A stretch of DNA of 64,000 nt from Bdellovibrionales bacterium (lineage in GTDB: Bacteria > Bdellovibrionota > Bdellovibrionia > Bdellovibrionales > UBA1609). The notes beneath the pieces are model-generated. The model had not been told where the DNA came from, searched no databases, and was given only the letters and a program-made list of their open reading frames with translations. The DNA lies in contig JAAOIH010000004.1 of NCBI GenBank assembly GCA_015163875.1, positions 11,984 through 75,983 of the forward strand, written 5' to 3'. Shown piece by piece: positions 1-64,000 of this stretch; position 1 is the first letter of the stretch, and every line of letters begins with the position of its first letter. The translations under genes and the position numbers were made by a program.

Positions 1-1
1 A

Positions 2-415
2 CATTTTTCTTTGGCAAAAGGTATTATTAGATATTCTTATTTAAATGCATGTTATGTTTGGAATAAGCCTGTTAAATTAAATAAAAAAGGATTGCATTCA
101 TTAACTAGTAAAAGTTATTCAGATAAAATATCTTTTAAGCTTTCTATTAATAAAATATATAATAGATCAAGAAGAGAAAGAATTAATTGTACATTTGCAA
201 GAAAAGATAACAGATTTTATTGGTTTGGATTACAATTTGCAAAATATTATAGAAGAGAGAACAGAAATCACAAGCCATCTTTGTTGCCTGATTATCTGTT
301 AAGCTATTCTTATAATAAATCTACAAGAGGTGTTTCTAGTGTAAAAAATTATAATACTTTTTTTAAATCACCAAGTATCGGAGAATGGTTTCATATTAAC
401 AATCCTTTAAAATAA
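2..415 (+). CDS. hypothetical protein, possibly 5'-truncated by the window edge
   Basis: ORF 11..415 (TTG at 11) stays open in frame back to base 2. Its stop lies immediately before the pyrE ATG (418), which suggests translational coupling. No motif recognised. Confidence 0.3.
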   Translation, partial: HFSLAKGIIRYSYLNACYVWNKPVKLNKKGLHSLTSKSYSDKISFKLSINKIYNRSRRERINCTFARKDNRFYWFGLQFAKYYRRENRNHKPSLLPDYLLSYSYNKSTRGVSSVKNYNTFFKSPSIGEWFHINNPLK

Positions 416-417
416 AA

Positions 418-942
418 ATGACTAAAGAAGATTTAAAGCAAAATATTTATAATGCATCTTATTTAACAGGAAAATTTTTACTTAGATCAGGGCAATACTC
501 TTCTGAATATTTTGATAAATATAGATTTGAATCAGATCCTTTTTTGTTAAAATCAGTGGCAAATGAATTAAAAAATTTAATTCCAAGTAATACAGACATT
601 TTAGCAGGACTAGAAATGGGAGCTATACCTATTGCCGCAGCAATTTCTATGGAGTTAAATTTACCATGTGTATTTGTCAGAAAAGAGGCTAAAAAATACG
701 GAACTAGCAAAATTATAGAAGGCATAGATATAAAAGACAAAAATGTTTGTATCATTGAAGATGTTATTACAACTGGAGGCCAGGTCTTATTAAGTTTAGA
801 AGATTTACGAAAAGATGGAGCAAGAGTTAATACGGTTGTTTGTGTAATTGACAGAAGCATATCGCCTATACAAAAATTTGCTGACAAAAATTTACATATA
901 AAAAGTTTATTTACAAAAAAAGATTTTGATAGTTGTAAATAA
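418..942 (+). CDS. pyrE: orotate phosphoribosyltransferase
   Basis: Short-type PyrE pattern: FLLRSGQYSSEYFD, VFVRKEAKKYGT and the PRPP-binding loop VCIIEDVITTGG. Confidence 0.9.
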   Translation: MTKEDLKQNIYNASYLTGKFLLRSGQYSSEYFDKYRFESDPFLLKSVANELKNLIPSNTDILAGLEMGAIPIAAAISMELNLPCVFVRKEAKKYGTSKIIEGIDIKDKNVCIIEDVITTGGQVLLSLEDLRKDGARVNTVVCVIDRSISPIQKFADKNLHIKSLFTKKDFDSCK

Positions 943-974
943 AATATTTAAATATTTTATTTACAAGCTTTGGC

Positions 975-2393
975 TTATTTATTTAATAGTAATTTAAGAA
1001 ATTTTCTTCTCCAGCTTAATGCTTTTAAAGTGTCTTTTGCTTTTCCATTAAATATCCATGTTACTAGCAACTCTTCTTTTTTTCCAGCTTTAACAAATCC
1101 AGAAAATGCAACAACTGCATTTAGCAAGCCAGTCTTTCCCCTAATAGATTGATTAGGCTTAACAAAATTATAACTTTTTAAAGTTCCGTCTACACCTGCT
1201 AAAGAAAAAGCACTTAACAGCTCTGGTGAGTACTTGTGATTTTTTATATATTTTAATAGTTTTAATATAGTACTAGCTTTTAATTTATTTTTTCTAGATA
1301 AGCCAGAAGGATTAAAAAAATAAATACTTTGATCTCCCCTGCCTATTTTTTGAAAAGTTTTTTTAATTCTTAAGTTATAATTACTAAACTGAGAACTTAG
1401 CATATCTGTAATATAATTATTAGAAAACTTTAACATATCAGAAATTAACAAAGGCAGAGGTTTGCTTTTTACTTCTGCTATTTTTTTATATTTATATAAA
1501 TCTGTATTATTAAAATTTTTAATTTTTATTTTTCCCTTAATACTAATGCCTTGTTTTTTTAAAAAGATGCGTAGATAACTACCTAGCCACAGCTCTGGAT
1601 TGCTTATATTTTTATACGCAATAAAGTCTTTTGATTTTGTTCCAATAACTCCACTAAGAATTAATATATTTTTTTTATTTTTAATAAGTCTTTTAATGTG
1701 AATATTGCTTCTTTTGCCAGCTACACTTTGTATATTGTTTCTTATTTTTAAAAATTTTGTTTTATATGGGTCAATAATAATATTAGCCTTTCTTCCTGCA
1801 GAAGAAGCCCTTACTTTAAGACTAAGGCTGTTCCAATTAAAAGAGCTTGGTGAAATTAAAGCTTCGTAAGCTCTGTCTCCCCTAGGCCTTTTATTATCTT
1901 TTTTAATATTGTATTTAAAAAATTTTTTAAAAATTACAAGATCGCCTTTTATTGTTATAATATTTGAATGAGAAAATATTCTTACTAAATTCCACATAGA
2001 TTCCGAAACAAAAGCAGGATCTCCACCTCCGTTAAAATAAAGACTTCCGTTTAATTGGTTTTTTATTATATTACTAGATTTTTTTTTCAATAAAGAGCTA
2101 GTAAATTTTTTTTTAATTCCCCATTCATCTAAAGCTGCTAAGGCTATAACTATTTTATTTAAAGAGGCTGGTGTAAAATATTTTTCAGCATTATGATTAA
2201 TACTAAATGACTCAATAGGGTTTTTAGACTCAATTGCAAATGACAAATTAGATGGATTAATTTTATTTTTAGTAATAAATTTTTGTATTTTTTTATCTAA
2301 GCTTTTTTTTGTCCAATAAAATCCTGGATTTGGTAAATTAATAAACTGAGCATTTGTTATAACAGAAAAAAGTAAAAAGCTAAAAAATAAAAT
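975..2393 (-). CDS. dacB: D-alanyl-D-alanine carboxypeptidase/endopeptidase, PBP4 family (S13); start codon uncertain
   Basis: SxxK motif (PASLNK), SxN-like SNNYITD and KTG (RGKTGLL). Overall collinear with my recollection of E. coli DacB. Signal-peptide core ILFFSFLLFSVITNA|Q. The six-frame ORF extends to 2483 only by translating a tRNA gene. Confidence 0.8.
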   Translation of the reverse strand: MLFFSFLLFSVITNAQFINLPNPGFYWTKKSLDKKIQKFITKNKINPSNLSFAIESKNPIESFSINHNAEKYFTPASLNKIVIALAALDEWGIKKKFTSSLLKKKSSNIIKNQLNGSLYFNGGGDPAFVSESMWNLVRIFSHSNIITIKGDLVIFKKFFKYNIKKDNKRPRGDRAYEALISPSSFNWNSLSLKVRASSAGRKANIIIDPYKTKFLKIRNNIQSVAGKRSNIHIKRLIKNKKNILILSGVIGTKSKDFIAYKNISNPELWLGSYLRIFLKKQGISIKGKIKIKNFNNTDLYKYKKIAEVKSKPLPLLISDMLKFSNNYITDMLSSQFSNYNLRIKKTFQKIGRGDQSIYFFNPSGLSRKNKLKASTILKLLKYIKNHKYSPELLSAFSLAGVDGTLKSYNFVKPNQSIRGKTGLLNAVVAFSGFVKAGKKEELLVTWIFNGKAKDTLKALSWRRKFLKLLLNK

Positions 2394-2479
2394 GGTACGG
2401 ATAGGGAGACTTGAACTCCCATGGTGTTGCCACCGGTGGATTTTGAATCCACTACGTCTACCAATTCCGCCATATCCGC
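2393..2479 (-). tRNA. tRNA-Leu (anticodon CAA), class II with long variable arm, CCA encoded
   Basis: Minus-strand read: GCGGATA acceptor pairing with TATCCGT plus A-CCA. Anticodon stem GTGGA/TCCAC with loop TTCAAAA. T-arm GGGAGTTCAAGTCTCCC. Long variable arm. Confidence 0.9.
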
Positions 2480-2486
2480 ACATAGG

Positions 2487-3494
2487 TTATAGTTTTATTA
2501 AATTTTGGTTTGTATAAATTTGTAAATCCTTGCTGTGGCTCTTAAGCCAAGACTGCATTGCCACCTGCTGTCTTTGCCGTGCAAACCATTTATTTAGCAT
2601 ATTAAAAGAAGCCTTTTTATTTTTTTTAGCCTTTTTAATAGCCCTTACATAAATTAAATAATAGGAGGATTTATGAAAAATTAATTTATTTACAAAAGTT
2701 TTGGACCTAGTGTTTAAAATATTTTTATAAGCTAATTTATTTTGCCCTAATATAGGGAGGTAAGAACTTAGCAAAGAAACTTTATCTGATTTAGATAATT
2801 TTATTTTATTCTTTTTTGTCCAGTTTTTAATATTTTTAGAGCTACCCGTTTTTAATAGCTGTTTAATTGTTGTAACTTTTTTATCAAAAACCTTAATTAA
2901 AGCTGTTTTTTTATTATCTGGTTTTTTAATTTCAAAAAAATCTAAATCAACCTGCATATCTAATAATGAGTCTTTAAGCTTTTGCTCTAAAGTTACAATT
3001 TTAGTTGCCTGCCCTATCCAGTTAACAAAATTTTGATAAGCTAAAGATTTTTCTATTTGAGATTCAAAGCTATCTGGAGTTTGTCCAATAGATTTTAACA
3101 AAGACTCATAACGAGTTCTTTTAAATTGACCATTTTCTGAAAATGCAGGTGTAGAAACTACCTGATCTATAACAGACCCAGGGGATACATAAAATCCAGA
3201 TTCTGCCAAAGAAACATAGATTACATTTAGTTGCACCAGTTCATTTAATAATTGCTGTTTTAATCTAGATTGTGCCAATCGTCTTTTTTTAGAAGATTTA
3301 GCCTGAATTGATGATTGCCTTTTGCTTGCAGACCTAACAATATTGTTAAAACTGACTGTGCTTACAACTTCGTTATTAACTGACAATGCGATTCCTCTAC
3401 CAGCTCCCCCTCCCAAAAAAGAAGGAGTTAGTCCAAAAAATGCAAATGCCAAAACAATAACTCCAGAAATTAGCATAAAAATAATTTTTTTCAT
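2487..3494 (-). CDS. PpiD-like periplasmic chaperone (SurA N-terminal-type domain, no parvulin domain)
   Basis: N-terminal TM anchor followed by FLGGGAGRGIALSVNNEVVS and STPAFSENGQFKRTRYESLL, which parallels the E. coli PpiD N-terminus. At 335 aa it is too short to carry the PPIase domain. Confidence 0.65.
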   Translation of the reverse strand: MKKIIFMLISGVIVLAFAFFGLTPSFLGGGAGRGIALSVNNEVVSTVSFNNIVRSASKRQSSIQAKSSKKRRLAQSRLKQQLLNELVQLNVIYVSLAESGFYVSPGSVIDQVVSTPAFSENGQFKRTRYESLLKSIGQTPDSFESQIEKSLAYQNFVNWIGQATKIVTLEQKLKDSLLDMQVDLDFFEIKKPDNKKTALIKVFDKKVTTIKQLLKTGSSKNIKNWTKKNKIKLSKSDKVSLLSSYLPILGQNKLAYKNILNTRSKTFVNKLIFHKSSYYLIYVRAIKKAKKNKKASFNMLNKWFARQRQQVAMQSWLKSHSKDLQIYTNQNLIKL

Positions 3495-3608
3495 AAAATC
3501 GCCCTTAAGGATTACTTGAATTTTTACTAACCTTTGGTATTTTAAACAATAAGAGCTTTATAATGCAAGAACTTTAAAACTAAAATTTCTATATATTTAA
3601 ATAAACCT

Positions 3609-4430
3609 ATGCCGTCTATTGTTAAAAGTAAAATTGTCATGTTTAGCCTAGTCTTAATTGTTGGGCTAAGCTTGTATAATTATAAAAAATACTTTCAATC
3701 TGTGTTAGACAACACAACATATCATTTTAATAGCAGCTTATCTTTTCTTCCAAGCGTTTTGTATCAAATTCCAATAGGTTTATACAGGGCGATAAAAAAA
3801 TATAGCTTGCTACTTGCGATTAAAGAAAATAACAGAAAACTTTTAACACAAAATAAAGAGCTATTTATTAAATTGCAAAGTCAGCTAGAAGTACAACAAG
3901 AAAATAATAGATTAAAGCAATTGCTTGGTTTAAAAATTACAAAAGATTCAAATTTAACAGTGGCAAAGGTAACTAGTATTGATATTTTTGATCAATACTT
4001 ATCAATTAATATTAACAAAGGCTTTAATGACGGAATAAATAAATTAAATGGAGTTTTAAGTCACAGCGGAGTTGTTGGAATTGTAAAAAATGTTTACAAA
4101 CATACATCACAAATTATTTTACTATTGTCTAATAAAATATCTATAGACAGCATTAACCAAAGATCAAGGGCTAGAACTTTAATTACAGGCTATAAAAATG
4201 GTTTTTATACTTTAATCTACCCTCAAGAATCTATTCTTTTTTCTGAAAAGCTTAAAAAGGGGGATTTGTTTATTAGCTCTGGATTACAAAAAACTTTTCC
4301 ATCAGGCTTGCATATTGGAAGAGTTTTTAAAATTACTGAAACAAAACTAAATAAAAACATAATAGTACTAATTAAACCTACGGTTTCTTTTAATACATTA
4401 GAAGAAGTTTTTATTGTAAAAAAACCTTAA
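3609..4430 (+). CDS. mreC: rod shape-determining protein MreC
   Basis: N-terminal TM helix, coiled coil with ENNRLKQLLGLK, C-terminal beta-rich domain, and a position upstream of mreD/mrdA/rodA. Confidence 0.85.
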   Translation: MPSIVKSKIVMFSLVLIVGLSLYNYKKYFQSVLDNTTYHFNSSLSFLPSVLYQIPIGLYRAIKKYSLLLAIKENNRKLLTQNKELFIKLQSQLEVQQENNRLKQLLGLKITKDSNLTVAKVTSIDIFDQYLSININKGFNDGINKLNGVLSHSGVVGIVKNVYKHTSQIILLLSNKISIDSINQRSRARTLITGYKNGFYTLIYPQESILFSEKLKKGDLFISSGLQKTFPSGLHIGRVFKITETKLNKNIIVLIKPTVSFNTLEEVFIVKKP

Positions 4431-4431
4431 T

Positions 4432-4968
4432 ATGCATTATTTAAAATCTTATTTTTTAATTAGTCTTATTTTATATTTTTGCATTAGCTTGCAAATTATT
4501 TTGTGGTTTTATATTTTTCCTTTTTCTCCTGCGCCTCAAATATGGATTAGTTTTTTAGTATATTCGTCACTTTACACTAATAAAAAATCTATACTTGCTA
4601 TGTCTTTAATTATAAGTTTTTTATTAATGCCTTATACTATTTTTAAAGGATTTCCGCTTTTTTTTAGTATATGTAGCTATGGATATATTATTTTTTATGC
4701 CAGAACTTCAATGTTAGCATCTAGTATAAAATCTTTTTTTATATTTTCTTTATTTGGGTTTATTATAATAAAAATATTTTACTCTGCATATAGCACTAGC
4801 AGCTTTACTTTTAACTTAGGGCAAGCTTTAAATATGTATAATATTTATATTAGCTTACTTACCGGAATTTTAAGTTTATTATTTTTTTATATATTTAAAA
4901 AAATAAAACTATTTGCTGAGATTTCTGATTACTCGCCTTCTACAAATAAAGCAATAGGTCGAATATAA
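4432..4968 (+). CDS. mreD: rod shape-determining protein MreD
   Basis: 178-aa polytopic membrane protein lying directly between mreC and mrdA (1-2 nt gaps). Confidence 0.7.
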   Translation: MHYLKSYFLISLILYFCISLQIILWFYIFPFSPAPQIWISFLVYSSLYTNKKSILAMSLIISFLLMPYTIFKGFPLFFSICSYGYIIFYARTSMLASSIKSFFIFSLFGFIIIKIFYSAYSTSSFTFNLGQALNMYNIYISLLTGILSLLFFYIFKKIKLFAEISDYSPSTNKAIGRI

Positions 4969-4970
4969 AA

Positions 4971-6851
4971 ATGAGTGCTAATACAAAACATTGGACCAGC
5001 AGATATAAAGATTTTTTTATTTATTTAAAAATAGGATTGCTACTATTAACTGCCAGGTTATTTTATCTACAAATTATAAAGGGCGTAGATTTTAAATCTT
5101 TTTCTGATTCAAATTATATAAAAATTCAAAATATTGCGCCAACAAGAGGTTTAATTTTAGATAGAAATAATAAACTACTAGTTAAAAATTTATCTACTTA
5201 TCAAGTTACACTTAGGCCTTCAAACAACAGCTTAGAAAGTCTAAAAAAACTTGGACTGGTTATAGGTATCTCGACAAAAGAAATTAAAAAAATTATTGTA
5301 TCTTATAAAAAAAATATATCTAGGTATCAAGACATACCCATTAAAAGTCATTTAAATTTAACAGAAATTAATATAATTCAAAATCTTGCACTTAGTTATC
5401 CTAATATTGTGTTAAGCCAGCACACTTACAGATATTCTTTAATGAAGGACAATGCGTCTCAATTGTTTGGGTTGGTTAGAAAAAATTCTAATAAAAAAAA
5501 ATTATCTAATGATCATGTAGGAGAAAGTGGTTTAGAAAAAATTTGGGACAGTGTTTTATTTGGAAAGAACGGTTATAATATTTTAGAGGTGGACTCAAAA
5601 GGAAGAGAGTCAGATTCTAAATTTAGTTCTTTTAAACTTAAAAGCGAAGCTGCCACACCTGGTAACAATATTGTTTTAACATTAGATAAAGAAATACAAG
5701 ATGTAGCATTTAAAAGTTTTAACAGAAAAGATTCGATAGGCCCAAGAACTGGTGCTTTAATTGCAATGAAAACTAATGGAGAAATTATAGCTTGGGTTAG
5801 CTCCCCCTCCTATAACAACAATTTATTTTCTAAAAAAATTGAATTTGATTTATGGAATAAATTATCTAAACACCCTGGCAAACCTTTAATTAATAAAGTT
5901 TTACAAAACTATTACTCACCAGGCTCAACATTTAAACCTATTGTTGCTTTAGCTGCATTAGAAAAAGAAGTTATAACCGAAGATAGCCTTTTAAACACTC
6001 CGTCATATTTAAAATATGGCAACAGGTTTTTTCATAATCACTCTAAAATTAATCATGGAAACATTAACCTTGAAACTGCGTTAGAGATTTCTAACAATGT
6101 ATTTTTTTATCAATTAGGAATTGATTTAGGAATTGATATCATGTCATATTATGCAAAAAAATTAGGCCTGGGTTTAAAAACAAATATAGCTCTACCTTAT
6201 GAAAAAAAAGGATTAATTCCTGATAAAAAATGGAAAAAAAAATACACAAACAAAAAGTGGCAAAAAGGCGAAAATTTAGTACATGCAATTGGACAAGGTT
6301 ATACTTTGGCCACTCCATTACAAATGCTTATTAGTTATAATACTATTGCAACAAATGGTATTGTAGTAAAACCTTTGTTAGTAAAAAGTATTATTAACAA
6401 TGAAGGAAAAATTTTAAAAAAGTTTAAAACAGAAATAAAAAATAATCTTTTAGAAGAGGGCTTTAAGAAAAAAAATTTTGAAATTATTAAAAAAGGTTTA
6501 TTTAAAGTAACTAATGGTAAAAGAGGTACTGCTCATTGGTGGAAACTAAAAAATTATAAATTTTCTGGAAAAACAGGAACAGTTCAAATACGATCTTTTT
6601 CAAAAAAAAATATATATACAAATTGTCCAAAGCTTCCGTTAAAAGATCGACACCATGGTTGGTTTATAGGTTTTGCGCCTGCTGATAATCCTGTAATTAC
6701 TGTTGCAGTGTTGACAGAGCATTCATGTCATGGGTCAACTGGAAGTACGCCACTTGCAAGAGATGTAATGCAGGCTTATTTAAACAAATACCCTCCAGAG
6801 AAAAATAATTTAAAAATTTTTGATTCTTATAAAAATAAAAAAGGTTTATAA
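4971..6851 (+). CDS. mrdA: penicillin-binding protein 2 (elongasome transpeptidase)
   Basis: STFKP (SxxK), SNN (SxN) and KTGT motifs, an N-terminal TM helix, and ATGA overlap with rodA. Confidence 0.9.
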   Translation: MSANTKHWTSRYKDFFIYLKIGLLLLTARLFYLQIIKGVDFKSFSDSNYIKIQNIAPTRGLILDRNNKLLVKNLSTYQVTLRPSNNSLESLKKLGLVIGISTKEIKKIIVSYKKNISRYQDIPIKSHLNLTEINIIQNLALSYPNIVLSQHTYRYSLMKDNASQLFGLVRKNSNKKKLSNDHVGESGLEKIWDSVLFGKNGYNILEVDSKGRESDSKFSSFKLKSEAATPGNNIVLTLDKEIQDVAFKSFNRKDSIGPRTGALIAMKTNGEIIAWVSSPSYNNNLFSKKIEFDLWNKLSKHPGKPLINKVLQNYYSPGSTFKPIVALAALEKEVITEDSLLNTPSYLKYGNRFFHNHSKINHGNINLETALEISNNVFFYQLGIDLGIDIMSYYAKKLGLGLKTNIALPYEKKGLIPDKKWKKKYTNKKWQKGENLVHAIGQGYTLATPLQMLISYNTIATNGIVVKPLLVKSIINNEGKILKKFKTEIKNNLLEEGFKKKNFEIIKKGLFKVTNGKRGTAHWWKLKNYKFSGKTGTVQIRSFSKKNIYTNCPKLPLKDRHHGWFIGFAPADNPVITVAVLTEHSCHGSTGSTPLARDVMQAYLNKYPPEKNNLKIFDSYKNKKGL

Positions 6852-7966
6852 TGATTTTACAACAACCTACAACTAATATTTTATATAGATTAAATTTAAA
6901 ACTAATTTTTACAATTATTGCTTTGCAAATTTTTGGACTAATAGTTTTATATAGTGCCAGCTATAATAGTTTAAAAATAGGTTTAGAAATAATTTTTTTT
7001 AAACAGTTAGCTTGGATGTCTATAGGCTGGATTTGTTTTTTTATTTTTACCTTTATACAGCCAAAAGTATTTTTTAAATTAGCCTACCCTCTTTATTTTT
7101 TTAATATTTTACTTTTAATTATTACCCTTAAAGAGGGAGTTTCTTTTTATGGCGCAAAAAGATGGTTAAAAATTTTTTCATTTTATTTACAAAGCTCAGA
7201 AATAATGAAGTTAAGCATTGTATTAGTTTTGGCAAAATTACTTTCTACTTATAATATAAATAACAAACTTAATTTTAAACAACTTATAAAACCGTTAATA
7301 TTACTCGTGCTTCCTTTTTTATTAATAATTAAACAGCCAGACTTAGGGACTGCTTTAATTATTTTAAGCATTGGTGCATCTATGTTAATTTTTTTTACAT
7401 TAGAATATAAAGTAATTATTATAACCGGCATATCAATATTAATTTGCACTCCACTGGCTTGGAATTTTGTTCTTAAGCCTTATCAACAAAAACGAATTAT
7501 CACCTTTATACAGCCTCATAAAGACCCAAAAGGTATCGGATATAATAGCATACAATCACAAATTGCCATTGGAAGTGGACAAATATATGGAAAAGGTTTT
7601 AAAAAAGGAACGCAGTCTCAACTTCATTTTATTCCAGAAAGACATTCTGATTTTATCTTTAGTGTTTTAAGCGAGGAGTTTGGATTTATTGGATCCTGCT
7701 TATGTATTTTTTTATTTTTTTTATTATTTTCTATTTGCCTGCAAATAGCGGTCACAAGTTTAAGTGGTTTTTCTAGTTTGTGCGTAATTGGAGTAACTTC
7801 TTTTATTTTTTGGCAAGTTTTTATTAACATAGGAATGGTAACAGGAATACTTCCAATAGTAGGAACTCCGTTGCCATTTTTTTCATATGGAGGGTCTAGT
7901 ATTATTAGTATTAGTGCTGCTCTAGGAATACTTTCTTCTATTTCGTACCATATGCGAATTTTTTAA
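6851..7966 (+). CDS. rodA: peptidoglycan glycosyltransferase RodA (SEDS family)
   Basis: FtsW/RodA/SpoVE pattern: QPDLGTA, IPERHSDFIF, PLPFFSYGGSS. Confidence 0.9.
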   Translation: MILQQPTTNILYRLNLKLIFTIIALQIFGLIVLYSASYNSLKIGLEIIFFKQLAWMSIGWICFFIFTFIQPKVFFKLAYPLYFFNILLLIITLKEGVSFYGAKRWLKIFSFYLQSSEIMKLSIVLVLAKLLSTYNINNKLNFKQLIKPLILLVLPFLLIIKQPDLGTALIILSIGASMLIFFTLEYKVIIITGISILICTPLAWNFVLKPYQQKRIITFIQPHKDPKGIGYNSIQSQIAIGSGQIYGKGFKKGTQSQLHFIPERHSDFIFSVLSEEFGFIGSCLCIFLFFLLFSICLQIAVTSLSGFSSLCVIGVTSFIFWQVFINIGMVTGILPIVGTPLPFFSYGGSSIISISAALGILSSISYHMRIF

Positions 7967-8022
7967 TACAAAATAGCTTAATTAGCTTTTAGCATAGGTT
8001 TTTATTTTGCTTTGTAAGCCAA

Positions 8023-8898
8023 ATGAACACTACTCAAAATCCACTTTTATTATTAGCGTCTTTAAGTTGGCATAATATAAATTTAACACCTAAATGTTTT
8101 TTAAAACTTTTAAAAGATTATAAAAAATATCAATTTCCTATGTCAGATACATGGAAGTATATTCCTTTAAAATTACAAGAAAAATTAAAAGCAAAGCCTA
8201 ATTGGTGGCACAACTCTGAAGAACAAATTTTATGGTCTGTAAAATATGGAATCAAATTTACATATCCTGGGCATCACAACTACCCCTCTCAATTAATAAT
8301 GAATTTAAAACATAGCCCGCTTTTATCTTATATAGGAAGACCTATAAGCCAAGACACTCACCCACTACTTGCTGTTGTTGGAAGTCGCAGGCCTAGTCAA
8401 GATAGTTTACATTGGATGGACTCAGTCTTAGGTCCTGTTATAAAAAATAACAACATACATTGCATTAGCGGAGGGGCACAAGGCATAGACCAGCATAGTC
8501 ATAAAATTAGTATCAGAAACAACGCCCCCACTGTTGCCTTTATACCAACTGGTTTTAAAAATATTTATCCGCAATCATTTAAAAGTTATATAAAAGCTAT
8601 TCAAAAAAGTGGAGGCAGTGTGGTTAGTTTATTTGCCCCAGATGTTCCTTTATTTAAATACAATTTTCATAAAAGAAATTTATTAATAGCTAGTCTTGCA
8701 TCACATATCTTAATGATTGTTGGGCAAAAAAAAAGTGGAAGTTTATTAACTGCAAATCTTGGATTACAATTAAATAAAGAAATAGGAACTATACCTCAGT
8801 CTCCGTGGAGTATGTTTTCTGGAAATATTGAATTAATAAAACAAGGTTCTCAAATTTTAACAACTCAAGAAGATTTATGCACTTGGCTTAAGGTTTAA
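8023..8898 (+). CDS. dprA: DNA-processing protein DprA (Smf)
   Basis: Rossmann-like core AVVGSRRPS ... ISGGAQGIDQHSH typical of DprA. Confidence 0.85.
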   Translation: MNTTQNPLLLLASLSWHNINLTPKCFLKLLKDYKKYQFPMSDTWKYIPLKLQEKLKAKPNWWHNSEEQILWSVKYGIKFTYPGHHNYPSQLIMNLKHSPLLSYIGRPISQDTHPLLAVVGSRRPSQDSLHWMDSVLGPVIKNNNIHCISGGAQGIDQHSHKISIRNNAPTVAFIPTGFKNIYPQSFKSYIKAIQKSGGSVVSLFAPDVPLFKYNFHKRNLLIASLASHILMIVGQKKSGSLLTANLGLQLNKEIGTIPQSPWSMFSGNIELIKQGSQILTTQEDLCTWLKV

Positions 8899-8928
8899 AA
8901 TTGAATCAGTTTTAATGCTTAATAAGCT

Positions 8929-10041
8929 TTAAAAAGATAGCATTCTTTCAGAAAGTGGCATAACTATTTTTCTTTTACAATAAAGCCATGCACAAATAAT
9001 TATAATCCATAAATTTGGTATTAAATAAATAAAATGTGCTGTTGCCAATCCTTTTTGCGACCAGCCCAGACACAAAGAATACAGCAGCCAAAACACAGAC
9101 ACAATAAAAAATGCTACAATAGATTGTCCATTTTTTTTAAAAAAATTCATAGGTAAAAGCATCCATGCAAGTAATGAAAAAGACAAACATGCTAAAATTA
9201 AATTAATAGATTTATATTTATATATAATTTTTTTTTGTATATTTTTGTAAATCAAATTATCTTTAGCATTTAAATCTAGTAGAGTGTAATATTTTAAATG
9301 AGGGTTAACAGATGTAGGCGCTAATGACTGTAAAAGTATTTGTGCTTTGTCAAAAGTATACAAAAAAGGATTTTTAGAATTTAAATTATATGCAGTTCCT
9401 TTGCGTATATCTAATATCAGGTCTCTTTTAAGGTTTTCTTTTTTTAAAAAAGTTCGTGATTTTTTAGCAGATATAGATATATTATTTTTTTTATTAGGAA
9501 GAAATACAAAAATTTTTTTAAAAAAATCATTAGAAGATTTATCTTTTGCATAAAATAAACTATTTTTAATTCCAAATTGAAACACTTCTGATTTTATATT
9601 TTGATATATTGTCATATTAAATTGATTGCGCATTAACTTTAATTTATAAGATGCCATTGGTTTTAAAAAAAAATTAATTTGAATACTAAACAAAAGCACA
9701 ATGCCTGCTAAAACAATAATTGGATAAAAAAATATTTTTAAGTTTAACATATAACTTAAAAAAAATTCATTATTTACAAAAAGATCATTGTAAACAAAAA
9801 GTACTGCAATCAACAAGCTTATAGAAAGCACCGTTGGCAAAAATATAAAAAAATCTACTCCCAAATAAATAATAAAGTCTAAAAAAGACACTCCGTTAGA
9901 AATATATTCAAAAAGTTTTAAAATTTCAAAAATATAAAAAACACAACAAAAGATTGAAATAATTAATAAAAATTTTTTTATTAATTTATTAAAAATATAC
10001 AAAAAAAATTCTGCTTTGGAGCTTTGCAAAAAATTTAACAT
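8929..10041 (-). CDS. LptF/LptG-family LPS export permease (YjgP/YjgQ)
   Basis: Family architecture: 3 N-terminal TM helices, a periplasmic beta-jellyroll region, then C-terminal TM helices. The N-terminal pattern resembles YjgP/YjgQ. Confidence 0.65.
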   Translation of the reverse strand: MLNFLQSSKAEFFLYIFNKLIKKFLLIISIFCCVFYIFEILKLFEYISNGVSFLDFIIYLGVDFFIFLPTVLSISLLIAVLFVYNDLFVNNEFFLSYMLNLKIFFYPIIVLAGIVLLFSIQINFFLKPMASYKLKLMRNQFNMTIYQNIKSEVFQFGIKNSLFYAKDKSSNDFFKKIFVFLPNKKNNISISAKKSRTFLKKENLKRDLILDIRKGTAYNLNSKNPFLYTFDKAQILLQSLAPTSVNPHLKYYTLLDLNAKDNLIYKNIQKKIIYKYKSINLILACLSFSLLAWMLLPMNFFKKNGQSIVAFFIVSVFWLLYSLCLGWSQKGLATAHFIYLIPNLWIIIICAWLYCKRKIVMPLSERMLSF

Positions 10042-10045
10042 AAAT

Positions 10046-12526
10046 CTATAGTTTAGAAATATTTTTTAAAATACTCTTTTTTAAGCTAATAATATTTGAG
10101 TGATCCCCAATAAAATATATAAATGTTCTGTGCTCTTTAATATATTGAACAAGTAAGTTCTGTTTTTTTTCTCCTTGCAAGAGTCCATACCATGTAATAG
10201 AAGATTGCTCTTTTAAGGAAGCTCTTGCGTTTAAAAATTTATCTATAGCCTTTATTTTATTTTGTTTTTTTAAAAAATTCTTTTCTGTAATAATTCCGCC
10301 AGAAGGTGAAAGTTGTTTATATACTAATATGCTAAGTTTATTTATCTGCACCTTTTCTGACACTGGAAGATAGTTTTTTAAACTTATTAATTTATAATTT
10401 TTATTATCATCTACAGAGTCTATATGAAAATTTGCTAAATTAGAAAAATAAGATTTTATTTGTATTTTTCTGTCAACAGATGACAGTTCTCTTTTTTTCT
10501 GCTTTTTTTTAATAACTATTTTAGCTTTAATATTTTTTTGTACTGTATTAACAAAAATATTTGTATTATTTGTTTTTAATTTATAACTAACAACAGCAAC
10601 TACCAATATAAATACCGATGCTCCAAATTGTATATCTCTTTTTTTTACGCTTTTCTTTTTTTTCTGCAATAAAAGATCGTCTATATTTTGAGTATTTTTA
10701 GATATATCTATTGATTCTATATTTTGAATTTTATTAAAAAAATATTTAGCTTCTTCTAAATTTTCTGTAATCTCGCAATACAAAGCTTTGGTTAAATAAA
10801 TAAAATGATTAAAGTTTAAAATATTTTCTGGAATATTTTTAATATACACCTTCATTCTTTTTTTAATAGCTTGCTTTTTTTTATGTGTAGCTTCTTCTTT
10901 ATAAGCAACTATTAAAGCCCATAATAAAAACACTTGTTTTTTTGCATATATAACAGATGGATTTTGAATTTTTTCTAACAAGCCAGTTAAATTTTGATTT
11001 TGTAATTGGACTATAATTTCATTTTCTAATAACTGCTCTTTAAACTGCTCTTCAAATTTTTCTTGCTCTAGTAAAGATTGATAAGACACTCTCATTTGGT
11101 CTTTAGATAATGTGGCGTAAGCTTGTGAAATAGACTTAAATATTTCTTCATAAAGATCTCGCTCTTCTGAAGACGCAAAAAAAGAACAATTATCTGGATG
11201 AAACTTTTTAGAAAGACTTCTATAAGCTTGTTTAATATTTGGCTCTGTAGAATCTAGGCTAACATCTAATACTTCAAAATAATTTTTTTTCTTATTATCA
11301 TTATGAATATTTAACAATTCTGTTTTGCTTAATTGTTTAGATGATGAAAGTGCAACTACATCAAGCAATAAAAATAAATACAAAGTTTTTAATGTTTTAA
11401 GCTCAGATTCTGTGCTAAAATCTTTAAGCTGAACACAAGAAGACGACAATCTTTTTTTTATTTTATTAAAGCTGTCTAACATATCTGGGTCGCTAATTGT
11501 TTGTGGGAAATTTTCTTTTCTTAAAATTAAATAGTAAGAATTAAATTTTTTTAAAAATCCATGCAACCAGCTATCTGTTAAATTATTAGAAAATCGTATT
11601 AAAATACGCTCCCATTCCTCTATTGAAAAATGACCTAATTTACTTTCATTAGATTCTTCTTTTTCTGTCCATTCGCAAGTTATTGGGCTATTGTTAAATA
11701 ATTTAAAAAATCTTAAAGCTATTTGTAAATTAATAATTTTAAAAATTTCTATTTCTGTAACTAATGACTTTTCTAATAAAAATACTCCAATATTCTTTTT
11801 AGCTTCTCTTGCTTCAATACAGTAGTTCTCTATTTGTCCATACTTTAACTGTGTTAATTTTGCCAACAAAACTCCAAATGATGTAGGTTTGTCATTCATT
11901 TTTATAAATATAATATTACCTTTGCTGTAATGAATTTCTACTTCTTGAGCATCTGTTTTTATTGTTACAACTCCCGTTGATTTAGTTTTAAAAAAACAAG
12001 TTAAATATTCTGGCAAATTATTAGCCGAAAATTTTGTAGGCTTTTTTAAATTATTTATAAACTGATCATCTAAATAATTGCTGCCAATTAAGGCTCTTTC
12101 AATATAACTTATATCAGAAGCTTTAATGCTTTCTTTAGTTTCTGATATTTTATTTTTTTTATATTCTTCAAATACCTTAATTAAATTTGCAACTTCAAAA
12201 GGTTTAGAAAATACTTTTAAAATTAAAGGATTTGTAATTAAACTATTTTGAAATTCTACATCAGTAAAAATACCAGATATATAAATTATAGGAATTTTAA
12301 AATATGAATGTTTTAACAAAGAGGTTGCCCAATCTGACCCATTACCGTTTGGCATAAATAAGTCTATAATTAATAAATCTGGAGAAAAAGTTTTTAATTT
12401 ATCTTCTGCATCAAAAGAGCTAGTGCAAACTACTGTCTCGTAATTGTAATCTTGTAAGCTTTTAGACAAAGAATCGGCAAATGATTTATCATCATCTAAA
12501 ATTAAAACTTTACACTTTGTAGACAT
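10046..12526 (-). CDS. multidomain protein: response-regulator receiver, PATAN/DUF4388-like region, J-domain (DnaJ), helical repeats, TM helix and C-terminal domain
   Basis: Receiver residues are intact (ILDDD, PDLLIIDLFMP, IIYISG, SKPF). The DUF4388-like stretch is TGVVTIKTDAQEVEIHYSKGNIIFIK...IGVFLLEKSLV. The J-domain is NYFEVLDV...KKFHPDN with HPD at 11200..11192. The TM helix is IQFGASVFILVVAVVSYKL. Confidence 0.75.
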   Translation of the reverse strand: MSTKCKVLILDDDKSFADSLSKSLQDYNYETVVCTSSFDAEDKLKTFSPDLLIIDLFMPNGNGSDWATSLLKHSYFKIPIIYISGIFTDVEFQNSLITNPLILKVFSKPFEVANLIKVFEEYKKNKISETKESIKASDISYIERALIGSNYLDDQFINNLKKPTKFSANNLPEYLTCFFKTKSTGVVTIKTDAQEVEIHYSKGNIIFIKMNDKPTSFGVLLAKLTQLKYGQIENYCIEAREAKKNIGVFLLEKSLVTEIEIFKIINLQIALRFFKLFNNSPITCEWTEKEESNESKLGHFSIEEWERILIRFSNNLTDSWLHGFLKKFNSYYLILRKENFPQTISDPDMLDSFNKIKKRLSSSCVQLKDFSTESELKTLKTLYLFLLLDVVALSSSKQLSKTELLNIHNDNKKKNYFEVLDVSLDSTEPNIKQAYRSLSKKFHPDNCSFFASSEERDLYEEIFKSISQAYATLSKDQMRVSYQSLLEQEKFEEQFKEQLLENEIIVQLQNQNLTGLLEKIQNPSVIYAKKQVFLLWALIVAYKEEATHKKKQAIKKRMKVYIKNIPENILNFNHFIYLTKALYCEITENLEEAKYFFNKIQNIESIDISKNTQNIDDLLLQKKKKSVKKRDIQFGASVFILVVAVVSYKLKTNNTNIFVNTVQKNIKAKIVIKKKQKKRELSSVDRKIQIKSYFSNLANFHIDSVDDNKNYKLISLKNYLPVSEKVQINKLSILVYKQLSPSGGIITEKNFLKKQNKIKAIDKFLNARASLKEQSSITWYGLLQGEKKQNLLVQYIKEHRTFIYFIGDHSNIISLKKSILKNISKL

Positions 12527-12599
12527 AATAATAATATCGGAGAAAGGCTTGAAAAACTGAAAATTTTATACTAATCTTAGGTCTAAAAATGGAGTAATA

Positions 12600-12923
12600 A
12601 TGCCTACTAAAAACACAACAGATAAAGATTTTCAAACAGATATTTTAGAAAGCAAGGGTCTTGTTCTTGTAGACTTTTGGGCGCAGTGGTGTGGGCCATG
12701 CCGAGCCTTAGGTCCTAAATTAGAAGAAATTTCAGAAGAACATAAAGAATCTGTTAATATTTATAAAATTAATATTGATGAAAATACAAAAACACCATCG
12801 ACATATAATGTAAAGGGTATCCCAACTATGATTTTGTTTAAAGATGGACAAGTTATGGACCAGCTAGTTGGAAATCAAGAAAAAGAAAGTATTTTAAATA
12901 AAATAAAAGAACATAAAAGTTAA
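12600..12923 (+). CDS. trxA: thioredoxin
   Basis: WAQWCGPCR active site, 107 aa, and the conserved GIPT cis-Pro loop. Confidence 0.95.
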   Translation: MPTKNTTDKDFQTDILESKGLVLVDFWAQWCGPCRALGPKLEEISEEHKESVNIYKINIDENTKTPSTYNVKGIPTMILFKDGQVMDQLVGNQEKESILNKIKEHKS

Positions 12924-12933
12924 ATTTAAAAAA

Positions 12934-14370
12934 TTATAGATCTAGATTTTCTGAATCTTCACTTTTTGAATCTTTGTTTTCATAATTTTTTTCTTCAGTA
13001 GCTTCATTCTCAAAATCTTCTTCTAAATCTGTAGCTTCTGAGCCTGTAGCTTCTGGGTCTGTAGCTTCTGAGCCTGTAGCTTCTGAGTCTGTAGCTTCTG
13101 AAATATCATTTTCTAAATTGTACTCTTCTGAAGTAGTATTTTTTGTATTATTTTTTTCTAATATTTTATCTTCCTTGCTGTCACTTTCTAAATTTTTATC
13201 ACCTAAATTGTCATCATCTAAGTCACCATCTAAGTCACCATCTAAGTCATCATCTAAATCATCGCCATCTAATATGTCTTCTTCAAAATTTTCTTCATCA
13301 CCAAATTCGTTGTCTATCAAGTTTGTTTTATTATTAGATGACCCTAAGTCACTTGCTTGATCAAAGCTTCCAACTCTGTCTCCTAGTTGAACATCTGAAA
13401 TAATTTTACTAATTACTGCTGTGGAGGTGTTTTTTTTAATATCTATAATATTAATATAGGCAACAGCCTTATCTCCCCATTGTTTTATTCCACCTCGAGA
13501 TTTTAAATTTTGATATACTGGCAAAGTATCGCCTATTTTTAAAAATTCATCTGAGCCTACATTTAAATAAACTAAAGAATGTAAACCAAACAGTTCTGGT
13601 GAAGGTATGGCCTTTCCTCCGATAATTAAGCCAACCCTAGAAAGCTCTTTGCTGTTGTTAATATTTTTTGAAATAAAAAATTTATTAACTTTTCCATCAA
13701 TAACAGAGTCTCCTGCGGTAACTGAAAAAAATGATTTCGTAATTTTAGCTTTATACTCTTTGTAAAAAGATTCTTCGGTGTTATCTACAATTTCAATAAT
13801 TTGTAACTCAGCTTTTACACGAAGAAGGCCTTCAAAAAGTAATTTGTTTTTAAAATAGGCTGGCTTAGTTTCTATAACTCTAAGCAACTGTCCGAGTCTT
13901 ATATTGCTATCATCAAAAACTTTAATAAATATATTCTGACCTTTAGAGTATAAAAGTTTTCTTCCATCAGCTAATGTGCTGCCTATAACTTTTGGCTCAT
14001 TTTCTATAATCATGCTGCTTAAATGAATATAGTGGGCTTGGCTACTTAGCTCAGGCTCTACAAATTCAATAGACAAATTATTAAACTTGTCTTCTTTTAA
14101 TTTATGGTAAATATTTGACCAGTTAGGAAAGCTTGATGGAAATTTTTTAAGTATTGGCTTTGGTGTTATTTTTGATTTTGGCAAAATCACTTTTTTTTTA
14201 TATTTAACTATATTGCCATCTTCATTTGCTTTTTTAAACATAACAGTAATCATTTTTCTTTTATTCTGATTTACTGGTATAAATTTTGAAGAATTACTAG
14301 AATCAGCCTTAATATTCATGCTTAAAGTAAATACTATTGCTAAAATAGTAAGTATAAAATTCCTAATCAT
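12934..14370 (-). CDS. exported protein with two beta-rich GD-x-V modules and an acidic repeat tail
   Basis: Signal peptide MIRNFILTILAIVFTLSMNIKA. The C-terminal ~130 aa are Asp/Glu-rich with (DLDG/DLDD)n and (SEATx)n repeats. No family recognised. Confidence 0.6.
   Translation of the reverse strand: MIRNFILTILAIVFTLSMNIKADSSNSSKFIPVNQNKRKMITVMFKKANEDGNIVKYKKKVILPKSKITPKPILKKFPSSFPNWSNIYHKLKEDKFNNLSIEFVEPELSSQAHYIHLSSMIIENEPKVIGSTLADGRKLLYSKGQNIFIKVFDDSNIRLGQLLRVIETKPAYFKNKLLFEGLLRVKAELQIIEIVDNTEESFYKEYKAKITKSFFSVTAGDSVIDGKVNKFFISKNINNSKELSRVGLIIGGKAIPSPELFGLHSLVYLNVGSDEFLKIGDTLPVYQNLKSRGGIKQWGDKAVAYINIIDIKKNTSTAVISKIISDVQLGDRVGSFDQASDLGSSNNKTNLIDNEFGDEENFEEDILDGDDLDDDLDGDLDGDLDDDNLGDKNLESDSKEDKILEKNNTKNTTSEEYNLENDISEATDSEATGSEATDPEATGSEATDLEEDFENEATEEKNYENKDSKSEDSENLDL
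13031..13102. repeat. 15-bp tandem repeat, ~4.8 copies (GTAGCTTCTGAGCCT-like), in frame within the acidic tail
   Basis: Copies at 13031, 13046, 13061 and 13076, plus a partial copy at 13091. They encode SEATD/SEATG/PEATG units on the minus strand. Confidence 0.9.
13215..13262. repeat. 12-bp tandem repeat, 4 copies (CATCTAAGTCAC-like)
   Basis: Copies at 13215, 13227, 13239 and 13251. They encode the GDLD/DDLD units of the acidic tail. Confidence 0.9.
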
Positions 14371-14648
14371 ATTTAAAAATTACTATATTTTTATGCTTTA
14401 AACAGTATTAAAAAAAAAATCTCTTCTAAAGTAAAGGCAGTTATCCACAATTTTTGTGCCTAAAGTCCGTAAAGATAAAAGAAAAGCCTGAAATACCTAC
14501 ATTGTGTAAATGTGCATTAATTATGACAAAGCTTAAGTTATTAAAAATATTGATTTTTTTGTAAAAAATATTTGTTTATTAAATTTAAATAACAGTTTTA
14601 TAAATATTTTTTCTATAATTTGGAAAAAAAATTGCTTTCTACAAAAGA

Positions 14649-15641
14649 ATGCCTCTATTGTTGCCTTTAATTCTCTTAACATATTATTTATCCAGTAATA
14701 CTTATTTTTTTTTGTCCGAGAATGCTTTGGCATTAAGTGACAGCTTGCATAATTTTTGCCTAAGCTTTTCTAAGCCAAGTCCCTATGAGGGGCTTTATCA
14801 AAGCCTAAGTTGTGGAAAAAAGCTTTCTTCAGATCTATATTCTTTATTTGCTAAATCTGGACTAATACACTTAATTATTATTTCTGGATTACATATTTCA
14901 TTAATATATAGATTCTTAAATTACATACAAAAAAAAATATTTTTTCTACCAAAAATTATAACAGTTAGCGTCAATTTATTATTCTTACTCTTATACACAT
15001 TTATGCTCAATATTTCAGCACCAGCTTTAAGGGCATATTTATTTCAAATAGTAAGATTAGTAAATGCAAATTATAAATTACACTGGCCTCCTAGTTATTT
15101 AATTTTAATTTCTGTTTTACTTAGCATTTTATTTAAACCAACATTATGGGCATCAATGTCTTTGTTATTAAGCTGGACTGCCATAATAATTATTTATTTT
15201 TTACAACAAGTATTAACACATCCATTAATACCTAAGGTTTATAAACAACCTTTGTTAAGAATAACTATACAGGGAATTTTATTATATTTATTTTTGTTTC
15301 CTATATTAAGTCAATTTAACAACATTCATCCTTTTAGTATTTTTGTGCAATTATTATTTACACCTTTGTTATTATTTTTGTTAATTCCTTTGTCTATTTT
15401 ACAATATTTTTTATTCTCTAATCTTATCTTTACAGATTACTTATGGAAAACTTTTTTTTTATTATTAAACCCAATGCAAGGCATGTTAGCTAGTGGGCCT
15501 ATTGCAGAAAAGCGACCCTTACTTTATTTTTGGATATACGCTGTTAGTTTGCAATTTTGTTTATTTATTTTTGAAAAGTATAATAGGCATTTTAAACTTT
15601 CTATAAAACAAAACATAAACTTTAAAAATCATGATTTATAA
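14649..15641 (+). CDS. comEC: ComEC/Rec2 competence channel, membrane (competence) domain portion
   Basis: Polytopic membrane protein with the ComEC signature SGLIHLIIISGLHISL. It ends 11 nt inside the next ORF. Confidence 0.75.
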   Translation: MPLLLPLILLTYYLSSNTYFFLSENALALSDSLHNFCLSFSKPSPYEGLYQSLSCGKKLSSDLYSLFAKSGLIHLIIISGLHISLIYRFLNYIQKKIFFLPKIITVSVNLLFLLLYTFMLNISAPALRAYLFQIVRLVNANYKLHWPPSYLILISVLLSILFKPTLWASMSLLLSWTAIIIIYFLQQVLTHPLIPKVYKQPLLRITIQGILLYLFLFPILSQFNNIHPFSIFVQLLFTPLLLFLLIPLSILQYFLFSNLIFTDYLWKTFFLLLNPMQGMLASGPIAEKRPLLYFWIYAVSLQFCLFIFEKYNRHFKLSIKQNINFKNHDL

Positions 15642-16536
15642 TTTTTTTACTTATTTTATTTTTTTATTTTTATTTTTTTCTCCTCATTACTTATCTAGTA
15701 ATAAAATACAGCCACCTGTATTTATTATATGGAATATTGGGCAGGGCTCTTGGAGCAGCCTTGTTACAAACAATACATGTTTTCATTTTGATATGGGAGG
15801 TAAAAGGCTACATAAAAAAAATAAAATTATACAGAGTTGTAAAAAAAAACAAAATATTTTACTGCTAACACATGCTGATACAGATCATGTTAATCTTACT
15901 TATCAATTTAAAAAAAAATGGATAAAATTTTGCTTATACAAAAATCCAAGAGAGCAGCCTAAAAAATATAATAAAAGATACTTAAAAAATTTACAATTAT
16001 GCTCAAAAAAAACACTTATGTTGTTAAAAAAACAAGATATTGTAGAAATAAAATTTTCTATTCCTAAAAAAAATACTTTTTATAAAAAAAAATATTATAC
16101 TTTTAAATCTGGAATTAAATCTGGATTTAAATCTGGAACTAAATCCAGATTTAAATCTGGATTTAAATCTGGATTTAAGCATGAACATAAATCTAATCCA
16201 AAATCTAGGTCTAATTTTTTAAGCAGAATTTTTTTAGTTAAAAAATTAATTCTTATAGGTGGTGATAGCACAAAAAAAGCAGAGCTGTTGTGGAAAAACA
16301 ACATACCAAATCCTGAAAAAATTAAATATTTTCTTTTAAACCATCATGGAAGCAAAAACAGCAATCATATAAAACTTTTAAAAAAACTTAAAAATTTAAA
16401 AGTAGCTATTGCAAGTGCAAAAAAATCTAGATACAAGCATCCTCATAAAAAAGTTGTTTTGCGTTTAAAAAAACAAAAAGTAGCTTTGTTGCAAACAGAA
16501 GTATGGGGTTCGATTTATATTTATTTAAAAAAATAG
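15631..16536 (+). CDS. comEC: ComEC C-terminal metallo-beta-lactamase-fold domain, encoded as a separate ORF
   Basis: WNIGQGSWS (compare DVGQGD), LLLTHADTDH (metal motif variant), LNHHGSKNS, and KHPHKKVV...LQTEVWGSI, as in ComEC MBL domains. It has its own N-terminal TM helix. Confidence 0.7.
   Translation: MIYNFFTYFIFLFLFFSPHYLSSNKIQPPVFIIWNIGQGSWSSLVTNNTCFHFDMGGKRLHKKNKIIQSCKKKQNILLLTHADTDHVNLTYQFKKKWIKFCLYKNPREQPKKYNKRYLKNLQLCSKKTLMLLKKQDIVEIKFSIPKKNTFYKKKYYTFKSGIKSGFKSGTKSRFKSGFKSGFKHEHKSNPKSRSNFLSRIFLVKKLILIGGDSTKKAELLWKNNIPNPEKIKYFLLNHHGSKNSNHIKLLKKLKNLKVAIASAKKSRYKHPHKKVVLRLKKQKVALLQTEVWGSIYIYLKK
16105..16176. repeat. 12-bp tandem repeat, 6 copies (AAATCTGGATTT-like), with degenerate copies to ~16212
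   Basis: Encodes (KSGF/KSGI/KSGT/KSRF)6 inside the MBL-domain ORF. Confidence 0.9.
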
Positions 16537-16548
16537 TAATAAAAAAAT

Positions 16549-17655
16549 TTAATTTAAATAAGGTCGGTATTCCATATTTAAATCTTGTGCCACTGCTTGA
16601 TAAGCAATATACCCATTGTAAACATTTATTCCAGATTTTAAAATTGGTTGTTTTTCTAAAGCTTTTTTTAAACCATACTTTGCTAATATTAAACCATAAG
16701 GCAAAGTTGCATTAGTTAATGCGTATGTAGAAGTTCTAGGCACAACTCCTGGAATATTTGGAACGCAATAATGAAGCACTCCATTAATTTCATATGTAGG
16801 TGAAGTATGACTAGTTGGTTTGCAAGTAGCTATGCACCCGCCTTGATCTACTGCAACATCAACAACAACAGAGCCTTTGCTCATTTTATTAATCATTTCT
16901 TTTGTAATTAATTGAGGAGCTTTATGACCTGCGACTAAAACAGCGCCAATTAATAAATCTGTTTTTATAACAGACTCTTCTAAATTTTGTGCATTAGAAA
17001 ACAAAGTTTGAACTCTTCCTTGAAAAAGATCATCTAAAAAACCAAGTCGCGAATGATTAATATCTAATATAACAACTTCTGCTCCCAAGCCTACTGCCAT
17101 TTTTGCTGCCTGCACACCTACTACTCCACCTCCAACAATAGTAACTTTAGCTTTTTTAACACCAGTTACCCCTCCCAATAAAATACCTTTTCCGCCGTGA
17201 TCTTTTTGTAAATAAAAAGCGCCAACTTGAGTTGACATTCGACCTGCAACTTCGCTCATTGGTGTAAGCAAAGGCAAGCTTCCGTCTTTTTCTTGTATTG
17301 TTTCGTATGCAATAGCTTGAATTTTTTTATCACATAAAACTTTAGCTAATTGAGGCTCTGCTGCTAAATGCAAATAAGTAAATAACAACTGACCCTCTTG
17401 CATTAAATCATATTCTTGTGGAAGTGGTTCTTTAACTTTTATAATCATTTCTGATTTTAAATATAAGTCTTTAGCTAAATCTACAATTTTAGCACCTACT
17501 GCTATATAATCTTCATCGGTAATAAAACAACCAAGGCCTGCCTTAGTTTCTACTAAAACTTCGTGGCCTTGGGCTACAAATTGTCTAACTCCAGATTCTG
17601 TTAAACCTACTCTTGATTCGCTAATTTTAATTTCTTTAGGTATGCCTACAATCAT
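16549..17655 (-). CDS. ald: alanine dehydrogenase
   Basis: MIVGIPKEIK...ESRVGLT N-terminus, NAD-binding fold VTIVGGGVVG, 368 aa. Confidence 0.95.
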   Translation of the reverse strand: MIVGIPKEIKISESRVGLTESGVRQFVAQGHEVLVETKAGLGCFITDEDYIAVGAKIVDLAKDLYLKSEMIIKVKEPLPQEYDLMQEGQLLFTYLHLAAEPQLAKVLCDKKIQAIAYETIQEKDGSLPLLTPMSEVAGRMSTQVGAFYLQKDHGGKGILLGGVTGVKKAKVTIVGGGVVGVQAAKMAVGLGAEVVILDINHSRLGFLDDLFQGRVQTLFSNAQNLEESVIKTDLLIGAVLVAGHKAPQLITKEMINKMSKGSVVVDVAVDQGGCIATCKPTSHTSPTYEINGVLHYCVPNIPGVVPRTSTYALTNATLPYGLILAKYGLKKALEKQPILKSGINVYNGYIAYQAVAQDLNMEYRPYLN

Positions 17656-17727
17656 AATTTTGCTCCTGTACAGCTAATTTGATATACTAAAATGTAATTG
17701 AAAACAAGAATAATTATACTTAAAAAT

Positions 17728-18600
17728 CTAAGTATCTAAAGCGCTGGCCCTTTCTTTTATATCATAAAATGTAGGAAGTGCTAATAAACTTTTTAGCAGC
17801 TGATTCATTAATGCGTGTCCTGGTTTATATAATGTAATATGAGCCAATAATGGTTGTCCTAAAATAGCCAAATCACCAATTGCATCTAAAATTTTATGTC
17901 TTACAAATTCATCTGGAAATCTTAAACCTTCTTTGTTTAAAATATCTGTCGATGTTAAAACAACCGCGTTATCAAGCGAGCCTCCTAATACTAAGCCTTG
18001 TTTTTTTAATTGCTCGACTTGATCTATAAAACCAAAAGTTCTTGCTCCAGAAATTTCTTTATCAAAAGAATGTCTATCTATTTCTAAATCTAAAGATTGT
18101 TTTAAAATTTTTGGATGAGGAAAATCAATATCACAGCTGATGCGTAAGCCATTGTAAGGTTCAACTTTTGCATAGGAGTTGCCTAGTTTTTCTACAAATG
18201 TTTTTTGCACACAGATATAAGGTTTTATTTTATTCTGCTCTAATACACCAGCCTTATTAAAAATTTTTACAAATATTTTAGAGCTTCCGTCTAAAATAGG
18301 CATCTCTTCACCAAAAACTTCTATATATAAATTATCTATTCCCATTGCATATAAGGCCGCTAAACAATGTTCTACTGTTGAAATTTTATAATTTTCAAAA
18401 TCTAAAGTTGTTGCAAGTTGAGTTGATTTTACTTTATTAGCTTCGAGTTTTACACATGGTCTGTGTTTTAAATCTGCTCTAATAAAACATATTCCAGTGT
18501 CTGTTGTTGCTGGTAAAAAATTAATTTTTACAGATTTTCCAGAATGCAAACCTATCCCAGATAAAGAAGTGCTTGATTTTAAAGTATTTTGTAAAAACAT
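17728..18600 (-). CDS. lpxC: UDP-3-O-acyl-N-acetylglucosamine deacetylase
   Basis: QNTLK...SGIGLHSG N-terminus, TVEHCLAAL, and the HKILDAIGDL zinc/active-site motifs. Confidence 0.95.
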   Translation of the reverse strand: MFLQNTLKSSTSLSGIGLHSGKSVKINFLPATTDTGICFIRADLKHRPCVKLEANKVKSTQLATTLDFENYKISTVEHCLAALYAMGIDNLYIEVFGEEMPILDGSSKIFVKIFNKAGVLEQNKIKPYICVQKTFVEKLGNSYAKVEPYNGLRISCDIDFPHPKILKQSLDLEIDRHSFDKEISGARTFGFIDQVEQLKKQGLVLGGSLDNAVVLTSTDILNKEGLRFPDEFVRHKILDAIGDLAILGQPLLAHITLYKPGHALMNQLLKSLLALPTFYDIKERASALDT

Positions 18601-18609
18601 TAATTAAAC

Positions 18610-20076
18610 CTAATTTTTAATTTTTAATTTTTGTAAAATTTTTTCTAATTTATAAAACCTAGAAGCTTTAATAAAAACAATATCCTCTTTTTTTATACTA
18701 GATGCTAGTGTTTCTAAAAAATTTTGAAACTCTTTGTCATCAACTGACTTGCTGTGAACAAAACTTCCTTTAAATTTATTTTTTTGTAATCCTGATACAA
18801 AAGATTTTTTATCACCAATAAACCCAACGCTATCAAATATGGAAGATATTCGCAAAGATAAATCACTATGCTCTTTATCAGACCATTTACCAAGCTCGCC
18901 CATGGCTCCTATTAATGCTATTTTTTTTCCTGTACAAGAAAATTTTTCTAAACTATCTAGCGCGGATTTAAAACTAGATGGATTAGCATTATATGCATCA
19001 AAAATAACTGATGCTCCGTTATTGGTATATAGTAATTGCATTCTTCCCCATGATTGCTGTAAATTATTTAAAGCCTTTATTATTTTGCTCCACGGCATTT
19101 TTAAAGCAAGGCTAATTGCAACTGCGGCAGCAATATTATTAATATTGTGTGACCCTAATAATGAAAGTGATACACAATTTTTATGTTGCTCTTTGTTTTT
19201 GTCAAAATAACTTAAAGTAAAGCTTAAGCCAGACAAAGACTCACTTGTTAGTTCTGTAATTACACACTTTTGTAGATTAGATTTATTTTTTAATATTTTT
19301 TCTGAACCAAAAGAAAAACATAATCTGTTGCTATCTTTTAAATATTTTGTTTTCATTTTTTGAGTAAAAATATTATCTTCATTAAATATTCCTGTAGATT
19401 TGGAAGGTGAAAATTGATAAAGCTCTTGCTTAGCTTCTGCAACTTCATTTAAAGAATTAAAATGTCCTATGTGAGCTTGGCTAACTTGTGTGATTAATGA
19501 AATATCTGGTTTAGCTATTGTAGTTAATAACTTAAGCTCTTCTTTGTGATTCATTCCCATTTCTAATATAATAACTTCGTCATCTTGGTTTGCCTCTAGC
19601 AAACTTAACGGTACTCCTAAGTGATTGTTAAAACTTAAAGGGCTTTTATAAGTTTTTTTATATGTTTTTAATATTTGATAAGAAAAATTTTTTGTACTAG
19701 TTTTTCCATTAGATCCACTAATTGCTACAACCTTTCCTTGTAATAATGTTCTCCATTTAGATGCAATTAATTGTAAAGCTTTTAGAGTGTCTGGAACTTG
19801 TAATAAACTAATATCTTTTAAAAGCATAATTTCTTTAAAAAAAATTTTAGAAATAGAATTATCTATAAAAAATACTCTAACCCCTTTGTCATAGGCTTGT
19901 GCTAAAAAACTATGTGCGTCTACATTACCTTTTAATGCAACAAAAGCACTGTCTGCTTTATATTTTCTAGTATCTATTAAAAAATTAGAAAAACTATCAA
20001 CATTGTTTTTTAAAATATTAGCTTTAGACCATAATGCTACATTTTTTACTAAAAATTTTTTATTATTATTATTCAT
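18610..20076 (-). CDS. murF: UDP-N-acetylmuramoyl-tripeptide--D-alanyl-D-alanine ligase
   Basis: Mur ligase P-loop GSNGKTSTK, DAYNANPSS, and a position directly after murE (8-nt overlap). Confidence 0.9.
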   Translation of the reverse strand: MNNNNKKFLVKNVALWSKANILKNNVDSFSNFLIDTRKYKADSAFVALKGNVDAHSFLAQAYDKGVRVFFIDNSISKIFFKEIMLLKDISLLQVPDTLKALQLIASKWRTLLQGKVVAISGSNGKTSTKNFSYQILKTYKKTYKSPLSFNNHLGVPLSLLEANQDDEVIILEMGMNHKEELKLLTTIAKPDISLITQVSQAHIGHFNSLNEVAEAKQELYQFSPSKSTGIFNEDNIFTQKMKTKYLKDSNRLCFSFGSEKILKNKSNLQKCVITELTSESLSGLSFTLSYFDKNKEQHKNCVSLSLLGSHNINNIAAAVAISLALKMPWSKIIKALNNLQQSWGRMQLLYTNNGASVIFDAYNANPSSFKSALDSLEKFSCTGKKIALIGAMGELGKWSDKEHSDLSLRISSIFDSVGFIGDKKSFVSGLQKNKFKGSFVHSKSVDDKEFQNFLETLASSIKKEDIVFIKASRFYKLEKILQKLKIKN

Positions 20077-21577
20077 TATTTAAAAGTCTTTGCACTTCGT
20101 TGTAATCATTCCACAAAAAAGTTTTATTTTCTATTATTTGTTCTTGTTCGTGGCCCTTTCCTGCAATAATTAAAATATCTTTTTCTTTTTGTAAATTAAT
20201 AGCAAACTTAATAGCTTTTTTTCTGTCTGGTATAACAAATAATCTGTTATCATAATCAGAAGTTTTTGTTCCTTTTAAAATATCATCAATAATATTTTCT
20301 GCTTTTTCTCCCCTAGGGTTATCTGATGTTAATACTACAAAATCTGCAATTTTTAAAGCAGCCTTTAGCATCAAAGGTCTTTTTAATTTATCTCTACCCC
20401 CTCCACAGCCAAATACAATACTAATTTTTTTAGCAAGTGGTTTTACAGAAAGTAAAGTAGAAGAAATAGCATCTGGTGTATGTGCATAATCTATAAAAAT
20501 AGAAAATTTATTATTATTATTTACTCTTTGCAATCTTCCGGGAATTCCATTAAATAAATTTAAAGATTTTGTTAATGACTTTATGCTGTATCCAAATCCA
20601 TAAGCTACTATAATACTTGCAACTGCATTATAGGCGTTGTGAAGCCCAACAAGTGGCAATGTAAAAGTGTAATGTTCTTTTTTAAAAGTTAAGCAAATAT
20701 TTATTTGATCTATGCTTTCGCTAATAACTTTAAAACAAAAATCTGCCGAACTACTTTGTCCATAAGTCCATGGTTTAATATTGCTTGCTAGTTTTAATTT
20801 TTTTCCATAGTAGTCATCTATATTAATAACTGCATTGCAATCTATATTCATTAGCTGCCGGTCTTCTAAAAATAATTTTTGTTTTTCAGAAAAATAATTA
20901 AGAATATTTTTATGATAATCCAAATGGTCTTGAGTTAAATTTGTAAACACCACGCAATTAAACGGAAATGCTTTTAATCTGCTTTGGCTTAATGCGTGAC
21001 TTGAAACTTCTAAAATTAAAGTTGTCATTTTTTCTTTTATAAAATCATCAATTCTTTTATATAAATCTAATACACCTGGGCTAGTTAAACTAGTATTCCA
21101 AATTTTTTTATTAATATGATTATCAATAGTTCCTATAACTCCAGGAACTTCTTTTTGCCCCTTTAATAAAAACTCTAGTAAATAACTTATGCTTGTTTTT
21201 CCGTTAGTGCCGGTAATGCCAACTGATTTTATATTATTTAATTTTTTTTTATTTAAAGAGTAAGCTAAATTAGATAGTAACTTTCTAGTATCAAAAACAG
21301 GTATAAATAAAATATTATCTTTTATATATATTTTAGTTTCTAGTTTAGATTCTAAAAAAATAACAGAAACTTTTTTAGCTACTGCCTGGTTAATAGCTAA
21401 ATGCCCATCAAATACGCTGCCTTTTATTGCAACAAAACAACTTTTTTCTACAAGATTTCTAGAGTCATCAAAAATGTCAGATATAGTTAATTTATTTAAA
21501 TATTCAGATGTAAATTGTTCTGCTATTTTTTTAAATTCTAAATCTGGACAATTTAAAAGAACTGTTTTTAACAACAT
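20069..21577 (-). CDS. murE: UDP-N-acetylmuramoyl-L-alanyl-D-glutamate--2,6-diaminopimelate ligase
   Basis: GITGTNGKTS P-loop, DYAHTPDA, and the DNPR specificity motif (LTSDNPRGE). Confidence 0.95.
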   Translation of the reverse strand: MLLKTVLLNCPDLEFKKIAEQFTSEYLNKLTISDIFDDSRNLVEKSCFVAIKGSVFDGHLAINQAVAKKVSVIFLESKLETKIYIKDNILFIPVFDTRKLLSNLAYSLNKKKLNNIKSVGITGTNGKTSISYLLEFLLKGQKEVPGVIGTIDNHINKKIWNTSLTSPGVLDLYKRIDDFIKEKMTTLILEVSSHALSQSRLKAFPFNCVVFTNLTQDHLDYHKNILNYFSEKQKLFLEDRQLMNIDCNAVINIDDYYGKKLKLASNIKPWTYGQSSSADFCFKVISESIDQINICLTFKKEHYTFTLPLVGLHNAYNAVASIIVAYGFGYSIKSLTKSLNLFNGIPGRLQRVNNNNKFSIFIDYAHTPDAISSTLLSVKPLAKKISIVFGCGGGRDKLKRPLMLKAALKIADFVVLTSDNPRGEKAENIIDDILKGTKTSDYDNRLFVIPDRKKAIKFAINLQKEKDILIIAGKGHEQEQIIENKTFLWNDYNEVQRLLNNE

Positions 21578-21579
21578 AA

Positions 21580-23559
21580 TTAAAAGTGCTTAAGAATTAA
21601 TTTAATTTTTTTTGTTTTTTTTAATGATGCCCCAGGCAATGGATACATTGAATAAATTTGACCATAGCCTGTTACTTCATATTTAAAATTTTTAATAGCT
21701 TGTAATTTTGTAATAGCTTGCTTTAAACTAAAATTTTTTAAATTAGGCATTATTTTTTTTATTACTATTTTTTTTAATGAAGATAAAATTCTTTTTTGTT
21801 CTATTTTATAAACAGATATTTTTTTTATAACTTTATTTTTTGTTCTTTTTGCTGTCATTATTTTATTTTTATTAATTAAAGGTGGAACCTTTGCCCAAGA
21901 CAACGCACTAGCTGCTAATTTAGAAAACAAAGGGGCCGCAACTTGAGATGCATAAAACTTTTTTCCTTTTGGGTTGTCTACAATTACATACACAACAAAC
22001 TTGGGTTTATTTACAGGAAAAAATCCAGCAAAACTAGAAACATACGAAGCTTTTAAATAAGTTTGTCTTTTTATGTCAATTTTTTGAGCTGTTCCTGTTT
22101 TTCCAGCAACTAAGTATCCAGAAACCCTTGCAGCCTTTCCGGTAGAGTCATTACTTGCAGATCCTAATAACAATAACTTTAAAGTATGTGCGTCTTTACT
22201 ACTAAGTACTCTTTTAATTATTTGTGGTTTTATTTTTTTAATTAATACTCCATTATCATTAGTAATAGATTTTACTAAATAAGGTTTTTTTAAAACTCCG
22301 CCATTTGCAATAGCGGCGTAAGCATTTGCCATTTGCAAAGCACTTACTGCAACCCCCTGTCCAAAAGATATGTTAGCTAGTAAATGTTTTTTCCATGGCA
22401 ATTTTTGCAAAATACCTTTTACCTCTCCAGGAAAATCTACTCCTGTTTTTATTCCAAAGCCAAAATCTTTTAAAGTTTTTCTTAATTTTTTATCCCCTAA
22501 TGCTAGGGCAATTTTACTCATTCCAATATTAGAAGAAAATTTTAAAATATCTTTTATAGATAGCCATTTAAAATTATGGTCTTTGTGCGCCTCTCTAATA
22601 ACATAAGGTCCAACTTTAAATTTTTTTTTGCCAATCCAAAATTTACTATTTGGCTTAATGCTTCCATGTTGCAAAGCAGACGCAACAACAAAAGGTTTAA
22701 ATGTGCTGCCTGGTTCAAAAATATCTATTATTGCCGTGTTTCTTTTAAATTTATTGGGAGTTTTGCTAGCTTTTAATAAATTATAGCCTGGTGTGTTGGC
22801 CATAGCCAATATAGCCGAACTTTGCGCGTCTAAAATAAGTGCTGTAACAGAATCTGCATTATAAAGAATTTGTGTTTTATTGATTTCTTTTTCTAGGGTA
22901 TTTTGCAAACTAGAAACTATATTTAGTTCTAAATTTAAACCTCTACTGCTTTTAAATAAAGTTCCTTTTTCTAACAAGCCTCTTCCTTTGGCGTCTTTTA
23001 AAACAGAATAAGCTTCTTCTTTAGCTTTTGATAAAGTTTGATTATAAAATAATTCTAAACCCTCTAGGCCTTTTGAATCTATATCTACAAATCCTAATAC
23101 TGTGGATAAATGTTTTTCATAAGGGTAAAATCTTTTTGTTTCTTCTACAAAAGCAATTGCTTTAGATGAAATTTTACTAATATCTTTTTTCTTTTTTAAA
23201 CTTAACTTTCTAGCTATCCAGACAAATTGTTTTTTAGGTTTATTTAATTTTTTATAAACTCTAAAAGCAGAAGTATTTAATTTTTTAGCCAAATCTTGTG
23301 ATAGTTTATGTAAGTTTTTTATTTTTTTAGGATTTGCATATAAAGAGTAAGAGGCGGTGTTAACAACTAACGCCTTTTTATTAGAATCAAAGATTTGGCC
23401 TCTTTTTGGTGTAAGGTGCAGAACTTTTTTAAAATTAATACTTTCTAAATTTTGTAATTTTTTATTAGAAAAAAGTTGAATGTGTGCAAGCCTAAGCAAC
23501 AAAACAATGCTTAAACAAAAAAAACCAACACATAGTAAAATCAATCTATTTTTTAACAT
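21580..23559 (-). CDS. ftsI: peptidoglycan D,D-transpeptidase FtsI (PBP3) with a C-terminal PASTA-like domain
   Basis: STFKP, SSN and KTGTA motifs, and a position between ftsL and murE. The C-terminus MPNLKNFSLKQAITKLQ...VTGYGQIYSMYPLPGASL fits the PASTA pattern. Confidence 0.9.
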   Translation of the reverse strand: MLKNRLILLCVGFFCLSIVLLLRLAHIQLFSNKKLQNLESINFKKVLHLTPKRGQIFDSNKKALVVNTASYSLYANPKKIKNLHKLSQDLAKKLNTSAFRVYKKLNKPKKQFVWIARKLSLKKKKDISKISSKAIAFVEETKRFYPYEKHLSTVLGFVDIDSKGLEGLELFYNQTLSKAKEEAYSVLKDAKGRGLLEKGTLFKSSRGLNLELNIVSSLQNTLEKEINKTQILYNADSVTALILDAQSSAILAMANTPGYNLLKASKTPNKFKRNTAIIDIFEPGSTFKPFVVASALQHGSIKPNSKFWIGKKKFKVGPYVIREAHKDHNFKWLSIKDILKFSSNIGMSKIALALGDKKLRKTLKDFGFGIKTGVDFPGEVKGILQKLPWKKHLLANISFGQGVAVSALQMANAYAAIANGGVLKKPYLVKSITNDNGVLIKKIKPQIIKRVLSSKDAHTLKLLLLGSASNDSTGKAARVSGYLVAGKTGTAQKIDIKRQTYLKASYVSSFAGFFPVNKPKFVVYVIVDNPKGKKFYASQVAAPLFSKLAASALSWAKVPPLINKNKIMTAKRTKNKVIKKISVYKIEQKRILSSLKKIVIKKIMPNLKNFSLKQAITKLQAIKNFKYEVTGYGQIYSMYPLPGASLKKTKKIKLILKHF

Positions 23560-23571
23560 AAAAAACCATTA

Positions 23572-23871
23572 TTAATAATCAATAATTGTACTGTCGCCTA
23601 TTATATAAATAATTTTATTATAAGCATTATAAGCTTGTTTTTTTTTACCTACAACTTCGTTTTGTATTCTTGAAAACAAAGCTACATATTTTGTTTTTTT
23701 TAAAACTAGCTCTTCGTTTAATGCTTGGGCTTGATTTGATGTTTGTAAAACTTTGTATCCTAATAATCTTATTTGCATTTTTACAAAAACAAAAGATAAA
23801 ATTAAAATAAAAAAAATAAATAAACTAAAAATATGATGTCGATGAGTTTCTGATAAATTTAAATTAGACAT
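23572..23871 (-). CDS. ftsL: cell division protein FtsL-like (start moved to internal ATG)
   Basis: 100-aa bitopic protein (TM helix IFSLFIFFILILSFVFV followed by a coiled coil) between rsmH and ftsI. The longer six-frame ORF to 24006 would overlap rsmH by 83 nt. Confidence 0.55.
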   Translation of the reverse strand: MSNLNLSETHRHHIFSLFIFFILILSFVFVKMQIRLLGYKVLQTSNQAQALNEELVLKKTKYVALFSRIQNEVVGKKKQAYNAYNKIIYIIGDSTIIDY

Positions 23872-23923
23872 AGTTATTAATATAGCTATATTGTATATTT
23901 TCTTAGGCTGCCAAGCAAGAAGC

Positions 23924-24823
23924 TTATAATGCTTTTTCAAATACCCTAAGCTTTGCGCTTCTTGATCTAGGGTTAATTTTTTTTTCATCATCAGATGCTT
24001 TAACAATTTTTTTAGTTAAAACATTTCCTTTATGTTTTAATGATTTAAATAAATGTTTTACTATTCTGTCCTCAAGTGAATGAAAACTTAAAACTATTAA
24101 TCTTCCGCCTGGTTTTAGATAATCAACAAAAGACTCTAGGCTTTCTTTTAATACACTTAATTCTGAATTAACCTCTATCCTTAATCCCATAAAATATTTA
24201 GTGGCCGGGTGAAAAGATTTTTTTCTCCACGAATCAACTCTTTCTATTAGGCCGGCAAGCGACAAAGTGTCTGTAAACAATTGGCTTTTTCTATCCTCCA
24301 AAATCGCCCTAACTACTCTATATGGGCTATAAACTTCTCCATTTTGTTGAAATATATTAATTAATTCTTTCTCGCTCCATGTATTAATAATATCTGCTGC
24401 TGTTAATTTTTGACCTCTGTCCATTCTCATATCTAGTGGTCCATTTTTATAAAAACTAAAACCGCGATCATCTTTGTCTATTTGAGGTGAGCTTACACCT
24501 AAATCAACTAAAATATGAGAGCATTCTTTTTTAGAAAAAATTGAAAAATCTTGTGTATCAATATCTTTAAAATTTTTATGAATAAAATATAAGCGTTTTT
24601 GCTCAATAAAAGATTTTAAGTAAACTTGCCCATATTCAACAGCCTCTATGTCTCTGTCACATGCTAAGACCTTTAAATCTTTAAAATAATCTAAATAATA
24701 CTTAGAATGCCCACCTCTGCCAAAAGTTGCATCTAATAAAAAACTTGCTGGAATACTGGACTCTTTAATAAAGCTCAATATTTCCTGCTTCATAATAGGA
24801 ACATGGCCTTGGTTAAATTCCAT
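23924..24823 (-). CDS. rsmH: 16S rRNA (cytosine1402-N4)-methyltransferase
   Basis: HVPIM...DATFGRGGHS and DLGVSSPQID motifs of MraW/RsmH. Confidence 0.95.
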   Translation of the reverse strand: MEFNQGHVPIMKQEILSFIKESSIPASFLLDATFGRGGHSKYYLDYFKDLKVLACDRDIEAVEYGQVYLKSFIEQKRLYFIHKNFKDIDTQDFSIFSKKECSHILVDLGVSSPQIDKDDRGFSFYKNGPLDMRMDRGQKLTAADIINTWSEKELINIFQQNGEVYSPYRVVRAILEDRKSQLFTDTLSLAGLIERVDSWRKKSFHPATKYFMGLRIEVNSELSVLKESLESFVDYLKPGGRLIVLSFHSLEDRIVKHLFKSLKHKGNVLTKKIVKASDDEKKINPRSRSAKLRVFEKAL

Positions 24824-24905
24824 AAATAAAGAGTATCATACTAAGGCATAGATTAAAACTTGATAAATAGTGCTAAAGTGTTAAAGTATTGACACAGAGC
24901 GTATT

Positions 24906-25691
24906 ATGAATATTCAATGTCCTAAATGTCAATTTTCCCAGCCAAAAGATCATTACTGTGCCAAATGTGGCGTGGATATCTCTAAATATGTAAAAAAATC
25001 CTCTACTAAATTAAAAACACTGTTAATTAATTCTGCCATTCCAGCTTCGTTAATTATAATTGTGATAATTAGTGTTAACTATAAAACAAATCCTAAATGC
25101 CCTCCTGTTTGTAAAAATAATAATGTCACATATGTTAAAAGTGATAAAAAAAATACTGTAGAATTAAAAAAAAAATTTAGAGGAAATATTCAAAATCAAA
25201 AAAGTCAAAATGCAAAAAAAATAAATCAAAAAATAAAAGTTAATAGAAAGCTGTCTTATGTAAAAAAAACTTCTTTAAATTTATCAAATAAAATAGCATT
25301 ATCTAAAAAAGATACTTTAAAATTACAAAAAATAAATTTTAAAGTAGATGCTCAGCTAGTTCGTTTTTCAAAAGATTTAACAAATTTTATAGAAAAAAGT
25401 TCTGTTTTAAAAATTCGTAATATTAATAATGAAAATTTAAAAAATATACTAATAGAAAGTGCAGAGGTTTTAAGCGATTTTAATGAGCAAGACATTAAAA
25501 AAGCTATAAAATCATTACCAGGTGTTAGCTTAACCTCCAAAGGTTTAAAGCTTATGGTTTTAAATGGTCACACAAAGCAGCCAGAAAAAAATACAAAATT
25601 ATTTTTTGAAAATTTAAATTTAGATTTAGAAAATATAGAAAATAACAAATATCATCAAAGTTTTATTGCCATTTTAATTAATGTGCACTAG
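24906..25691 (+). CDS. zinc-ribbon membrane protein, function unknown
   Basis: N-terminal CPKC-x12-CAKC zinc ribbon, one TM helix (INSAIPASLIIIVIISV), and a Lys/Asn-rich remainder. Confidence 0.5.
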   Translation: MNIQCPKCQFSQPKDHYCAKCGVDISKYVKKSSTKLKTLLINSAIPASLIIIVIISVNYKTNPKCPPVCKNNNVTYVKSDKKNTVELKKKFRGNIQNQKSQNAKKINQKIKVNRKLSYVKKTSLNLSNKIALSKKDTLKLQKINFKVDAQLVRFSKDLTNFIEKSSVLKIRNINNENLKNILIESAEVLSDFNEQDIKKAIKSLPGVSLTSKGLKLMVLNGHTKQPEKNTKLFFENLNLDLENIENNKYHQSFIAILINVH

Positions 25692-25724
25692 TCTTATTTT
25701 TATTAACTTACAAGGTGGTTTTTA

Positions 25725-26258
25725 GTGAGCTCTACAAGTCAGTTTTCTACATTATATTCTGCCGAACAAATACAAAAAAAAGTAAAAGATCTTGGCGCAA
25801 AAATTACAAAAGATTTTAAAGGCAAGGCCCCAGAAATGCTATGTATTTTAAAAGGTGCTAGCTTTTTTTACGCAGATCTAATTAGAGAAATAAACCTACC
25901 TCTTTCTTGTAATTTTTTTGGGATTTCTAGTTACTCTGGAACAAAATCTACAGGTAATATTAAAATTACTTTAGACTTAATATCTTCTGTTAAAGATAAA
26001 GATATTATAGTTGTAGAAGATATCGTAGATACTGGCTTAAGCTTAGAATTTATTATTGATTATTTAAAATCTAAAAAAGCAAAAAGCATAAAAGTAGTTT
26101 CGCTTTTATATAAGCCTGGGCAAATAAAAGTAAAAAATATTAATGTAGACTACTATGCTTTTGAGCTAACAAATCAGTTTGTTATAGGATACGGACTAGA
26201 CTACAACGAAGCATGGCGAGAGCTTCCTTTTATAGCGCAAATGAACAGCTTAAATTAA
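25725..26258 (+). CDS. hpt: hypoxanthine phosphoribosyltransferase
   Basis: GTG start, LKGASFFYADL, and PRPP loop IIVVEDIVDTGLSL. Confidence 0.9.
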   Translation: MSSTSQFSTLYSAEQIQKKVKDLGAKITKDFKGKAPEMLCILKGASFFYADLIREINLPLSCNFFGISSYSGTKSTGNIKITLDLISSVKDKDIIVVEDIVDTGLSLEFIIDYLKSKKAKSIKVVSLLYKPGQIKVKNINVDYYAFELTNQFVIGYGLDYNEAWRELPFIAQMNSLN

Positions 26259-26261
26259 TTT

Positions 26262-27089
26262 TTATAAAGATTGTTGTAAAAAAATTAAATTTTCTATTAA
26301 AGTTTGAATTGTCATAGGCCCTACCCCTCCAGGAACAGGACTATATGCGCTTAAAATATTTTCTAAACCATCTGGGCATACATCGCCATAAAGTTTGTCA
26401 TTTTCTCTACTGATTCCAACATCTAAAACTACAGCATTTTTTTTAAAGTATGTTTTGTCTAAAAAATATTTTTTTCCAACAGATACAATTACTATGTCTG
26501 CCTGTTGCACAATTGTTTTTAAATTTTTAGTATAAGAGTGGCAAAGACTAACGCTTGCATCTTGTTGTTGCAGCAAAATAGATGTAGGCAGCCCTACAAT
26601 TAAACTTCTCCCAATAACAACAACATGTGAGCCTTTAATTTTAATATCATAATCATTTAAAATATTACAAATAGCTTTGGCTGTGCAAGGTGCAATTGAG
26701 TTTGATTTTTGAACAAGAAGTCCCATATTTTGGGAGGTTAGCCCCTCAACATCTTTTTTGCTAGAAATAGAATTAATTAATTTTAAAGAATCTAAATGCT
26801 TTGGCATGGGCAGCTGTAATAAAATACCAGTTACACTGCTGTCTTGATTTAGCTTTTCAATAATTTGCAGTACTTTTTTTTGATCAGTTGCTTTATCTAA
26901 ATACAAGATATCACATAAAACACCTAGTTTTTGGCAAGCTTGTTTTTTTTTACCTACATAAATATGGCTAGAAGGCTCATCTCCTATAAGAATTCCAACT
27001 AATTTTGCTTTATTTGCGCAAGCCTCTGCCTTAGTTTTTAGCTTTAAAAACCTTTTTTTGGCAAGCTCTGTTCCGTTTAGTAAAATCAT
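26262..27089 (-). CDS. folD: bifunctional methylenetetrahydrofolate dehydrogenase/cyclohydrolase
   Basis: SSHIYVGKKKQAC, GILLQLPMP, VVIGRSLIVG and SPVPGGVGPMT motifs. Confidence 0.95.
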   Translation of the reverse strand: MILLNGTELAKKRFLKLKTKAEACANKAKLVGILIGDEPSSHIYVGKKKQACQKLGVLCDILYLDKATDQKKVLQIIEKLNQDSSVTGILLQLPMPKHLDSLKLINSISSKKDVEGLTSQNMGLLVQKSNSIAPCTAKAICNILNDYDIKIKGSHVVVIGRSLIVGLPTSILLQQQDASVSLCHSYTKNLKTIVQQADIVIVSVGKKYFLDKTYFKKNAVVLDVGISRENDKLYGDVCPDGLENILSAYSPVPGGVGPMTIQTLIENLIFLQQSL

Positions 27090-27131
27090 ATTTGTCTTGA
27101 CCTATAAAAAGAGAATTGATAACTATTTTTT

Positions 27132-27323
27132 ATGAATAATAGCGTACATTTTTCTGAAGATCAATCTCACATAGAATTTGAAAAAGACAGCTCCTGTCCG
27201 GCAACTTTAGCTAAATTTAAAAAAGCTACAGAAGTCCATAGTTTTTTTAGTTTTGTGCAAAAATATCAATTACAAGACAAGGCTGTAAAAGTTTTGCAAA
27301 AAATACTTAAAACAAAAAAATAA
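27132..27323 (+). CDS. small hypothetical protein (63 aa)
   Basis: ORF only. No signal peptide and a weak RBS. It lies just upstream of the pilin gene. Confidence 0.3.
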   Translation: MNNSVHFSEDQSHIEFEKDSSCPATLAKFKKATEVHSFFSFVQKYQLQDKAVKVLQKILKTKK

Positions 27324-27423
27324 TAATCCGATATTTTTCGGACTATTATTTTTAAAAAGGCTTTTAAGTACAAATAAAAAATACTATTAATTGCATACTT
27401 CTTTTAAAAAAAAGGAGTACAAA

Positions 27424-27792
27424 ATGTCTATTTTTAAGTATTGGGCTACAACATGGTTTAGAAAAAGCAAAGGCTTACACACAAAATTAAGTTTTAATCC
27501 ACACCTTAACGCCTGTCATATTAGAAGAACTACGCAGTTAACACCTATGGTTGTACGAAACATAAAGGGGCAGGGCCTTATTGAGTATCTTATTATTGTT
27601 GGAATTATGGCAGTGGCAAGCCTTGGTGCAATTAGGCTTCTTAATAAAACAGTAAACAGTAATTTTACTAATATTATATATTCACTACAGGGCAAAAGAA
27701 AAAAAGCTAAAATGGAAGCTCCAAAAGAAAGTCTGTATAAAAAAAAAGATTTTAATACATTTATGAATGGCGCAGCTTCTACAGAAAAATAA
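27424..27792 (+). CDS. flp: Flp-family type IVb prepilin (alternative start 27547)
   Basis: Flp motif KG|QGLIEYLIIVGIMAVASLG. A strong SD (AAGGAG, 6 nt) precedes the ATG at 27424. The ATG at 27547 would give an 8-aa leader, MVVRNIKG. There is an unusual Lys-rich C-terminal tail. Confidence 0.7.
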   Translation: MSIFKYWATTWFRKSKGLHTKLSFNPHLNACHIRRTTQLTPMVVRNIKGQGLIEYLIIVGIMAVASLGAIRLLNKTVNSNFTNIIYSLQGKRKKAKMEAPKESLYKKKDFNTFMNGAASTEK

Positions 27793-27813
27793 ATATAAAA
27801 TTTAATAAAAATT

Positions 27814-28215
27814 ATGTCTACTTTGTATAAATATTTATTTAAAAAAACTATATTAAACCATAAGGGCCAAGCCTTAATTGAGTTTGTTATTAGTAATATC
27901 TTACTTATAAGCCTTGTAACACTTGGGTTTTTATTAATGTATATTAGTTTTTTAAAATATTTTAATCATGTAAATATTTACAACTCTACTATTTGTGTTG
28001 CAAAAAATCGACCTATTTTAATATGCAAATATAATTTAAGAAAAAATATTAAATCAACAATGTTTTTTGGTAGTATTAACAAATTAATATTAACAAAAAA
28101 ATACAAAACTATAACTGCATCTATAAAATGGAGTTTAAATAAATGGCAATTTCAAAAAAAAATAGTTCTTAATATGTCTTCATTGTCAAAAAATTTACCA
28201 ATAATAGAAAAATAG
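27814..28215 (+). CDS. TadE-like pseudopilin
   Basis: Leader plus KG|QALIEFVISNILLISLVTLGFLL, the same processing-site motif as the pilin. Confidence 0.6.
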   Translation: MSTLYKYLFKKTILNHKGQALIEFVISNILLISLVTLGFLLMYISFLKYFNHVNIYNSTICVAKNRPILICKYNLRKNIKSTMFFGSINKLILTKKYKTITASIKWSLNKWQFQKKIVLNMSSLSKNLPIIEK

Positions 28216-28217
28216 TT

Positions 28218-28889
28218 ATGGGAATTATATTATTTTTATCTTTTTTTCCAATGATGCTGGGCCTATGCCTTGGCTTTAACTTAAGCAGTCAGGTTGTTTA
28301 TTACAAACAAAAAGCTAGACATATTTGTCAGCAATATAATTTAGCAAATCAAAAACAATTACAAAAAAAATTAACAAGTCTTTTAAAGCTAAACACAATG
28401 GCTAAAAAAATAAGAACTAAACTAAGTTATGCAAAAAAATCTTTAAAAGCTGCTAAACTTAGCATGTCCCCTATAGCAGTTGCAGCTGCTCAAAGTTTTT
28501 TAACTTTTATTTTAGCTAAACAATTGATATTTTTTTATAAACAAAAAAAAATATTATACGAGGCTATTAAGATATCTAATAAAGCAAAAAAACAATTAAA
28601 AATACAATTGCACAAAGTGTTTAATAAAAAAAATATTAAAGATTACTCATATAAACAGCTGGGATTAGCTGTTTATTCTAAACCAGCACTGTCTCTTAGT
28701 CCTGATTATTACCTTTTACCTGCTTTTAGTTACGCTCAAGGAAGTTATACTTTGTTTTATTTAAATATCAAAAATTTAATGCCGGCATTGCTTAGAAAAA
28801 TTTTACCTAATTCAGATCTTTTTAAAATAAAATGCTCTGCAACTTTAATTAAACAAAAAAAAATAGAGTTAACATTATGGCAATATTAA
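28218..28889 (+). CDS. membrane-anchored hypothetical protein of the pilus operon (possibly TadG-like)
   Basis: N-terminal hydrophobic anchor and operon coupling (2-nt gap upstream, 13-nt overlap downstream). No firm motif. Confidence 0.35.
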   Translation: MGIILFLSFFPMMLGLCLGFNLSSQVVYYKQKARHICQQYNLANQKQLQKKLTSLLKLNTMAKKIRTKLSYAKKSLKAAKLSMSPIAVAAAQSFLTFILAKQLIFFYKQKKILYEAIKISNKAKKQLKIQLHKVFNKKNIKDYSYKQLGLAVYSKPALSLSPDYYLLPAFSYAQGSYTLFYLNIKNLMPALLRKILPNSDLFKIKCSATLIKQKKIELTLWQY

Positions 28890-29092
28890 AAAATAAAAAA
28901 GGGCAAATATTAATAGAAACACTAATAAGCCTTATAAGCCTTATTACTTTAATACTATTAAGCATTAAAGGAATAAAAAATGCTTATAGACTAAATAAAA
29001 AATATCAACACAAAGTTTATCAAAAAAATAAATTTGGAGTACTAATTAAAAAACCAAAATTGCAGTTTAAAAAGGATGGATATTATGTATAA
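28877..29092 (+). CDS. small pilin-like protein (71 aa)
   Basis: MAILKNKKG|QILIETLISLISLITLILL has the same KGQxLIE site with Glu at +5. Confidence 0.5.
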   Translation: MAILKNKKGQILIETLISLISLITLILLSIKGIKNAYRLNKKYQHKVYQKNKFGVLIKKPKLQFKKDGYYV

Positions 29093-29624
29093 AAAACAAA
29101 AACTACAGGTTTTATTTGTTAAATTGCTTGGGTATTTTAATAAATATAAAAAAGTGATTATAAAAGCCAGTTTAAAAAAACAATTATTTTTTGCTTTTTT
29201 ATTTTCTTTATTTTCGTTAATGTTAATTAATAATAATCCAGAAAACCCTATTGCAAAACAAAAAAACATTAAAACAGATTGGAATATGAATACTTTTATA
29301 CCAGAGGGTTTTGTACTTATACCTATTCAATTACTTAATGCAGAAAGCTTAAACGGACTAATTGGCAAATGGGGCTGGGTTAGTTTGTACTCTAGTTTAA
29401 TTGAAAAAAACAAAAAACCTATAGTTTCGTCTATTAGAATAATTAGAAGCCCTAAAAATAATAATCAATTTGCCGTTTTGTCTCCAGAAAATAAATCATC
29501 TTTGATTTTAGAGCATACAGCTCCTTTAGTTGCTGTAATACAAGGGGCTAAGATAAAAAATAAGTCTACCCGTTTTAATACAAAAAAAATTATAAAAAAA
29601 AATAAGATTTTAATTGAAAATTAA
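29076..29624 (+). CDS. cpaB: short CpaB/RcpC-like pilus assembly protein
   Basis: TM anchor followed by IPEGFVLIPIQLLNAESLNGLI...VSLYS...FAVLSPENKSSLILEHTAPLVAVIQG, which fits the C-terminal CpaB pattern. The SAF part appears to be missing. Confidence 0.45.
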   Translation: MDIMYKKQKLQVLFVKLLGYFNKYKKVIIKASLKKQLFFAFLFSLFSLMLINNNPENPIAKQKNIKTDWNMNTFIPEGFVLIPIQLLNAESLNGLIGKWGWVSLYSSLIEKNKKPIVSSIRIIRSPKNNNQFAVLSPENKSSLILEHTAPLVAVIQGAKIKNKSTRFNTKKIIKKNKILIEN

Positions 29625-29648
29625 TGCTTAATAATAAATAATCACTAA

Positions 29649-30749
29649 ATGCAGAGGTCAAGTATAATGAATATTTTAAATATCAGAAAAAAACAAATTG
29701 TTAAACTAAAATCTGTTTTTATTTTTTTACAAATACTGTTAATTATACATACTAATTTTCTTATTATCCCCCACTCTTTTGCTGCACAAAATAATACAAA
29801 AAATAACACAGAAAATAAAAAAAGACCTTTAATTTTAGCATATTCTGCCACAGATGCAGATTATCAAGGTTTTTTGCATTTTTCTAAATCTTTTTATTCT
29901 TTTTCTCAGGAATATTTAAATAAACAAAATTTAAATACAAAAAAATTACAAGATCAATTTAAAATTGCTCAAGATTTATATTTTCAAGGAAAAACTTTAC
30001 AAGCTACAGATAAGTTTAAAAATATTATAAAACAAAAATGGGATAATGACTGGACTGTTAAACAAAAAAATTGGATATATTTTTCTTTTTTAAGATTGTC
30101 TCAAATATCTGATGACTTCAGAATAAAACACCTACTAATAAAAGAAGCAATATCTTTTGCGCCAGAAAAAAGACCAAATTATAAAGTATTTAGCCCTCCA
30201 TTTTTAAAACTTTATAATAAATTACACGCAAATATACAGTGGTCTTATATTAATAATTATTTAAAAATACAAAATTATAAAAAAATTATAATAAACGGAA
30301 AGGTATTTGATATTAAGCCAGATATAAAAATACCAGTAAATTCTCTTAAAAAATTTAGACTAAGCCTTTTGTCTAATAAAGTTGAGGTGTATTCTAAAAT
30401 TACAGATTACCATTCGTTTTCTACAGATAATATTTTACAAAAACCTCTTGTAACAGGTACTTGCAAAAAATTTAAAAACCACAGTGCTTACAAATATTCT
30501 ATATTTTTTACTAATTCTTGCATAAAAAATAATAAAAAAGTAACTAAACATACAAAATCTGATATAAAAATTTCTGAAATTAATTTATTTCCAAAACAAA
30601 ATTTAACTCCATTAAAAAAGAAAAAAGAAAAATTAATTACTATAAAAAAGAGCACATGGATTTTAGTTGGCTTGGCAATTGTTGGGACTGCAATTTTAAC
30701 TTCTAGATTGTCTAGAAGGCCTACTCATAAAATTGGCTTTGATGATTAA
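29649..30749 (+). CDS. exported hypothetical protein with a C-terminal TM anchor
   Basis: Signal-like N-terminus (...IIPHSFAAQ), a helical TPR-like stretch, and a C-terminal helix WILVGLAIVGTAILT. No family recognised. Confidence 0.45.
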   Translation: MQRSSIMNILNIRKKQIVKLKSVFIFLQILLIIHTNFLIIPHSFAAQNNTKNNTENKKRPLILAYSATDADYQGFLHFSKSFYSFSQEYLNKQNLNTKKLQDQFKIAQDLYFQGKTLQATDKFKNIIKQKWDNDWTVKQKNWIYFSFLRLSQISDDFRIKHLLIKEAISFAPEKRPNYKVFSPPFLKLYNKLHANIQWSYINNYLKIQNYKKIIINGKVFDIKPDIKIPVNSLKKFRLSLLSNKVEVYSKITDYHSFSTDNILQKPLVTGTCKKFKNHSAYKYSIFFTNSCIKNNKKVTKHTKSDIKISEINLFPKQNLTPLKKKKEKLITIKKSTWILVGLAIVGTAILTSRLSRRPTHKIGFDD

Positions 30750-32092
30750 TTTTTAATAATTACTTTTCCGTTAAAGCAAACTTCTAAAATTTTTTGATTT
30801 TGTTCATCTAATATTGTGTGTGAGTTTTTTGTCCATTCTTTGTCTGGGTGTGTGTGGTAGTAAATCCAATGTTTATTAATATTAGCAATCCCCCATTTTT
30901 CAGCCTCTGTTAATGCTTTTTTATTTAAAAATAAAGAAGATTCTTCAACCGGACTATCACTTCCAAAATAAAATAATTGTTTTTGGTCTTCTAACTTTTT
31001 CCATAAAAATAAATCTTTTATGCTTTCTTTAGGTAATTTATCTTTTAACCAATATTTATCACTTAAAAAATGACATGGTTGTAAATGACAAATAATATTT
31101 TTATATTTAGATAATATTTCTAAGCTATTTTGACTTAATAATTGAACATGCTCTAAATTTAAATTTTTTATTGGTATTTTTTTTTGTTTAAATTCTTCAA
31201 TAACTGATTCTGCAATTTTAAGAACATCATAAGAGGCTTTGTCTCCAATAACATGTACAGAAAAATCTAAATTAGACACCCAAGATTGTTTTAACATTTC
31301 TTTTAAATCTGAGGCTGGTATTAATGGCTTAGCGCCTAAAGTTATATTAGAGTCATTTAAGTACTTTGAGTTTAATAATGCTGTATTAGAGCCAAGAGAT
31401 CCGTCATAATATACTTTAACACCGCATACTTTAATGTTAATTAAATTTTCTTTTTTTGCAATAATTGAAAATTTTAAAGCTTCATAAAAATCATTAGGAT
31501 TTTCTACTCCCATATTTTGTTCAATTTTTAAGCTTAACAAAGAATCCATGTTTAATAAACAGCTCCAATAATCTTTATCACAAGACATATCTCTTACATG
31601 AGTAAAACCTGCAGAATTAAAATATGCTTGTGCAGATTTTATAGAATTATTAATTTGCACAATGCTATAAGATTTAAGTTTATTTTGTATTTTTGCTTTT
31701 AAGTTATCATGCAATAAGCCAGATGATTTACATGCAAATTTTTTTAAAGCTAAGCTATTTAACCAAGCGCTATGCCCGTCTGAGCTTACAAAAAAAACAG
31801 GATGCTTAAAAAAATATTTATCTAATACATCAAAATAAGAAAATTTATCTTGTCCCCAAATATTATTTTTAGAATCTTTCCATAAATTTTTTTTAAATAA
31901 ATTATTATCCCAACCAAATCCAAATAAAACATCGCCTCTAAAATGATGTTGTTTAATATTTAGATTTAATAAATCTTTTGGAAATTTTAAAATAGAAAGA
32001 TCTAAAGTTTTAAGCTTTAGACCTGTTCCTAATAAATGAATATGACTATCGTAAATTCCATTAACACAAAGTGGTAATTGTTTGTTTTTCAA
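30746..32092 (-). CDS. amidohydrolase-family metal-dependent hydrolase (YtcJ-like)
   Basis: N-terminal GIYDSHIHLLGTG (HxH metal motif). The later HVIGD and FGSDSPVE motifs are typical of Amidohydro_3-type enzymes. Confidence 0.7.
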   Translation of the reverse strand: MKNKQLPLCVNGIYDSHIHLLGTGLKLKTLDLSILKFPKDLLNLNIKQHHFRGDVLFGFGWDNNLFKKNLWKDSKNNIWGQDKFSYFDVLDKYFFKHPVFFVSSDGHSAWLNSLALKKFACKSSGLLHDNLKAKIQNKLKSYSIVQINNSIKSAQAYFNSAGFTHVRDMSCDKDYWSCLLNMDSLLSLKIEQNMGVENPNDFYEALKFSIIAKKENLINIKVCGVKVYYDGSLGSNTALLNSKYLNDSNITLGAKPLIPASDLKEMLKQSWVSNLDFSVHVIGDKASYDVLKIAESVIEEFKQKKIPIKNLNLEHVQLLSQNSLEILSKYKNIICHLQPCHFLSDKYWLKDKLPKESIKDLFLWKKLEDQKQLFYFGSDSPVEESSLFLNKKALTEAEKWGIANINKHWIYYHTHPDKEWTKNSHTILDEQNQKILEVCFNGKVIIKN

Positions 32093-32116
32093 AATTTAGA
32101 TCAAAATAATTAATCT

Positions 32117-34909
32117 TTAAAACCCACCTCTTGCTGGTCTCTTGTCACCACGATTATCTTTATCTCTTACATTTTGGTCGCAAGATCTAAAATTACTAGC
32201 ATAAGTTCCACAATCAGGAGTATTTGTGTTTGAGCCATCACCAATTCCTACTGTAAATCCTCCGTTGAATCCTCCGTTGAATCCTCCGTTGAATCCTCCG
32301 TTGAATCCTACTCCTACGCCGCCGCCGCCGCCGCCGCCGAAATTATTGTCATAAGGTGCGCTGGCAATTTGTTGCATTTGTAATTGCAATTGATAAATTT
32401 GTTGTTGAAATCCAGAAATTTTCTGATTTCTTTGTTGTTTTTGATTGTTAATACTTTGTTGTTGTTGAATCCATGCGCTAACATTTTGTTGGTACTGTTG
32501 AGCTAATTGCAATTGATATTGTTGTCCTAAATTTATTCCACCGCCGCCACCGAAGTTGCCGCCTCCTCCTGGGAATCCGCCTAAGCCACCACCAAATCTG
32601 CCGCCACCTGGGAATCCGCCTAAGCCGCCGCCTGGGAATCCGACTAAGCCACCACCAAATCTGCCGCCACCTGGGAATCCGCCTAAGCCACCGCCGAAGT
32701 TGCCGCCTCCACCTGGGAAACCACCTGGGAATCCGCCTAAGCCACCGCCAAATCCTCCGCCGCCTGGGAATCCACCTAAGCCACCACCAAATCCGCCTCC
32801 ACCTGGGAAACCGCCTAAACCACCGCCGAAGTTGCCGCCTCCACCTGGGAAACCACCTGGGAATCCGCCTAAGCCACCGCCAAATCCGCCGCCTCCTGGG
32901 AAACCACCTGGGAAACCGCCTCCACCTGGGAAACCGCCTAAGCCACCGCCGAAGTTGCCGCCTCCACCTGGGAAACCGCCTAAGCCACCGCCGAAGTTGC
33001 CGCCTCCACCTGGGAAACCACCAAATCCGCCGCCTCCTGGGAAACCACCTGGGAAACCGCCATTACCGCCTCTTATCATTTGTACATAAGGGTTAATGCC
33101 CATTTGAAATGGAGCCCCTCCCATTGGTCCGAATACTTGTGGAGGGTAGCCAAAAGCTCCTCCAACAACAGGTTGTCCGTATGCTCCAGATCCTACTCCA
33201 CCGTTACTCCAAAAATTTCCATCTGGTTGAATTTGAAATCCTCCAATAGATTGTGCGCAACTATAAGAACCAGAATAACTAGCAGATCCTGTTAAAGAAC
33301 CATATCCACCTTGATTATAATATCCGCGGTAATAATATCCAGCGCCTCCTGCACCTGAATTACTAGAAGAGCTGTTAGCAAAAGCAGAGTTTACTGTATT
33401 AAGACCAAATAATGCACCTTGTACACCTAATAAACTAGATTGTTGAGACAATAACTCTGCGTCAGTTTCGTAACCTAAAGACTGATTAGCGTCTATTGCA
33501 TATTTTGCAGATTTGTCTCCAAGTCCAGAAAGTAATTTAGATCCGCCCCAAGCCCCCAAAAGACTTGCGCCTAATTGCAACCAAGGAGAAGTGCTCTTTT
33601 TTTGTACTTGAGCCTGCCCTGCTGGTCCGTAATAAATAAAACCAGGTGCTGAGCCTCCAGATCCTGCGTGAGTTACACAATCTTCACAACCACCCTCAAC
33701 TGCGTCTGCTAATTCTTCTAAATCATCAGCTTCTTTATAATTTTTTACGTTTTTTTCTAGGTCTAATAATTTTTCTCTGTTAGAATCTAAATCTGCAATT
33801 AATTTTGAACAAGCTTCAACATGTTTTTCTTTAGAGGGGGATTTGCTTTTTTTACCAGTTTTCCATATTTTAGTATAAGAACAAATATCTTTTGGAATAC
33901 CATTAGCAAAATTTGCATCTTTATCAACACACCCGGTTGACTCAGGCTCTGTTGTAGCGCTGATTGACGGAGTGTCTACAGCAATAGTGTCAACATAATA
34001 ATTACAATTATCGTCAGAGTTTTCGTCACAATCACTAGTAGAAGATGAGCTAATTAAAGAAGCAGATGTAACTTCGTTTCTGTCTGTGCTCGGGCTACCT
34101 GTATATGCATCGTCGTAGGCATCAATTGCAGAACTTGAGTGACAAGAATTTTTTCCAACATCACATAAAGCTTTTGGAGTTGCCTTATTTATTTTAACTG
34201 CTTTTTCTCTATCCGCTTTTATACCTGCTTTTTTTTGAGTTAGTATTTTTCTTGCATCTTCTAAGGTTTTTTGCTTGTTGAATAGTTTAATTTGGCTTTT
34301 GATTTTAGATATTAATATTGTATTTTCAGCTAATTCGTCTTTTCTTATTATAGAATTCCATAGGCCTTCCAATTTTTCTTTTTTTTTAATTAATGCTTCT
34401 AGCTCACTTTGCAGTGACGATAAATGTTCTGATACTGTTTGATTTGCATCTGCTGCTTGATTTGCATCTGCTATTTTGTTTTCATCTATGATTTTTTGAT
34501 TGTCTTCTAATGCTTTTTTATTTTCATCTAATGCTTCTCTGTAACTATCTATACTGTTATTTATATCTGCAATCTGACCACCTCCACTTGAACAATATCC
34601 AAAGTTTAAAGAAAGCGGATTATCTTTAAATTTATTAATGTCATCAATAGCACCTTCTTTTAAATATTTACCAAGTGCTTTAATGGTTTTTTTAATTTTT
34701 TTCTTAGCAGCTTTTTGTTTTTTTGCTTGATCTTCAACAAAAGCCTTTTTAGTATGTTTGAAAATTTTTTTAGGTGTACATGCTTGTCTTCCTGGCTGTA
34801 TACCTGCCCCGTAATACGCTGATGCATATTCTGGCATTCCTAAAATGCTCATGCTAAATATTAAAATACTTATATTTATAAATTTCATAAAACAGAATAT
34901 TTGCTTCAT
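32117..34909 (-). CDS. 930-aa secreted low-complexity protein with coiled-coil, G/Y/S-rich, GFPGG-repeat, Gln-rich and FNGG-repeat regions
   Basis: Uninterrupted 2.8-kb ORF. RBS AGGAAAG lies upstream of the ATG at 34909, and the signal peptide ends in ...EYASA. Composition is described under findings. Confidence 0.8.
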   Translation of the reverse strand: MKQIFCFMKFINISILIFSMSILGMPEYASAYYGAGIQPGRQACTPKKIFKHTKKAFVEDQAKKQKAAKKKIKKTIKALGKYLKEGAIDDINKFKDNPLSLNFGYCSSGGGQIADINNSIDSYREALDENKKALEDNQKIIDENKIADANQAADANQTVSEHLSSLQSELEALIKKKEKLEGLWNSIIRKDELAENTILISKIKSQIKLFNKQKTLEDARKILTQKKAGIKADREKAVKINKATPKALCDVGKNSCHSSSAIDAYDDAYTGSPSTDRNEVTSASLISSSSTSDCDENSDDNCNYYVDTIAVDTPSISATTEPESTGCVDKDANFANGIPKDICSYTKIWKTGKKSKSPSKEKHVEACSKLIADLDSNREKLLDLEKNVKNYKEADDLEELADAVEGGCEDCVTHAGSGGSAPGFIYYGPAGQAQVQKKSTSPWLQLGASLLGAWGGSKLLSGLGDKSAKYAIDANQSLGYETDAELLSQQSSLLGVQGALFGLNTVNSAFANSSSSNSGAGGAGYYYRGYYNQGGYGSLTGSASYSGSYSCAQSIGGFQIQPDGNFWSNGGVGSGAYGQPVVGGAFGYPPQVFGPMGGAPFQMGINPYVQMIRGGNGGFPGGFPGGGGFGGFPGGGGNFGGGLGGFPGGGGNFGGGLGGFPGGGGFPGGFPGGGGFGGGLGGFPGGFPGGGGNFGGGLGGFPGGGGFGGGLGGFPGGGGFGGGLGGFPGGFPGGGGNFGGGLGGFPGGGRFGGGLVGFPGGGLGGFPGGGRFGGGLGGFPGGGGNFGGGGGINLGQQYQLQLAQQYQQNVSAWIQQQQSINNQKQQRNQKISGFQQQIYQLQLQMQQIASAPYDNNFGGGGGGGVGVGFNGGFNGGFNGGFNGGFTVGIGDGSNTNTPDCGTYASNFRSCDQNVRDKDNRGDKRPARGGF
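32256..32338. repeat. 12-bp x4 tandem repeat (AATCCTCCGTTG) followed by (GCC)7
   Basis: Four perfect copies at 32256..32303 encode (FNGG)4. GCC x7 at 32318..32338 encodes a Gly run. Confidence 0.9.
32538..33072. repeat. degenerate in-frame tandem repeats (39-54 bp units), GC-rich
   Basis: The plus-strand motif CCTGGGAA(A/T)CC recurs about 17 times. On the minus strand the region encodes GGFPGGGG(N)FGGGL units. Confidence 0.9.
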
Positions 34910-34933
34910 AACGCTTTCCTTGTTTTTAACTTT

Positions 34934-34949
34934 AGTAAATTAATTTACT
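34934..34949. promoter_or_regulatory. perfect 16-bp palindrome AGTAAATTAATTTACT, 25-40 bp upstream of the glycine-rich gene start
   Basis: Read directly from the sequence. A possible operator, but AT-rich palindromes can arise by chance in this genome. Confidence 0.25.
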
Positions 34950-35167
34950 ATTATATAGTTAATGACTAATTTTAGTTTTTTTAATACATCTATATGAATA
35001 TAGTACAAAAAAATACTTCATAAAAATAGCCTTTCTTATCAAACCTATCGGTAAGGCCTATGCAATACATAAGCAAAACTAGACTTTTGTTTATGTATTA
35101 GACAATTTTTTATAGTTTTTAATAGTTTAAATACAAAATAGCAATATATAAAACCGATAAATTATAG

Positions 35168-36313
35168 ATGCCTAAACAAAATTACTCTACTTATGGCCCG
35201 CTTAACAAAAGTTACAAAATTCTTTATATAGATACATGTTCTAAAAACACAGCAAATGTAATTGAGCTTTTGTCTGATCATTTTAAAATTCATACTGCAG
35301 CGTCTGTAAAAGAGGCTTTGTTACTAATTGATGACATAAGTTTTTCTTTAATTATAAGTCAGGTAATTTTAGAAAAACAAACTGGTATAGATTTTTTTAA
35401 ACAAGTAAAAGAAACTAATCTTTCTGACAGTATTCGTATTTTAATAACAGATAAAAATACAAAAAAAAATACTCTTATTGAGGCTATAAACAATGGAGAT
35501 ATATATCATTATCTTAAAGAGGGCTACTCACCATCTGAATTACAAAATCTTATTTACAAAGCCTTAAAACAATACGAAGCAAAGCTAACTATTGACCAAA
35601 AAGATTTAGAGTTAAAAAAAGCATATTCAGATTTAAAAGAATTAGACAAATCAAAAACACAATTTATGATGCTTATTAATCATGAACTAAAAACACCTTT
35701 AACTAATATTATTAATTTTATATCATTACTAAAAGTATCAAAACTAAATGATGAACAAGAAAAATACTTAAACTATATAGAAGGTAGCACTGGCACATTA
35801 AAAAAATTAATTGATGAAAGCTTAAGTTTTATATCGGCCGAAACTGGGCAGTTAAAATTAAATAAAAATATAGTTAGCATACCAGCTTTGTTGCAAAGCC
35901 CTTTAGAAAAATTACAAAAAAAAATAAAAAATAAAAAACAAAGTTTAGATTTAAAAATTTGTGATGACAAAATTAAAATTGATATAAAAATTATACAACA
36001 AATTTTAAATCATCTTTTACATAACGCAATAAAGTTTGGACCAGAAAATAGTGAAATTAGCTTTCATGTAACCAAGTCAGACAATTTAGAACTTGGATCA
36101 TTAAAATTTTCAATATCAAACACAGGAAAGGAAGTGCCAAAAGATATAGTAGAAAAAATATTTAAACCATTTGTTTTAAACGAACAAAACATGAACCACA
36201 GCCAAGGATTTGGCCTAGGCCTAAGCCTTTGCCAAGCACTATTAAAAGTTCACAAATCCCAATTAAAGTTTACTAATTCAAACAACATTACAAGCGTATA
36301 CTTTTATTTATAA
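35168..36313 (+). CDS. histidine kinase with an N-terminal pseudo-receiver domain
   Basis: Receiver-fold N-terminus with Gln at the phospho-acceptor position (SLIISQVIL; CAG at 35360..35362). H-box FMMLINHELKTPL. HATPase N-box HNAIKF and G-boxes GFGLGLS. Confidence 0.8.
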   Translation: MPKQNYSTYGPLNKSYKILYIDTCSKNTANVIELLSDHFKIHTAASVKEALLLIDDISFSLIISQVILEKQTGIDFFKQVKETNLSDSIRILITDKNTKKNTLIEAINNGDIYHYLKEGYSPSELQNLIYKALKQYEAKLTIDQKDLELKKAYSDLKELDKSKTQFMMLINHELKTPLTNIINFISLLKVSKLNDEQEKYLNYIEGSTGTLKKLIDESLSFISAETGQLKLNKNIVSIPALLQSPLEKLQKKIKNKKQSLDLKICDDKIKIDIKIIQQILNHLLHNAIKFGPENSEISFHVTKSDNLELGSLKFSISNTGKEVPKDIVEKIFKPFVLNEQNMNHSQGFGLGLSLCQALLKVHKSQLKFTNSNNITSVYFYL

Positions 36314-36400
36314 ATCGCTGTTTTTTAAAAAACAATTCTCGGAACACCCAAGTCGGAATATTTTTTTAACTTCTACACTACAACCTACTTTACATGGATT

Positions 36401-37669
36401 TTGTCTTGCTTGCCTATATTCATGTTTATTAAATTATTTAGCATATATGTAATATTTTTTACTTTTTTATCTTTTTCGTTATCTAAAAATATTGTTATCG
36501 GAGTTTATCAATCTTTTAATATACGCACCCCCAAAACTACACAAGTTAATGTACAGGGTGGAAAATACATTAGATTGCAGGATTTTACTAAATTTTTAAA
36601 AATTACTGGCAAAAAAAAAGGCGTTAGTTATATTCAGGTAAAAAATAAAAATTTTGTTGTTAATGTATTAAGTGCTAATGATTATAAAAACTATCAGCTT
36701 ATTAAAAATAAAATTAAATTTTTTTGGGGCCCAAAACTTAATATAATAAATGGAGAAATTGCAATTACCGGAAAAATTCACAGATTTAGTGATTGGTTAG
36801 ATATTTCTAAATTATCTGGTGATATTAATTATATATTTAAAGCTAAAATAGATGCAGACCTCCACATAAAAATAAAAAAATATTTAACCAAACTATGTAA
36901 AAGTAACTTTATACCATGTCCTAATATACAATTAAAACCTTATCCTAAATTAACTGCACCTAAAAAAACAAAAAAATATTTAAAACAATGGACATCTATT
37001 TTTAAAAAATTTGGATTATCTATTTTTTTTACATCATCTGTTTTAGATTTAGAACCAAATATACATATTCAAGTTTTAATTGCTGAAGTTAATAAAAATT
37101 TTCAAAAACAAATTGGTTTAAAATGGGGAAGCTCTGTGCAGGCGCAACTTTTACCATCTTTTTCTATTAATGATTCACTTCCACTGGCATTAAAAATGTT
37201 ACAAAGCTCTGGTGAGGGTCAAATTTTAGCGCAACCTAATTTGCTTGTAAAAAGTGGATCAGAGGCAAAATTTTTAGCTGGAGGCGAATTTCCTATTAAA
37301 ACCAGTGGAATAAAAAGACAGCATACTAGCTGGAAGCATTACGGGATTATATTAAAAATAAAAGCTTACAGAGGTTATAATAATAAAATTGAAAATCATT
37401 TAAGTGTAGAGATTTCTGATATTGATAATTCAAACACAGTAGACGGCATTCCATCTATAAAAAAAAGTCATATTAGTAGTATTATTAATACTACTAATAA
37501 TAACTACATTGCATTGTCTGGATTGTTAAAACATAACAGCGGACAAGACACAGACAGCTTGCCTTGGTTAAGCAAGCTTCCAGTTTTGGGTAATTTATTT
37601 AAAAGTAGTAATTTTAAAAATTCAAAAACAGAGTTAGTTATTTTTTTTAAATCCACTATTAAACAATAA
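36401..37669 (+). CDS. cpaC: CpaC/RcpA-type pilus secretin (start TTG 36401 or ATG 36422)
   Basis: Secretin core GQILAQPNLLVKSGSEAKFLAGGEFPI and LPWLSKLPVLGNLFKS. The N-terminus resembles the pilus-formation N-domain. Confidence 0.85.
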   Translation: MSCLPIFMFIKLFSIYVIFFTFLSFSLSKNIVIGVYQSFNIRTPKTTQVNVQGGKYIRLQDFTKFLKITGKKKGVSYIQVKNKNFVVNVLSANDYKNYQLIKNKIKFFWGPKLNIINGEIAITGKIHRFSDWLDISKLSGDINYIFKAKIDADLHIKIKKYLTKLCKSNFIPCPNIQLKPYPKLTAPKKTKKYLKQWTSIFKKFGLSIFFTSSVLDLEPNIHIQVLIAEVNKNFQKQIGLKWGSSVQAQLLPSFSINDSLPLALKMLQSSGEGQILAQPNLLVKSGSEAKFLAGGEFPIKTSGIKRQHTSWKHYGIILKIKAYRGYNNKIENHLSVEISDIDNSNTVDGIPSIKKSHISSIINTTNNNYIALSGLLKHNSGQDTDSLPWLSKLPVLGNLFKSSNFKNSKTELVIFFKSTIKQ

Positions 37670-37673
37670 TATT

Positions 37674-38783
37674 ATGTTAAAAATTTTTACTGCAGCAAAA
37701 AAATTAGAAGAACTTTTAAAGCAACATCAGGTTATAGACATTGCAAGTACAGACCATATTAATAATCCTCTTTACAATAAAAAAATGTTGCAAGAGATAA
37801 TACAAAAAAATTTAAGTGATTTAAATTTACAAGAACAAGAGCGTTTACTTCAAGATTTTTTAATTTATGGGCCACTACATTTACTTTTAAACAACGAAGA
37901 TGTTACAGAAATATTATGCAACGGCCATGATACTATTTATTATGAGGAGTTAGGGCAAATAAAAAAACATACTGATGTTTTTTTTTCAGAACATAACTAT
38001 CAATCTTTTGTTCAAAGAATTTTACTTGAAACAGGTCAACAAGTTAATTTAGAAAAACCTTTTACTGATGGCAAGTGGAAAAATTTTAGACTACATATAA
38101 TTCAATCTCCGCTGTCTAGTAAAAATACTTTTATTAGTTTAAGAAGAAAAGCAAAAGAGGCATGGACTTTAGAAAAATTAAAAACACTAGATAGCATAAC
38201 AGAAAAAGAACAACTTTTTTTACAAAATTTAATTAAAAGTAAAAAAAATATTTTAGTTATTGGCCCAACTAATAGCGGAAAAACTTCTTTGCTAAATGCA
38301 CTGTTACAAGAGGTAGAAAGTACAGATAGAGTTTTATGTATAGAGGACACAGATGAACTTAGTTCTCCAAATTCTTTATCTGGAAAACTATTAACCAGAA
38401 ACGATCCTCAAAAACAATTAACTAATTATAGTCAAACAGATTTACTTAAACAAAGTTTACGAATGAGACCTGACAGATTAGTGTTGGGAGAAATTAGATC
38501 TGACGAAGCAAAAGATTTTTTAATGATGCTTTCAACAGGTCACCAAGGTTGTATGGCTAGTCTGCATGCCGACCAAGCTCATCAAGCTTTATGGAGACTT
38601 GAAATGTTAATACAAATGGCAGCTCCTCAATGGAATAGTCGTAGTATTCAAAAACTAATAAGCCTTAGCTTAAACTATATTATTTTAATAAAGAAAAAAG
38701 ATAGAAAAAGACAAATTCATAGTATTCATGAAATAAAAACTTATGAAGATAGTATCGGCTTTATATTAGAAGAATTACTATAA
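37674..38783 (+). CDS. cpaF: CpaF/TadA-type secretion ATPase
   Basis: Walker A VIGPTNSGKTS, Asp box CIEDTDEL, Walker B/His box RMRPDRLVLGEIRSDEA...GHQGCMASLHA. Confidence 0.9.
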   Translation: MLKIFTAAKKLEELLKQHQVIDIASTDHINNPLYNKKMLQEIIQKNLSDLNLQEQERLLQDFLIYGPLHLLLNNEDVTEILCNGHDTIYYEELGQIKKHTDVFFSEHNYQSFVQRILLETGQQVNLEKPFTDGKWKNFRLHIIQSPLSSKNTFISLRRKAKEAWTLEKLKTLDSITEKEQLFLQNLIKSKKNILVIGPTNSGKTSLLNALLQEVESTDRVLCIEDTDELSSPNSLSGKLLTRNDPQKQLTNYSQTDLLKQSLRMRPDRLVLGEIRSDEAKDFLMMLSTGHQGCMASLHADQAHQALWRLEMLIQMAAPQWNSRSIQKLISLSLNYIILIKKKDRKRQIHSIHEIKTYEDSIGFILEELL

Positions 38784-38835
38784 AATAAGCTTGATTTTAT
38801 ATATTTCTTATTGTTAATCTGAATGAAGTTAAAAT

Positions 38836-38910
38836 TGGGATGTCGACAAGTGGTAAGTCAACAGATTTTGATTCTGTCATTCGCAGGTTCGAATCCTGCC
38901 ATCCCATCCA
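38836..38910 (+). tRNA. tRNA-Gln (anticodon UUG), CCA encoded
   Basis: Acceptor TGGGATG/CATCCCA, anticodon stem ACAGA/TCTGT with loop TTTTGAT, T-arm GCAGGTTCGAATCCTGC. Confidence 0.9.
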
Positions 38911-38946
38911 ATTTTTTTTAAATTTTTATAATTTTAGAGTAAACAC

Positions 38947-38984
38947 AAAAAAAGAAGGGGCCCCACAAATGGAGACCCCCTCTT
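38947..38984 (-). terminator. rho-independent terminator of the porin gene
   Basis: Minus-strand stem AAGAGGGGG/CCCCTTCTT (one G-U pair) followed by a T7 tract, 25 nt after the porin stop. Confidence 0.5.
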
Positions 38985-39008
38985 AAGTATAATTTTAATT
39001 TTTAAAAA

Positions 39009-40052
39009 TTAAAATTTAACATCTAATCTAACGCCAATAGACTCGCTAGGTTCTTGTTTTTCTTCTACACCAGATGCATCTTTTTGACTTTCTAATTCTT
39101 TTTTAGACCAGTATAGTTCTAAAGATGTATCTTCGTTAATTTGCTTAACTCCGTATGCCCTAAACTCTGTATGAGATTTATTAGGTACGATATCTACAGT
39201 AGCTGTTCCAGTGCTTGCGCTACTGTTATCAGCATCATAGTTGTAATAAGAAGCACCTATAACCATATCTTTTGAAAGTTTGTACTCAGATCCAACTTTA
39301 AAGCTAGAATTTTTTCCGTCAAACCTATCCATTTGATATTGTGCGCTTACATTTAATTTAGAATTAATCTTATAAACACCTCTAGCTGTAATTTTGTTTT
39401 TGCGTTTATCTGAAGAATCTTTTTCATTTTGCAATGCTAAGAAAACTGTAAGATCTTTATTAATATCTTTGCTTAATATTATGTTAATCCCCAATTCGTC
39501 GCCTACTTTGTTATCATAAGATTCAGTTTCATATAAAGATGCATCAATGCCAATTCCAGCTAATTTTTTTCTACCCTCATGAGTAAATCTAATAGCTATA
39601 ACTTGCTCTTTTTTGCTATCTTCGCCTAAAGAAGAAGATTCCATTCTAGGAACTAAAACAATATGTTGTTTACCTAAAGTAATCTCTCCTCCAGCAGCTT
39701 TAAATGTAATATAAGCTTCATCTAAAAGACGAGATAAGTCTTTAGGTTTGTTAGAAGCTACATTTGATCCATCAACAGTTAGTGATTTATTGTACCACTG
39801 ACCAGCATCTAAAGTTAACTTAGCATCAAACTTTTCTGTTTCGATGTTTAAAGATACTTGTACCTTGTTTGCATTAAGGTTGTATCCACTCCAATCAGAA
39901 GGGTCTGTTGCATCTTTATTAGCAGGACCATTTGTAGTACTGTTAACATCTACTTTGATTTTACCACTAGTTGAAATTTTAGTTTTAGCATAAGCGTTTA
40001 AGCTTGCAGAAACTAACAACATAGCAGCCGTGTATTTTATTGCTCTTTTCAT
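39009..40052 (-). CDS. outer-membrane beta-barrel porin
   Basis: Signal peptide ...SLNAYA|K, alternating amphipathic strands rich in G/Y/D/N/S/T, and a C-terminal ...VRLDVKF with terminal Phe. Confidence 0.65.
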   Translation of the reverse strand: MKRAIKYTAAMLLVSASLNAYAKTKISTSGKIKVDVNSTTNGPANKDATDPSDWSGYNLNANKVQVSLNIETEKFDAKLTLDAGQWYNKSLTVDGSNVASNKPKDLSRLLDEAYITFKAAGGEITLGKQHIVLVPRMESSSLGEDSKKEQVIAIRFTHEGRKKLAGIGIDASLYETESYDNKVGDELGINIILSKDINKDLTVFLALQNEKDSSDKRKNKITARGVYKINSKLNVSAQYQMDRFDGKNSSFKVGSEYKLSKDMVIGASYYNYDADNSSASTGTATVDIVPNKSHTEFRAYGVKQINEDTSLELYWSKKELESQKDASGVEEKQEPSESIGVRLDVKF

Positions 40053-40146
40053 CTTGTTCTCCTTGTTTTTATTCCAGCTAAACTATTTATATAGAAGCGG
40101 AATTTTAATTTTTGTTAGCTCACCCAATGGCTAACTCTAGTCAAAA

Positions 40147-40162
40147 AGCACCAAATGTGCCA
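40147..40162 (-). promoter_or_regulatory. candidate sigma-54 (-24/-12) promoter
   Basis: The minus strand reads TGGCACATTTGGTGCT against the consensus TGGCAC-N5-TTGCW, with correct GG/GC spacing. It lies ~95 nt upstream of the porin ATG. Confidence 0.3.
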
Positions 40163-40368
40163 AGCAAGCTGATGTTATTAATTATCATTAAAAATACTAA
40201 AGAATTTAGAATTTTAATAATATATAGTGTATATAGAGCTAAATATTTATTGGCAAAATAGTTTATTTTTTAAATTAATTTGCTTGATTTGAGCAATTTT
40301 TAAACATTGTGTATAACAAAAATAGTCATGATAAATATTTTACAAATATACTCTATTAGTTAAATAGA

Positions 40369-41871
40369 TTAATTAATTTTTTTTAAAAATGAGATAAAAA
40401 AATTATTAAATAGATAAAAAAGAAAGAGCCCTAATATTAATAGTAAAAAAGAATAAGCTGCTGCTTGCTCCCATCTATAAGATGACAACAAAGAATGTAT
40501 TGCCAAAGACAGAGAAACATCTTTAGGCAACAAAATTAAACTTAATGCAAAATCACCAGACCCCCACAGAGCAGATATTCCAGAGGCAAATCCTATATAT
40601 GTTAATACTTGAGGAAAAATTATTTTTTTTAAAATAAAAAAATAAGAAGCTCCTAATGTTTGAGCTAAATAAAATTGCATTTTTAAAGATTCAATCAAAG
40701 ACTCTAATTTTAAACGATAAAATATAGGCCAAAATAATATGCTTAAGGCTAAAAATAATAAAAAATATTTTATTGCCTCTAAATTATATACTTTGGATAA
40801 TATCAAATATGAAAACCCCATTAAAACTAAGCTTGGACTAATATAAAAAGTTAAAAATTTTCTAAAATAAGATTTAAAACCCAAGCTTGCTGTTAATAAA
40901 AGCAATACAAAAACTCCAAGGCCAACAAAAAAGCCTTGAATAAAAGAATAATAGTATAAATGCCAAGAAATTAAATTTAAATTATTTAATCCAGCTTTTA
41001 TAATTATAGACAAGAATCCTAAAACAATAACAGATGAAATAAAAAATGGAACTAATAAACACAAGGTGCTAGAAAAATAAAACAATCCATTAGAGTAATC
41101 TAAGCTTGTTTGTTTGTTATTAAAAAGACTATATTTTTTTTTAAAAAAATAAAAAATTATACCAAAGCATGTAAATATAAAAACTTGGACCATAGATAAA
41201 AACATTGCCTGTGACCAGCTTCCTTGTAATAAAATTTTTTCATAAATAAACACCTCCAAAGTGCGATCGATACCAGAGCTTAGTAGTAGTGGGATAGAAA
41301 AACTTGTAAAATATAATGCAAAAAAAAATAAAATAGAAATAAGTAGTTCGTATTTTAAAAGTTTTATTACCGCATACCAAAAAGAAATAAAACTGCAAGA
41401 CTCTACAAATGCTAAGTTAGCTATATTTGATATTTTTTTTTTAAATAAACTAAAAAATAAAATAGAGCATAAACCTGTATTTATAAAGACATGTGTTAGC
41501 ACAATTGCTGGCAATCCATAAAATATAACAGAAAACCAAGAGCTTATAGAAAAAAAAGACAAAGCTATAAATAAAGTTGGTATAAAATTAGGTAATAAAA
41601 AAAAAATTATTATTTTTTTTTGTAAATTAGATTTTTTTATACCAAGCAAACCTAAAGATCCTAAAAAACCTAAAAATATAGTTATAATTGTGCTAAAAAA
41701 AGACTGTTTAAAGGTAAAGGCCAAGCTATTTAAAAATTCTTGATCAAATACAAAAAAAGAAAAAAAGCTATCTAATTTAAAACTGTCAAATAGGTAAACA
41801 CTTAAAATTAAAAAGGGACTTAAAAGTAACAGATAAAGAAAAAAAGACATACTATGCACATATAACTTCAT
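40369..41871 (-). CDS. thiP: thiamine ABC transporter permease (two-module, 12 TM)
   Basis: 500-aa duplicated ABC permease directly downstream of the thiB homologue (7-nt gap). Confidence 0.7.
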   Translation of the reverse strand: MKLYVHSMSFFLYLLLLSPFLILSVYLFDSFKLDSFFSFFVFDQEFLNSLAFTFKQSFFSTIITIFLGFLGSLGLLGIKKSNLQKKIIIFFLLPNFIPTLFIALSFFSISSWFSVIFYGLPAIVLTHVFINTGLCSILFFSLFKKKISNIANLAFVESCSFISFWYAVIKLLKYELLISILFFFALYFTSFSIPLLLSSGIDRTLEVFIYEKILLQGSWSQAMFLSMVQVFIFTCFGIIFYFFKKKYSLFNNKQTSLDYSNGLFYFSSTLCLLVPFFISSVIVLGFLSIIIKAGLNNLNLISWHLYYYSFIQGFFVGLGVFVLLLLTASLGFKSYFRKFLTFYISPSLVLMGFSYLILSKVYNLEAIKYFLLFLALSILFWPIFYRLKLESLIESLKMQFYLAQTLGASYFFILKKIIFPQVLTYIGFASGISALWGSGDFALSLILLPKDVSLSLAIHSLLSSYRWEQAAAYSFLLLILGLFLFYLFNNFFISFLKKIN

Positions 41872-41878
41872 AGACTGC

Positions 41879-42943
41879 CTACTTTATGTATAAAAAATTT
41901 TGTTTCCATAATTTTAAAGAAGTTTTTATAAATTTTTTGCTTACAGAGTAATCAAGTAATTTTGGTTTAATTAACTTAGAAAAAACACTATTATCACTAA
42001 CCCCTTTAATAACTGGAAACATAAAATTTTTAAACATAATTTTTTTTTGAATTTTATTAGTTAGTAAAAATTTTAATAGTTGTTTAGATAACTTACAGTT
42101 TTTACATCTATTTGGAATGGCCATCATTTCTATTTGATAAGGGTGAGGTGTTTTAAAAATAGCCATCTTATAATTAAAGTTATTTTCTTCTATTATATGA
42201 TAAGCCACAGAGCTTAAATAAGAAAATACAATACTCTTGTGTTGTGCCTTAAATAAAGTATATGACTTAGACCATGAGTTAGAAATATGCTTAGTGCTTT
42301 TTCGTAATTGTGTTAAAAAAGATTTTGGTTTTTTTAAAGTTAAATTTATAGCTATTAATAATTGCATTCCTGGAGAACTTGTTAATGGATTTTGCAAAGC
42401 AATTTTGTTTTTTAACTCTGGATTTAATAAGTCAGAAAAAGACTGTGGAATATTTTTTAAACCTTTTTTATAAATAAACCCCATAGGAGACCAGTCATAA
42501 GGGAAAAAATATGTTCCTATCATAGGATTATTTTTTATACTTTTTTTAATAGGCAAAACCCAGTTTGCTTTTACTTGTACTTTTTTCCACTTAAATAGTG
42601 AGCTTGCCTCTATCATGGAAAATTGATCTAAACCAATAACTAAATCTACTCTGTCATTATTTAACAACTGCATTCTTCTAAGTAACATTCTAGAATCCCC
42701 TGCCCTAACCCACCTAAGCTTGCAATTACATTGTTTTTCAAATTCAGTTTTAATATATGTTCCAACTCCCCATTGGTTAATAAAGCTATTGTATGTATAA
42801 ACATATAATATTTTTTTTGGAGATGTTTTTATATTATTTGTATTATAAAAATAATTAAATTTATTAAAGTTTATAAAGAAAAAAAATATACCTAAAATAA
42901 AAATAACAAAGCCTGTTAAAAGACATTTATTTACCAAAGCCAC
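41879..42943 (-). CDS. thiB: thiamine/TPP ABC transporter substrate-binding protein
   Basis: YVYTYNSFINQWGVGTYIKTEFEKQCNCKLRWV closely parallels my recollection of E. coli TbpA ([33 protein letters not shown]). Confidence 0.8.
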   Translation of the reverse strand: MALVNKCLLTGFVIFILGIFFFFINFNKFNYFYNTNNIKTSPKKILYVYTYNSFINQWGVGTYIKTEFEKQCNCKLRWVRAGDSRMLLRRMQLLNNDRVDLVIGLDQFSMIEASSLFKWKKVQVKANWVLPIKKSIKNNPMIGTYFFPYDWSPMGFIYKKGLKNIPQSFSDLLNPELKNKIALQNPLTSSPGMQLLIAINLTLKKPKSFLTQLRKSTKHISNSWSKSYTLFKAQHKSIVFSYLSSVAYHIIEENNFNYKMAIFKTPHPYQIEMMAIPNRCKNCKLSKQLLKFLLTNKIQKKIMFKNFMFPVIKGVSDNSVFSKLIKPKLLDYSVSKKFIKTSLKLWKQNFLYIK

Positions 42944-43413
42944 CCATTATACCTTTTGTAAAAAAAATAATCTGCTCCAAGGCATCTTCCTGCTCCAATA
43001 AATCCCATAGAAATAAAGCTTAAAAGTAAAATTTGATAAAAAGGAGTAATAGATGCAACATCCATTAATAAATAAAAAATACATAAAATTATTCCAAAAA
43101 AAGAGCTAACTCTAACTAAAAAACCACTTACAAAACTAAAGCCAATAAATAATTGTATAAAAAATAATAAATAAGCAAAAAATTGCCAAGAAGGGATAAT
43201 GGCTTCGCTTATTAAATACTTAAAATTAACAGAGGCGTGCGAGCTGTTTAATAATTCATTTAAAGTTCTGGCAAGCTGAGGGGTAACTAAATAATTAGTA
43301 TTTAGTTTGTCAATGCTTTGGTTTAAAAAGTAAGAGCCTATACCGATTCTAAAAACAGCTAGTGGAAAAATATGGGCTGTGAATTTAATGCTTTCTAAAA
43401 AAGAGTATAACAT
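42931..43413 (-). CDS. DoxX-family membrane protein
   Basis: 4-TM protein with RIGIGSYFL near the N-terminus and GAGRCLGAD near the C-terminus. It overlaps thiB by 13 nt. Confidence 0.5.
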   Translation of the reverse strand: MLYSFLESIKFTAHIFPLAVFRIGIGSYFLNQSIDKLNTNYLVTPQLARTLNELLNSSHASVNFKYLISEAIIPSWQFFAYLLFFIQLFIGFSFVSGFLVRVSSFFGIILCIFYLLMDVASITPFYQILLLSFISMGFIGAGRCLGADYFFYKRYNGWLW

Positions 43414-43466
43414 AAATTATAATAGTAGTAATTGTAAAAAACTGTCAAGATAGTGGTTTAAAAGAT

Positions 43467-44114
43467 TTAATAAAGTCTAATTTCACTATAATAAGGACAG
43501 TTTTTTTTTAAAAAGCACAACTTACACTTAGGAGACCTAGCCTTACATAGTGCGCGGCCGTGTAAAATTAACCAGTGAGATAAAATAATCCAGTATTTAA
43601 TAGGTGTTATTTTTTGTAACTCTTTTTCAATCATTATTGGATTGCTAGACTTTGTCCAGCCAAAACGCAAAGCTAATCTTTTTACATGAGTGTCTACAAC
43701 TATCCCTTCTGGTTTGTTAAATATTGTTCCTAAAACTACATTTGCTGTTTTTCTTCCAACTCCTGATAGTTTTATTAAATCTTTTATATTGTCTGGAACT
43801 TTTTGATTAAAATCTTTTACTATTACTTTGCTACAACTAATAATATTTTTTGCTTTGTTATGATAAAACCCAGTTGAGTGTATTAATGTTTCAACTGATT
43901 TTAATCTTGCGTTTGCCATTGCTTTTGGAGTGGGATATTTTTTAAATAAATTAGGCGTTACCTGATTTACTCTTTTATCTGTGCATTGTGCACTTAAAAT
44001 TGTAGCAATTAATAATTGAAATGCTCCGTCGTGAATTAATGCACATTGCGCATCTGGATAATTTTTTTTTAAAGACTTAAATGTTTTATTATAGTCCATA
44101 GAAGTATTTTTCAT
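43467..44114 (-). CDS. nth: endonuclease III
   Basis: LIATILSAQCTD, HhH-GPD GVGRKTANVVL, catalytic VDTHV, and the [4Fe-4S] cluster C-x6-C-x2-C-x5-C. Confidence 0.95.
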   Translation of the reverse strand: MKNTSMDYNKTFKSLKKNYPDAQCALIHDGAFQLLIATILSAQCTDKRVNQVTPNLFKKYPTPKAMANARLKSVETLIHSTGFYHNKAKNIISCSKVIVKDFNQKVPDNIKDLIKLSGVGRKTANVVLGTIFNKPEGIVVDTHVKRLALRFGWTKSSNPIMIEKELQKITPIKYWIILSHWLILHGRALCKARSPKCKLCFLKKNCPYYSEIRLY

Positions 44115-44145
44115 AAAAATAAAAAATAATATTTAATTAAATTAT

Positions 44146-45276
44146 TTATCTTTGATCAAAAGGTTTCCAAAGTTGATTAATTTTGCCCTTCCATTGGCCT
44201 TTTGGTCGATAAATACGATTTTGCTCCCACTGTTCTAAAACATGAGCTAACCATCCAGAAACTCTAGAGGCTGCAAAAATAGGTGTAAATAAATCGCTCA
44301 AAATTCCTAGGCTGTTGTAAACAGTTGCAGAATAAAAATCTACATTTGGTAAAATATTTTTTTCTTTTTTCATTAATTCTTCTAATAAATTTGACATTTC
44401 AAATAAATTTGAGTCTCCAGATTTCTCACATAATGATTTGCTCATAGATTTTAATATTTTTGCTCTAGGATCTCCGTTTTTATATACACGGTGACCAAAG
44501 CCCATAATTTTATATTTATTTTTTAATGAATTTTGTAACCAAGGTTCTACATTTTTTGTTGAGCCAATTTCTTTTAAAGTTTTTAAAACTTCTTCATTTG
44601 CTCCGCCATGTAAGGGGCCTTTTAATGCGCCAATAGCACTAACAATGCTAGAATATATATCGCTTAAAGAAGATGCAGTAACTCTTGCTGTAAAAGTTGA
44701 GCAATTTAAACTATGGTCTGCGTGTAAAATTAAACAAGTATCAAAAACTTTTACCTGTTCATCTGTTGGCTCTTTGCCTTGAAGGCTATTTAAAAAATTC
44801 CATGCCATAGAGTACTCTTTTTGAATTGGTAATAAATCACGACCTTCTCTTATGCAATTAAGCAAAGCTACTAGTGATAACATTTTTCCAGTTAAAGAAT
44901 TTCTAATAAATAATTGATCTTCTTTTTTAGTAGACTGTGATTTTAAATCAAGCAAAGATAAAACAGAAACTGCTGTTCTTAACCATGCCATTGGGTGAAC
45001 TCCTTTTATTGGCAAAGTTTTTAATTGTAAAATCTCTTTGTCAGAAAAACTCATATTAGATAATAAATTTTGCTGTAAAGATTGAAGCTCTTCTTTGTTT
45101 GGCAATTTATTGTTCCATAGTAAAAAAATAACTTCTTCAAAAGAAGAATTTTTTGCTAAATCCTCAATGGCAAATCCTCGATAAAGTAAAGTCGCATCTA
45201 CAATTGAAGACACTGAGGTACTGCATGCCACTACTCCCTCTAGGCCCTTGTCCATTGCAGCTTCATATTTTTGCAT
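44146..45276 (-). CDS. gltA: citrate synthase (short, type I-like)
   Basis: GPLHGGANE, GFGHRVYKNGDPRA and NVDFYSA motifs. 376 aa. Confidence 0.95.
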   Translation of the reverse strand: MQKYEAAMDKGLEGVVACSTSVSSIVDATLLYRGFAIEDLAKNSSFEEVIFLLWNNKLPNKEELQSLQQNLLSNMSFSDKEILQLKTLPIKGVHPMAWLRTAVSVLSLLDLKSQSTKKEDQLFIRNSLTGKMLSLVALLNCIREGRDLLPIQKEYSMAWNFLNSLQGKEPTDEQVKVFDTCLILHADHSLNCSTFTARVTASSLSDIYSSIVSAIGALKGPLHGGANEEVLKTLKEIGSTKNVEPWLQNSLKNKYKIMGFGHRVYKNGDPRAKILKSMSKSLCEKSGDSNLFEMSNLLEELMKKEKNILPNVDFYSATVYNSLGILSDLFTPIFAASRVSGWLAHVLEQWEQNRIYRPKGQWKGKINQLWKPFDQR

Positions 45277-45331
45277 TATACGCCCCTTTATTGTATAGAT
45301 TTTTATAATTAATTTTAATAATAAAAAATGA

Positions 45332-46651
45332 TTACATTAAAGTAATCATATTGTCAGCAAACTCTGAGCACTTTACTTCTTTAACTGCGTTAACTCCGCT
45401 ACTTTTCATTAAACGAGCAAAATCATAAGTTACAGTTTTGTTATTAATTGCTCCTGCTAAAGAATTTAAAATTAAATCTGCAGCTTCGTTCCAGCCAATA
45501 TGTCTTAACATCATTTCGCCAGATAAAATAATAGAGCCTGGGTTAACCTTGTCTAATCCTGCATATTTAGGAGCAGTTCCGTGAGTTGCCTCAAAAACAG
45601 CCATTCCTGTTTTGTAATTAATATTTCCACCTGGCGCAATCCCAATTCCACCAACTTGAGCAGCCAAAGCATCAGATAAATAATCTCCATTTAAATTTAG
45701 AGTTGCAATAACATCAAAATCTTTTGGTCGAGTTAAAACTTGTTGCAACGCAATGTCTGCAATTGCATCTTTAATTAAAATTTTACCAGATGCTAAAGCT
45801 TGTTTTTGTTCTTCATTAGCTGCATCAACACCTTTTGCATCTTTTGTTTTGTCATACTGAGACCAAGTGTATGTTTTGTCTGCAAATTCACTTTCTGCCA
45901 ACTCGTAAGACCAGTTTCTAAAAGCACCTTCGGTAAATTTCATAATATTTCCCTTATGAACAATGGTTACCGATTCTCTTTTATTTTCTATGGCATAATT
46001 AATAGCAGATCTTACTAAGCGCTGGGTTCCCTCTTTAGAAACTGGTTTAATTCCAATCCCGCAAAAGTTTGTAAACCTTATTTTTTTATAAGATTCTGGA
46101 TTGTTTTCTTTTAACCAGTCTAATATTTTTTTAGACTCTGCAGTGCCTGCTTTAAATTCTACTCCTGCATAAATGTCTTCTGTATTTTCTCTAAAAATAA
46201 CCATATCAACAGCTTCTGGATTTTTAACAGGAGATGGAACTCCGGTAAAATATTTTACTGGTCGCAAACATACAAATAGATCTAAAGTTTGCCTAATAGT
46301 AACATTTAATGATCGCATTCCCTCACCAATAGGAGTAGTTAAAGGGCCTTTAATTGATATTAAATATTGTTTAAAAGCTTTAATTGTATCATCTGGAAGC
46401 CATGAATTATATTTATTAAAAGCTTTTTCGCCTGCGTAAACTTCAAACCATTGAATTTTTCTTGTTCCGTTATAGGCTTTTTTTACAGATGCATCTAAAA
46501 CTTTTTGTGCAGACTTCCAAATATCTACCCCTATTCCATCACCCTCAACAAAAGGAATAATAGGGTTTTTAGGAACATTTAATACTCCATTTTCAATAGT
46601 AATTTTTTCACCTTGAGTTGGATTTTTTAATTTTTCAAATGTTACTGACAT
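45332..46651 (-). CDS. icd: NADP-dependent isocitrate dehydrogenase
   Basis: [28 protein letters not shown] and GTAPKYAG motifs. Confidence 0.95.
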
Positions 46652-46660
46652 AATTGCTCC

Positions 46661-47350
46661 TTAATTCTTTATATGCTTTATATGCTTTATATGCTCATAG
46701 CTCAAGCCTGTTTTGCTTATTATAAAATCTTTTAAATACTCTAGCCAATTTGTGTAAATTTCTTTCAAATTACAACAATATTCTAATTCTCGACTAAGAC
46801 TTGTTACTTGTAAATTTTTATACCCACAAGGATTAATCCAATTAAAAGATTCTAGATTATTATTTACATTTAATGAAATTCCGTGATAGCTAACACGATT
46901 TTTTACTCTTAGCCCTACAAATAAAATTTTTTTATTTTTAAAATATAGTCCGTCTTCTTTGTTATCTAAATGCATGCCGTATTTTATTTTTATTAATTTT
47001 TGAAAACTTTCTTTTAAAAAATTAACCCATTCTTTTATATCAATATTAAAAAAATCTAAAGACAGAATTGGATAAACTACTAATTGTTCTGGCATATGTA
47101 CAGTAACAGATCCCCCTCTTTTAACTTTTGTAAAAAAAAAATTTTTTTCAATTAATTTTTTTTTATTAGTAAAATCTTTTATGCCGCTTGATCGCAAGCC
47201 AGAGGTGACTACTGGAAAGTGAGACCCTGCTAATATATAAATAGACTTTTTATCAGATTTTTTATTAATAATATTAAAAACTTTTTTTTCTTGAAGTGAC
47301 AAAGCCTCTAAATAAGAGCAAGGATTTTTCCACTTACTGTAAATTTTCAT
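46661..47350 (-). CDS. lipB: lipoyl(octanoyl) transferase
   Basis: KRGGSVTVHMPEQLVVYPIL (compare RGGxxTyHGPGQ) and GISLNVNNNL...INPCG. Confidence 0.85.
   Translation of the reverse strand: MKIYSKWKNPCSYLEALSLQEKKVFNIINKKSDKKSIYILAGSHFPVVTSGLRSSGIKDFTNKKKLIEKNFFFTKVKRGGSVTVHMPEQLVVYPILSLDFFNIDIKEWVNFLKESFQKLIKIKYGMHLDNKEDGLYFKNKKILFVGLRVKNRVSYHGISLNVNNNLESFNWINPCGYKNLQVTSLSRELEYCCNLKEIYTNWLEYLKDFIISKTGLSYEHIKHIKHIKN
46671..46697. repeat. 9-bp tandem repeat, ~3 copies (ATATGCTTT)
   Basis: Encodes the HIKHIKHIK C-terminal tail of LipB. Confidence 0.8.
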
Positions 47351-47355
47351 ATAGT

Positions 47356-48831
47356 TTACTTTTTATTTTTAAGTTTTTTTAAAAAAAAACTAATTTTACT
47401 ATTATTAAATAACGAAACACTACTTATTTCATAACTTGGTAAAGATAAATTTTTAATTTTTTTTATAATATCTTGAGGTTTTAAAGTTGACGATAGTTTT
47501 AAATGAAACTCTGAACGGCTTAATGTTTGAACTTGTACATCTAAGACCTCTCGCATGTGAAATTTAAAAATAGAAATAAATTTATATAAATCAGATGGGT
47601 ACAAAGCTCCCTTTACTATTAAAGTAACTTCGTATGCCTGCAGCAAGGCTTTACTTTTTATTCCTACTAAATCTTTTAAAACCAAGTCTCCTGATTCTTT
47701 AAAAAATTCTAAAATTTGTTTTTTAATTTTTTTACTTATCTGTACAGGCGTCGTAGTTGATGTTTCAGGCCCTATGCTCCATTGTCTTTTTTTATTAAAA
47801 ACTACAACTGTTTTTTTATTAGAGGTTTTAAAAATTTTTAACATCAGCGTCATTTTTAATATTTGTTTTTGCTCGTCTAGTGAATATGATATCTCGGCAT
47901 TTAATATTAAATCGGGCTCCAAATAAGATGCTATTTTAATAGGGTAAAAAGAAGATTTTTTTAGCAAGTCTTTTGGTATAAATTTTTGAAAATTAAACTT
48001 TGTTGGATTAAAAAGATACAGTGACAAAGGTTTTGCCTGATTTGCAAAATATTTTAAAAATTGTAATTTTAAGTCATCTATTGTCCTGTCCAAACTTGTT
48101 TGTTTATTTAACACAGAGTTGTTTTTGTCTTCTGTGATAATAGATAGAGATTTTTTATCTATTTGATTTTTAGATTCTATATCTATTGCAGATGAATATA
48201 AAGATACATTACTTTTTTGCCACCAATTTTTTGCATAACCTGTTTTAGTGTTTAATATATTAAACATTGGTAAAATATTAAATTTATCTTTAATGATATG
48301 AAGAAGGCCTTCTTTGTCTAATATTTTTTTTAAATTTATAAAAGATATTTTTAATCTAACACTTGCAGTAGATATAAAAGAAAATTTTGAATTTATATTA
48401 AACTTAAAAACTTTTTCTGAAAAAATATAATACTTAGTTTTTTTATCTATTATAAACTGTAGTCGCCTTTTTAAAGACTTTATTTTGTTGTCCTCTAAAA
48501 CAATATTAAATAAAACCTGTGAAACCTTGTGCCTTGCGTCTTTTAAGGCCAAAAAATAAATTTGGCTTTTTGGCAAACTATGCCAATTAGAATTCTTTAA
48601 TTTAGTATTAACATGATAAAATGGAAACTCTAGCTCCAGGCTACTATTTCCTTGTAGTGCTTTATTTTTAACAAATTCTAAAAATTTTTTTTGATGTAGT
48701 TGTTTATCTTTGATTATTTTTAAAGCAGACTCTTTCATGCCTTCTGGTAAATTTAACAGGTTAAGATTTTGCTCTGATTTAGCTGGTAAAAAAAATACTA
48801 ATATTAAAAAAAAAACAACGGACTTAAACAT
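47356..48831 (-). CDS. exported hypothetical protein (491 aa)
   Basis: Signal peptide MFKSVVFFLILVFFLPAKS. There is a 5-nt gap to lipB. No family recognised. Confidence 0.5.
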   Translation of the reverse strand: MFKSVVFFLILVFFLPAKSEQNLNLLNLPEGMKESALKIIKDKQLHQKKFLEFVKNKALQGNSSLELEFPFYHVNTKLKNSNWHSLPKSQIYFLALKDARHKVSQVLFNIVLEDNKIKSLKRRLQFIIDKKTKYYIFSEKVFKFNINSKFSFISTASVRLKISFINLKKILDKEGLLHIIKDKFNILPMFNILNTKTGYAKNWWQKSNVSLYSSAIDIESKNQIDKKSLSIITEDKNNSVLNKQTSLDRTIDDLKLQFLKYFANQAKPLSLYLFNPTKFNFQKFIPKDLLKKSSFYPIKIASYLEPDLILNAEISYSLDEQKQILKMTLMLKIFKTSNKKTVVVFNKKRQWSIGPETSTTTPVQISKKIKKQILEFFKESGDLVLKDLVGIKSKALLQAYEVTLIVKGALYPSDLYKFISIFKFHMREVLDVQVQTLSRSEFHLKLSSTLKPQDIIKKIKNLSLPSYEISSVSLFNNSKISFFLKKLKNKK

Positions 48832-48895
48832 GCCATTAACCTTAATAAGTCACTCTGTTGATGTCAAAAAATATGTTTCTTAATTATTAAGAGAA

Positions 48896-48922
48896 TTGAC
48901 ATAAAGGCCCGTTTACTACAAT
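48896..48922 (+). promoter_or_regulatory. candidate sigma-70 promoter of tRNA-Leu
   Basis: TTGACA at 48896..48901, then TACAAT (15-nt spacer) or CAATAT (17-nt spacer), about 20 nt before the tRNA 5' end. Confidence 0.35.
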
Positions 48923-48942
48923 ATTACTTAAAATGTCTACTT

Positions 48943-49030
48943 GCCCCGGTGGCGGAATTGGTAGACGCACAGGACTTAAAATCCTGCGGCCTTTTTGGCC
49001 GTGCCAGTTCAAGTCTGGCCCGGGGCACCA
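48943..49030 (+). tRNA. tRNA-Leu (anticodon UAA), class II, CCA encoded
   Basis: Acceptor GCCCCGG/CCGGGGC plus A-CCA, anticodon stem CAGGA/TCCTG with loop CTTAAAA, long variable arm, T-arm CCAGTTCAAGTCTGG. Confidence 0.9.
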
Positions 49031-49073
49031 TTTTTTACTAGACAATGCCTAATAAGATTTTTATTATAAATTT

Positions 49074-49565
49074 ATGAATATATTAAAAAAATACCTTTTA
49101 AGCTTGTTTGCAATTGTACTTTTTAGCTTTAACAGTAATGCTGCTGATTTATACCGTAAAATGGGACTTGGTTATCAAAATACTGAAATTCCAGCTTTAT
49201 CAACTAGATATCACTTTCAACAAAAATTATCTTTAACAGTTAGTACTGGCTTTACCACTAATCAAAATCATACTAAATTTCTTTTAGAGGGTAAAATACA
49301 AAAAGTATTATTTGAAGAAAGATACTTAAATGTTTTTGTAGGGACTGGTATAGGGATTATTAATGAAAGAGTTAAAAGTGGCAATCTTAAAAACAACGGA
49401 TTTAAAATTCATGCAACTATGGGGGCCGAATTTTTTTTAGTTAATCTTCCAAACCTTGGTTTTATATTTGAAACAGGAGTAAGCCTGCAAAGTAAATCTG
49501 GAAATATTCAAGTAGATACTTTGGCATATGTTCCATTTAATGCTGGGGTTTATTTTTATTTTTAA
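49074..49565 (+). CDS. small outer-membrane beta-barrel protein
   Basis: Signal peptide ...SFNSNA|A, about 8 amphipathic strands, and a C-terminal GVYFYF. Confidence 0.6.
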   Translation: MNILKKYLLSLFAIVLFSFNSNAADLYRKMGLGYQNTEIPALSTRYHFQQKLSLTVSTGFTTNQNHTKFLLEGKIQKVLFEERYLNVFVGTGIGIINERVKSGNLKNNGFKIHATMGAEFFLVNLPNLGFIFETGVSLQSKSGNIQVDTLAYVPFNAGVYFYF

Positions 49566-49585
49566 AAATAACACAAAAGACTCAA

Positions 49586-49963
49586 ATGTATAAAATTATA
49601 AACAGCACTAAAGCTGCTCAGCCTATTGGGCCATATTCGCAGGCTGTAGAAATTAATAATTTTATGTACTTGTCAGGGCAAATTCCATTAGATGAAAATG
49701 GAAATTTAAATTCAACAGATGTTGAACAACAAACTCATCAAGTTTTTAAAAATATTAAAAATGTACTAGATGCAAATAAATTAAATTTAAATAATGTATT
49801 TAAAAGTCTTATTTTTTTAAAAGATATGAATGACTTTGCAACAGTAAATAAAGTTTACTCTCAATATTTTGTAGAAAATTTTCCAGCAAGGTCTTGTGTA
49901 GAGGTGTCTAGGCTGCCTAAAGATGTTCTTGTAGAAATAGAGGTTATTGCCTACACAAAATAA
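49586..49963 (+). CDS. ridA: RidA/YjgF-family reactive intermediate deaminase
   Basis: PIGPYSQAV...LSGQIP and ARSCVEVSRLPKDVLVEIEVIA. Confidence 0.9.
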   Translation: MYKIINSTKAAQPIGPYSQAVEINNFMYLSGQIPLDENGNLNSTDVEQQTHQVFKNIKNVLDANKLNLNNVFKSLIFLKDMNDFATVNKVYSQYFVENFPARSCVEVSRLPKDVLVEIEVIAYTK

Positions 49964-49994
49964 ATTATATTTATATATTTTATTATAAACACCA

Positions 49995-51230
49995 GTGATA
50001 AAATTATTTTTAAAAAATTATCTTTTTAACTCCTCTAGTAATTCTGTTGTTAAAATAATATCTCGTATTTGTCTTATAAGCTCGGCAATTTCTATAGCCG
50101 GCCTTATTATAGTGTTAAATATAATGAATGATATGTCTTTAAAAATTCAAAAAAGATTGTTGGGGTCAGAGCCTCATATTAGTATTGGCATTGACATTAA
50201 TAAAAACAAAAAATTAAATTATAAAAATAAATGGAAACAGCTTGATACTTTTTTAAAAAAACAAAAAAATATTGAACACATACGACATGTTAAAAAACAA
50301 GAGCTTATTATTAAAACTAATTTTTCTGGACTTCAAAGTGTAATAGCTAAAGAATTTTATACTAAAGATTTTTCTATTTTTTTAAAAAATACTTACAAAC
50401 AATACCCTCACCTAAAACCTATTAACTCTTTTCAATATAAAAACAGAAATCTTTTGTCAGTGTACATAGAGGAAAGCTTAGCTCAATATTTACAAATACA
50501 AGAAGGCGATAAAATATTATTATTTAAACCACGGTCTTTGCTGACTAATATAGAAAATTTAGAGCCTTATAAACAATTAGAGGTAAAAGGCCTTCTTCCA
50601 TCTGAGTCAAAAACAAATACTGAAAAAATAATTTATTTTGAAAATTTATCAACAAACAAGTTTAAAAAAATATTTCCTATAGAGCTGCAATTACACAGGC
50701 CTTATAAATATAAAGATATTTATAAAAAGATAAAAATATTTTCTAAATCTATTAACCTGCCTATTAAAATTACTAACTGGAAGCAAAATAATCATATTTT
50801 ATTTTTTTCTTTAAATATGGAAAAATCTATAATGGCTTTGTTTTTTATAATTAGTTTAATTATAAATTCATTATCAATTATGACTTTAATTTTTTTACTA
50901 ATTGCGCAAAAAAGAAAAGATATTCGCATACTTTATGCAATGGGTTTTTCACAAAATCATATTAAAAAATTATTTATGAAAATTAGTTTTATATTGTCAC
51001 TTGTTGGAATGCTTGCGGGCCTAGTAATCGGCTTGGGAGTTAGTTTGTATTTAAAATATCTTCCATTACAGATACTTCCAAATATTTTTTACAATAATGC
51101 CATATCTGCTAAAATTGATTTTCCAATTTTAGGATTAAGTTTAATTTCTATATTATTTTTTGGATATATTGGAGCATGGATTCCAATAAAAATTCAATTT
51201 AAAAAAATGAAAATTAAATATCAAGTATAA
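49995..51230 (+). CDS. LolC/LolE-family lipoprotein-release ABC permease (FtsX-like)
   Basis: GTG start. The N-terminal TM helix with ...LNIMNDMSLKIQKRLLGSEPHISI matches the LolC/E pattern. A large periplasmic domain is followed by a C-terminal FtsX 3-TM module. Confidence 0.75.
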   Translation: MIKLFLKNYLFNSSSNSVVKIISRICLISSAISIAGLIIVLNIMNDMSLKIQKRLLGSEPHISIGIDINKNKKLNYKNKWKQLDTFLKKQKNIEHIRHVKKQELIIKTNFSGLQSVIAKEFYTKDFSIFLKNTYKQYPHLKPINSFQYKNRNLLSVYIEESLAQYLQIQEGDKILLFKPRSLLTNIENLEPYKQLEVKGLLPSESKTNTEKIIYFENLSTNKFKKIFPIELQLHRPYKYKDIYKKIKIFSKSINLPIKITNWKQNNHILFFSLNMEKSIMALFFIISLIINSLSIMTLIFLLIAQKRKDIRILYAMGFSQNHIKKLFMKISFILSLVGMLAGLVIGLGVSLYLKYLPLQILPNIFYNNAISAKIDFPILGLSLISILFFGYIGAWIPIKIQFKKMKIKYQV

Positions 51231-51232
51231 TA

Positions 51233-52309
51233 TTAAGATTTTATATTTTTCCACAAAAAAACACCTAAAAAAGTAAACAAAATAGCTGGTAAAAAAATAA
51301 TCAAAACACTTTCAAGGCCTAATGCAAGTTTAATGCTCCCTGTATAAATAAACCAATAAAAAATAGACAGCACAACTCCAAATGTATTTTTTTTATAAGA
51401 TTTAAAGCGACTAATAAATGGCCCAACGCTAAATGGTACAAATATAATAATCAACAATAATCCAGAAAAAGATAACAAAAATCTAGAATAATATTCAACT
51501 TCATATCTTACAGTATTTAATCCTAAATTTTTATTATTTTTTACAAATTTATATAATTCTAAACTGTTCATGTATTTATAAAATTCTATACTAAAATTAA
51601 AATGTTTAATCTTTGGAGGCTTGCTGATAATATGATCTAAAAAAGTTTTTGTTAGCACTAAATTATTATTATCTACGCTGTAACTTTTTCCGTTATATAG
51701 CTTCCATGACATGCTAGATGTAAAGTCCACAAATTTTGCTTTAATAAAATAATCTAAATTCCATGTGGGTGAAAATTTGTACAAAGATAAATTTTTTCCA
51801 CTTTTGCCTGATTGATCTACAGATTGCAGGTTAAAAATAAAATTATTAGATTCATACCAAATTTTATTGCTGCTTAAAGATAACAAGGGTATTTGCTCTT
51901 TCCACACCTCCTCATGATATACCCTTTTGGCCTTTTTTAATAAAATTGGGTTAACATAAGTTAATATAAACAGGGTAATTAGGCTTAAAATAATGGATAA
52001 AAAAAATACTGGCTTTAAAATTTTATATAAAGACTGCCCTGAGCTTTGGCAAATAAATAGCTCTTTTGCCTTGTCTAGATGGCTGATAGTAAGGCTTATT
52101 GCTAATACACTAACAATACCAGATATTTGAATAAAAATTTCTGTGGATAAATAGACAAAATATTTAACCAAAGAGGCAATGGATACATCTGCTCTAAGCG
52201 CCAGCTCCAAAATACCGATGGTATAATAAACCCCTGTCAAAACGACTAACACTTTGGCCCAATTTTTTAAAAAAGTTATTAATAAATATCGATCCAGCAT
52301 TGTTATCAT
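51233..52309 (-). CDS. LptF/LptG-family LPS export permease
   Basis: MLDRYLL... N-terminus and YjgP/YjgQ architecture. Confidence 0.75.
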   Translation of the reverse strand: MITMLDRYLLITFLKNWAKVLVVLTGVYYTIGILELALRADVSIASLVKYFVYLSTEIFIQISGIVSVLAISLTISHLDKAKELFICQSSGQSLYKILKPVFFLSIILSLITLFILTYVNPILLKKAKRVYHEEVWKEQIPLLSLSSNKIWYESNNFIFNLQSVDQSGKSGKNLSLYKFSPTWNLDYFIKAKFVDFTSSMSWKLYNGKSYSVDNNNLVLTKTFLDHIISKPPKIKHFNFSIEFYKYMNSLELYKFVKNNKNLGLNTVRYEVEYYSRFLLSFSGLLLIIIFVPFSVGPFISRFKSYKKNTFGVVLSIFYWFIYTGSIKLALGLESVLIIFLPAILFTFLGVFLWKNIKS

Positions 52310-52375
52310 AAGATATCTTAACTCTAAATTGAAGCGCTTGACTACTTAATAAAAAATTTTCTAACATAAGTATAT

Positions 52376-53101
52376 ATGTCACTTAAAATACTACTTATTG
52401 ATAATAGCCATGCCATAAAAAAAGTTTTTGCCATTTCTTTAAAGGGCTATGACTATGATTTAAAATTTACTGATAATACTAACGAAGCATTAAATATTAT
52501 TAAAAATTTTAAACCTGAAATTATTTTTATAGATTCTTTAGACCAAGATTTAAAAATATCAGAATTTATAAAAAAATGTAACGAGGATACAAAATCACAT
52601 ATTGTTTTATTAAAAAATAGTGCTTTAAAAAATACAGAGAGTATAAAAACATTAATTAAGTCTAAGGCAATTAAGAATGTTTTAGAAAAACCATTTAACA
52701 AGCAAGATTTGCGTGAAATTATACACCCTTATGTTTATAACGAAAATAATGACGACTCTTTAGACACGCCAGTAACTTTGGACCCTGTTGTAAAATGGGA
52801 AAATAATATTGATGTCGAAAAATCAGAAATTCTTGATAAAAATTTAGATAAAACTAAAAATACTGACAAGCAAGAAGAAAAATTATCAATTACAACCGAA
52901 GCATTACAAAAAATAGTGTTAGAACAATTAAATTATTTTTTTAAAGACAAATCAAAAAAAATTATTGAAGAGTTAGCAACTCCTATAATTCAAGAATATG
53001 TTCAAGAAAAAGTAAAAAATTTAGCAAAAAATATTATTGAACAAGAAATTCAAAAAATGCTTAATCAGCAAGACGCTCCATCTAAGTTAAAACAAATATA
53101 A
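52376..53101 (+). CDS. receiver-domain protein with an acidic linker and a helical C-terminal region (no recognised output domain)
   Basis: KILLIDNS, PEIIFIDSL and VLEKPF keep the acceptor Asp and Lys but lack the second N-terminal Asp and the Thr/Ser. Confidence 0.6.
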   Translation: MSLKILLIDNSHAIKKVFAISLKGYDYDLKFTDNTNEALNIIKNFKPEIIFIDSLDQDLKISEFIKKCNEDTKSHIVLLKNSALKNTESIKTLIKSKAIKNVLEKPFNKQDLREIIHPYVYNENNDDSLDTPVTLDPVVKWENNIDVEKSEILDKNLDKTKNTDKQEEKLSITTEALQKIVLEQLNYFFKDKSKKIIEELATPIIQEYVQEKVKNLAKNIIEQEIQKMLNQQDAPSKLKQI

Positions 53102-53118
53102 ACTTTTTAACTTTTAAA

Positions 53119-53706
53119 ATGAAAGACATTAATACTATTAGCAAAGCTAGCGTTGAATGGTTTAGTAAAAATAACTTAGATTGTGATTATACAAAAGTCA
53201 CTAATAGCACACAAGACTTAGCTAAAAAAGAGGCTTTTAATTTAAGCTCTACTTTAAAACTTTATATAGCTGATTATCAATCTTGTGGTCGCGGAAGAGT
53301 AAATGACAGAGTTTGGACATCTAAAGCTGGAGATAATTTTTTAAGCACATGGTCTTGGAATTTTACTCAGACAAACATTACAACAACTTTATCTGAAAAA
53401 ATTGGAAATCAAGTAATTTTAGCATGCAAAAAAACTTGGCCACATCTAGATTGGAATCTTAATCTTCCCAATGATATTTATTTAAATAATAAAAAAACTG
53501 CAGGTTTGCTTATTGATATTTTAAACCAGGGTGATAAAAATAGATTGTTAATAGGCTTTGGTTTTAATATTTACAGCTTTCCAGATAATTTAAATAATAA
53601 AAGTACAAATTTATCTGGCCAAACAGATTTTAATATTAATGATTGGGAGGCGTTTTTAAAAGCTTTATTTGAAAATTGGAACAAACTCTTAAAAAAAAAT
53701 ATCTAA
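53119..53706 (+). CDS. birA: biotin--[acetyl-CoA-carboxylase] ligase, short form without HTH
   Basis: QSCGRGRVNDRVWTS (GRGR motif) and LPNDIYLNNKKTAGLLI (compare KWPNDLY..KLAGILVE). Confidence 0.7.
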   Translation: MKDINTISKASVEWFSKNNLDCDYTKVTNSTQDLAKKEAFNLSSTLKLYIADYQSCGRGRVNDRVWTSKAGDNFLSTWSWNFTQTNITTTLSEKIGNQVILACKKTWPHLDWNLNLPNDIYLNNKKTAGLLIDILNQGDKNRLLIGFGFNIYSFPDNLNNKSTNLSGQTDFNINDWEAFLKALFENWNKLLKKNI

Positions 53707-53744
53707 AACTGTACCACAAACTTAAACAAAAACTTTGCCACAAA

Positions 53745-54929
53745 CTACAAAGTATTTAAATATTTTGTAATAGAAATTAATTCTTTAACAAAAAGTACAA
53801 TATCTTGTTTACTAGTTTGCCATCCCAAGCTAATTCGCAAAGAAGACCTTGCTTGGTTATCGCAATAGCCCATAGCTTTTAATACTTTGCTTGCCTCAGA
53901 GCTTCCAGAACTACATGCAGACCCAGTGCTTAATGCTATGTTTTTTAAATCTAAGCTCATAAGCATGCTTTCTCCATTTAAATTAGAAAATAAAATATTA
54001 GATGTATTTGGAAGTCTAAGAAAATCTTTTCCAATAATTTTAGAATTAGAAATATTTTTTAAAATTTCTTCTTCCATAAAATCGCGCAAAGTTTTCATTT
54101 TTAAAAAATATTCAGAAATTATTTTTGAATCTAACATATGCTCTGCCATTAATCCAAAAGATGCTATAGACAAAGTGTTTTCTGTTCCCGCCCTTCTAAA
54201 ACGCTCTTGCCCTCCGCCTTGAATTAAAGAATTTATATTTACTCCTTTTTTTACATATAATAAACCAGAGCCTTTTAAACTATAAATTTTATGAGATGAA
54301 AAAGAAACAAGATCGGCTCCTAATTTTTTTAAATTTAATGGAACTTTTCCAAACGCCTGAACTGCATCGCAATGAAGCAATGCTCCGCAGTCTTTTACCA
54401 TATTGCTAATTTTATTAATTGGAAAAATGTGACCAGTTTCATTATTGGCATACATTATCGAAAGCATAGCTACATCTGTTCCTAACAAAGGTTTTAATTG
54501 ATCTAAATTAATTTGCCCGTCTTTATTTACTGGTAATATATCTAACTTTAAGCCAAATTTTTTTAAATACTCTGCTGTTTTAAAAACACTTGGATGCTCA
54601 ACTGAACTTATAATAAATCTATTACGAACATTTTTATCACTATTTGTTTTGTCTAATAGTTGCGGTAATACTTGAGAGAAAAAAACGCCCTGTAATGCTA
54701 AATTGTTAGCTTCGCTTCCTCCAGAGGTAAAAATTAACTCCAAAGAGCTTACTTTTAATAATTTAGCTAAATTTTGTCGAGCTTCTCTTATAATTTTTTT
54801 AGGTTCTCTGCCAGTTTGATTAATTGAACTAGGATTTCCCCAGTCTTCCATTTTTTTAATTAAAATTTTTTTTAAAAATGGAGCTAGTGGAGTTGTAGCA
54901 TTATTATCAAGATAAATGGCTGTCTTCAT
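53745..54929 (-). CDS. cysteine desulfurase (NifS/IscS class I)
   Basis: TSGGSEANN, PLP lysine in SSHKIYSLKG, and the active-site loop STGSACSSGS. Confidence 0.9.
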   Translation of the reverse strand: MKTAIYLDNNATTPLAPFLKKILIKKMEDWGNPSSINQTGREPKKIIREARQNLAKLLKVSSLELIFTSGGSEANNLALQGVFFSQVLPQLLDKTNSDKNVRNRFIISSVEHPSVFKTAEYLKKFGLKLDILPVNKDGQINLDQLKPLLGTDVAMLSIMYANNETGHIFPINKISNMVKDCGALLHCDAVQAFGKVPLNLKKLGADLVSFSSHKIYSLKGSGLLYVKKGVNINSLIQGGGQERFRRAGTENTLSIASFGLMAEHMLDSKIISEYFLKMKTLRDFMEEEILKNISNSKIIGKDFLRLPNTSNILFSNLNGESMLMSLDLKNIALSTGSACSSGSSEASKVLKAMGYCDNQARSSLRISLGWQTSKQDIVLFVKELISITKYLNTL

Positions 54930-54945
54930 AAGTTAAATGTTATTT

Positions 54946-56082
54946 TTAGTAAATAGCTTCTCTTAATTTTGCACTTAAATAATCCATTAGCCAAACTACA
55001 GATGCAATAACAATTACAATTGTTCCAACTTCGTTCCATTGGGCTAAGCCTTGATACTGAACTAAAAGTGTACCAATTCCCCCTCCTCCAACTAATCCAA
55101 TTACTGTAGCCATTCGAATATTAATATCCCATCTGTAAATCGTAAATGATAAATATGGTAAAATAATTTGTGGAACAACGGCATACCAAACTACTAAAAC
55201 TGGGTGAGCACCTGTGCTTTCGATAGCCTCTAAAGGGCCTTGCCCAACAGATTCAATTTGTTCTGAATATAATTTAATTAAAGAAGAAACAGAATGAATA
55301 GCTAAAGCTAGCATTCCTGCAAATGGACCAACCCCCACCCAAACAGAAAATATAACTGCCCAAACTAGTGGCTCTACAGATCGTGTAAAGTTAGAAATAA
55401 ATCTGATTACTGTATAAACAGAATTTCCTAAAAGAGAGTTTTTCATTAAATTACGAGCTGCAAAAAAACTAAAGAAAAATGCAATAGGTATAGCAATAAA
55501 TGTAGCTAGGAATGCAATAAAAATAGTATCTACCATGCTAGATAACACTTGAGATATAATATTCCAGTTTGGTTGAAATAGCGCAGAAAATATTCTTTTA
55601 GCTCCGCTTAAACCTTGTGAGCTAAATAATAAATAAAGATTAATATCTACTAAAATGCTTCCTAATAATATTGTTAAAATTAAAACTAAAGAAATAAAAA
55701 TTCCTGAAAAAGAAAATAAATTAAATTCAGATTGTAGCTCTTTTCTATTTTTTAAAAACTTGTTAGTTTTATATATTGCCATAGACCCTAAAGAGCTATT
55801 TTTAGATGTCCATAATAAAGAAAAAATAAAACTAAATGCTAATAAAATAAAATAAAAAAATGAAGGTAAAATATTTTTTTCATATATTAAATAAGAAGAA
55901 GAAAAAAACAAAGAAAAAAATAAATAAAAACTTAATAAAAAATTAATAAAAAAAGCTTTGGCTTTAGCGCTGCGCTTTTCTTTTGAAATGTGATTTTCAA
56001 AACTTTCTGTGGTTTTAAATTTATTCAATTCCAACCTCTCTGGCTTGTTCGCCATAAATTCTTTTAAACCAAGCTTCGTCAA
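54946..56082 (-). CDS. phnE: phosphonate ABC transporter permease with an extended N-terminus (start uncertain)
   Basis: The C-terminal ~260 aa fit PhnE (ATFIAIPIAFFFS..., EAIESTGA, VVPQILP, IRMATVIGLVGGGGIG). The ORF overlaps the phnC 3' end by 62 nt. Confidence 0.8.
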   Translation of the reverse strand: MTKLGLKEFMANKPERLELNKFKTTESFENHISKEKRSAKAKAFFINFLLSFYLFFSLFFSSSYLIYEKNILPSFFYFILLAFSFIFSLLWTSKNSSLGSMAIYKTNKFLKNRKELQSEFNLFSFSGIFISLVLILTILLGSILVDINLYLLFSSQGLSGAKRIFSALFQPNWNIISQVLSSMVDTIFIAFLATFIAIPIAFFFSFFAARNLMKNSLLGNSVYTVIRFISNFTRSVEPLVWAVIFSVWVGVGPFAGMLALAIHSVSSLIKLYSEQIESVGQGPLEAIESTGAHPVLVVWYAVVPQIILPYLSFTIYRWDINIRMATVIGLVGGGGIGTLLVQYQGLAQWNEVGTIVIVIASVVWLMDYLSAKLREAIY

Positions 56083-56791
56083 TATCTAATGGAGATCCTT
56101 CAAAAACTAATTTTCCATCTTTTAATGCAATTACTCTTGTTGCATACTTTCTAACCAAGCTTAAAAAATGTAAATTGCAAACTACAGTTTTGTTTAATTC
56201 TTTATTAATATAGGCTAAGTGATCCATAACAGAATGCGATGTTGCTGGGTCAAGACTTGCTACTGGTTCGTCGGCTAATAAAATTTCTGGATCTTGCATA
56301 AGCGCCCTTGCAATTGCAACTCTTTGCTGCTGACCTCCACTTAATTCGTCTGCCCTAATATAAGCTTTATCTTTTAATCCTACTAATTCTAAATTGCTCA
56401 TAGCTTTGTCTGTTTCTTTTTTAGAAAATTTAGCAAAAATGCCATTAAATAAACTAACTTTAGCCAAAGACCCAGAAAGCACATTAACTAAAACGCTTTT
56501 TCTTGAAATTAAATTAAAATGTTGAAAAATCATTCCAATAGATTTTCTGGCAAGTCGTAATTCTTTTGATTTTAAACTAATTATATCTTGTCCTTGAAAA
56601 TTAATTTCACCAGAAGACGATGGCACAAGCCCATTAATACACCTAAGCATGGTTGATTTTCCAGATCCGCTTAAGCCAATTACTGCTAAAAACTCACCCT
56701 GCTTAACATCAAAAGACACAGATTTTAAAGCATGAACTCCATTTTCATAAAACTTTTCTAAATTTTTAATCTCTAAAATTGTTTTGCTCAT
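56021..56791 (-). CDS. phnC: phosphonate ABC transporter ATP-binding protein
   Basis: Walker A GLSGSGKST, signature LSGGQQQRV, Walker B ILLADEP, and a PhnC-type C-terminus. Confidence 0.9.
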   Translation of the reverse strand: MSKTILEIKNLEKFYENGVHALKSVSFDVKQGEFLAVIGLSGSGKSTMLRCINGLVPSSSGEINFQGQDIISLKSKELRLARKSIGMIFQHFNLISRKSVLVNVLSGSLAKVSLFNGIFAKFSKKETDKAMSNLELVGLKDKAYIRADELSGGQQQRVAIARALMQDPEILLADEPVASLDPATSHSVMDHLAYINKELNKTVVCNLHFLSLVRKYATRVIALKDGKLVFEGSPLDIDEAWFKRIYGEQAREVGIE

Positions 56792-56812
56792 AAATATTTT
56801 TTTATTTTTTAT

Positions 56813-57820
56813 TTATTTTTTTTTTTTTATTTTTTTATCTTTCTTTTTTAAAGTTCCCTCTAAATCTAACTTAGTGCTTAAAATCATTTTTCTTATTTTG
56901 TCGTAAGCGCTGTCTTTAACCTCTACTAATTTGTCCATATCATAAAGTTCTTTTAAAGCTTTGTGTCCTTTTTTTGTTTTTTGAAAATCTAGTAAAGCTT
57001 GTTTTATTAATTGTTTTACTTTTTTATTTTTTACTTTATCTTTATAAAGATTAGTCCTTAACATCCACGGTTCATTAGGTATTCCCTCTGATATAGCTAA
57101 AACTTTTATTTTTTTTCCAACATCTGGAAACTGTGTGATAACTCTTGCCCTTGCGTCTCTTAAAATTTTTACTTTTTTTCCATTTACTATTTTTGTTATT
57201 GGCTCATCATAATATGTAGACCCAGCATTTACTTGTTTTTGATAAACCATAGTAACTACATTGTCGTGTTTTTGTGCAAATACATGTGACTTTAATTTTA
57301 TTCCTGCTTTTTGTAGCATATTAAACGGAACAATATATCCAGATGTTGAAGCTGGGTCAGAAAACGCAAATCTTTTTCCATTTAAATCTTTTAAAGTTTT
57401 AATTCCACTGTCTGCCCTTACAATAATTTGTGAATAATAAGTTCTTTTTCCATTTGATCTTTCAACTGTTAAAATAGCTTCGACAGGATATTTTTTAACA
57501 TTTTTTGTTAAAATATATCCAAAGGTATTAAAAATAGCAAAATCTGCTCGATTTGTTCCAAAAGCTTCTACAATAGCTATGTAACTTGAAGGTATTGATC
57601 CTTTTACATAAAAACCAGTTGGCTTATTGTATAATGCCTTAGACACATATTTTGAAACATAATCTACAACTTTATCTGTCGCCAAAGAAATAGTTCTGGC
57701 GTCAATTGCAGGAACAAAATACATAGTAAATGGCCTGTTTTTTGAACCAACGGGAGGCTCTGTACATGCAATTAAATTAGCAAAAATTAGTATGTAAAAA
57801 ACAGATAATAATTTTGTCAT
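56813..57820 (-). CDS. phnD: phosphonate/phosphite ABC transporter substrate-binding protein
   Basis: Lipoprotein-like signal (...LIAC), then FAFSDPASTSGYIVP typical of PhnD. Lies next to phnC and phnE. Confidence 0.85.
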   Translation of the reverse strand: MTKLLSVFYILIFANLIACTEPPVGSKNRPFTMYFVPAIDARTISLATDKVVDYVSKYVSKALYNKPTGFYVKGSIPSSYIAIVEAFGTNRADFAIFNTFGYILTKNVKKYPVEAILTVERSNGKRTYYSQIIVRADSGIKTLKDLNGKRFAFSDPASTSGYIVPFNMLQKAGIKLKSHVFAQKHDNVVTMVYQKQVNAGSTYYDEPITKIVNGKKVKILRDARARVITQFPDVGKKIKVLAISEGIPNEPWMLRTNLYKDKVKNKKVKQLIKQALLDFQKTKKGHKALKELYDMDKLVEVKDSAYDKIRKMILSTKLDLEGTLKKKDKKIKKKK

Positions 57821-57959
57821 AATTTCCTTATATTGTTTTAAGTATTAAGTACAATAATGGTGATTGTTTTGCAAAGAATAAAATTAATTACTTAAGGCTT
57901 AAATAATGGACATTTCTTAAAGTAAGCTTTATTCTATAGTTTCTTAAGTAGAGGTAACT

Positions 57960-59603
57960 ATGATTAAGCCTTTAGGCATACAAAAAAAATTAAATATTGA
58001 TGACCTGATAATTGACGAATCTCAATTTTCTGGCGAAGAAGACATTCCATTAGATGTTGTTTTTGTAGGGGCAGGCCCTGCAGGGCTATCTGGAGCTATT
58101 AAATTGGCTCAATTATCAAAAAAAGAAAATTTAAATTTAGAAATTGGAGTATTAGAAAAAGCTTCTGAACTTGGTGGACATAGTTTATCTGGTGCAGTTA
58201 TTAATCCTAAAGCTTTTTTAGAGTTATTTAATGAAAAAAAAATAGAAGACTTTCCTTTTAAAAATAAAATAACAAAAGAAAAAGTACTTTTTTTAACTAA
58301 AAATAATTCATTTAGACTTCCGACACCTCCGACAATGCACAACAAAGGAAATTACACAGCCTCATTATGTGAAATTGTTAAATTTTTAGGAAAAGAGGCA
58401 GAAAATTTAGGTATTAATATTTTTACAGGATTTCCAGCAAAAAATTTATTATTAAATGGAAATAAAATAACAGGAGTTCGAACAACTCCTAGCGGTTTAA
58501 ATCGAGATTCAAGTAAGGGCCCTCAGCACACAGCATCTGTAAATATTAAAGCAAAAATTACTGTTTTATGTGAAGGTAGTCGTGGACCACTTGCTCAATC
58601 TTACATACAAAAAGAAAGTTTAACTGGAAGGTCTCAACAAATTTATGCTCTAGGTGTTAAAGAATTGTGGCAGGTTCCTAAAAATTTAGATCATATTGTT
58701 CATACTTTAGCATGGCCATTAGATTCTTCTGATTTTGGAGGTTCTTGGATATACCCAATGGGAGAAAACAAAGTTTCTATTGGCTTAGTTATCGGGTTAG
58801 ATTATAAAAAACATTCTGTTGATGTTCATACAAAATTACAACACTTAAAACAACACCCAGTTTTTAAAAAGATTTTAAAGGGCGGAAAAATTTTAGAATG
58901 GGGAGCTAAAACTATACCCGAAGGTGGTTGGGACGCACTACCTACTAAGTTATATGGTGATAATATTTTAATTGCAGGCGATGCAGCAGGCTTTGTAAAT
59001 GTTCCAGCCCTTAAGGGAATTCATTATTCTATGTATTCTGGTATTTTTGCAGCCCAAAGTGCTTTTGAGGCTTTAAAAAAAGAAGATTGTTCAAAAAATC
59101 AGCTGTCCTCTTACCAAGAAATGATTAATAATAGTTTTATAAAAAAAGATTTAACAAGTGTAAAAGAAATCAGACCTAGTTTTAAAAAAGGATTTATTAT
59201 TGGAGGTATTAAAGCCGGTTTATTAAGTTTAAAACTTAATGCACTAGTTTTTAAAAACCCTCCAGTTAAAGAAGATGCAGAAGAGGTAAAAAGTTCTGAC
59301 TCTGATCCAGAAACACTCCCCGTTAATCCTGATATTAATATTTTAAGCAAAGTTGATGGAGTTTATTTATCTGGAAACAAAACAAGAGACGATATACCTT
59401 GTCATTTAAATAGCGAAAAAGATATAGATAAAAAAACTGCAGAATTTTACGCTGCACTTTGCCCTGCTGGAGTTTATGAATGGCAGGATAATAAATTAGT
59501 AATTAATTCTCCTAATTGTATAGACTGTAAAGCAACAGATGTGCTTGGCCCAAGGTGGGAAGCAAGAGAAGGTGGAAGTGGCCCTAACTATAAAGAAATG
59601 TAA
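57960..59603 (+). CDS. electron-transfer flavoprotein:ubiquinone oxidoreductase
   Basis: FAD fold DVVFVGAGPAGLS, and a C-terminal 4Fe-4S region CPAGVYEW...NCIDCKATD...EGGSGPNYKEM. Confidence 0.9.
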   Translation: MIKPLGIQKKLNIDDLIIDESQFSGEEDIPLDVVFVGAGPAGLSGAIKLAQLSKKENLNLEIGVLEKASELGGHSLSGAVINPKAFLELFNEKKIEDFPFKNKITKEKVLFLTKNNSFRLPTPPTMHNKGNYTASLCEIVKFLGKEAENLGINIFTGFPAKNLLLNGNKITGVRTTPSGLNRDSSKGPQHTASVNIKAKITVLCEGSRGPLAQSYIQKESLTGRSQQIYALGVKELWQVPKNLDHIVHTLAWPLDSSDFGGSWIYPMGENKVSIGLVIGLDYKKHSVDVHTKLQHLKQHPVFKKILKGGKILEWGAKTIPEGGWDALPTKLYGDNILIAGDAAGFVNVPALKGIHYSMYSGIFAAQSAFEALKKEDCSKNQLSSYQEMINNSFIKKDLTSVKEIRPSFKKGFIIGGIKAGLLSLKLNALVFKNPPVKEDAEEVKSSDSDPETLPVNPDINILSKVDGVYLSGNKTRDDIPCHLNSEKDIDKKTAEFYAALCPAGVYEWQDNKLVINSPNCIDCKATDVLGPRWEAREGGSGPNYKEM

Positions 59604-59631
59604 AAAAATATTTGCTACTTAAAGGATAAAA

Positions 59632-61197
59632 ATGATTGAATATACTACAATTGGCTTAGGCTCTGGTTTATTTTTTTTCTTTTTTGTTAATTTTTTAAAA
59701 AATAAAAAAACTTTTTTTAAAGCTCATGGGCAGGCAAAAAATATTATTTTACAATGCGAAAGAGAAAATGAATCTAACTTAAAAAAATTAAAAGAAAGAG
59801 AAGAAATATACATACAAGAAAATAAAAGTATTTTGTTAAGAAAAAAAAATCGACTAGAAAATAAAAAACAACAATCAAAATCTTACTTAAAAAGACAAGA
59901 GCGTTTTTATTCTGAAAAAATAACAAACAAAACAAAAATATTTGAAAAAATTAATACTATTGTTGTCAAATTTAAATCAGACATACTAAATAAAGAAAAA
60001 GAATTATCAGAGCTTAAAAACAATAACAAGTTACAAAGATCTAAATTAAAAACAAGTCTAGAAAATTATTCACAATCTAATATTATTGATATCACAGATC
60101 ACTTAAAAGAAAAAAGAAAAAACCAGCTAGAGCAAAATGCAAAAATACATAGCAAAGAGCTGATAGAAAGTTTTAATGTTACTGCAGAAAAAAAAGCAAA
60201 AAATATTTTACACAACAGCTTAAATCGCTTTACTATGCCTTATTGCCCTCATAGAGGAATTGGAATTATTAGCTTTAACAGCGAAGAGCATTTTAGTTTT
60301 TTTTGCGAAACTCATTCTAGTTTGTTTCCTAAAATTGAAACTATTTGCGAACTTACTATTAAAATTTCAGAGCAAACTGTTGAAGTTTTAACAAGAGACC
60401 CTATGAGAAGAAAATGGGCAAGTGATTTTTTAGAAAAAATTCTTTTTTACAAAAAACCTCTTAAAGAAGGTCAAATGGAAGAAATTTTAGATAAACAAAA
60501 AAATTATTTATTAAAGACAATTCAAAATGACGGAAAAAAAGCTTTTCAAAAACTTGATCTTAAACCTCTTCACAATAATGTCTTAAATGTTTTTGGTACT
60601 CTACAATATCGTTACTCTTTTACACAAAACCAATATGGTCACTGCCTAGAGGTTGGATTTTTATGCGGCTTGCTTGCTTCAGAAATAAACGCAGAGGTAA
60701 AAAAATATAGATTATCTGGGCTGCTGCATGACTTAGGAAAGGCTATCGACCATAACAAGCAAGGCGGTCATGCAGTAATTGGTGCCGATCTTTTAGAAAA
60801 ACATAATGTAGATGAAGATATTGTTTATGCAATTAGGTCTCATCATCATGATACACCTCCAAAAAGTAGTTTAGATTTTTTAGTTATTGCAGCAGATGCT
60901 TTGTCTGGGGCAAGACCTGGGGCAAGAAGGTCAACTGCAAATAGTTATAATCAAAAAATGGATCAGCTATATGAAATTGGAAATAGCTTTCAAGAAATTA
61001 ACCAAACATTTGTTTTAAATGCAGGCAGAGAGTTAAGAGTTTTTGTAGATAGCAAAAGAGTTTCTGACAAACGTATTTTAGAATTACACAAAGAGCTTAT
61101 TGAAAAAGTAGAAACAGAATGTAAATATCCTCATCAAATAAAAATAATAATTATCAGAAAGAGCTCTGCAATACAAAAAACAGGAAGGGCTAGTTAG
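59632..61197 (+). CDS. rny: ribonuclease Y
   Basis: N-terminal TM helix, Lys/Glu coiled coil, KH region, and HD domain (GHCLEV...[13 protein letters not shown]...HH). Confidence 0.9.
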
Positions 61198-61465
61198 AGC
61201 TAGGTTTTTTAACTGCTTTAGACCGGCTGCCGTATTTTTTGCGGAAGCGTTCTGCCCTACCCTCTGTATCTAATAAACGATTTTGACCAGTATAAAATGG
61301 ATGAGATTGACTAGAAACTTCTATTTTTACTAAAGGATACTCTTTGCCGTCTTCCCATTTTATAGTGTCAGTAGTCTTTACTGTTGATTTAGTTAAATAA
61401 CTAAAGTCACAAGATACATCTTTAAAAACTACAAAGCGATTATCAGGATGGATAGATTTTTTCAT
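61190..61465 (-). CDS. rpmE2: 50S ribosomal protein L31, type B (non-zinc form)
   Basis: MKKSIHPD...HPFYTG...RFRKKYG with a single Cys and no CxxC pairs. Confidence 0.9.
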
Positions 61466-61495
61466 AAAGCCCTTAATTAATATTACTTACAAAAT

Positions 61496-61523
61496 TTTAC
61501 TTATAAAAATTTACTTATAAAAA
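61496..61523. repeat. 14-bp direct repeat x2 (TTTACTTATAAAAA) with degenerate flanking copies
   Basis: Read directly from the sequence, 30-60 bp upstream of the rpmE2 start. Confidence 0.7.
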
Positions 61524-61640
61524 TTTGATATTTGTTTGTAAATACACACTACAAAACCTTTCTAGAAAAATAAAGCATATTTTTTTAAACTACGCAAGCT
61601 TGTTTAGGTGCAAAAGACAAGAATATCTATAGATTTTTTA

Positions 61641-64000
61641 TTAGCCGCGATATTCTTCTTCAGAAAAGTCATCTACTTGAATACAGTCCCATCTCATTTG
61701 GTGAACCTCTAAAAGCTGATTATGTTCACTTTGAGTTATCAAGTTAAGCTCTAATGCTTGTTTTAATCTAAGGTTCATTTTTAATTTTGGAATTTTATTT
61801 TTTTTACATAATGTTGTAAATTTTTTCTCTAATATTGCAGACTCATTAGTTTTTTTAAAAGCTTGGCTTTGTTTAAAAAAATGATCTTCTTTATTTTTAG
61901 ATAAAAAAATACCATCAAACAAAGAGTCTCTAAAATCAGAATCATTTAATATATCTTTTGCAGCTTTATGAGAAAGGCTGTCTGAAGATGGAACTCCTAT
62001 TATATTAAGTGCCGACCAATATTGAATAACTCTTGTAAAAAACCATCCCAATAATGGAACTTTAAAATTAACAAAAATACCATCAAAAGATTTTTGAATA
62101 TCATAAAAAATTTGGTTTAAACTATTTTTTACAATAACTAATTCTTCTTTTTTATAATTACTGTGTGAATATTTATGAAAAATTGCAGCTGCGGTATACA
62201 GGTTATATAAAATATCTGCAAACCTCCCCGTCATTTTTTCTTTGCGTTTTAATCCGGCTCCCATTAATCCCATAGCTACATCAGACATTAATGAAAACAC
62301 ACTTGTGGCCCACATAAATTTTTGAACATATCTTTTTAATCCTGGTACTGGATTTTGTTGGTAAAAATATCCTCTACTAATACTTAAAATAAAAGTTCTA
62401 CAAATATTTATAAAAATATGTCCTAAGTGAGAAAAAAAAGCTTTGTCAAATTTTTTAACATCACCTTCTTGTAAAGACTGCATTTCAAGAAGTGCATAAG
62501 GGTGGGCCCTAAATACACCTTGTCCAAAAATAATTAAAGTACGAGTTAAAATATTAGCTCCCTCTACTGTAATTCCTATTGGAACTGACATATAAGGAAT
62601 GGCTAAATTATTTTTGCTTCCCATAGAAATACCACTTCCTCCTAAAATATCCATTGCATCTTTATAAGAATCTCTTGCCCATTCGGTTGTAGAATATTTT
62701 GCCATTGCAGTAACTACTGGTGGTTTTAAATTTTGATCCAACGCGCTCAATGTGTAAGACCTTACAGCTTCTGCTTTATAACAAACGCCACTCATTCTAG
62801 CTAAAACTTCTTCTACTCCTTCAAAATTACCAATAGGCATGCCGAACTGCCTTCTAATTAATGAGTGGTTAGAGCTAAATTTTGTTGCTAATTTTGCTCC
62901 ACCAGCACTAAGTGCAACCAAAGAAATACCCCTTCCAACAGACAGGCATTCCATTAACATCATCCAACCTTTGCCTGACATTTTAAGTCCGCCAATAATG
63001 CTATCTTCGGCAGCAACAACAACATCATTTCCTTGAATTGGACAATTATGAAATGGCAATGACATTGGATCATGGCGGCGACCTAGCACAACACCTTTGC
63101 TGTTTGAGGGGATTAAAGCACAAGTAATTCCTAAATCTTTTTTATCTCCTAATAAATTTTCAGGATCTTTTAAGCGAAAAGCTAATCCAATTACTGTAGA
63201 AATACTTGCTAATGTAATCCACCTTTTATTCCAGTTTAAACGAATTTTAATAACTCCGTCTTCTTTAAACAAAACTCCTTCTGAAGAAATAGCACCTGCA
63301 TCACTTCCAGCCCCTGGTTCTGTTAATCCAAAACAAGGTAACTCTTCTCCTTTTGCTAATCTGGGAAGATAATAATCTTTTTGTTTTTGTGTTCCATAAT
63401 GAATTAATAATTCTGCTGGTCCAAGAGAGTTTGGAACCATAACTGTAATTCCTGCAACAGTTGACCTTGAAGCTATTTTTTGAATCACAGCACTATGTGC
63501 CGCTGCAGAAAATTCTAAACCATCATATTTTTTAGGTATAATCATTCCTAAAAATTTTTTATCTTTTATAAATTGTAAAACATCTGTTCCTAAATCTCTT
63601 TTTTTCCAAATTTCCCAGTCATTTATTTTTTCACATAGTTCTTGTACTGGGCCGTCTAAAAATTCTTTTTCTTCTTTGCTTAAAGTTGCTGGTTTTTGTT
63701 CTAAGATTTTTTTTATATTTGGCTTGGAAGAAAAAAATTCTGTTTCAATCCAAGTTTGTCCAGCTTCTAAAGCTTCTCTTTCTGTTTCAGAAATATCTGG
63801 AATAACTCCAAGTTTTTTTAATAACATAAAAACTAATGGAGATATAATTCTAGACCTTACAAATGGAACAAATAATAAAATTATTACAGCAATTCCTACA
63901 GCAAAACATAACCAAGAGTTACTCCACAATGAAATTTGAAGTAATAAAAAAATAAACCAAAAAACAGATGGCAAAGAAAAATAAGCAGCAAATAAAATAA
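61641..64000 (-). CDS. fadE: large acyl-CoA dehydrogenase FadE, 5' end runs off the window
   Basis: Collinear with my recollection of E. coli FadE (EKEALEAGQTW, FLDGPV, NSLGPAELL, PRLAKGEELPCFGLTEPGAGSDA, ECLSVGRGISL, TVEGANILTR). The reading frame remains open upstream of the TTG at 63974. Confidence 0.9.
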   Translation of the reverse strand, partial: ILFAAYFSLPSVFWFIFLLLQISLWSNSWLCFAVGIAVIILLFVPFVRSRIISPLVFMLLKKLGVIPDISETEREALEAGQTWIETEFFSSKPNIKKILEQKPATLSKEEKEFLDGPVQELCEKINDWEIWKKRDLGTDVLQFIKDKKFLGMIIPKKYDGLEFSAAAHSAVIQKIASRSTVAGITVMVPNSLGPAELLIHYGTQKQKDYYLPRLAKGEELPCFGLTEPGAGSDAGAISSEGVLFKEDGVIKIRLNWNKRWITLASISTVIGLAFRLKDPENLLGDKKDLGITCALIPSNSKGVVLGRRHDPMSLPFHNCPIQGNDVVVAAEDSIIGGLKMSGKGWMMLMECLSVGRGISLVALSAGGAKLATKFSSNHSLIRRQFGMPIGNFEGVEEVLARMSGVCYKAEAVRSYTLSALDQNLKPPVVTAMAKYSTTEWARDSYKDAMDILGGSGISMGSKNNLAIPYMSVPIGITVEGANILTRTLIIFGQGVFRAHPYALLEMQSLQEGDVKKFDKAFFSHLGHIFINICRTFILSISRGYFYQQNPVPGLKRYVQKFMWATSVFSLMSDVAMGLMGAGLKRKEKMTGRFADILYNLYTAAAIFHKYSHSNYKKEELVIVKNSLNQIFYDIQKSFDGIFVNFKVPLLGWFFTRVIQYWSALNIIGVPSSDSLSHKAAKDILNDSDFRDSLFDGIFLSKNKEDHFFKQSQAFKKTNESAILEKKFTTLCKKNKIPKLKMNLRLKQALELNLITQSEHNQLLEVHQMRWDCIQVDDFSEEEYRG

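What the first reader, a model, noticed from the sequence alone, without database searches (positions are those of the whole stretch)
10046..12526. Receiver domain fused to a PATAN/DUF4388-like module and a membrane-anchored J-domain
Read from the translation, the 826-aa protein has these parts in order.
- A receiver with all canonical residues: DDD, acceptor Asp in PDLLIIDLFMP, Ser in IIYISG, Lys in SKPF.
- A stretch matching the DUF4388/PATAN pattern: TGVVTIKT..EVEIHYSKGNIIFIK...SFGVLLAKL...IGVFLLEKSLVTEIEI.
- A J-domain with intact HPD (KKFHPDN; HPD codons 11200..11192).
- Helical TPR-like repeats.
- One TM helix and a C-terminal region of about 170 aa beyond the membrane.

J-domains recruit and activate Hsp70/DnaK. 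A phosphorylation-gated, membrane-tethered J-domain would be a two-component output that I do not know to have been characterised. DjlA is membrane-bound but has no receiver.
Basis: partly seen in the sequence, partly recalled or inferred. Interest (0 to 1): 0.55.

Follow-up and report, generated by a model that had tools for sequence, protein, structure and literature searches.

The report
Receiver-controlled membrane J-domain co-chaperone
This gene encodes a two-component receiver fused to a PATAN module and an Hsp70-recruiting J-domain; it belongs to a large, unstudied protein family of predatory Bdellovibrionales bacteria, and this lineage alone has added a membrane-spanning helix and an outer domain.

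Summary
ORF 10046..12526 (-) encodes 826 aa. Pfam matches above the curated cut-offs are Response_reg (7-118), DUF4388/PATAN (170-312, marginal) and DnaJ (415-482). The HPD codons lie at 11200..11192. One hydrophobic helix spans 632-650, followed by a 176-aa tail.

It is not an assembly artefact. Four orthologues (52-67% identity, 818-828 aa) from other assemblies keep the whole reading frame.

It is not unique either. An exhaustive HMMER search found more than 100 cluster representatives of about 645 aa with the same collinear REC-PATAN-J-TPR layout. A genome scan placed 77 loci almost entirely in Bdellovibrionales MAGs.
- 46 of these loci sit in the same trx / lptFG / dprA neighbourhood and are orthologues.
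- Another paralogue group ends an operon that encodes a PAS-Hpt-HATPase kinase and a CheY-like protein.
- All of them lack the transmembrane helix and tail, which are therefore clade-specific additions.
- Nine orthologues have lost HPD.

Best reading: a phosphorylation-controlled, membrane-located class C J-protein that brings DnaK to clients chosen by the PATAN and TPR-like modules. The client is unknown. I found no published characterisation. The protein is a new variant of known kinds and is moderately interesting.

The parts
10046..12526 (-). Whole gene: 826-aa REC-PATAN-J-TPR-like-TM-C-terminal domain protein
   Evidence: ORF listing. An identical protein is in NCBI as 'MAG: DnaJ domain-containing protein [Bdellovibrionales bacterium]', and there are four full-length orthologues.
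12173..12508 (-). Receiver (REC) domain, residues 7-118. Acidic pocket D11-D13, S84, K108.
   Evidence: Pfam Response_reg, 49.1 bits against a cut-off of 30.2. D12, D55, K108 and P109 are invariant in a 91-sequence alignment. D55, S84 and K108 are conserved in 46/46 syntenic orthologues.
12362..12364 (-). Codon of the predicted phospho-acceptor Asp55
   Evidence: Invariant column in alignments A1, A2 and A3.
11591..12019 (-). PATAN / DUF4388 domain, residues 170-312
   Evidence: Pfam DUF4388, 25.7 bits (full length) and 27.7 bits (sub-sequence) against a cut-off of 25. 54 of 69 family members hit DUF4388, with a best E-value of 1e-14.
11723..11881 (-). Alpha-helical insertion of PATAN, residues 216-268: two MshEN-like 24-residue repeats separated by 5 residues
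   Evidence: Motif test against the published MshEN patterns. Repeat II (245-268) fits the relaxed motif at 11/11 positions, repeat I (216-239) at only 6/11. G218, G247, L250 and Q268 are nearly invariant in the family.
11081..11284 (-). J-domain, residues 415-482
   Evidence: Pfam DnaJ, 53.5 bits against a cut-off of 27.8. The family profile matches solved J-domains of Sec63, DNAJC3 and DnaJ. This is the best-conserved region among the five orthologues, at 72% mean identity.
11192..11200 (-). HPD tripeptide codons (H443-P444-D445)
   Evidence: Coordinates computed. Invariant in the five orthologues. Kept in 37/46 group A and 9/9 group B loci.
10652..11071 (-). Helical TPR-like region, residues 486-625
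   Evidence: No Pfam TPR hit in this protein. The region aligns collinearly with the part of relatives that carries TPR_2 hits in 32/69 members. W536, P566 and A593 are nearly invariant. The structure model is all-helical here.
10577..10633 (-). Predicted transmembrane helix, residues 632-650, preceded by a polybasic stretch (QKKKKSVKKRD)
   Evidence: Hydropathy of 1.9, present in all five orthologues. The flank charges favour N-terminus inside, C-terminus outside. It takes the place of the short hydrophobic-polybasic tail of the 645-aa relatives.
10049..10576 (-). Clade-specific C-terminal region, residues 651-826. A basic linker is followed by a folded alpha/beta domain (about 679-826).
   Evidence: AlphaFold model m7535cf6fd770: pLDDT 73.6, pTM 0.69. 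No Pfam, NCBIfam or PDB-sequence match. No significant Foldseek match. Conserved at 45% mean identity in five orthologues. No hit among the best 150 of the exhaustive search extends beyond profile position 636, and the 46 syntenic orthologues are 590-700 aa long.
8929..10041 (-). Downstream lptF/lptG-family permease gene, probably co-transcribed
   Evidence: Pfam LptF_LptG, 97.6 bits. Its start codon is 4 nt after the target's stop codon, with no terminator-like site between them. The same arrangement is seen in L001-L004.

Best explanation
The gene encodes a response regulator whose output is an Hsp70 co-chaperone module.

**Proposed mechanism.**
1. A histidine kinase, not identified in this window, phosphorylates Asp55 of the N-terminal receiver.
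2. Phosphorylation changes how the receiver packs against the downstream modules. This controls either the availability of the J-domain or its binding to partners.
3. The PATAN domain and the TPR-like helical region select the partner or client.
4. The J-domain, through its HPD loop, docks DnaK-ATP and triggers ATP hydrolysis, so DnaK clamps the client at that site.
5. The protein works at the cytoplasmic face of the inner membrane.

In most Bdellovibrionales relatives, membrane contact would come from a short hydrophobic-polybasic C-terminal tail. In this low-GC clade the tail has been replaced by a true transmembrane helix plus a roughly 150-residue folded domain on the far side. That domain could anchor the protein to, or report on, an envelope structure.

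**What is shown:** the domains, the conserved catalytic residues, the size of the family, the synteny, and the link of paralogues to a kinase operon.

**What is inferred:** phosphorylation, the DnaK partnership, the membrane topology, and the identity of the client. My best guess for the client is a pilus or other envelope machine, by analogy with PATAN-PilB/PilC and DnaK1/DnaJ3-T4P.
For: **Domains and residues.**
- All three domains pass the Pfam cut-offs.
- D12, D55, K108 and P109 are invariant in a 91-sequence alignment, and S84 and HPD are at least 90% conserved.
- D55, S84 and K108 are kept in 46/46 syntenic orthologues.
- The protein has no glycine/phenylalanine-rich region and no zinc finger (sequence), so it is a class C (type III) J-protein.

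**Family.**
- More than 100 representatives at 50% identity are collinear over REC-PATAN-J-TPR.
- Pfam on 69 members gives REC 69, DnaJ 66, DUF4388 54 and TPR_2 32.
- 77 genomic loci were found, nearly all in Bdellovibrionales.
- The neighbourhood PBP2-RodA-trx-[gene]-lptFG-dprA is conserved.

**Link to phosphorelay.**
- A paralogue group is the last gene of an operon encoding a PAS-Hpt-HATPase_c kinase and a CheY-like receiver. This ties the family to His-Asp phosphotransfer.
- It also mirrors cyanobacterial Tax operons, which pair a CheY with a PATAN response regulator (bioRxiv 10.1101/2021.06.11.447907).

**Membrane location.** The transmembrane helix is conserved, with a positive-inside charge bias.

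**Precedents.**
- The PATAN domain binds PilB1 and PilC and localises to the membrane.
- DnaK1/DnaJ3 acts on type IV pilus motors (PMC9239167).
Against: - No experiment exists for any member of the family.
- Nine of 46 syntenic orthologues and three group C paralogues carry FDPD, YDPA or IGPE in place of HPD. DnaK ATPase stimulation is therefore dispensable in some lineages.
- The DUF4388 score of the window protein is only marginally above threshold.
- This protein has no Pfam TPR hit.
- No kinase is adjacent to the group A genes, and no dnaK lies in the window.
- The full-length structure model has low confidence (pLDDT 54.5), so there is no information on how the domains pack.
- The test for an amphipathic membrane-targeting tail in relatives was inconclusive (mean z 0.36).
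- Conserved synteny with envelope genes may reflect shared ancestry rather than shared function.
Confidence: 0.6

Rival explanations
1. The protein is a phosphorylation-independent scaffold. The receiver is used only as a protein-binding module, as in the orphan PatA-type regulators, and the protein acts as a constitutive membrane adaptor.
For: - Group A genes have no adjacent kinase.
- In other Bdellovibrionales the neighbouring convergent gene encodes a divergent receiver-like protein that scores below the Pfam cut-off.
Against: - Every residue needed for phosphotransfer (D12, D55, S84, K108) is conserved in essentially all members of groups A and B. That is not expected of a pseudo-receiver.
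- Paralogues sit directly downstream of a kinase and a CheY.
Confidence: 0.15
2. The hydrophobic segment 632-650 does not span the membrane. The protein would be cytoplasmic or peripheral, and the C-terminal domain an extra cytoplasmic partner-binding module.
For: - There is only one hydrophobic segment, of moderate hydropathy (1.7-2.3).
- The tail is very basic, with 35 K+R against 12 D+E, including a KKKQKKR run 25-30 residues after the helix. This weakens the positive-inside argument.
- Relatives have only a short tail at this position.
Against: - A stretch of 17-19 uncharged hydrophobic residues is conserved in character, though not in sequence, across five orthologues. This is typical of a transmembrane helix.
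- The immediate flanks carry +4 to +7 on the N side and -1 to +3 on the C side.
- The structure model makes it a single long helix separate from both neighbouring domains.
Confidence: 0.15
3. The PATAN insertion is a cyclic-di-GMP receptor of the MshEN type. The protein would then integrate c-di-GMP with phosphorylation to control DnaK recruitment.
For: - The insertion consists of two 24-residue repeats separated by exactly 5 residues, as in MshEN (PMC5013675).
- Repeat II (NIGVFLLEKSLVTEIEIFKIINLQ, 245-268) fits the relaxed MshEN motif at 11/11 positions.
- G218, G247 and Q268 are nearly invariant in the family.
Against: - Repeat I fits only 6/11 positions in the window protein.
- Across the family, repeat I lacks both the first Arg and the final Gln. 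Repeat II has Arg at position 1 in only 19 of 64 members.
- Tandem-motif scores across the family are no better than in shuffled sequences (14.9 against 14.2).
- Both halves are needed to bind one c-di-GMP molecule.
Confidence: 0.1
4. The long ORF is an artefact: two or more genes joined by an assembly or frameshift error.
For: Relatives are about 645 aa and lack the last roughly 190 residues. The tail could therefore, in principle, be a fused neighbouring gene.
Against: - Five orthologues from at least four separate assemblies (NCBI and Logan) keep one uninterrupted frame of 818-828 aa, with the tail conserved at 45% identity.
- In other Bdellovibrionales the gene downstream of the relatives lies on the opposite strand and shows no similarity to the tail or to anything in the window.
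Confidence: 0.02

Closest known systems
PatA-type response regulators (PATAN-REC: PatA of Anabaena; PixG, PixE, PilG, LsiR of Synechocystis)
   Same: They combine a PATAN/DUF4388 domain carrying a helical insertion with a receiver. They localise to the membrane. They are encoded next to a CheY-like protein in kinase-containing operons, as the group B paralogues are.
   Different: The domain order is reversed here: REC first, then PATAN. This protein also carries a J-domain, a TPR-like region, a transmembrane helix and an extra domain. PatA-type proteins have no chaperone module.
DjlA of Escherichia coli (membrane-anchored class C J-protein)
   Same: It is a J-protein held at the inner membrane by a single helix. 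It has no G/F or zinc-finger regions. It is functionally connected to a phosphorelay (Rcs; PMC11709261, listed).
   Different: DjlA has its transmembrane helix at the N-terminus and its J-domain at the C-terminus. It has no receiver, PATAN or TPR. From my own knowledge of the literature, DjlA acts upstream of the phosphorelay; this protein would be an output of one.
TPR-J proteins (human DNAJC3/p58IPK; the J-protein DnaJ3 of the DnaK1-DnaJ3-GrpE system of Nostoc punctiforme)
   Same: DNAJC3 has a J-domain joined to TPR-type helical repeats that select clients. The family profile matches the DNAJC3 J-domain. The Nostoc DnaK1/DnaJ3 system acts on type IV pilus motors. I did not check the domain make-up of Nostoc DnaJ3.
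   Different: They have no receiver and no PATAN. In DNAJC3 the TPR repeats precede the J-domain, whereas here they follow it.
RssB and CpdR (receiver-domain adaptors for ClpXP)
   Same: The logic is the same: a receiver domain gates delivery of specific clients to a general proteostasis machine. Weak NCBIfam similarity through the receiver only.
   Different: The machine addressed here would be Hsp70/DnaK rather than a protease. The output domains are unrelated.
Myxococcus xanthus MXAN_6013 (annotated DnaJ/PilZ)
   Same: It is another bacterial J-protein fused to a signal-input domain, listed in a screen for suppressors of type IV pilus motility (PMC6211767).
   Different: Its input is a PilZ (c-di-GMP) domain, not a receiver. 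It has no PATAN. It is itself uncharacterised.

Membership tests
Response regulator receiver (PF00072) | HMM match above the curated cut-off | tested here: met
   49.1 bits against 30.2, residues 7-118.
Response regulator receiver (PF00072) | Acidic pocket, phospho-acceptor Asp, conserved Ser/Thr and Lys | tested here: met
   D11-D13, D55, S84 and K108 are invariant in five orthologues. D12, D55 and K108 are invariant in a 91-sequence alignment. D55, S84 and K108 are kept in 46/46 syntenic orthologues.
Response regulator receiver (PF00072) | Is phosphorylated on the Asp by a cognate kinase | not testable with these tools
   No kinase is adjacent. Paralogues in other genomes follow a PAS-Hpt-HATPase kinase and a CheY.
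J-domain protein (PF00226) | HMM match above the curated cut-off | tested here: met
   53.5 bits against 27.8, residues 415-482.
J-domain protein (PF00226) | HPD tripeptide between helices II and III | tested here: met
   H443-P444-D445, codons 11200..11192. Invariant in five orthologues. Lost in 9/46 more distant orthologues.
J-domain protein (PF00226) | Stimulates the Hsp70/DnaK ATPase | not testable with these tools
   Requires a biochemical assay.
Class A/B DnaJ (DnaJ, CbpA) | G/F-rich region, zinc-finger CxxCxGxG repeats and/or C-terminal substrate-binding domains after an N-terminal J-domain | tested here: not met
   NCBIfam DnaJ and CbpA models match only their first roughly 60-85 positions, far below their cut-offs. 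The J-domain is internal. There are no Pfam DnaJ_C or DnaJ_CXXCXGXG hits. The protein is therefore class C.
PATAN / DUF4388 (PF14332) | HMM match above the curated cut-off | tested here: met
   25.7 bits (full length) and 27.7 bits (sub-sequence) against 25. This is marginal. It is supported by 54/69 relatives, with a best E-value of 1e-14.
PATAN / DUF4388 (PF14332) | Alpha-helical insertion of two repeated helical hairpins | tested here: met
   Repeats 216-239 and 245-268. The Pfam match spans 143 residues against 107 profile positions.
PatA-type response regulator | PATAN at the N-terminus followed by REC, with no other domains | tested here: not met
   The order here is REC then PATAN, followed by a J-domain, a TPR-like region, a TM helix and a C-terminal domain.
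TPR repeat proteins | TPR HMM match in the protein itself | tested here: not met
   No TPR family at E <= 10 for residues 486-630. The homologous region of relatives hits TPR_2 in 32/69. It is called 'TPR-like' by homology only.
DjlA family | N-terminal transmembrane helix with a C-terminal J-domain | tested here: not met
   The N-terminus is a soluble receiver. The only hydrophobic helix is at 632-650, C-terminal to the J-domain.
MshEN c-di-GMP-binding domain | Two 24-residue RLGxx(L/V/I)(L/V/I)xxG(L/V/I)(L/V/I)xxxxLxxxLxxQ motifs separated by 5 residues | tested here: not met
   The spacing and repeat II fit (11/11 on the relaxed motif). Repeat I fits 6/11, and neither repeat has Arg at position 1 in the window protein.
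Single-pass inner-membrane protein, N-terminus inside | One hydrophobic helix of about 19 residues with a positive-inside flank bias | tested here: met
   Hydropathy 1.7-2.3 in five orthologues. N flank +4 to +7, C flank -1 to +3. The topology has not been tested experimentally.

The most novel reading that the evidence does not exclude
Bdellovibrionales may use His-Asp phosphorelay, including a chemosensory-like PAS-Hpt-kinase/CheY module, to switch on local Hsp70 activity at the inner membrane. The output of signalling would then be chaperone-driven remodelling of an envelope or pilus machine rather than transcription. In this low-GC clade the same protein also reaches across the membrane with a domain of no recognisable fold. 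One polypeptide would thus couple a periplasmic state, a phosphorylation signal and DnaK recruitment.
Probability: 0.3. Interest if true: 0.7.

Novelty: new variant of a known kind. Interest (0 to 1): 0.55.

Why it matters
Response regulators are known to end in DNA-binding, enzymatic or protein-binding outputs. J-proteins are known to give Hsp70 its specificity. A receiver fused to a J-domain would join these two fields: signal-dependent, site-specific deployment of the general chaperone.

The family is conserved across a whole order of predatory bacteria. It comes in at least two paralogous groups, and one of them is wired to a kinase operon. It therefore probably serves a core process such as pilus function, gliding, envelope growth or prey entry.

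It is also directly testable, because cultured Bdellovibrionales may carry the gene (none was found or looked for here). The transmembrane variant in this window adds a fold with no detectable relatives.

Tried and rejected
1. **Tail as a fused downstream gene.** Rejected. In other Bdellovibrionales the next gene is on the opposite strand, encodes a receiver-like protein, and has no similarity to the tail or to anything in the window.
2. **The 241-aa receiver-like gene at 52376..53101, next to a second lptF/G paralogue, as a relocated copy of that partner gene.** Rejected. tblastn found no similarity to any copy of the partner gene, and the lptF/G next to the target is the orthologous one.
3. 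**Amphipathic-helix test on the tails of the 645-aa relatives.** Inconclusive: mean z 0.36 against shuffles. Only the conserved 'DLxxVVGxLFKKK' pattern is reported.
4. **MshEN-type c-di-GMP site.** The tandem motif is not met.
5. **Word-indexed homologue searches.** The searches with the 69-sequence alignment and with P0083 returned mostly receiver-only hits. They gave no taxonomy for the more distant 690-860 aa relatives.
6. **Genome scans.** Scans with the 69- and 30-sequence alignments failed for lack of conserved stretches. A 6-sequence alignment worked.
8. **Promoter scan.** It found no more sites than in shuffled sequence in this AT-rich DNA.
9. **Literature.** Seven of eight full-text searches looked for a characterised REC-J protein or for work on PATAN/DUF4388, and found no such protein. 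The eighth looked for a c-di-GMP capture study in Bdellovibrio and did not retrieve it.
Full report
**1. Observation.**

The ORF at 10046..12526 on the minus strand is real. It starts with ATG and encodes 826 residues. Pfam gives three matches above the curated cut-offs:
- DnaJ, residues 415-482: 53.5 bits against 27.8.
- Response_reg, residues 7-118: 49.1 bits against 30.2.
- DUF4388 (the Pfam name for PATAN), residues 170-312: 25.7 bits against 25. This rises to 27.7 bits when the region is scanned alone.

NCBIfam models of DnaJ and CbpA match only through their first 60-85 positions. There is no G/F or zinc-finger region, so this is a class C J-protein.

A single hydrophobic segment lies at 632-650, with a Kyte-Doolittle mean of 1.9. 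It is preceded by QKKKKSVKKRD. The remaining 176 residues have no Pfam, NCBIfam or PDB-sequence match.

The 'TPR-like' label for residues 486-630 has no HMM support in this protein. It rests on homology, as described in section 3.

**2. It is a real gene.**

The identical protein is in NCBI as 'MAG: DnaJ domain-containing protein [Bdellovibrionales bacterium]'. Four orthologues of 818-828 aa (52-67% identity) come from other assemblies. Their alignment keeps D11-D13, D55, S84, K108 and HPD invariant.

Mean pairwise identity by region:

| Region | Identity |
|---|---|
| J-domain | 72% |
| Receiver | 66% |
| Helical region | 61% |
| PATAN | 55% |
| Transmembrane helix | 45% |
| C-terminal tail | 45% |

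The tail is therefore under selection, and the long frame is not a sequencing error. In all five, an lptF/lptG-family gene follows after 4 nt. Pfam scores the window copy at 97.6 bits.

**3. It belongs to a large family.**

An exhaustive HMMER search with the five-sequence profile against 1.84 billion representatives gave 44 proteins at E <= 1e-30. The best 150 were dominated by proteins of 620-680 aa that align in one stretch to profile positions of about 4 to 600-635. This covers receiver, PATAN, J-domain and helical region, but not the transmembrane helix or tail.

Pfam on 69 of them (including the five) gives Response_reg 69, DnaJ 66, DUF4388 54 and TPR_2 32. In alignments of 69 and 91 sequences, D12, D55, K108 and P109 are invariant. 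S84, HPD, G185, G203, G218, G247, Q268, W536, P566 and A593 are at least 90% conserved.

More distant proteins of 690-860 aa keep the same REC-DUF4388-DnaJ-TPR order with longer linkers. I could not establish their taxonomy.

**4. Where the family lives, and orthology.**

A scan of one genome per GTDB species found 77 loci. Nearly all carry Bdellovibrionales, Pseudobdellovibrionaceae or Bdellovibrionaceae titles, and several genomes hold two copies.

I used the window's neighbouring proteins as probes. About 46 loci show the conserved order PBP2, RodA, thioredoxin (opposite strand), the REC-J gene, then lptF/G, dprA, a LysM-like gene, comEC and alanine dehydrogenase. These are orthologues of the window gene. 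In the window, the trx-[gene]-lptFG-dprA block is simply inverted.

In those genomes a 250-290 aa gene lies tail-to-tail between the REC-J gene and lptF/G. It encodes a divergent receiver-like protein (Response_reg 23-26 bits, below the cut-off). It is absent from the window and from the four orthologous loci.

All outgroups lack the transmembrane helix and tail, so these are derived features of the low-GC clade.

**5. A kinase link in the paralogues.**

Nine to eleven loci form a second group. There the REC-PATAN-J gene is the last gene of an operon that reads, in order:
- a roughly 300-aa protein;
- a 159-aa protein;
- a 646-aa PAS-Hpt-HATPase_c kinase;
- a 136-aa CheY-like receiver.

In some loci a HAMP-SpoIIE phosphatase lies upstream. 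A third small group keeps the 159-aa gene next to it.

This is the strongest genomic evidence that the receivers of this family are real phosphorelay endpoints. It also parallels the cyanobacterial Tax operons, which encode one CheY and one PATAN-containing regulator.

**6. Conservation of the two switches.**

The table counts conservation across the locus groups.

| Group | Receiver residues | HPD |
|---|---|---|
| A (46 syntenic orthologues) | D55, S84, K108 in 46/46; D12 in 45/46 | 37/46; nine have FDPD, FEPS, YDPA and similar |
| B (9 loci) | D12, D13, D55, S84, K108 in 9/9 | 9/9 |
| C | 3 of 4 have changed D12 | 3 of 4 have IGPE |

The receiver is the more constant feature. In some lineages the J-domain has become J-like. 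The window protein and its four close orthologues keep a canonical HPD and the basic helix II (KQAYRSLSKKF).

**7. Membrane end.**

The 645-aa relatives end in a conserved short pattern, roughly DLxxVVGxLFKKK. That pattern is a candidate membrane-targeting tail. My hydrophobic-moment test did not separate it from shuffled tails. The convergent receiver-like partner ends in a similar F-x-x-x-LF-K-K pattern.

In the window clade this position is occupied by the true hydrophobic helix. Its hydropathy is 1.7-2.3 in all five orthologues. The charge bias favours N-terminus in, C-terminus out.

**8. C-terminal domain.**

Modelled alone, residues 652-826 give pLDDT 73.6 and pTM 0.69. The first roughly 27 residues are disordered and basic. 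They are followed by a helix, three strands, two helices, four strands and a final helix.

The full-length model is of low confidence (pLDDT 54.5). I did not use it to infer domain packing.

**9. PATAN insertion.**

Residues 216-268 form two 24-residue repeats separated by five residues. This is the geometry of the c-di-GMP-binding MshEN domain. Repeat II fits the published relaxed motif at 11 of 11 positions, but repeat I fits only 6 of 11.

Across the family, repeat I lacks the Arg and Gln that contact the ligand. The family's tandem scores are also no better than shuffled sequence. The relationship of this insertion to the N-termini of pilus and secretion ATPases is already described in the literature. 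I do not predict c-di-GMP binding.

**10. Mechanism.**

The best-supported reading is a phosphorylation-controlled, membrane-located class C J-protein.
- Shown: the domains, the intact catalytic residues, the family and its synteny, and the kinase-operon paralogues.
- Inferred: that Asp55 phosphorylation gates the output, that the J-domain activates DnaK, that PATAN and the TPR-like region select the client, and that the tail is periplasmic.

The client is unknown. Three precedents point to pilus or other envelope machines:
- PATAN binds PilB1 and PilC and localises to the membrane.
- A DnaK1/DnaJ3/GrpE system acts on active type IV pilus motors in Nostoc.
- A DnaK homologue is needed for social motility in Myxococcus (reference cited within).

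The window holds a Tad-type secretin and a CpaF-like ATPase at 36401..38783, behind a REC-HisKA-HATPase kinase at 35168..36313. That is 24 kb away, and I do not claim a link. The envelope-gene neighbourhood (mreCD, PBP2, rodA, lptF/G) is conserved but may be inherited order rather than functional coupling.

**11. Comparison and novelty.**

The protein combines features of several known kinds and is a member of none:
- PatA-type regulators (domain order reversed, extra domains here);
- DjlA (opposite topology, no receiver);
- TPR-J proteins such as DNAJC3 (no receiver).

Its logic resembles the receiver-gated protease adaptors RssB and CpdR. Seven of my eight full-text searches looked for a characterised receiver-J-domain protein, or for work on the PATAN/DUF4388 domain, and found no such protein.

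I rate it a new variant of known kinds. The finding is real and testable, and of moderate interest. That interest is tempered because receiver fusions are very diverse, the family is already annotated by domain in databases, and no function can yet be assigned.

Noticed in passing
window 32117..34909 (-): A 930-aa ORF with an N-terminal hydrophobic leader, a charged helical part and a long glycine-rich repeat (GGFPGGGGNFGGGLGGFPGGGG...). It explains the local GC of 0.45 in a 26% GC window. There is no rRNA there and no Pfam hit.
   Followed up: partly
window 35168..38783 (+): Three consecutive genes: a REC-HisKA-HATPase_c hybrid kinase (35168..36313), a secretin (36401..37669, Pfam Secretin 120 bits) and a T2SSE/CpaF-like ATPase (37674..38783). 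This is a Tad/Flp-type pilus or secretion cluster with its own kinase.
   Followed up: partly
L006 9942..10763 (-), L008 9931..10797 (-), L027 4875..5630 (-), and most group A loci: In other Bdellovibrionales a 250-290 aa gene lies tail-to-tail with the REC-PATAN-J gene. It encodes a divergent receiver-like protein (Response_reg 23-26 bits, below the cut-off). It ends in an F..LFKK pattern like the J-protein's own tail. It is missing from the window and from loci L001-L004.
   Followed up: partly
L043, L044, L045, L047-L050, L054, L079 (group A); L063, L067, L077 (group C): One sub-clade of syntenic orthologues has replaced HPD by FDPD, FEPS, YDPA and similar. A small paralogue group has IGPE plus a changed receiver D12. 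In these lineages the J-domain has probably become a J-like domain.
   Followed up: partly
L051, L052, L055, L058-L061, L071, L074, L075: A second paralogue group of REC-PATAN-J-TPR genes closes an operon. The operon reads: a roughly 300-aa protein, a 159-aa protein, a PAS-Hpt-HATPase_c kinase and a CheY-like receiver. In L052 and L074 a HAMP-SpoIIE phosphatase lies upstream.
   Followed up: partly
window 51233..53101: A second lptF/lptG-like paralogue (51233..52309, -; by my reading of the translation and one weak tblastn hit, not scanned against Pfam) is transcribed divergently from a 241-aa receiver-like gene (52376..53101, +; Response_reg 28.8 bits, just below the cut-off). It is not the missing partner gene.
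   Followed up: partly
window 8023..12923: The block trx - REC-J gene - lptF/G - dprA is inverted relative to the order seen in about 46 other Bdellovibrionales loci. The flanking PBP2-rodA and LysM-like-comEC-ald genes keep their orientation.
   Followed up: no
window 975..2483 (-) and tRNA at 2396..2479 (-): The listed 502-aa ORF (PBP4/Peptidase_S13-like, by comparison with L004) begins inside a tRNA gene. Its first roughly 30 codons are the tRNA read as protein, so the real start must lie further downstream.
   Followed up: no
window 12934..14370 (-): A 478-aa protein with a signal-like N-terminus and an acidic C-terminal repeat (SEATDSEATGSEATDPEATGSEATD). Its counterparts in related loci carry a weak LysM hit. 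The window copy has no Pfam hit.
   Followed up: no
window 14649..16536 (+): comEC is split into two ORFs that overlap by 11 nt (330 aa and 301 aa). The same split is called in the orthologous loci L001-L004, so it is probably genuine in this clade.
   Followed up: no

Follow-up and report, generated by a model that had tools for sequence, protein, structure and literature searches.

The locus described here raises the question of what a glycine-rich, exported protein is doing among bacterial pilus- and secretin-type genes, and whether it belongs to any family at all. The gene (32117..34909, minus strand) lies in a 64,000-nucleotide stretch of DNA, referred to here as the window, whose source is most likely a deep-sea vent sponge symbiont of the Bdellovibrionales with a reduced genome of ~1.2 Mb (the source paper gives about 1.2 Mb; PMC8518922), and its being kept in a genome of this size was counted in favor of a real, retained gene. 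It is an intact open reading frame with an ATG start, encoding 930 aa, and a ribosome-binding site (AAGGAAAG) is located 5 nt 5' of this ATG. Because an unbroken run of 930 sense codons would occur in 27%-GC DNA with a probability of about 2e-36, the frame did not arise by chance, and the gene encodes a real protein. A 177-aa proline-rich frame on the opposite strand (32556..33089, plus strand) was rejected as a gene, being the mirror image of the glycine codons.

The glycine codons are concentrated in a tandem array of GFPGG(GG)(N)FGGGLG units (aa 614-793; 32531..33070, minus strand), which is recognized by composition and repeat analysis and is built of 13-14-residue units and a 44-residue super-unit. 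This array is 63% Gly, with 28 Phe, 17 Pro, 10 Leu, 7 Asn, and 2 Arg residues and neither Asp nor Glu, and its codons are atypical (TTC for 79% of Phe vs. 1% in background genes; GC3 of 0.44 vs. 0.18). Logan assemblies made independently from this organism agree with the window to 99.7-100%, yet they end inside the repeats, one contig (L013) stopping at codon ~637 and another (L018) beginning inside the FNGG repeat. Both ends of the frame are thereby matched at 99.7-100%, with a single Ser-to-Ala difference in the tail; positions 32285-33017, which hold the array and the Gln-rich block, rest on this one assembly, and the array copy number is that of this assembly, because short-read contigs break in the array. 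It is very improbable that the gene is an assembly artefact or is decaying in a reduced genome. Short-read contigs do break in such repeats, one orthologue (L003) has an assembly gap, and the gene is by far the most diverged of its cluster, but the frame stays intact through 930 codons of AT-rich DNA, the ends are confirmed by independent contigs, and the same peptide unit is written in up to 7 DNA versions that differ at synonymous sites only, which indicates an array that has diverged under peptide-level constraint rather than a trivially collapsed or duplicated assembly. In addition, the frame through the array is supported by the family-conserved Gln-rich block and tail, which come after it in frame.

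No named family accounts for the protein. It has no match at E ≤ 1 in Pfam or NCBIfam and none in PHROGs or PDB, and an exhaustive phmmer search over 1.84 billion (1.84e9) representatives returned no named family, so that the statement of a preliminary description of this DNA, that no bacterial family could be named, holds for named families in these resources. Harpins, curli, PE_PGRS, and other named Gly-rich bacterial families gave no Pfam or NCBIfam matches, either for this protein or for its relatives. The exclusion of collagen and RTX proteins made in the same description is borne out: Gly is distributed evenly over the three phases of the array (0.62/0.63/0.65), the lag-3 autocorrelation is -0.16, and there are no GGXGXD motifs and no acidic residues in the array.

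The anatomy given in the preliminary description, including the signal peptide, the segments, and the motif counts, was reproduced in the 930-codon frame. All of the following features lie on the minus strand. The chain contains 200 Gly (21.5%) and 15 Cys, one of them in the signal peptide and 14 in the mature chain. It begins with a Sec-type signal peptide (aa 1-31; 34817..34909) with no lipobox, whose cleavage site follows ASA (PEYASA/YYGAG) and which forms the sole Kyte-Doolittle-19 hydrophobic peak above 1.2; beyond it, hydropathy reveals no membrane span, and there is no barrel signal. Directly after the cleavage site comes YYGAGIQPGRQAC (34778..34816), the counterpart in alignments and hhalign of the family motif WGxGxYGxMQxC(P), which the relatives carry as WGTGLYGGMQSCP; both have the form W/YGxGxYGxxQxC. 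Long Lys/Glu-rich helices follow (aa 48-95 and 112-241; 34187..34768), seen in the AF2 secondary structure (pLDDT 50-79) and by hhalign, which would probably form a coiled-coil rod; this region is ~100 aa longer than that of the relatives and carries ALGKYLKEGAIDDI, the counterpart of the family motif ALRxYLxDxAVxDI. The next region is disordered and rich in Ser, Asp, and Thr (aa 245-357; 33839..34177), with Cys at 249, 256, 294, 302, 327, and 343, and the matching region of the relatives likewise holds conserved Cys. A second helix (aa 358-406) and the CxxC motif behind it (CEDC, aa 408-411; together 33677..33838) correspond to the RLEAE helix and TEGxxCxxC of the family, where the CxxC reads C(Y/H/V/L/I)xC. 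Two amphipathic, Gly-zipper-like helices (aa 442-477 and 484-510; 33380..33586) are indicated by AF2, hydropathy, and hhalign, and their hydrophobicity is too low for a membrane span.

From residue 516 to residue 886, the protein is almost free of charge. A G/Y/S-rich segment (aa 516-551; 33257..33364), ending in GSYSC, with GSYSC at 547, is an expanded form of the family motif GGGTGxGAYGC, and the subsequent G/P/aromatic tract GAFGYPPQVFGPMGGAPFQMGINPY (aa 552-613; 33071..33256) corresponds, by alignment and a weak hhalign match, to MWGYPQGMWG…GGMFNAGFSPWGMNG…NPYG in the family. The array then leads into a Gln-rich helix (aa 794-852; 32354..32530), found by hhalign and as an AF2 helix (792-849, pLDDT 58-75), in which 24 of 59 residues (41%) are Gln. 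Behind it, a Gly run and (FNGG)4 (aa 853-886; 32252..32353) occupy the place of the (GSIGV)n repeats of the relatives, and the C-terminal tail (32117..32251, including the stop codon), defined by sequence and alignment, contains the Cys pair C900 and C910, an RGD at 920, and the terminal GGF. Overall, there are 17 FPG, 16 GGFPGG, 9 FGGGL, and 4 FNGG motifs. The AF2 models are of low confidence (pLDDT about 40), and for this reason the helices and their oligomerization are predictions only. The 14 Cys of the mature chain stand at family-conserved landmarks, which points to an oxidizing compartment, either the periplasm or the outside of the cell.

As this comparison implies, the protein is not an orphan: it is a divergent orthologue in an unnamed, very rare, Bdellovibrionales-restricted family. 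About 12 members, none of them named, have been found (including P0001, P0002, P0004-P0008, and the L002, L003, L005, L007, and L010 proteins). They share, by alignment as well as by AF2 secondary structure, the order signal peptide, YGxG..QxC, helix with ALxxYLxxxAxxDI, Cys region, helix, and CxxC, followed by Gly-zipper helices, an uncharged Gly tract, a Gln-rich helix, a short Gly tandem repeat, and a Cys pair. The orthologue search proposed in the preliminary description thus yielded relatives with the same domain order and no named homologue. The Gln-rich helix is the best-conserved element of the family: it aligns with a six-member profile at an hhalign score of 116.6 (E 2.7e-14), whereas 40 local shuffles that kept the composition scored no higher than 80.5. 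Outside this block, the similarity is weak: BLASTP E-values are 0.016-0.05 (0.05 for the N-domain), the N-domain hhalign matches (E 5e-4 to 1.2e-3, probability 19-31%) have scores inside the range of composition-preserving shuffles, and the aligned segments are residues 31-100 with profile positions 25-112, 438-483 with 283-324, and, weakly, 546-608 with 350-412.

The protein is the fastest-evolving member of this family. It is about 300 aa longer than its relatives, owing to an extra N-terminal helix, the G/Y/S expansion, and a bigger array; its N-domain is not detectable by BLAST; its Cys loop has a spacing of 9 residues, where the relatives have 4; and it ends in RPARGGF, lacking the C-terminal Arg that follows C-x-G-x-S-C in nine of nine full-length relatives. 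Three features highlighted in the preliminary description, namely the GFPGG unit, the RGD tripeptide, and the terminal GGF, are present in this protein and not conserved in the others. Indeed, the repeat unit differs in each member, containing M, F, N, or P, and a check of repeat length found the low-complexity region to be variable among relatives and fast-evolving. The tract lies between the N-terminal helices and the Gln-rich helix, spans 110-240 aa across the family, and carries hydrophobic residues at intervals of 4-7 positions; in the composition count it comprises 242 aa in this protein (53% Gly, 25% hydrophobic stickers, 4 charged residues) and 88-194 aa in the relatives (29-44% Gly, 26-43% stickers, 0-1 charged residues). 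What the family conserves is a composition class: a Gly-rich stretch that is free of charge and has hydrophobic residues at regular intervals, with a Gln-rich helix behind it.

The identity of the spaced residue and the character of the Gln-rich block bear on two alternative functions. The spaced residue is Phe in this protein, where the relatives use Met, and more broadly Met, Phe, Trp, or Tyr. A Met content of 21-28% (MxxM or MGGM) in tracts of the relatives might suggest a periplasmic protein that binds Cu(I) or Ag(I) through Met-rich repeats, but this function is scarcely probable, given that Met makes up 8-9% of the tracts of P0001 and P0002 and only 1% of the tract studied here, and that there are no copper-resistance genes nearby. 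Alternatively, the protein could be a functional amyloid or biofilm-matrix subunit, whose Gln block and G-x repeats (GSIGV/FNGG) make cross-beta fibers apart from the pilus genes. A Gln block followed by short Gly-hydrophobic repeats does occur in all full-length members, and the G/Y/S/N/Q segment is prion-like in composition; such a role is nevertheless quite improbable, as the block is predicted to be helical rather than beta in both AF2 models, Pfam revealed no resemblance to the curli, Fap, TasA, or chaplin families, and the neighboring genes include no dedicated amyloid secretion or nucleator genes.

The gene neighborhood provides a further clue. Only 24 nt downstream on the same strand lies an Amidohydro_3 (YtcJ-like) hydrolase gene (30746..32092, minus strand), whose product has no signal peptide, and the two genes probably form an operon that is conserved in relatives. 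Transcribed divergently is a receiver-HisKA-HATPase kinase gene (35168..36313, plus strand; Pfam), whose orthologue shows 35% identity and whose receiver has Gln in place of the phospho-acceptor Asp, confirming its earlier designation as a pseudo-receiver kinase. On the plus strand, this is followed by genes for a secretin (36401-37669) and a CpaF/TadA-like T2SSE ATPase (37674-38783), both identified by Pfam, and a tRNA (38836-38907) closes this unit. On the other side, a plus-strand set (27391..30749) encodes a Flp-like pilin (27391-27792; KGQGLIEY motif, Flp_Fap E 0.026, below the cut-off), two TadE-like class-III-signal proteins (27814-28215 and 28877-29092; Class_IIIsignal E 1e-3, below the cut-off), and three unknown proteins (28218-28889, 29076-29624, and 29649-30749), the 182-aa one of which has an orthologue in relatives. 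TadB/C (T2SSF platform), TadZ/CpaE, and prepilin (A24) peptidase genes are absent from the 64-kb window; these may be encoded elsewhere in the genome. Therefore, the term "Tad-like locus" used in the preliminary description is justified by the secretin and ATPase, is sub-threshold for the pilin, and does not extend to the platform, TadZ, or peptidase. The protein itself was considered as a Flp or TadE-F-G pilin and rejected, because its signal is of the type I Sec kind (AXA) and it lacks the class III G/xxxxE(Y/F) motif that neighboring frames do have.

Both flanking genes and four further neighbors are matched by clear orthologues (28-46% identity, E 1e-14 to 1e-104), with gene order and orientation preserved. 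In at least seven Bdellovibrionales metagenome loci, a Gly-rich protein of matching domain order occupies the slot between the Amidohydro_3 gene and the divergent genes for the receiver kinase, the secretin, and the CpaF-like ATPase (an exported Gly-rich protein in L002, L003, L005, L007, L008, L009, and L017). This strengthens the link to the pilus and secretin genes, previously offered as speculation, but one lineage (L010/L015/L016) carries the gene with no secretin or ATPase nearby, so that coupling to the Tad-like module is not universal. There, an OmpR-type regulator and a HAMP kinase lie directly upstream on the same strand, and a YcbB-like L,D-transpeptidase is convergent downstream. 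A sensor kinase or regulator is the one neighbor common to both contexts, and it is possible, though not likely, that the protein is a periplasmic envelope-structure or stress protein that the adjacent two-component system regulates as its target, or that modulates this system; its proximity to the secretin and ATPase would then reflect history and not mechanism. The signal peptide, the many Cys, and the lack of an outer-membrane or secretion signal are in keeping with such a role. However, the linkage to the secretin module has outlived the divergence that made the protein no longer detectable by BLAST, the loci of the second type represent one lineage (L010 and L015 are 99% identical), and the kinase receiver in the window has no phospho-acceptor.

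The same conserved position, with genes for a secretin and a secretion ATPase as neighbors in a lineage of predators, could also be that of a harpin-like effector or translocator, a Gly-rich, heat-stable substrate of the secretin machine that acts on membranes or cell walls and is delivered to prey or host. Harpins (HrpN/HrpZ, T3SS) are likewise Gly-rich bacterial proteins with GGGLGG and Met-rich runs, are linked to a secretin-containing export machine, and interact with the envelope of another organism; the Gly/Met runs of the relatives (MMGGMPMMGG, GGGLGG) resemble their low-complexity tracts, and the fast-evolving, length-polymorphic region is what an interface between organisms would lead one to expect. 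Such an effector is unlikely, though, in that harpins have neither Cys nor a Sec signal, whereas this protein has both; harpins have no coiled-coil basis, whereas the predicted long coiled coils and Gln-rich helix point to a structural oligomer; and no Pfam harpin or effector domain was found. We also know of no Tad system that exports soluble proteins, nor of any described Tad component of this composition. Among known Tad/Flp components, the "Tip" minor pilins, TadG, and RcpB/TadD invite comparison, since the gene sits among those for Flp-like and TadE-like pilins, a secretin, and a CpaF-like ATPase in a predatory lineage, and the protein is as variable between species as the Tips are, but it has none of the vWA, TPR, or lipoprotein features known of such components (PMC12075869).

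The explanation that we favor, still tentatively, is that of an exported, disulfide-bonded, oligomeric protein of the envelope or surface, cohesive or elastic in nature, which works with the Tad-like module. This fast-evolving orthologue is co-inherited with the divergently transcribed sensor kinase and a minimal pilin/secretin/ATPase module, probably of the flp3 type. According to this proposal, the predicted helices would oligomerize the protein, the "sticker-and-spacer" Gly tract would self-associate, and the two together would produce a material, cohesive, elastic, or gel-like, that is located in the envelope or at the cell surface, with expression set by the neighboring two-component kinase. 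This material might serve the Tad-like apparatus, for instance by providing an adhesive or elastic matrix where the cell touches its prey or sponge host, or a pliable seal for the secretin. The cohesive or elastic behavior is inferred from composition alone, and the elastomer, adhesive, hydrogel, or amyloid matrix suggested in the preliminary description is one possibility that agrees with the data. In Bdellovibrio, the probable counterpart of this locus is the flp3 locus, the pilin of which is silent and not needed in laboratory predation (PMC5430801); if the two do correspond, this counts against the favored explanation.

Two eukaryotic materials provide analogies. Abductin is a bivalve hinge elastomer with GGFGGMGGGX repeats; like this family, it is extracellular and essentially uncharged, with ~50-60% Gly and with Phe and/or Met in short tandem units, and its stickers are the two used here (Phe in this protein, Met in relatives, and both in P0001). 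As an animal protein, however, it is not expected to be homologous, and it has no coiled-coil, Cys-rich, or Gln-rich modules. GLFG-type FG-nucleoporins have uncharged, disordered Phe-Gly repeats with Asn and Gln, coiled-coil tethers, and a position next to a large channel; residues 516-886 of this protein contain 14 FG and 17 FP dipeptides, and a secretin gene lies nearby. These nucleoporins, by contrast, are eukaryotic, cytoplasmic or nuclear, and have longer hydrophilic spacers, and the sticker of the relatives is Met, not Phe; a similar gating role at the secretin is pure conjecture. A bolder form of the favored explanation, which we regard as a long shot, is that the protein is a bacterial counterpart of abductin and FG-domain materials: a coiled-coil oligomer, locked by disulfides, that would form an elastic or selectively permeable gel built into a minimal secretin machine of the Tad-like kind, for instance as a compliant seal or plug where predator meets prey or symbiont meets host, with Met-versus-Phe stickers and tract length retuned in each lineage.

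Finally, this work defines a new, very rare family, in which the protein of the window finds its place, and a family that is defined by composition rather than by sequence is a test case for low-complexity domains evolving under selection. If the favored explanation is right, this would be the first bacterial cohesive Gly material of the abductin/FG type tied to a pilus/secretin apparatus, and it would supply a candidate function for the flp3-type locus, whose pilin is silent in laboratory predation. Retention of the gene in a sponge symbiont with a genome of ~1.2 Mb then suggests a role in host or prey association beyond classical predation.

The ORF at 32117..34909 (-) is confirmed as real and encodes 930 aa. 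A ribosome-binding site (AAGGAAAG) lies just 5' of its ATG, and because an ORF of such length in 27%-GC DNA would arise by chance with P about 2e-36, it is not attributable to chance. A promoter and terminator scan gave signals no better than shuffles. Motif and composition counts recovered every element listed in the preliminary description. A Sec signal peptide, which ends at ASA before YY, is followed by a K/E-rich region in the N-terminal third, an S/D-rich middle that contains Cys, a G/Y/S segment, and then an array of tandem repeats (aa 614-793; 32531-33070 (-)) that comprises 180 aa, is 63% Gly, and contains 17 FPG and 9 FGGGL motifs in units of 13-14 aa and a super-unit of 44 aa. Behind the array lie a Gln-rich block (59 aa, 24 Gln), a Gly run leading into (FNGG)4, and a C-terminal tail with two Cys and an RGD that ends in GGF; a functional role of the RGD was rejected given its lack of conservation among relatives. 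The array contains no G-X-Y periodicity, GGXGXD motif or acidic residue, in agreement with the earlier view that the protein is neither collagen-like nor RTX, and membership was rejected for collagens on the first of these points and for RTX proteins on the other two. Sequence and hydropathy reveal no lipobox, membrane span or beta-barrel signal, and a membrane-spanning topology was rejected because the signal peptide is the sole hydrophobic segment. AF2 predicts long helices flanking a long disordered, uncharged Gly tract, at a pLDDT of only about 40.

The preliminary description could name no bacterial family for this protein, and this holds, as Pfam, NCBIfam and PHROGs gave no matches and neither did an exhaustive phmmer search of aa 1-615 against 1.84e9 representatives. 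The full sequence likewise retrieved nothing from 5.8e9 proteins in a word-indexed search, the 8000-candidate filter of which was probably saturated by Gly-rich words. Look-up of the exact sequence found no record, no relatives emerged when GTDB genomes and JGI metagenomes were scanned with DNA patterns of the protein itself, PDB sequence searches gave coiled-coil noise only, and Foldseek with the poor AF2 models (pLDDT about 40) found no match below E = 3.9 in the PDB. Literature searches yielded no relevant account of abductin-like proteins in bacteria, or of a glycine-rich protein encoded in a Tad locus of Bdellovibrio. Every named family open to a membership test failed, pilins included, and harpins, curli and PE_PGRS proteins were rejected because no named family matched. 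The nearest proteins by composition come from animals and the nuclear pore, namely abductin, whose short tandem units combine Gly with Phe and Met, and the cohesive FG domains; this is a likeness and not a claim of membership. Among bacterial proteins harpins come closest, again with no membership claimed, and we regard a harpin-like secreted effector as unlikely. A functional amyloid is more improbable still.

Relatives were located by scanning genomes with the neighboring ATPase of the window, which yielded seven Bdellovibrionales loci. Those with enough flank share one order, in which an Amidohydro_3 gene lies downstream of the gene for a Gly-rich exported protein, and a divergent receiver-HisKA-HATPase gene is followed by genes for a secretin and a T2SSE ATPase; small pilin-like genes occur beyond the amidohydrolase in the relatives' loci. 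Identity between window and relatives is 30-34% for the amidohydrolase, 35% for the kinase, 28-29% for the secretin, 44-46% for the ATPase and 31-38% for a CpaB-like upstream gene of 182 aa, and the flanking genes are unambiguous orthologues. The Gly-rich protein itself reaches 22% in a collinear 337-aa alignment (E 0.05) and, judged by such comparisons, is the product of the fastest-evolving gene in the cluster. Profiles built from the relatives retrieve only eight database proteins (P0001-P0008), all of them unnamed and devoid of Pfam domains, and a metagenome scan adds members at three further loci (L009-L011). Related genomes thus do contain orthologues, and with about a dozen members in total the family is very rare.

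All full-length members contain a signal peptide, WGxGxYGxMQxC, a helix with ALRxYLxDxAVxDI, a conserved-Cys region, a second helix (…RLEAE…), TEGxxCxxC, a Gly-zipper-like helix, GGGTGxGAYGC and a conserved G/W/Y/P tract. In full-length members there follow a repeat that is rich in Gly and carries no charge, a helix rich in Gln and Met (…NExRRQQTLxSLNxELxSLMxRIQQVQ), (GSIGV)n, frequently a C-x-G-x-S-C loop, and a terminal Arg. This C-terminal Arg is conserved in all relatives. Every element but the terminal Arg has its counterpart in the window protein, whose AF2 secondary-structure string shows the same elements in the order seen in P0001, both models having a pLDDT of about 40. Aligned by hhalign to a profile of six full-length members, the Gln-rich block of the window protein (aa 794-852) scores 116.6 (E 2.7e-14). 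Because 40 local-composition-preserving shuffles score up to a maximum of 80.5, raw hhalign E-values are unreliable and only the match of this block is significant; none of three weaker collinear matches (N-terminal motif, Gly-zipper and pre-repeat tract) individually exceeds the shuffle null. From position, flanking orthologues, architecture and this match together, we conclude that the protein is orthologous to the family, and this orthology is independent of sequence similarity in the N-domain. It departs from its relatives in the terminal residue, the spacing of the Cys loop and the substitution of Phe for Met. Its gene is real and unusual, and the protein belongs to one family only, a rare and lineage-restricted one that is undescribed and of which it is the divergent member.

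The repeat unit of the low-complexity tract is different in every member: GFPGGGG(N)FGGGLG in the window protein, MMGGMPMMGG at locus L002, MNGMMAMNGQ at L005, GQFNPFFGGGGGFGGPGFGG at L003, GGFPGMGNGMGG in P0001, GGGFPAMMGGGFPAQFGGAVG in P0002, and GMPMMGMQMSS in P0004 and P0007. Charge is near zero throughout (0-1 charged residues in relatives, 4 in the window protein), Gly makes up 29-53%, and hydrophobic or aromatic "stickers" in short regular spacing make up 25-43%. Met is the predominant sticker in most members and is replaced by Phe in the window protein. A Met-based metal binder is contradicted by the Met-poor window orthologue and is hardly credible. Two strains whose DNA is 99.3-99.8% identical differ in the family protein (L010 9989-11716 against P0005, L015 10001-11536) by in-frame deletions of 58 and 6 aa that are limited to this tract, with 510/511 identity elsewhere; this is either a real length polymorphism or an assembly collapse. 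In the MAG JAOASS010000016, the Gly repeat of the orthologue contains a run of N (scaffold gap) and a frame change (L003 5483-5731). Assemblies commonly fail at the Gly tract within this family.

Identical peptide units of the window array occur in as many as seven DNA versions, with differences at synonymous positions only, which indicates that the peptide is constrained and that the array did not arise by trivial duplication in the assembly. Its codon usage is foreign to the genome: TTC encodes 79% of Phe (1% in background genes), AAC encodes 71% of Asn (19%), CCA encodes all Pro (100%), and GC3 is 0.44 (0.18). The Phe of FP is always TTC and that of FG either TTC or TTT. Amplification of a founder unit is the likely and simplest explanation, which would also account for the local GC peak of 45% at the array against 27%; selection against T-runs or slippage may be an alternative. 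Antisense to the array, a 177-aa Pro/Lys/Asn-rich ORF (32556-33089 (+)) mirrors the GGN codons and almost certainly does not represent a gene.

Logan contigs from SRR11301536 and SRR11301537 carry exact copies of neighboring proteins and match the window at 99.7-100%. These short-read contigs break within the repeats, one (L013) stopping at codon ~637 and another (L018) starting inside the FNGG repeat, and window 32285-33017 and the exact copy number of the array rest on a single assembly. The frame is supported because the conserved Gln-rich block and the tail stay in frame after the array, and an artefact or a decaying gene is very improbable. Against L018, the window shows a 12-nt in-frame indel at 29785-29796, a tandem NNTK/NNTE duplication in ORF 29649-30749 (+), and one S->A change in the tail (~32233); both represent strain-level variation in the sponge population. 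The two read sets are the metagenome of a demosponge, a tedaniid from a hydrothermal vent in the Okinawa Trough, for which a symbiont bin assigned to Bdellovibrionales and about 1.2 Mb in size has been reported (PMC8518922). The window ATPase is 43-48% identical to those of Bdellovibrionales/Pseudobdellovibrionaceae MAGs, and these identities and the low GC fit that bin.

Elsewhere in the window, an 826-aa protein (10046-12526 (-)) has an unusual architecture of receiver, DUF4388 and DnaJ (J) domains. Sizeable ORFs with no Pfam match occur at 12934-14370 (-) (478 aa), 47356-48831 (-) (491 aa), 28218-28889 (+) (223 aa) and 29649-30749 (+) (366 aa), in a genome described as strongly reduced. The annotated 5' end of ORF 975-2483, which encodes an S13 D-Ala-D-Ala carboxypeptidase, is overlapped by a tRNA at 2396-2479 (-) with an Rfam score of 54 bits; this carboxypeptidase gene probably starts further downstream.

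The designation of the surroundings as a Tad-like locus stands in part. The secretin and the CpaF-like ATPase have solid Pfam assignments, and upstream ORFs contain the Flp/TadE-type class III signal motifs KGQGLIEY, KGQALIEF and KGQILIET with sub-threshold Pfam support; TadB/C platform, TadZ and prepilin peptidase genes are absent from the 64-kb window. The secretin/ATPase unit is terminated by a tRNA. A prophage or filamentous-phage origin of the secretin and Gly-rich pair was rejected in view of the chromosomal synteny, the CpaF-like ATPase and the lack of PHROG matches. A few genes separate the relatives' loci from aspS, fliA, flhF and flhA, with fliA-flhF-flhA 6-10 kb from the ATPase at L002, L003 and L007. 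The "non-TAD" pilin gene flp3 of B. bacteriovorus and B. exovorus (bd3297 / a11q_630), which was silent and dispensable for laboratory predation, lies 21 locus-tag numbers from fliA in HD100 (bd3318) and 13 gene numbers from it in B. exovorus (a11q_617) (PMC5430801). By gene order relative to fliA, the window locus, with its Flp-like pilin at 27391-27792, is probably the BALO flp3 locus. The flp3 locus is described as not TAD-associated, yet a secretin and a CpaF-like ATPase are found a few genes away.

A second context occurs in one lineage (L010, L015 and L016), where the Gly-rich gene follows an OmpR-type regulator and converges on a YcbB-like L,D-transpeptidase, and where no secretin or ATPase lies nearby. 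This transpeptidase combines Scaffold, PG_binding_1 and YkuD domains (L015 7876-13063; L016 9210-13069), and L015 has an additional HAMP kinase. A peptidoglycan link is conceivable. Comparison of the two contexts leaves a two-component sensor or regulator as the only shared neighbor. This might suggest an envelope structural or stress protein under the adjacent two-component system, mechanistically independent of the secretin, which is the main rival explanation and a possible, if doubtful, one. The kinase gene beside the window gene shares with it a divergent intergenic region of 258 bp, and this kinase does have the pseudo-receiver described previously (35168-35620 (+)): the phospho-acceptor Asp is lost (IITDQRMP in relatives to IISQVILE) and the DD acidic pair is replaced by DT. 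Four relatives' kinases keep a canonical receiver, and the pseudo-receiver is peculiar to the reduced genome of the window.

The deeply conserved place of the gene among pilin, secretin and ATPase genes, together with its retention in a genome of ~1.2 Mb (PMC8518922), leads us to infer that the protein would work with that machine. Its many conserved Cys point to an oxidising compartment, where its helices may form oligomers and its sticker-and-spacer tract may self-associate into a cohesive or elastic material. Such a protein could surround the secretin as a compliant element or, at a site of contact, supply a matrix that is adhesive or elastic. A cohesive or elastic oligomeric protein working with the Tad-like secretin machine is the reading that we tentatively favor, at somewhat less than even confidence.

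Overall, the family appears to have a conserved link with a minimal Tad-like module, its function being proposed from sequence. This conserved pairing and the "composition-only" conservation would intrigue Bdellovibrio and pilus specialists, and they open the purpose of the flp3-type locus to testing.
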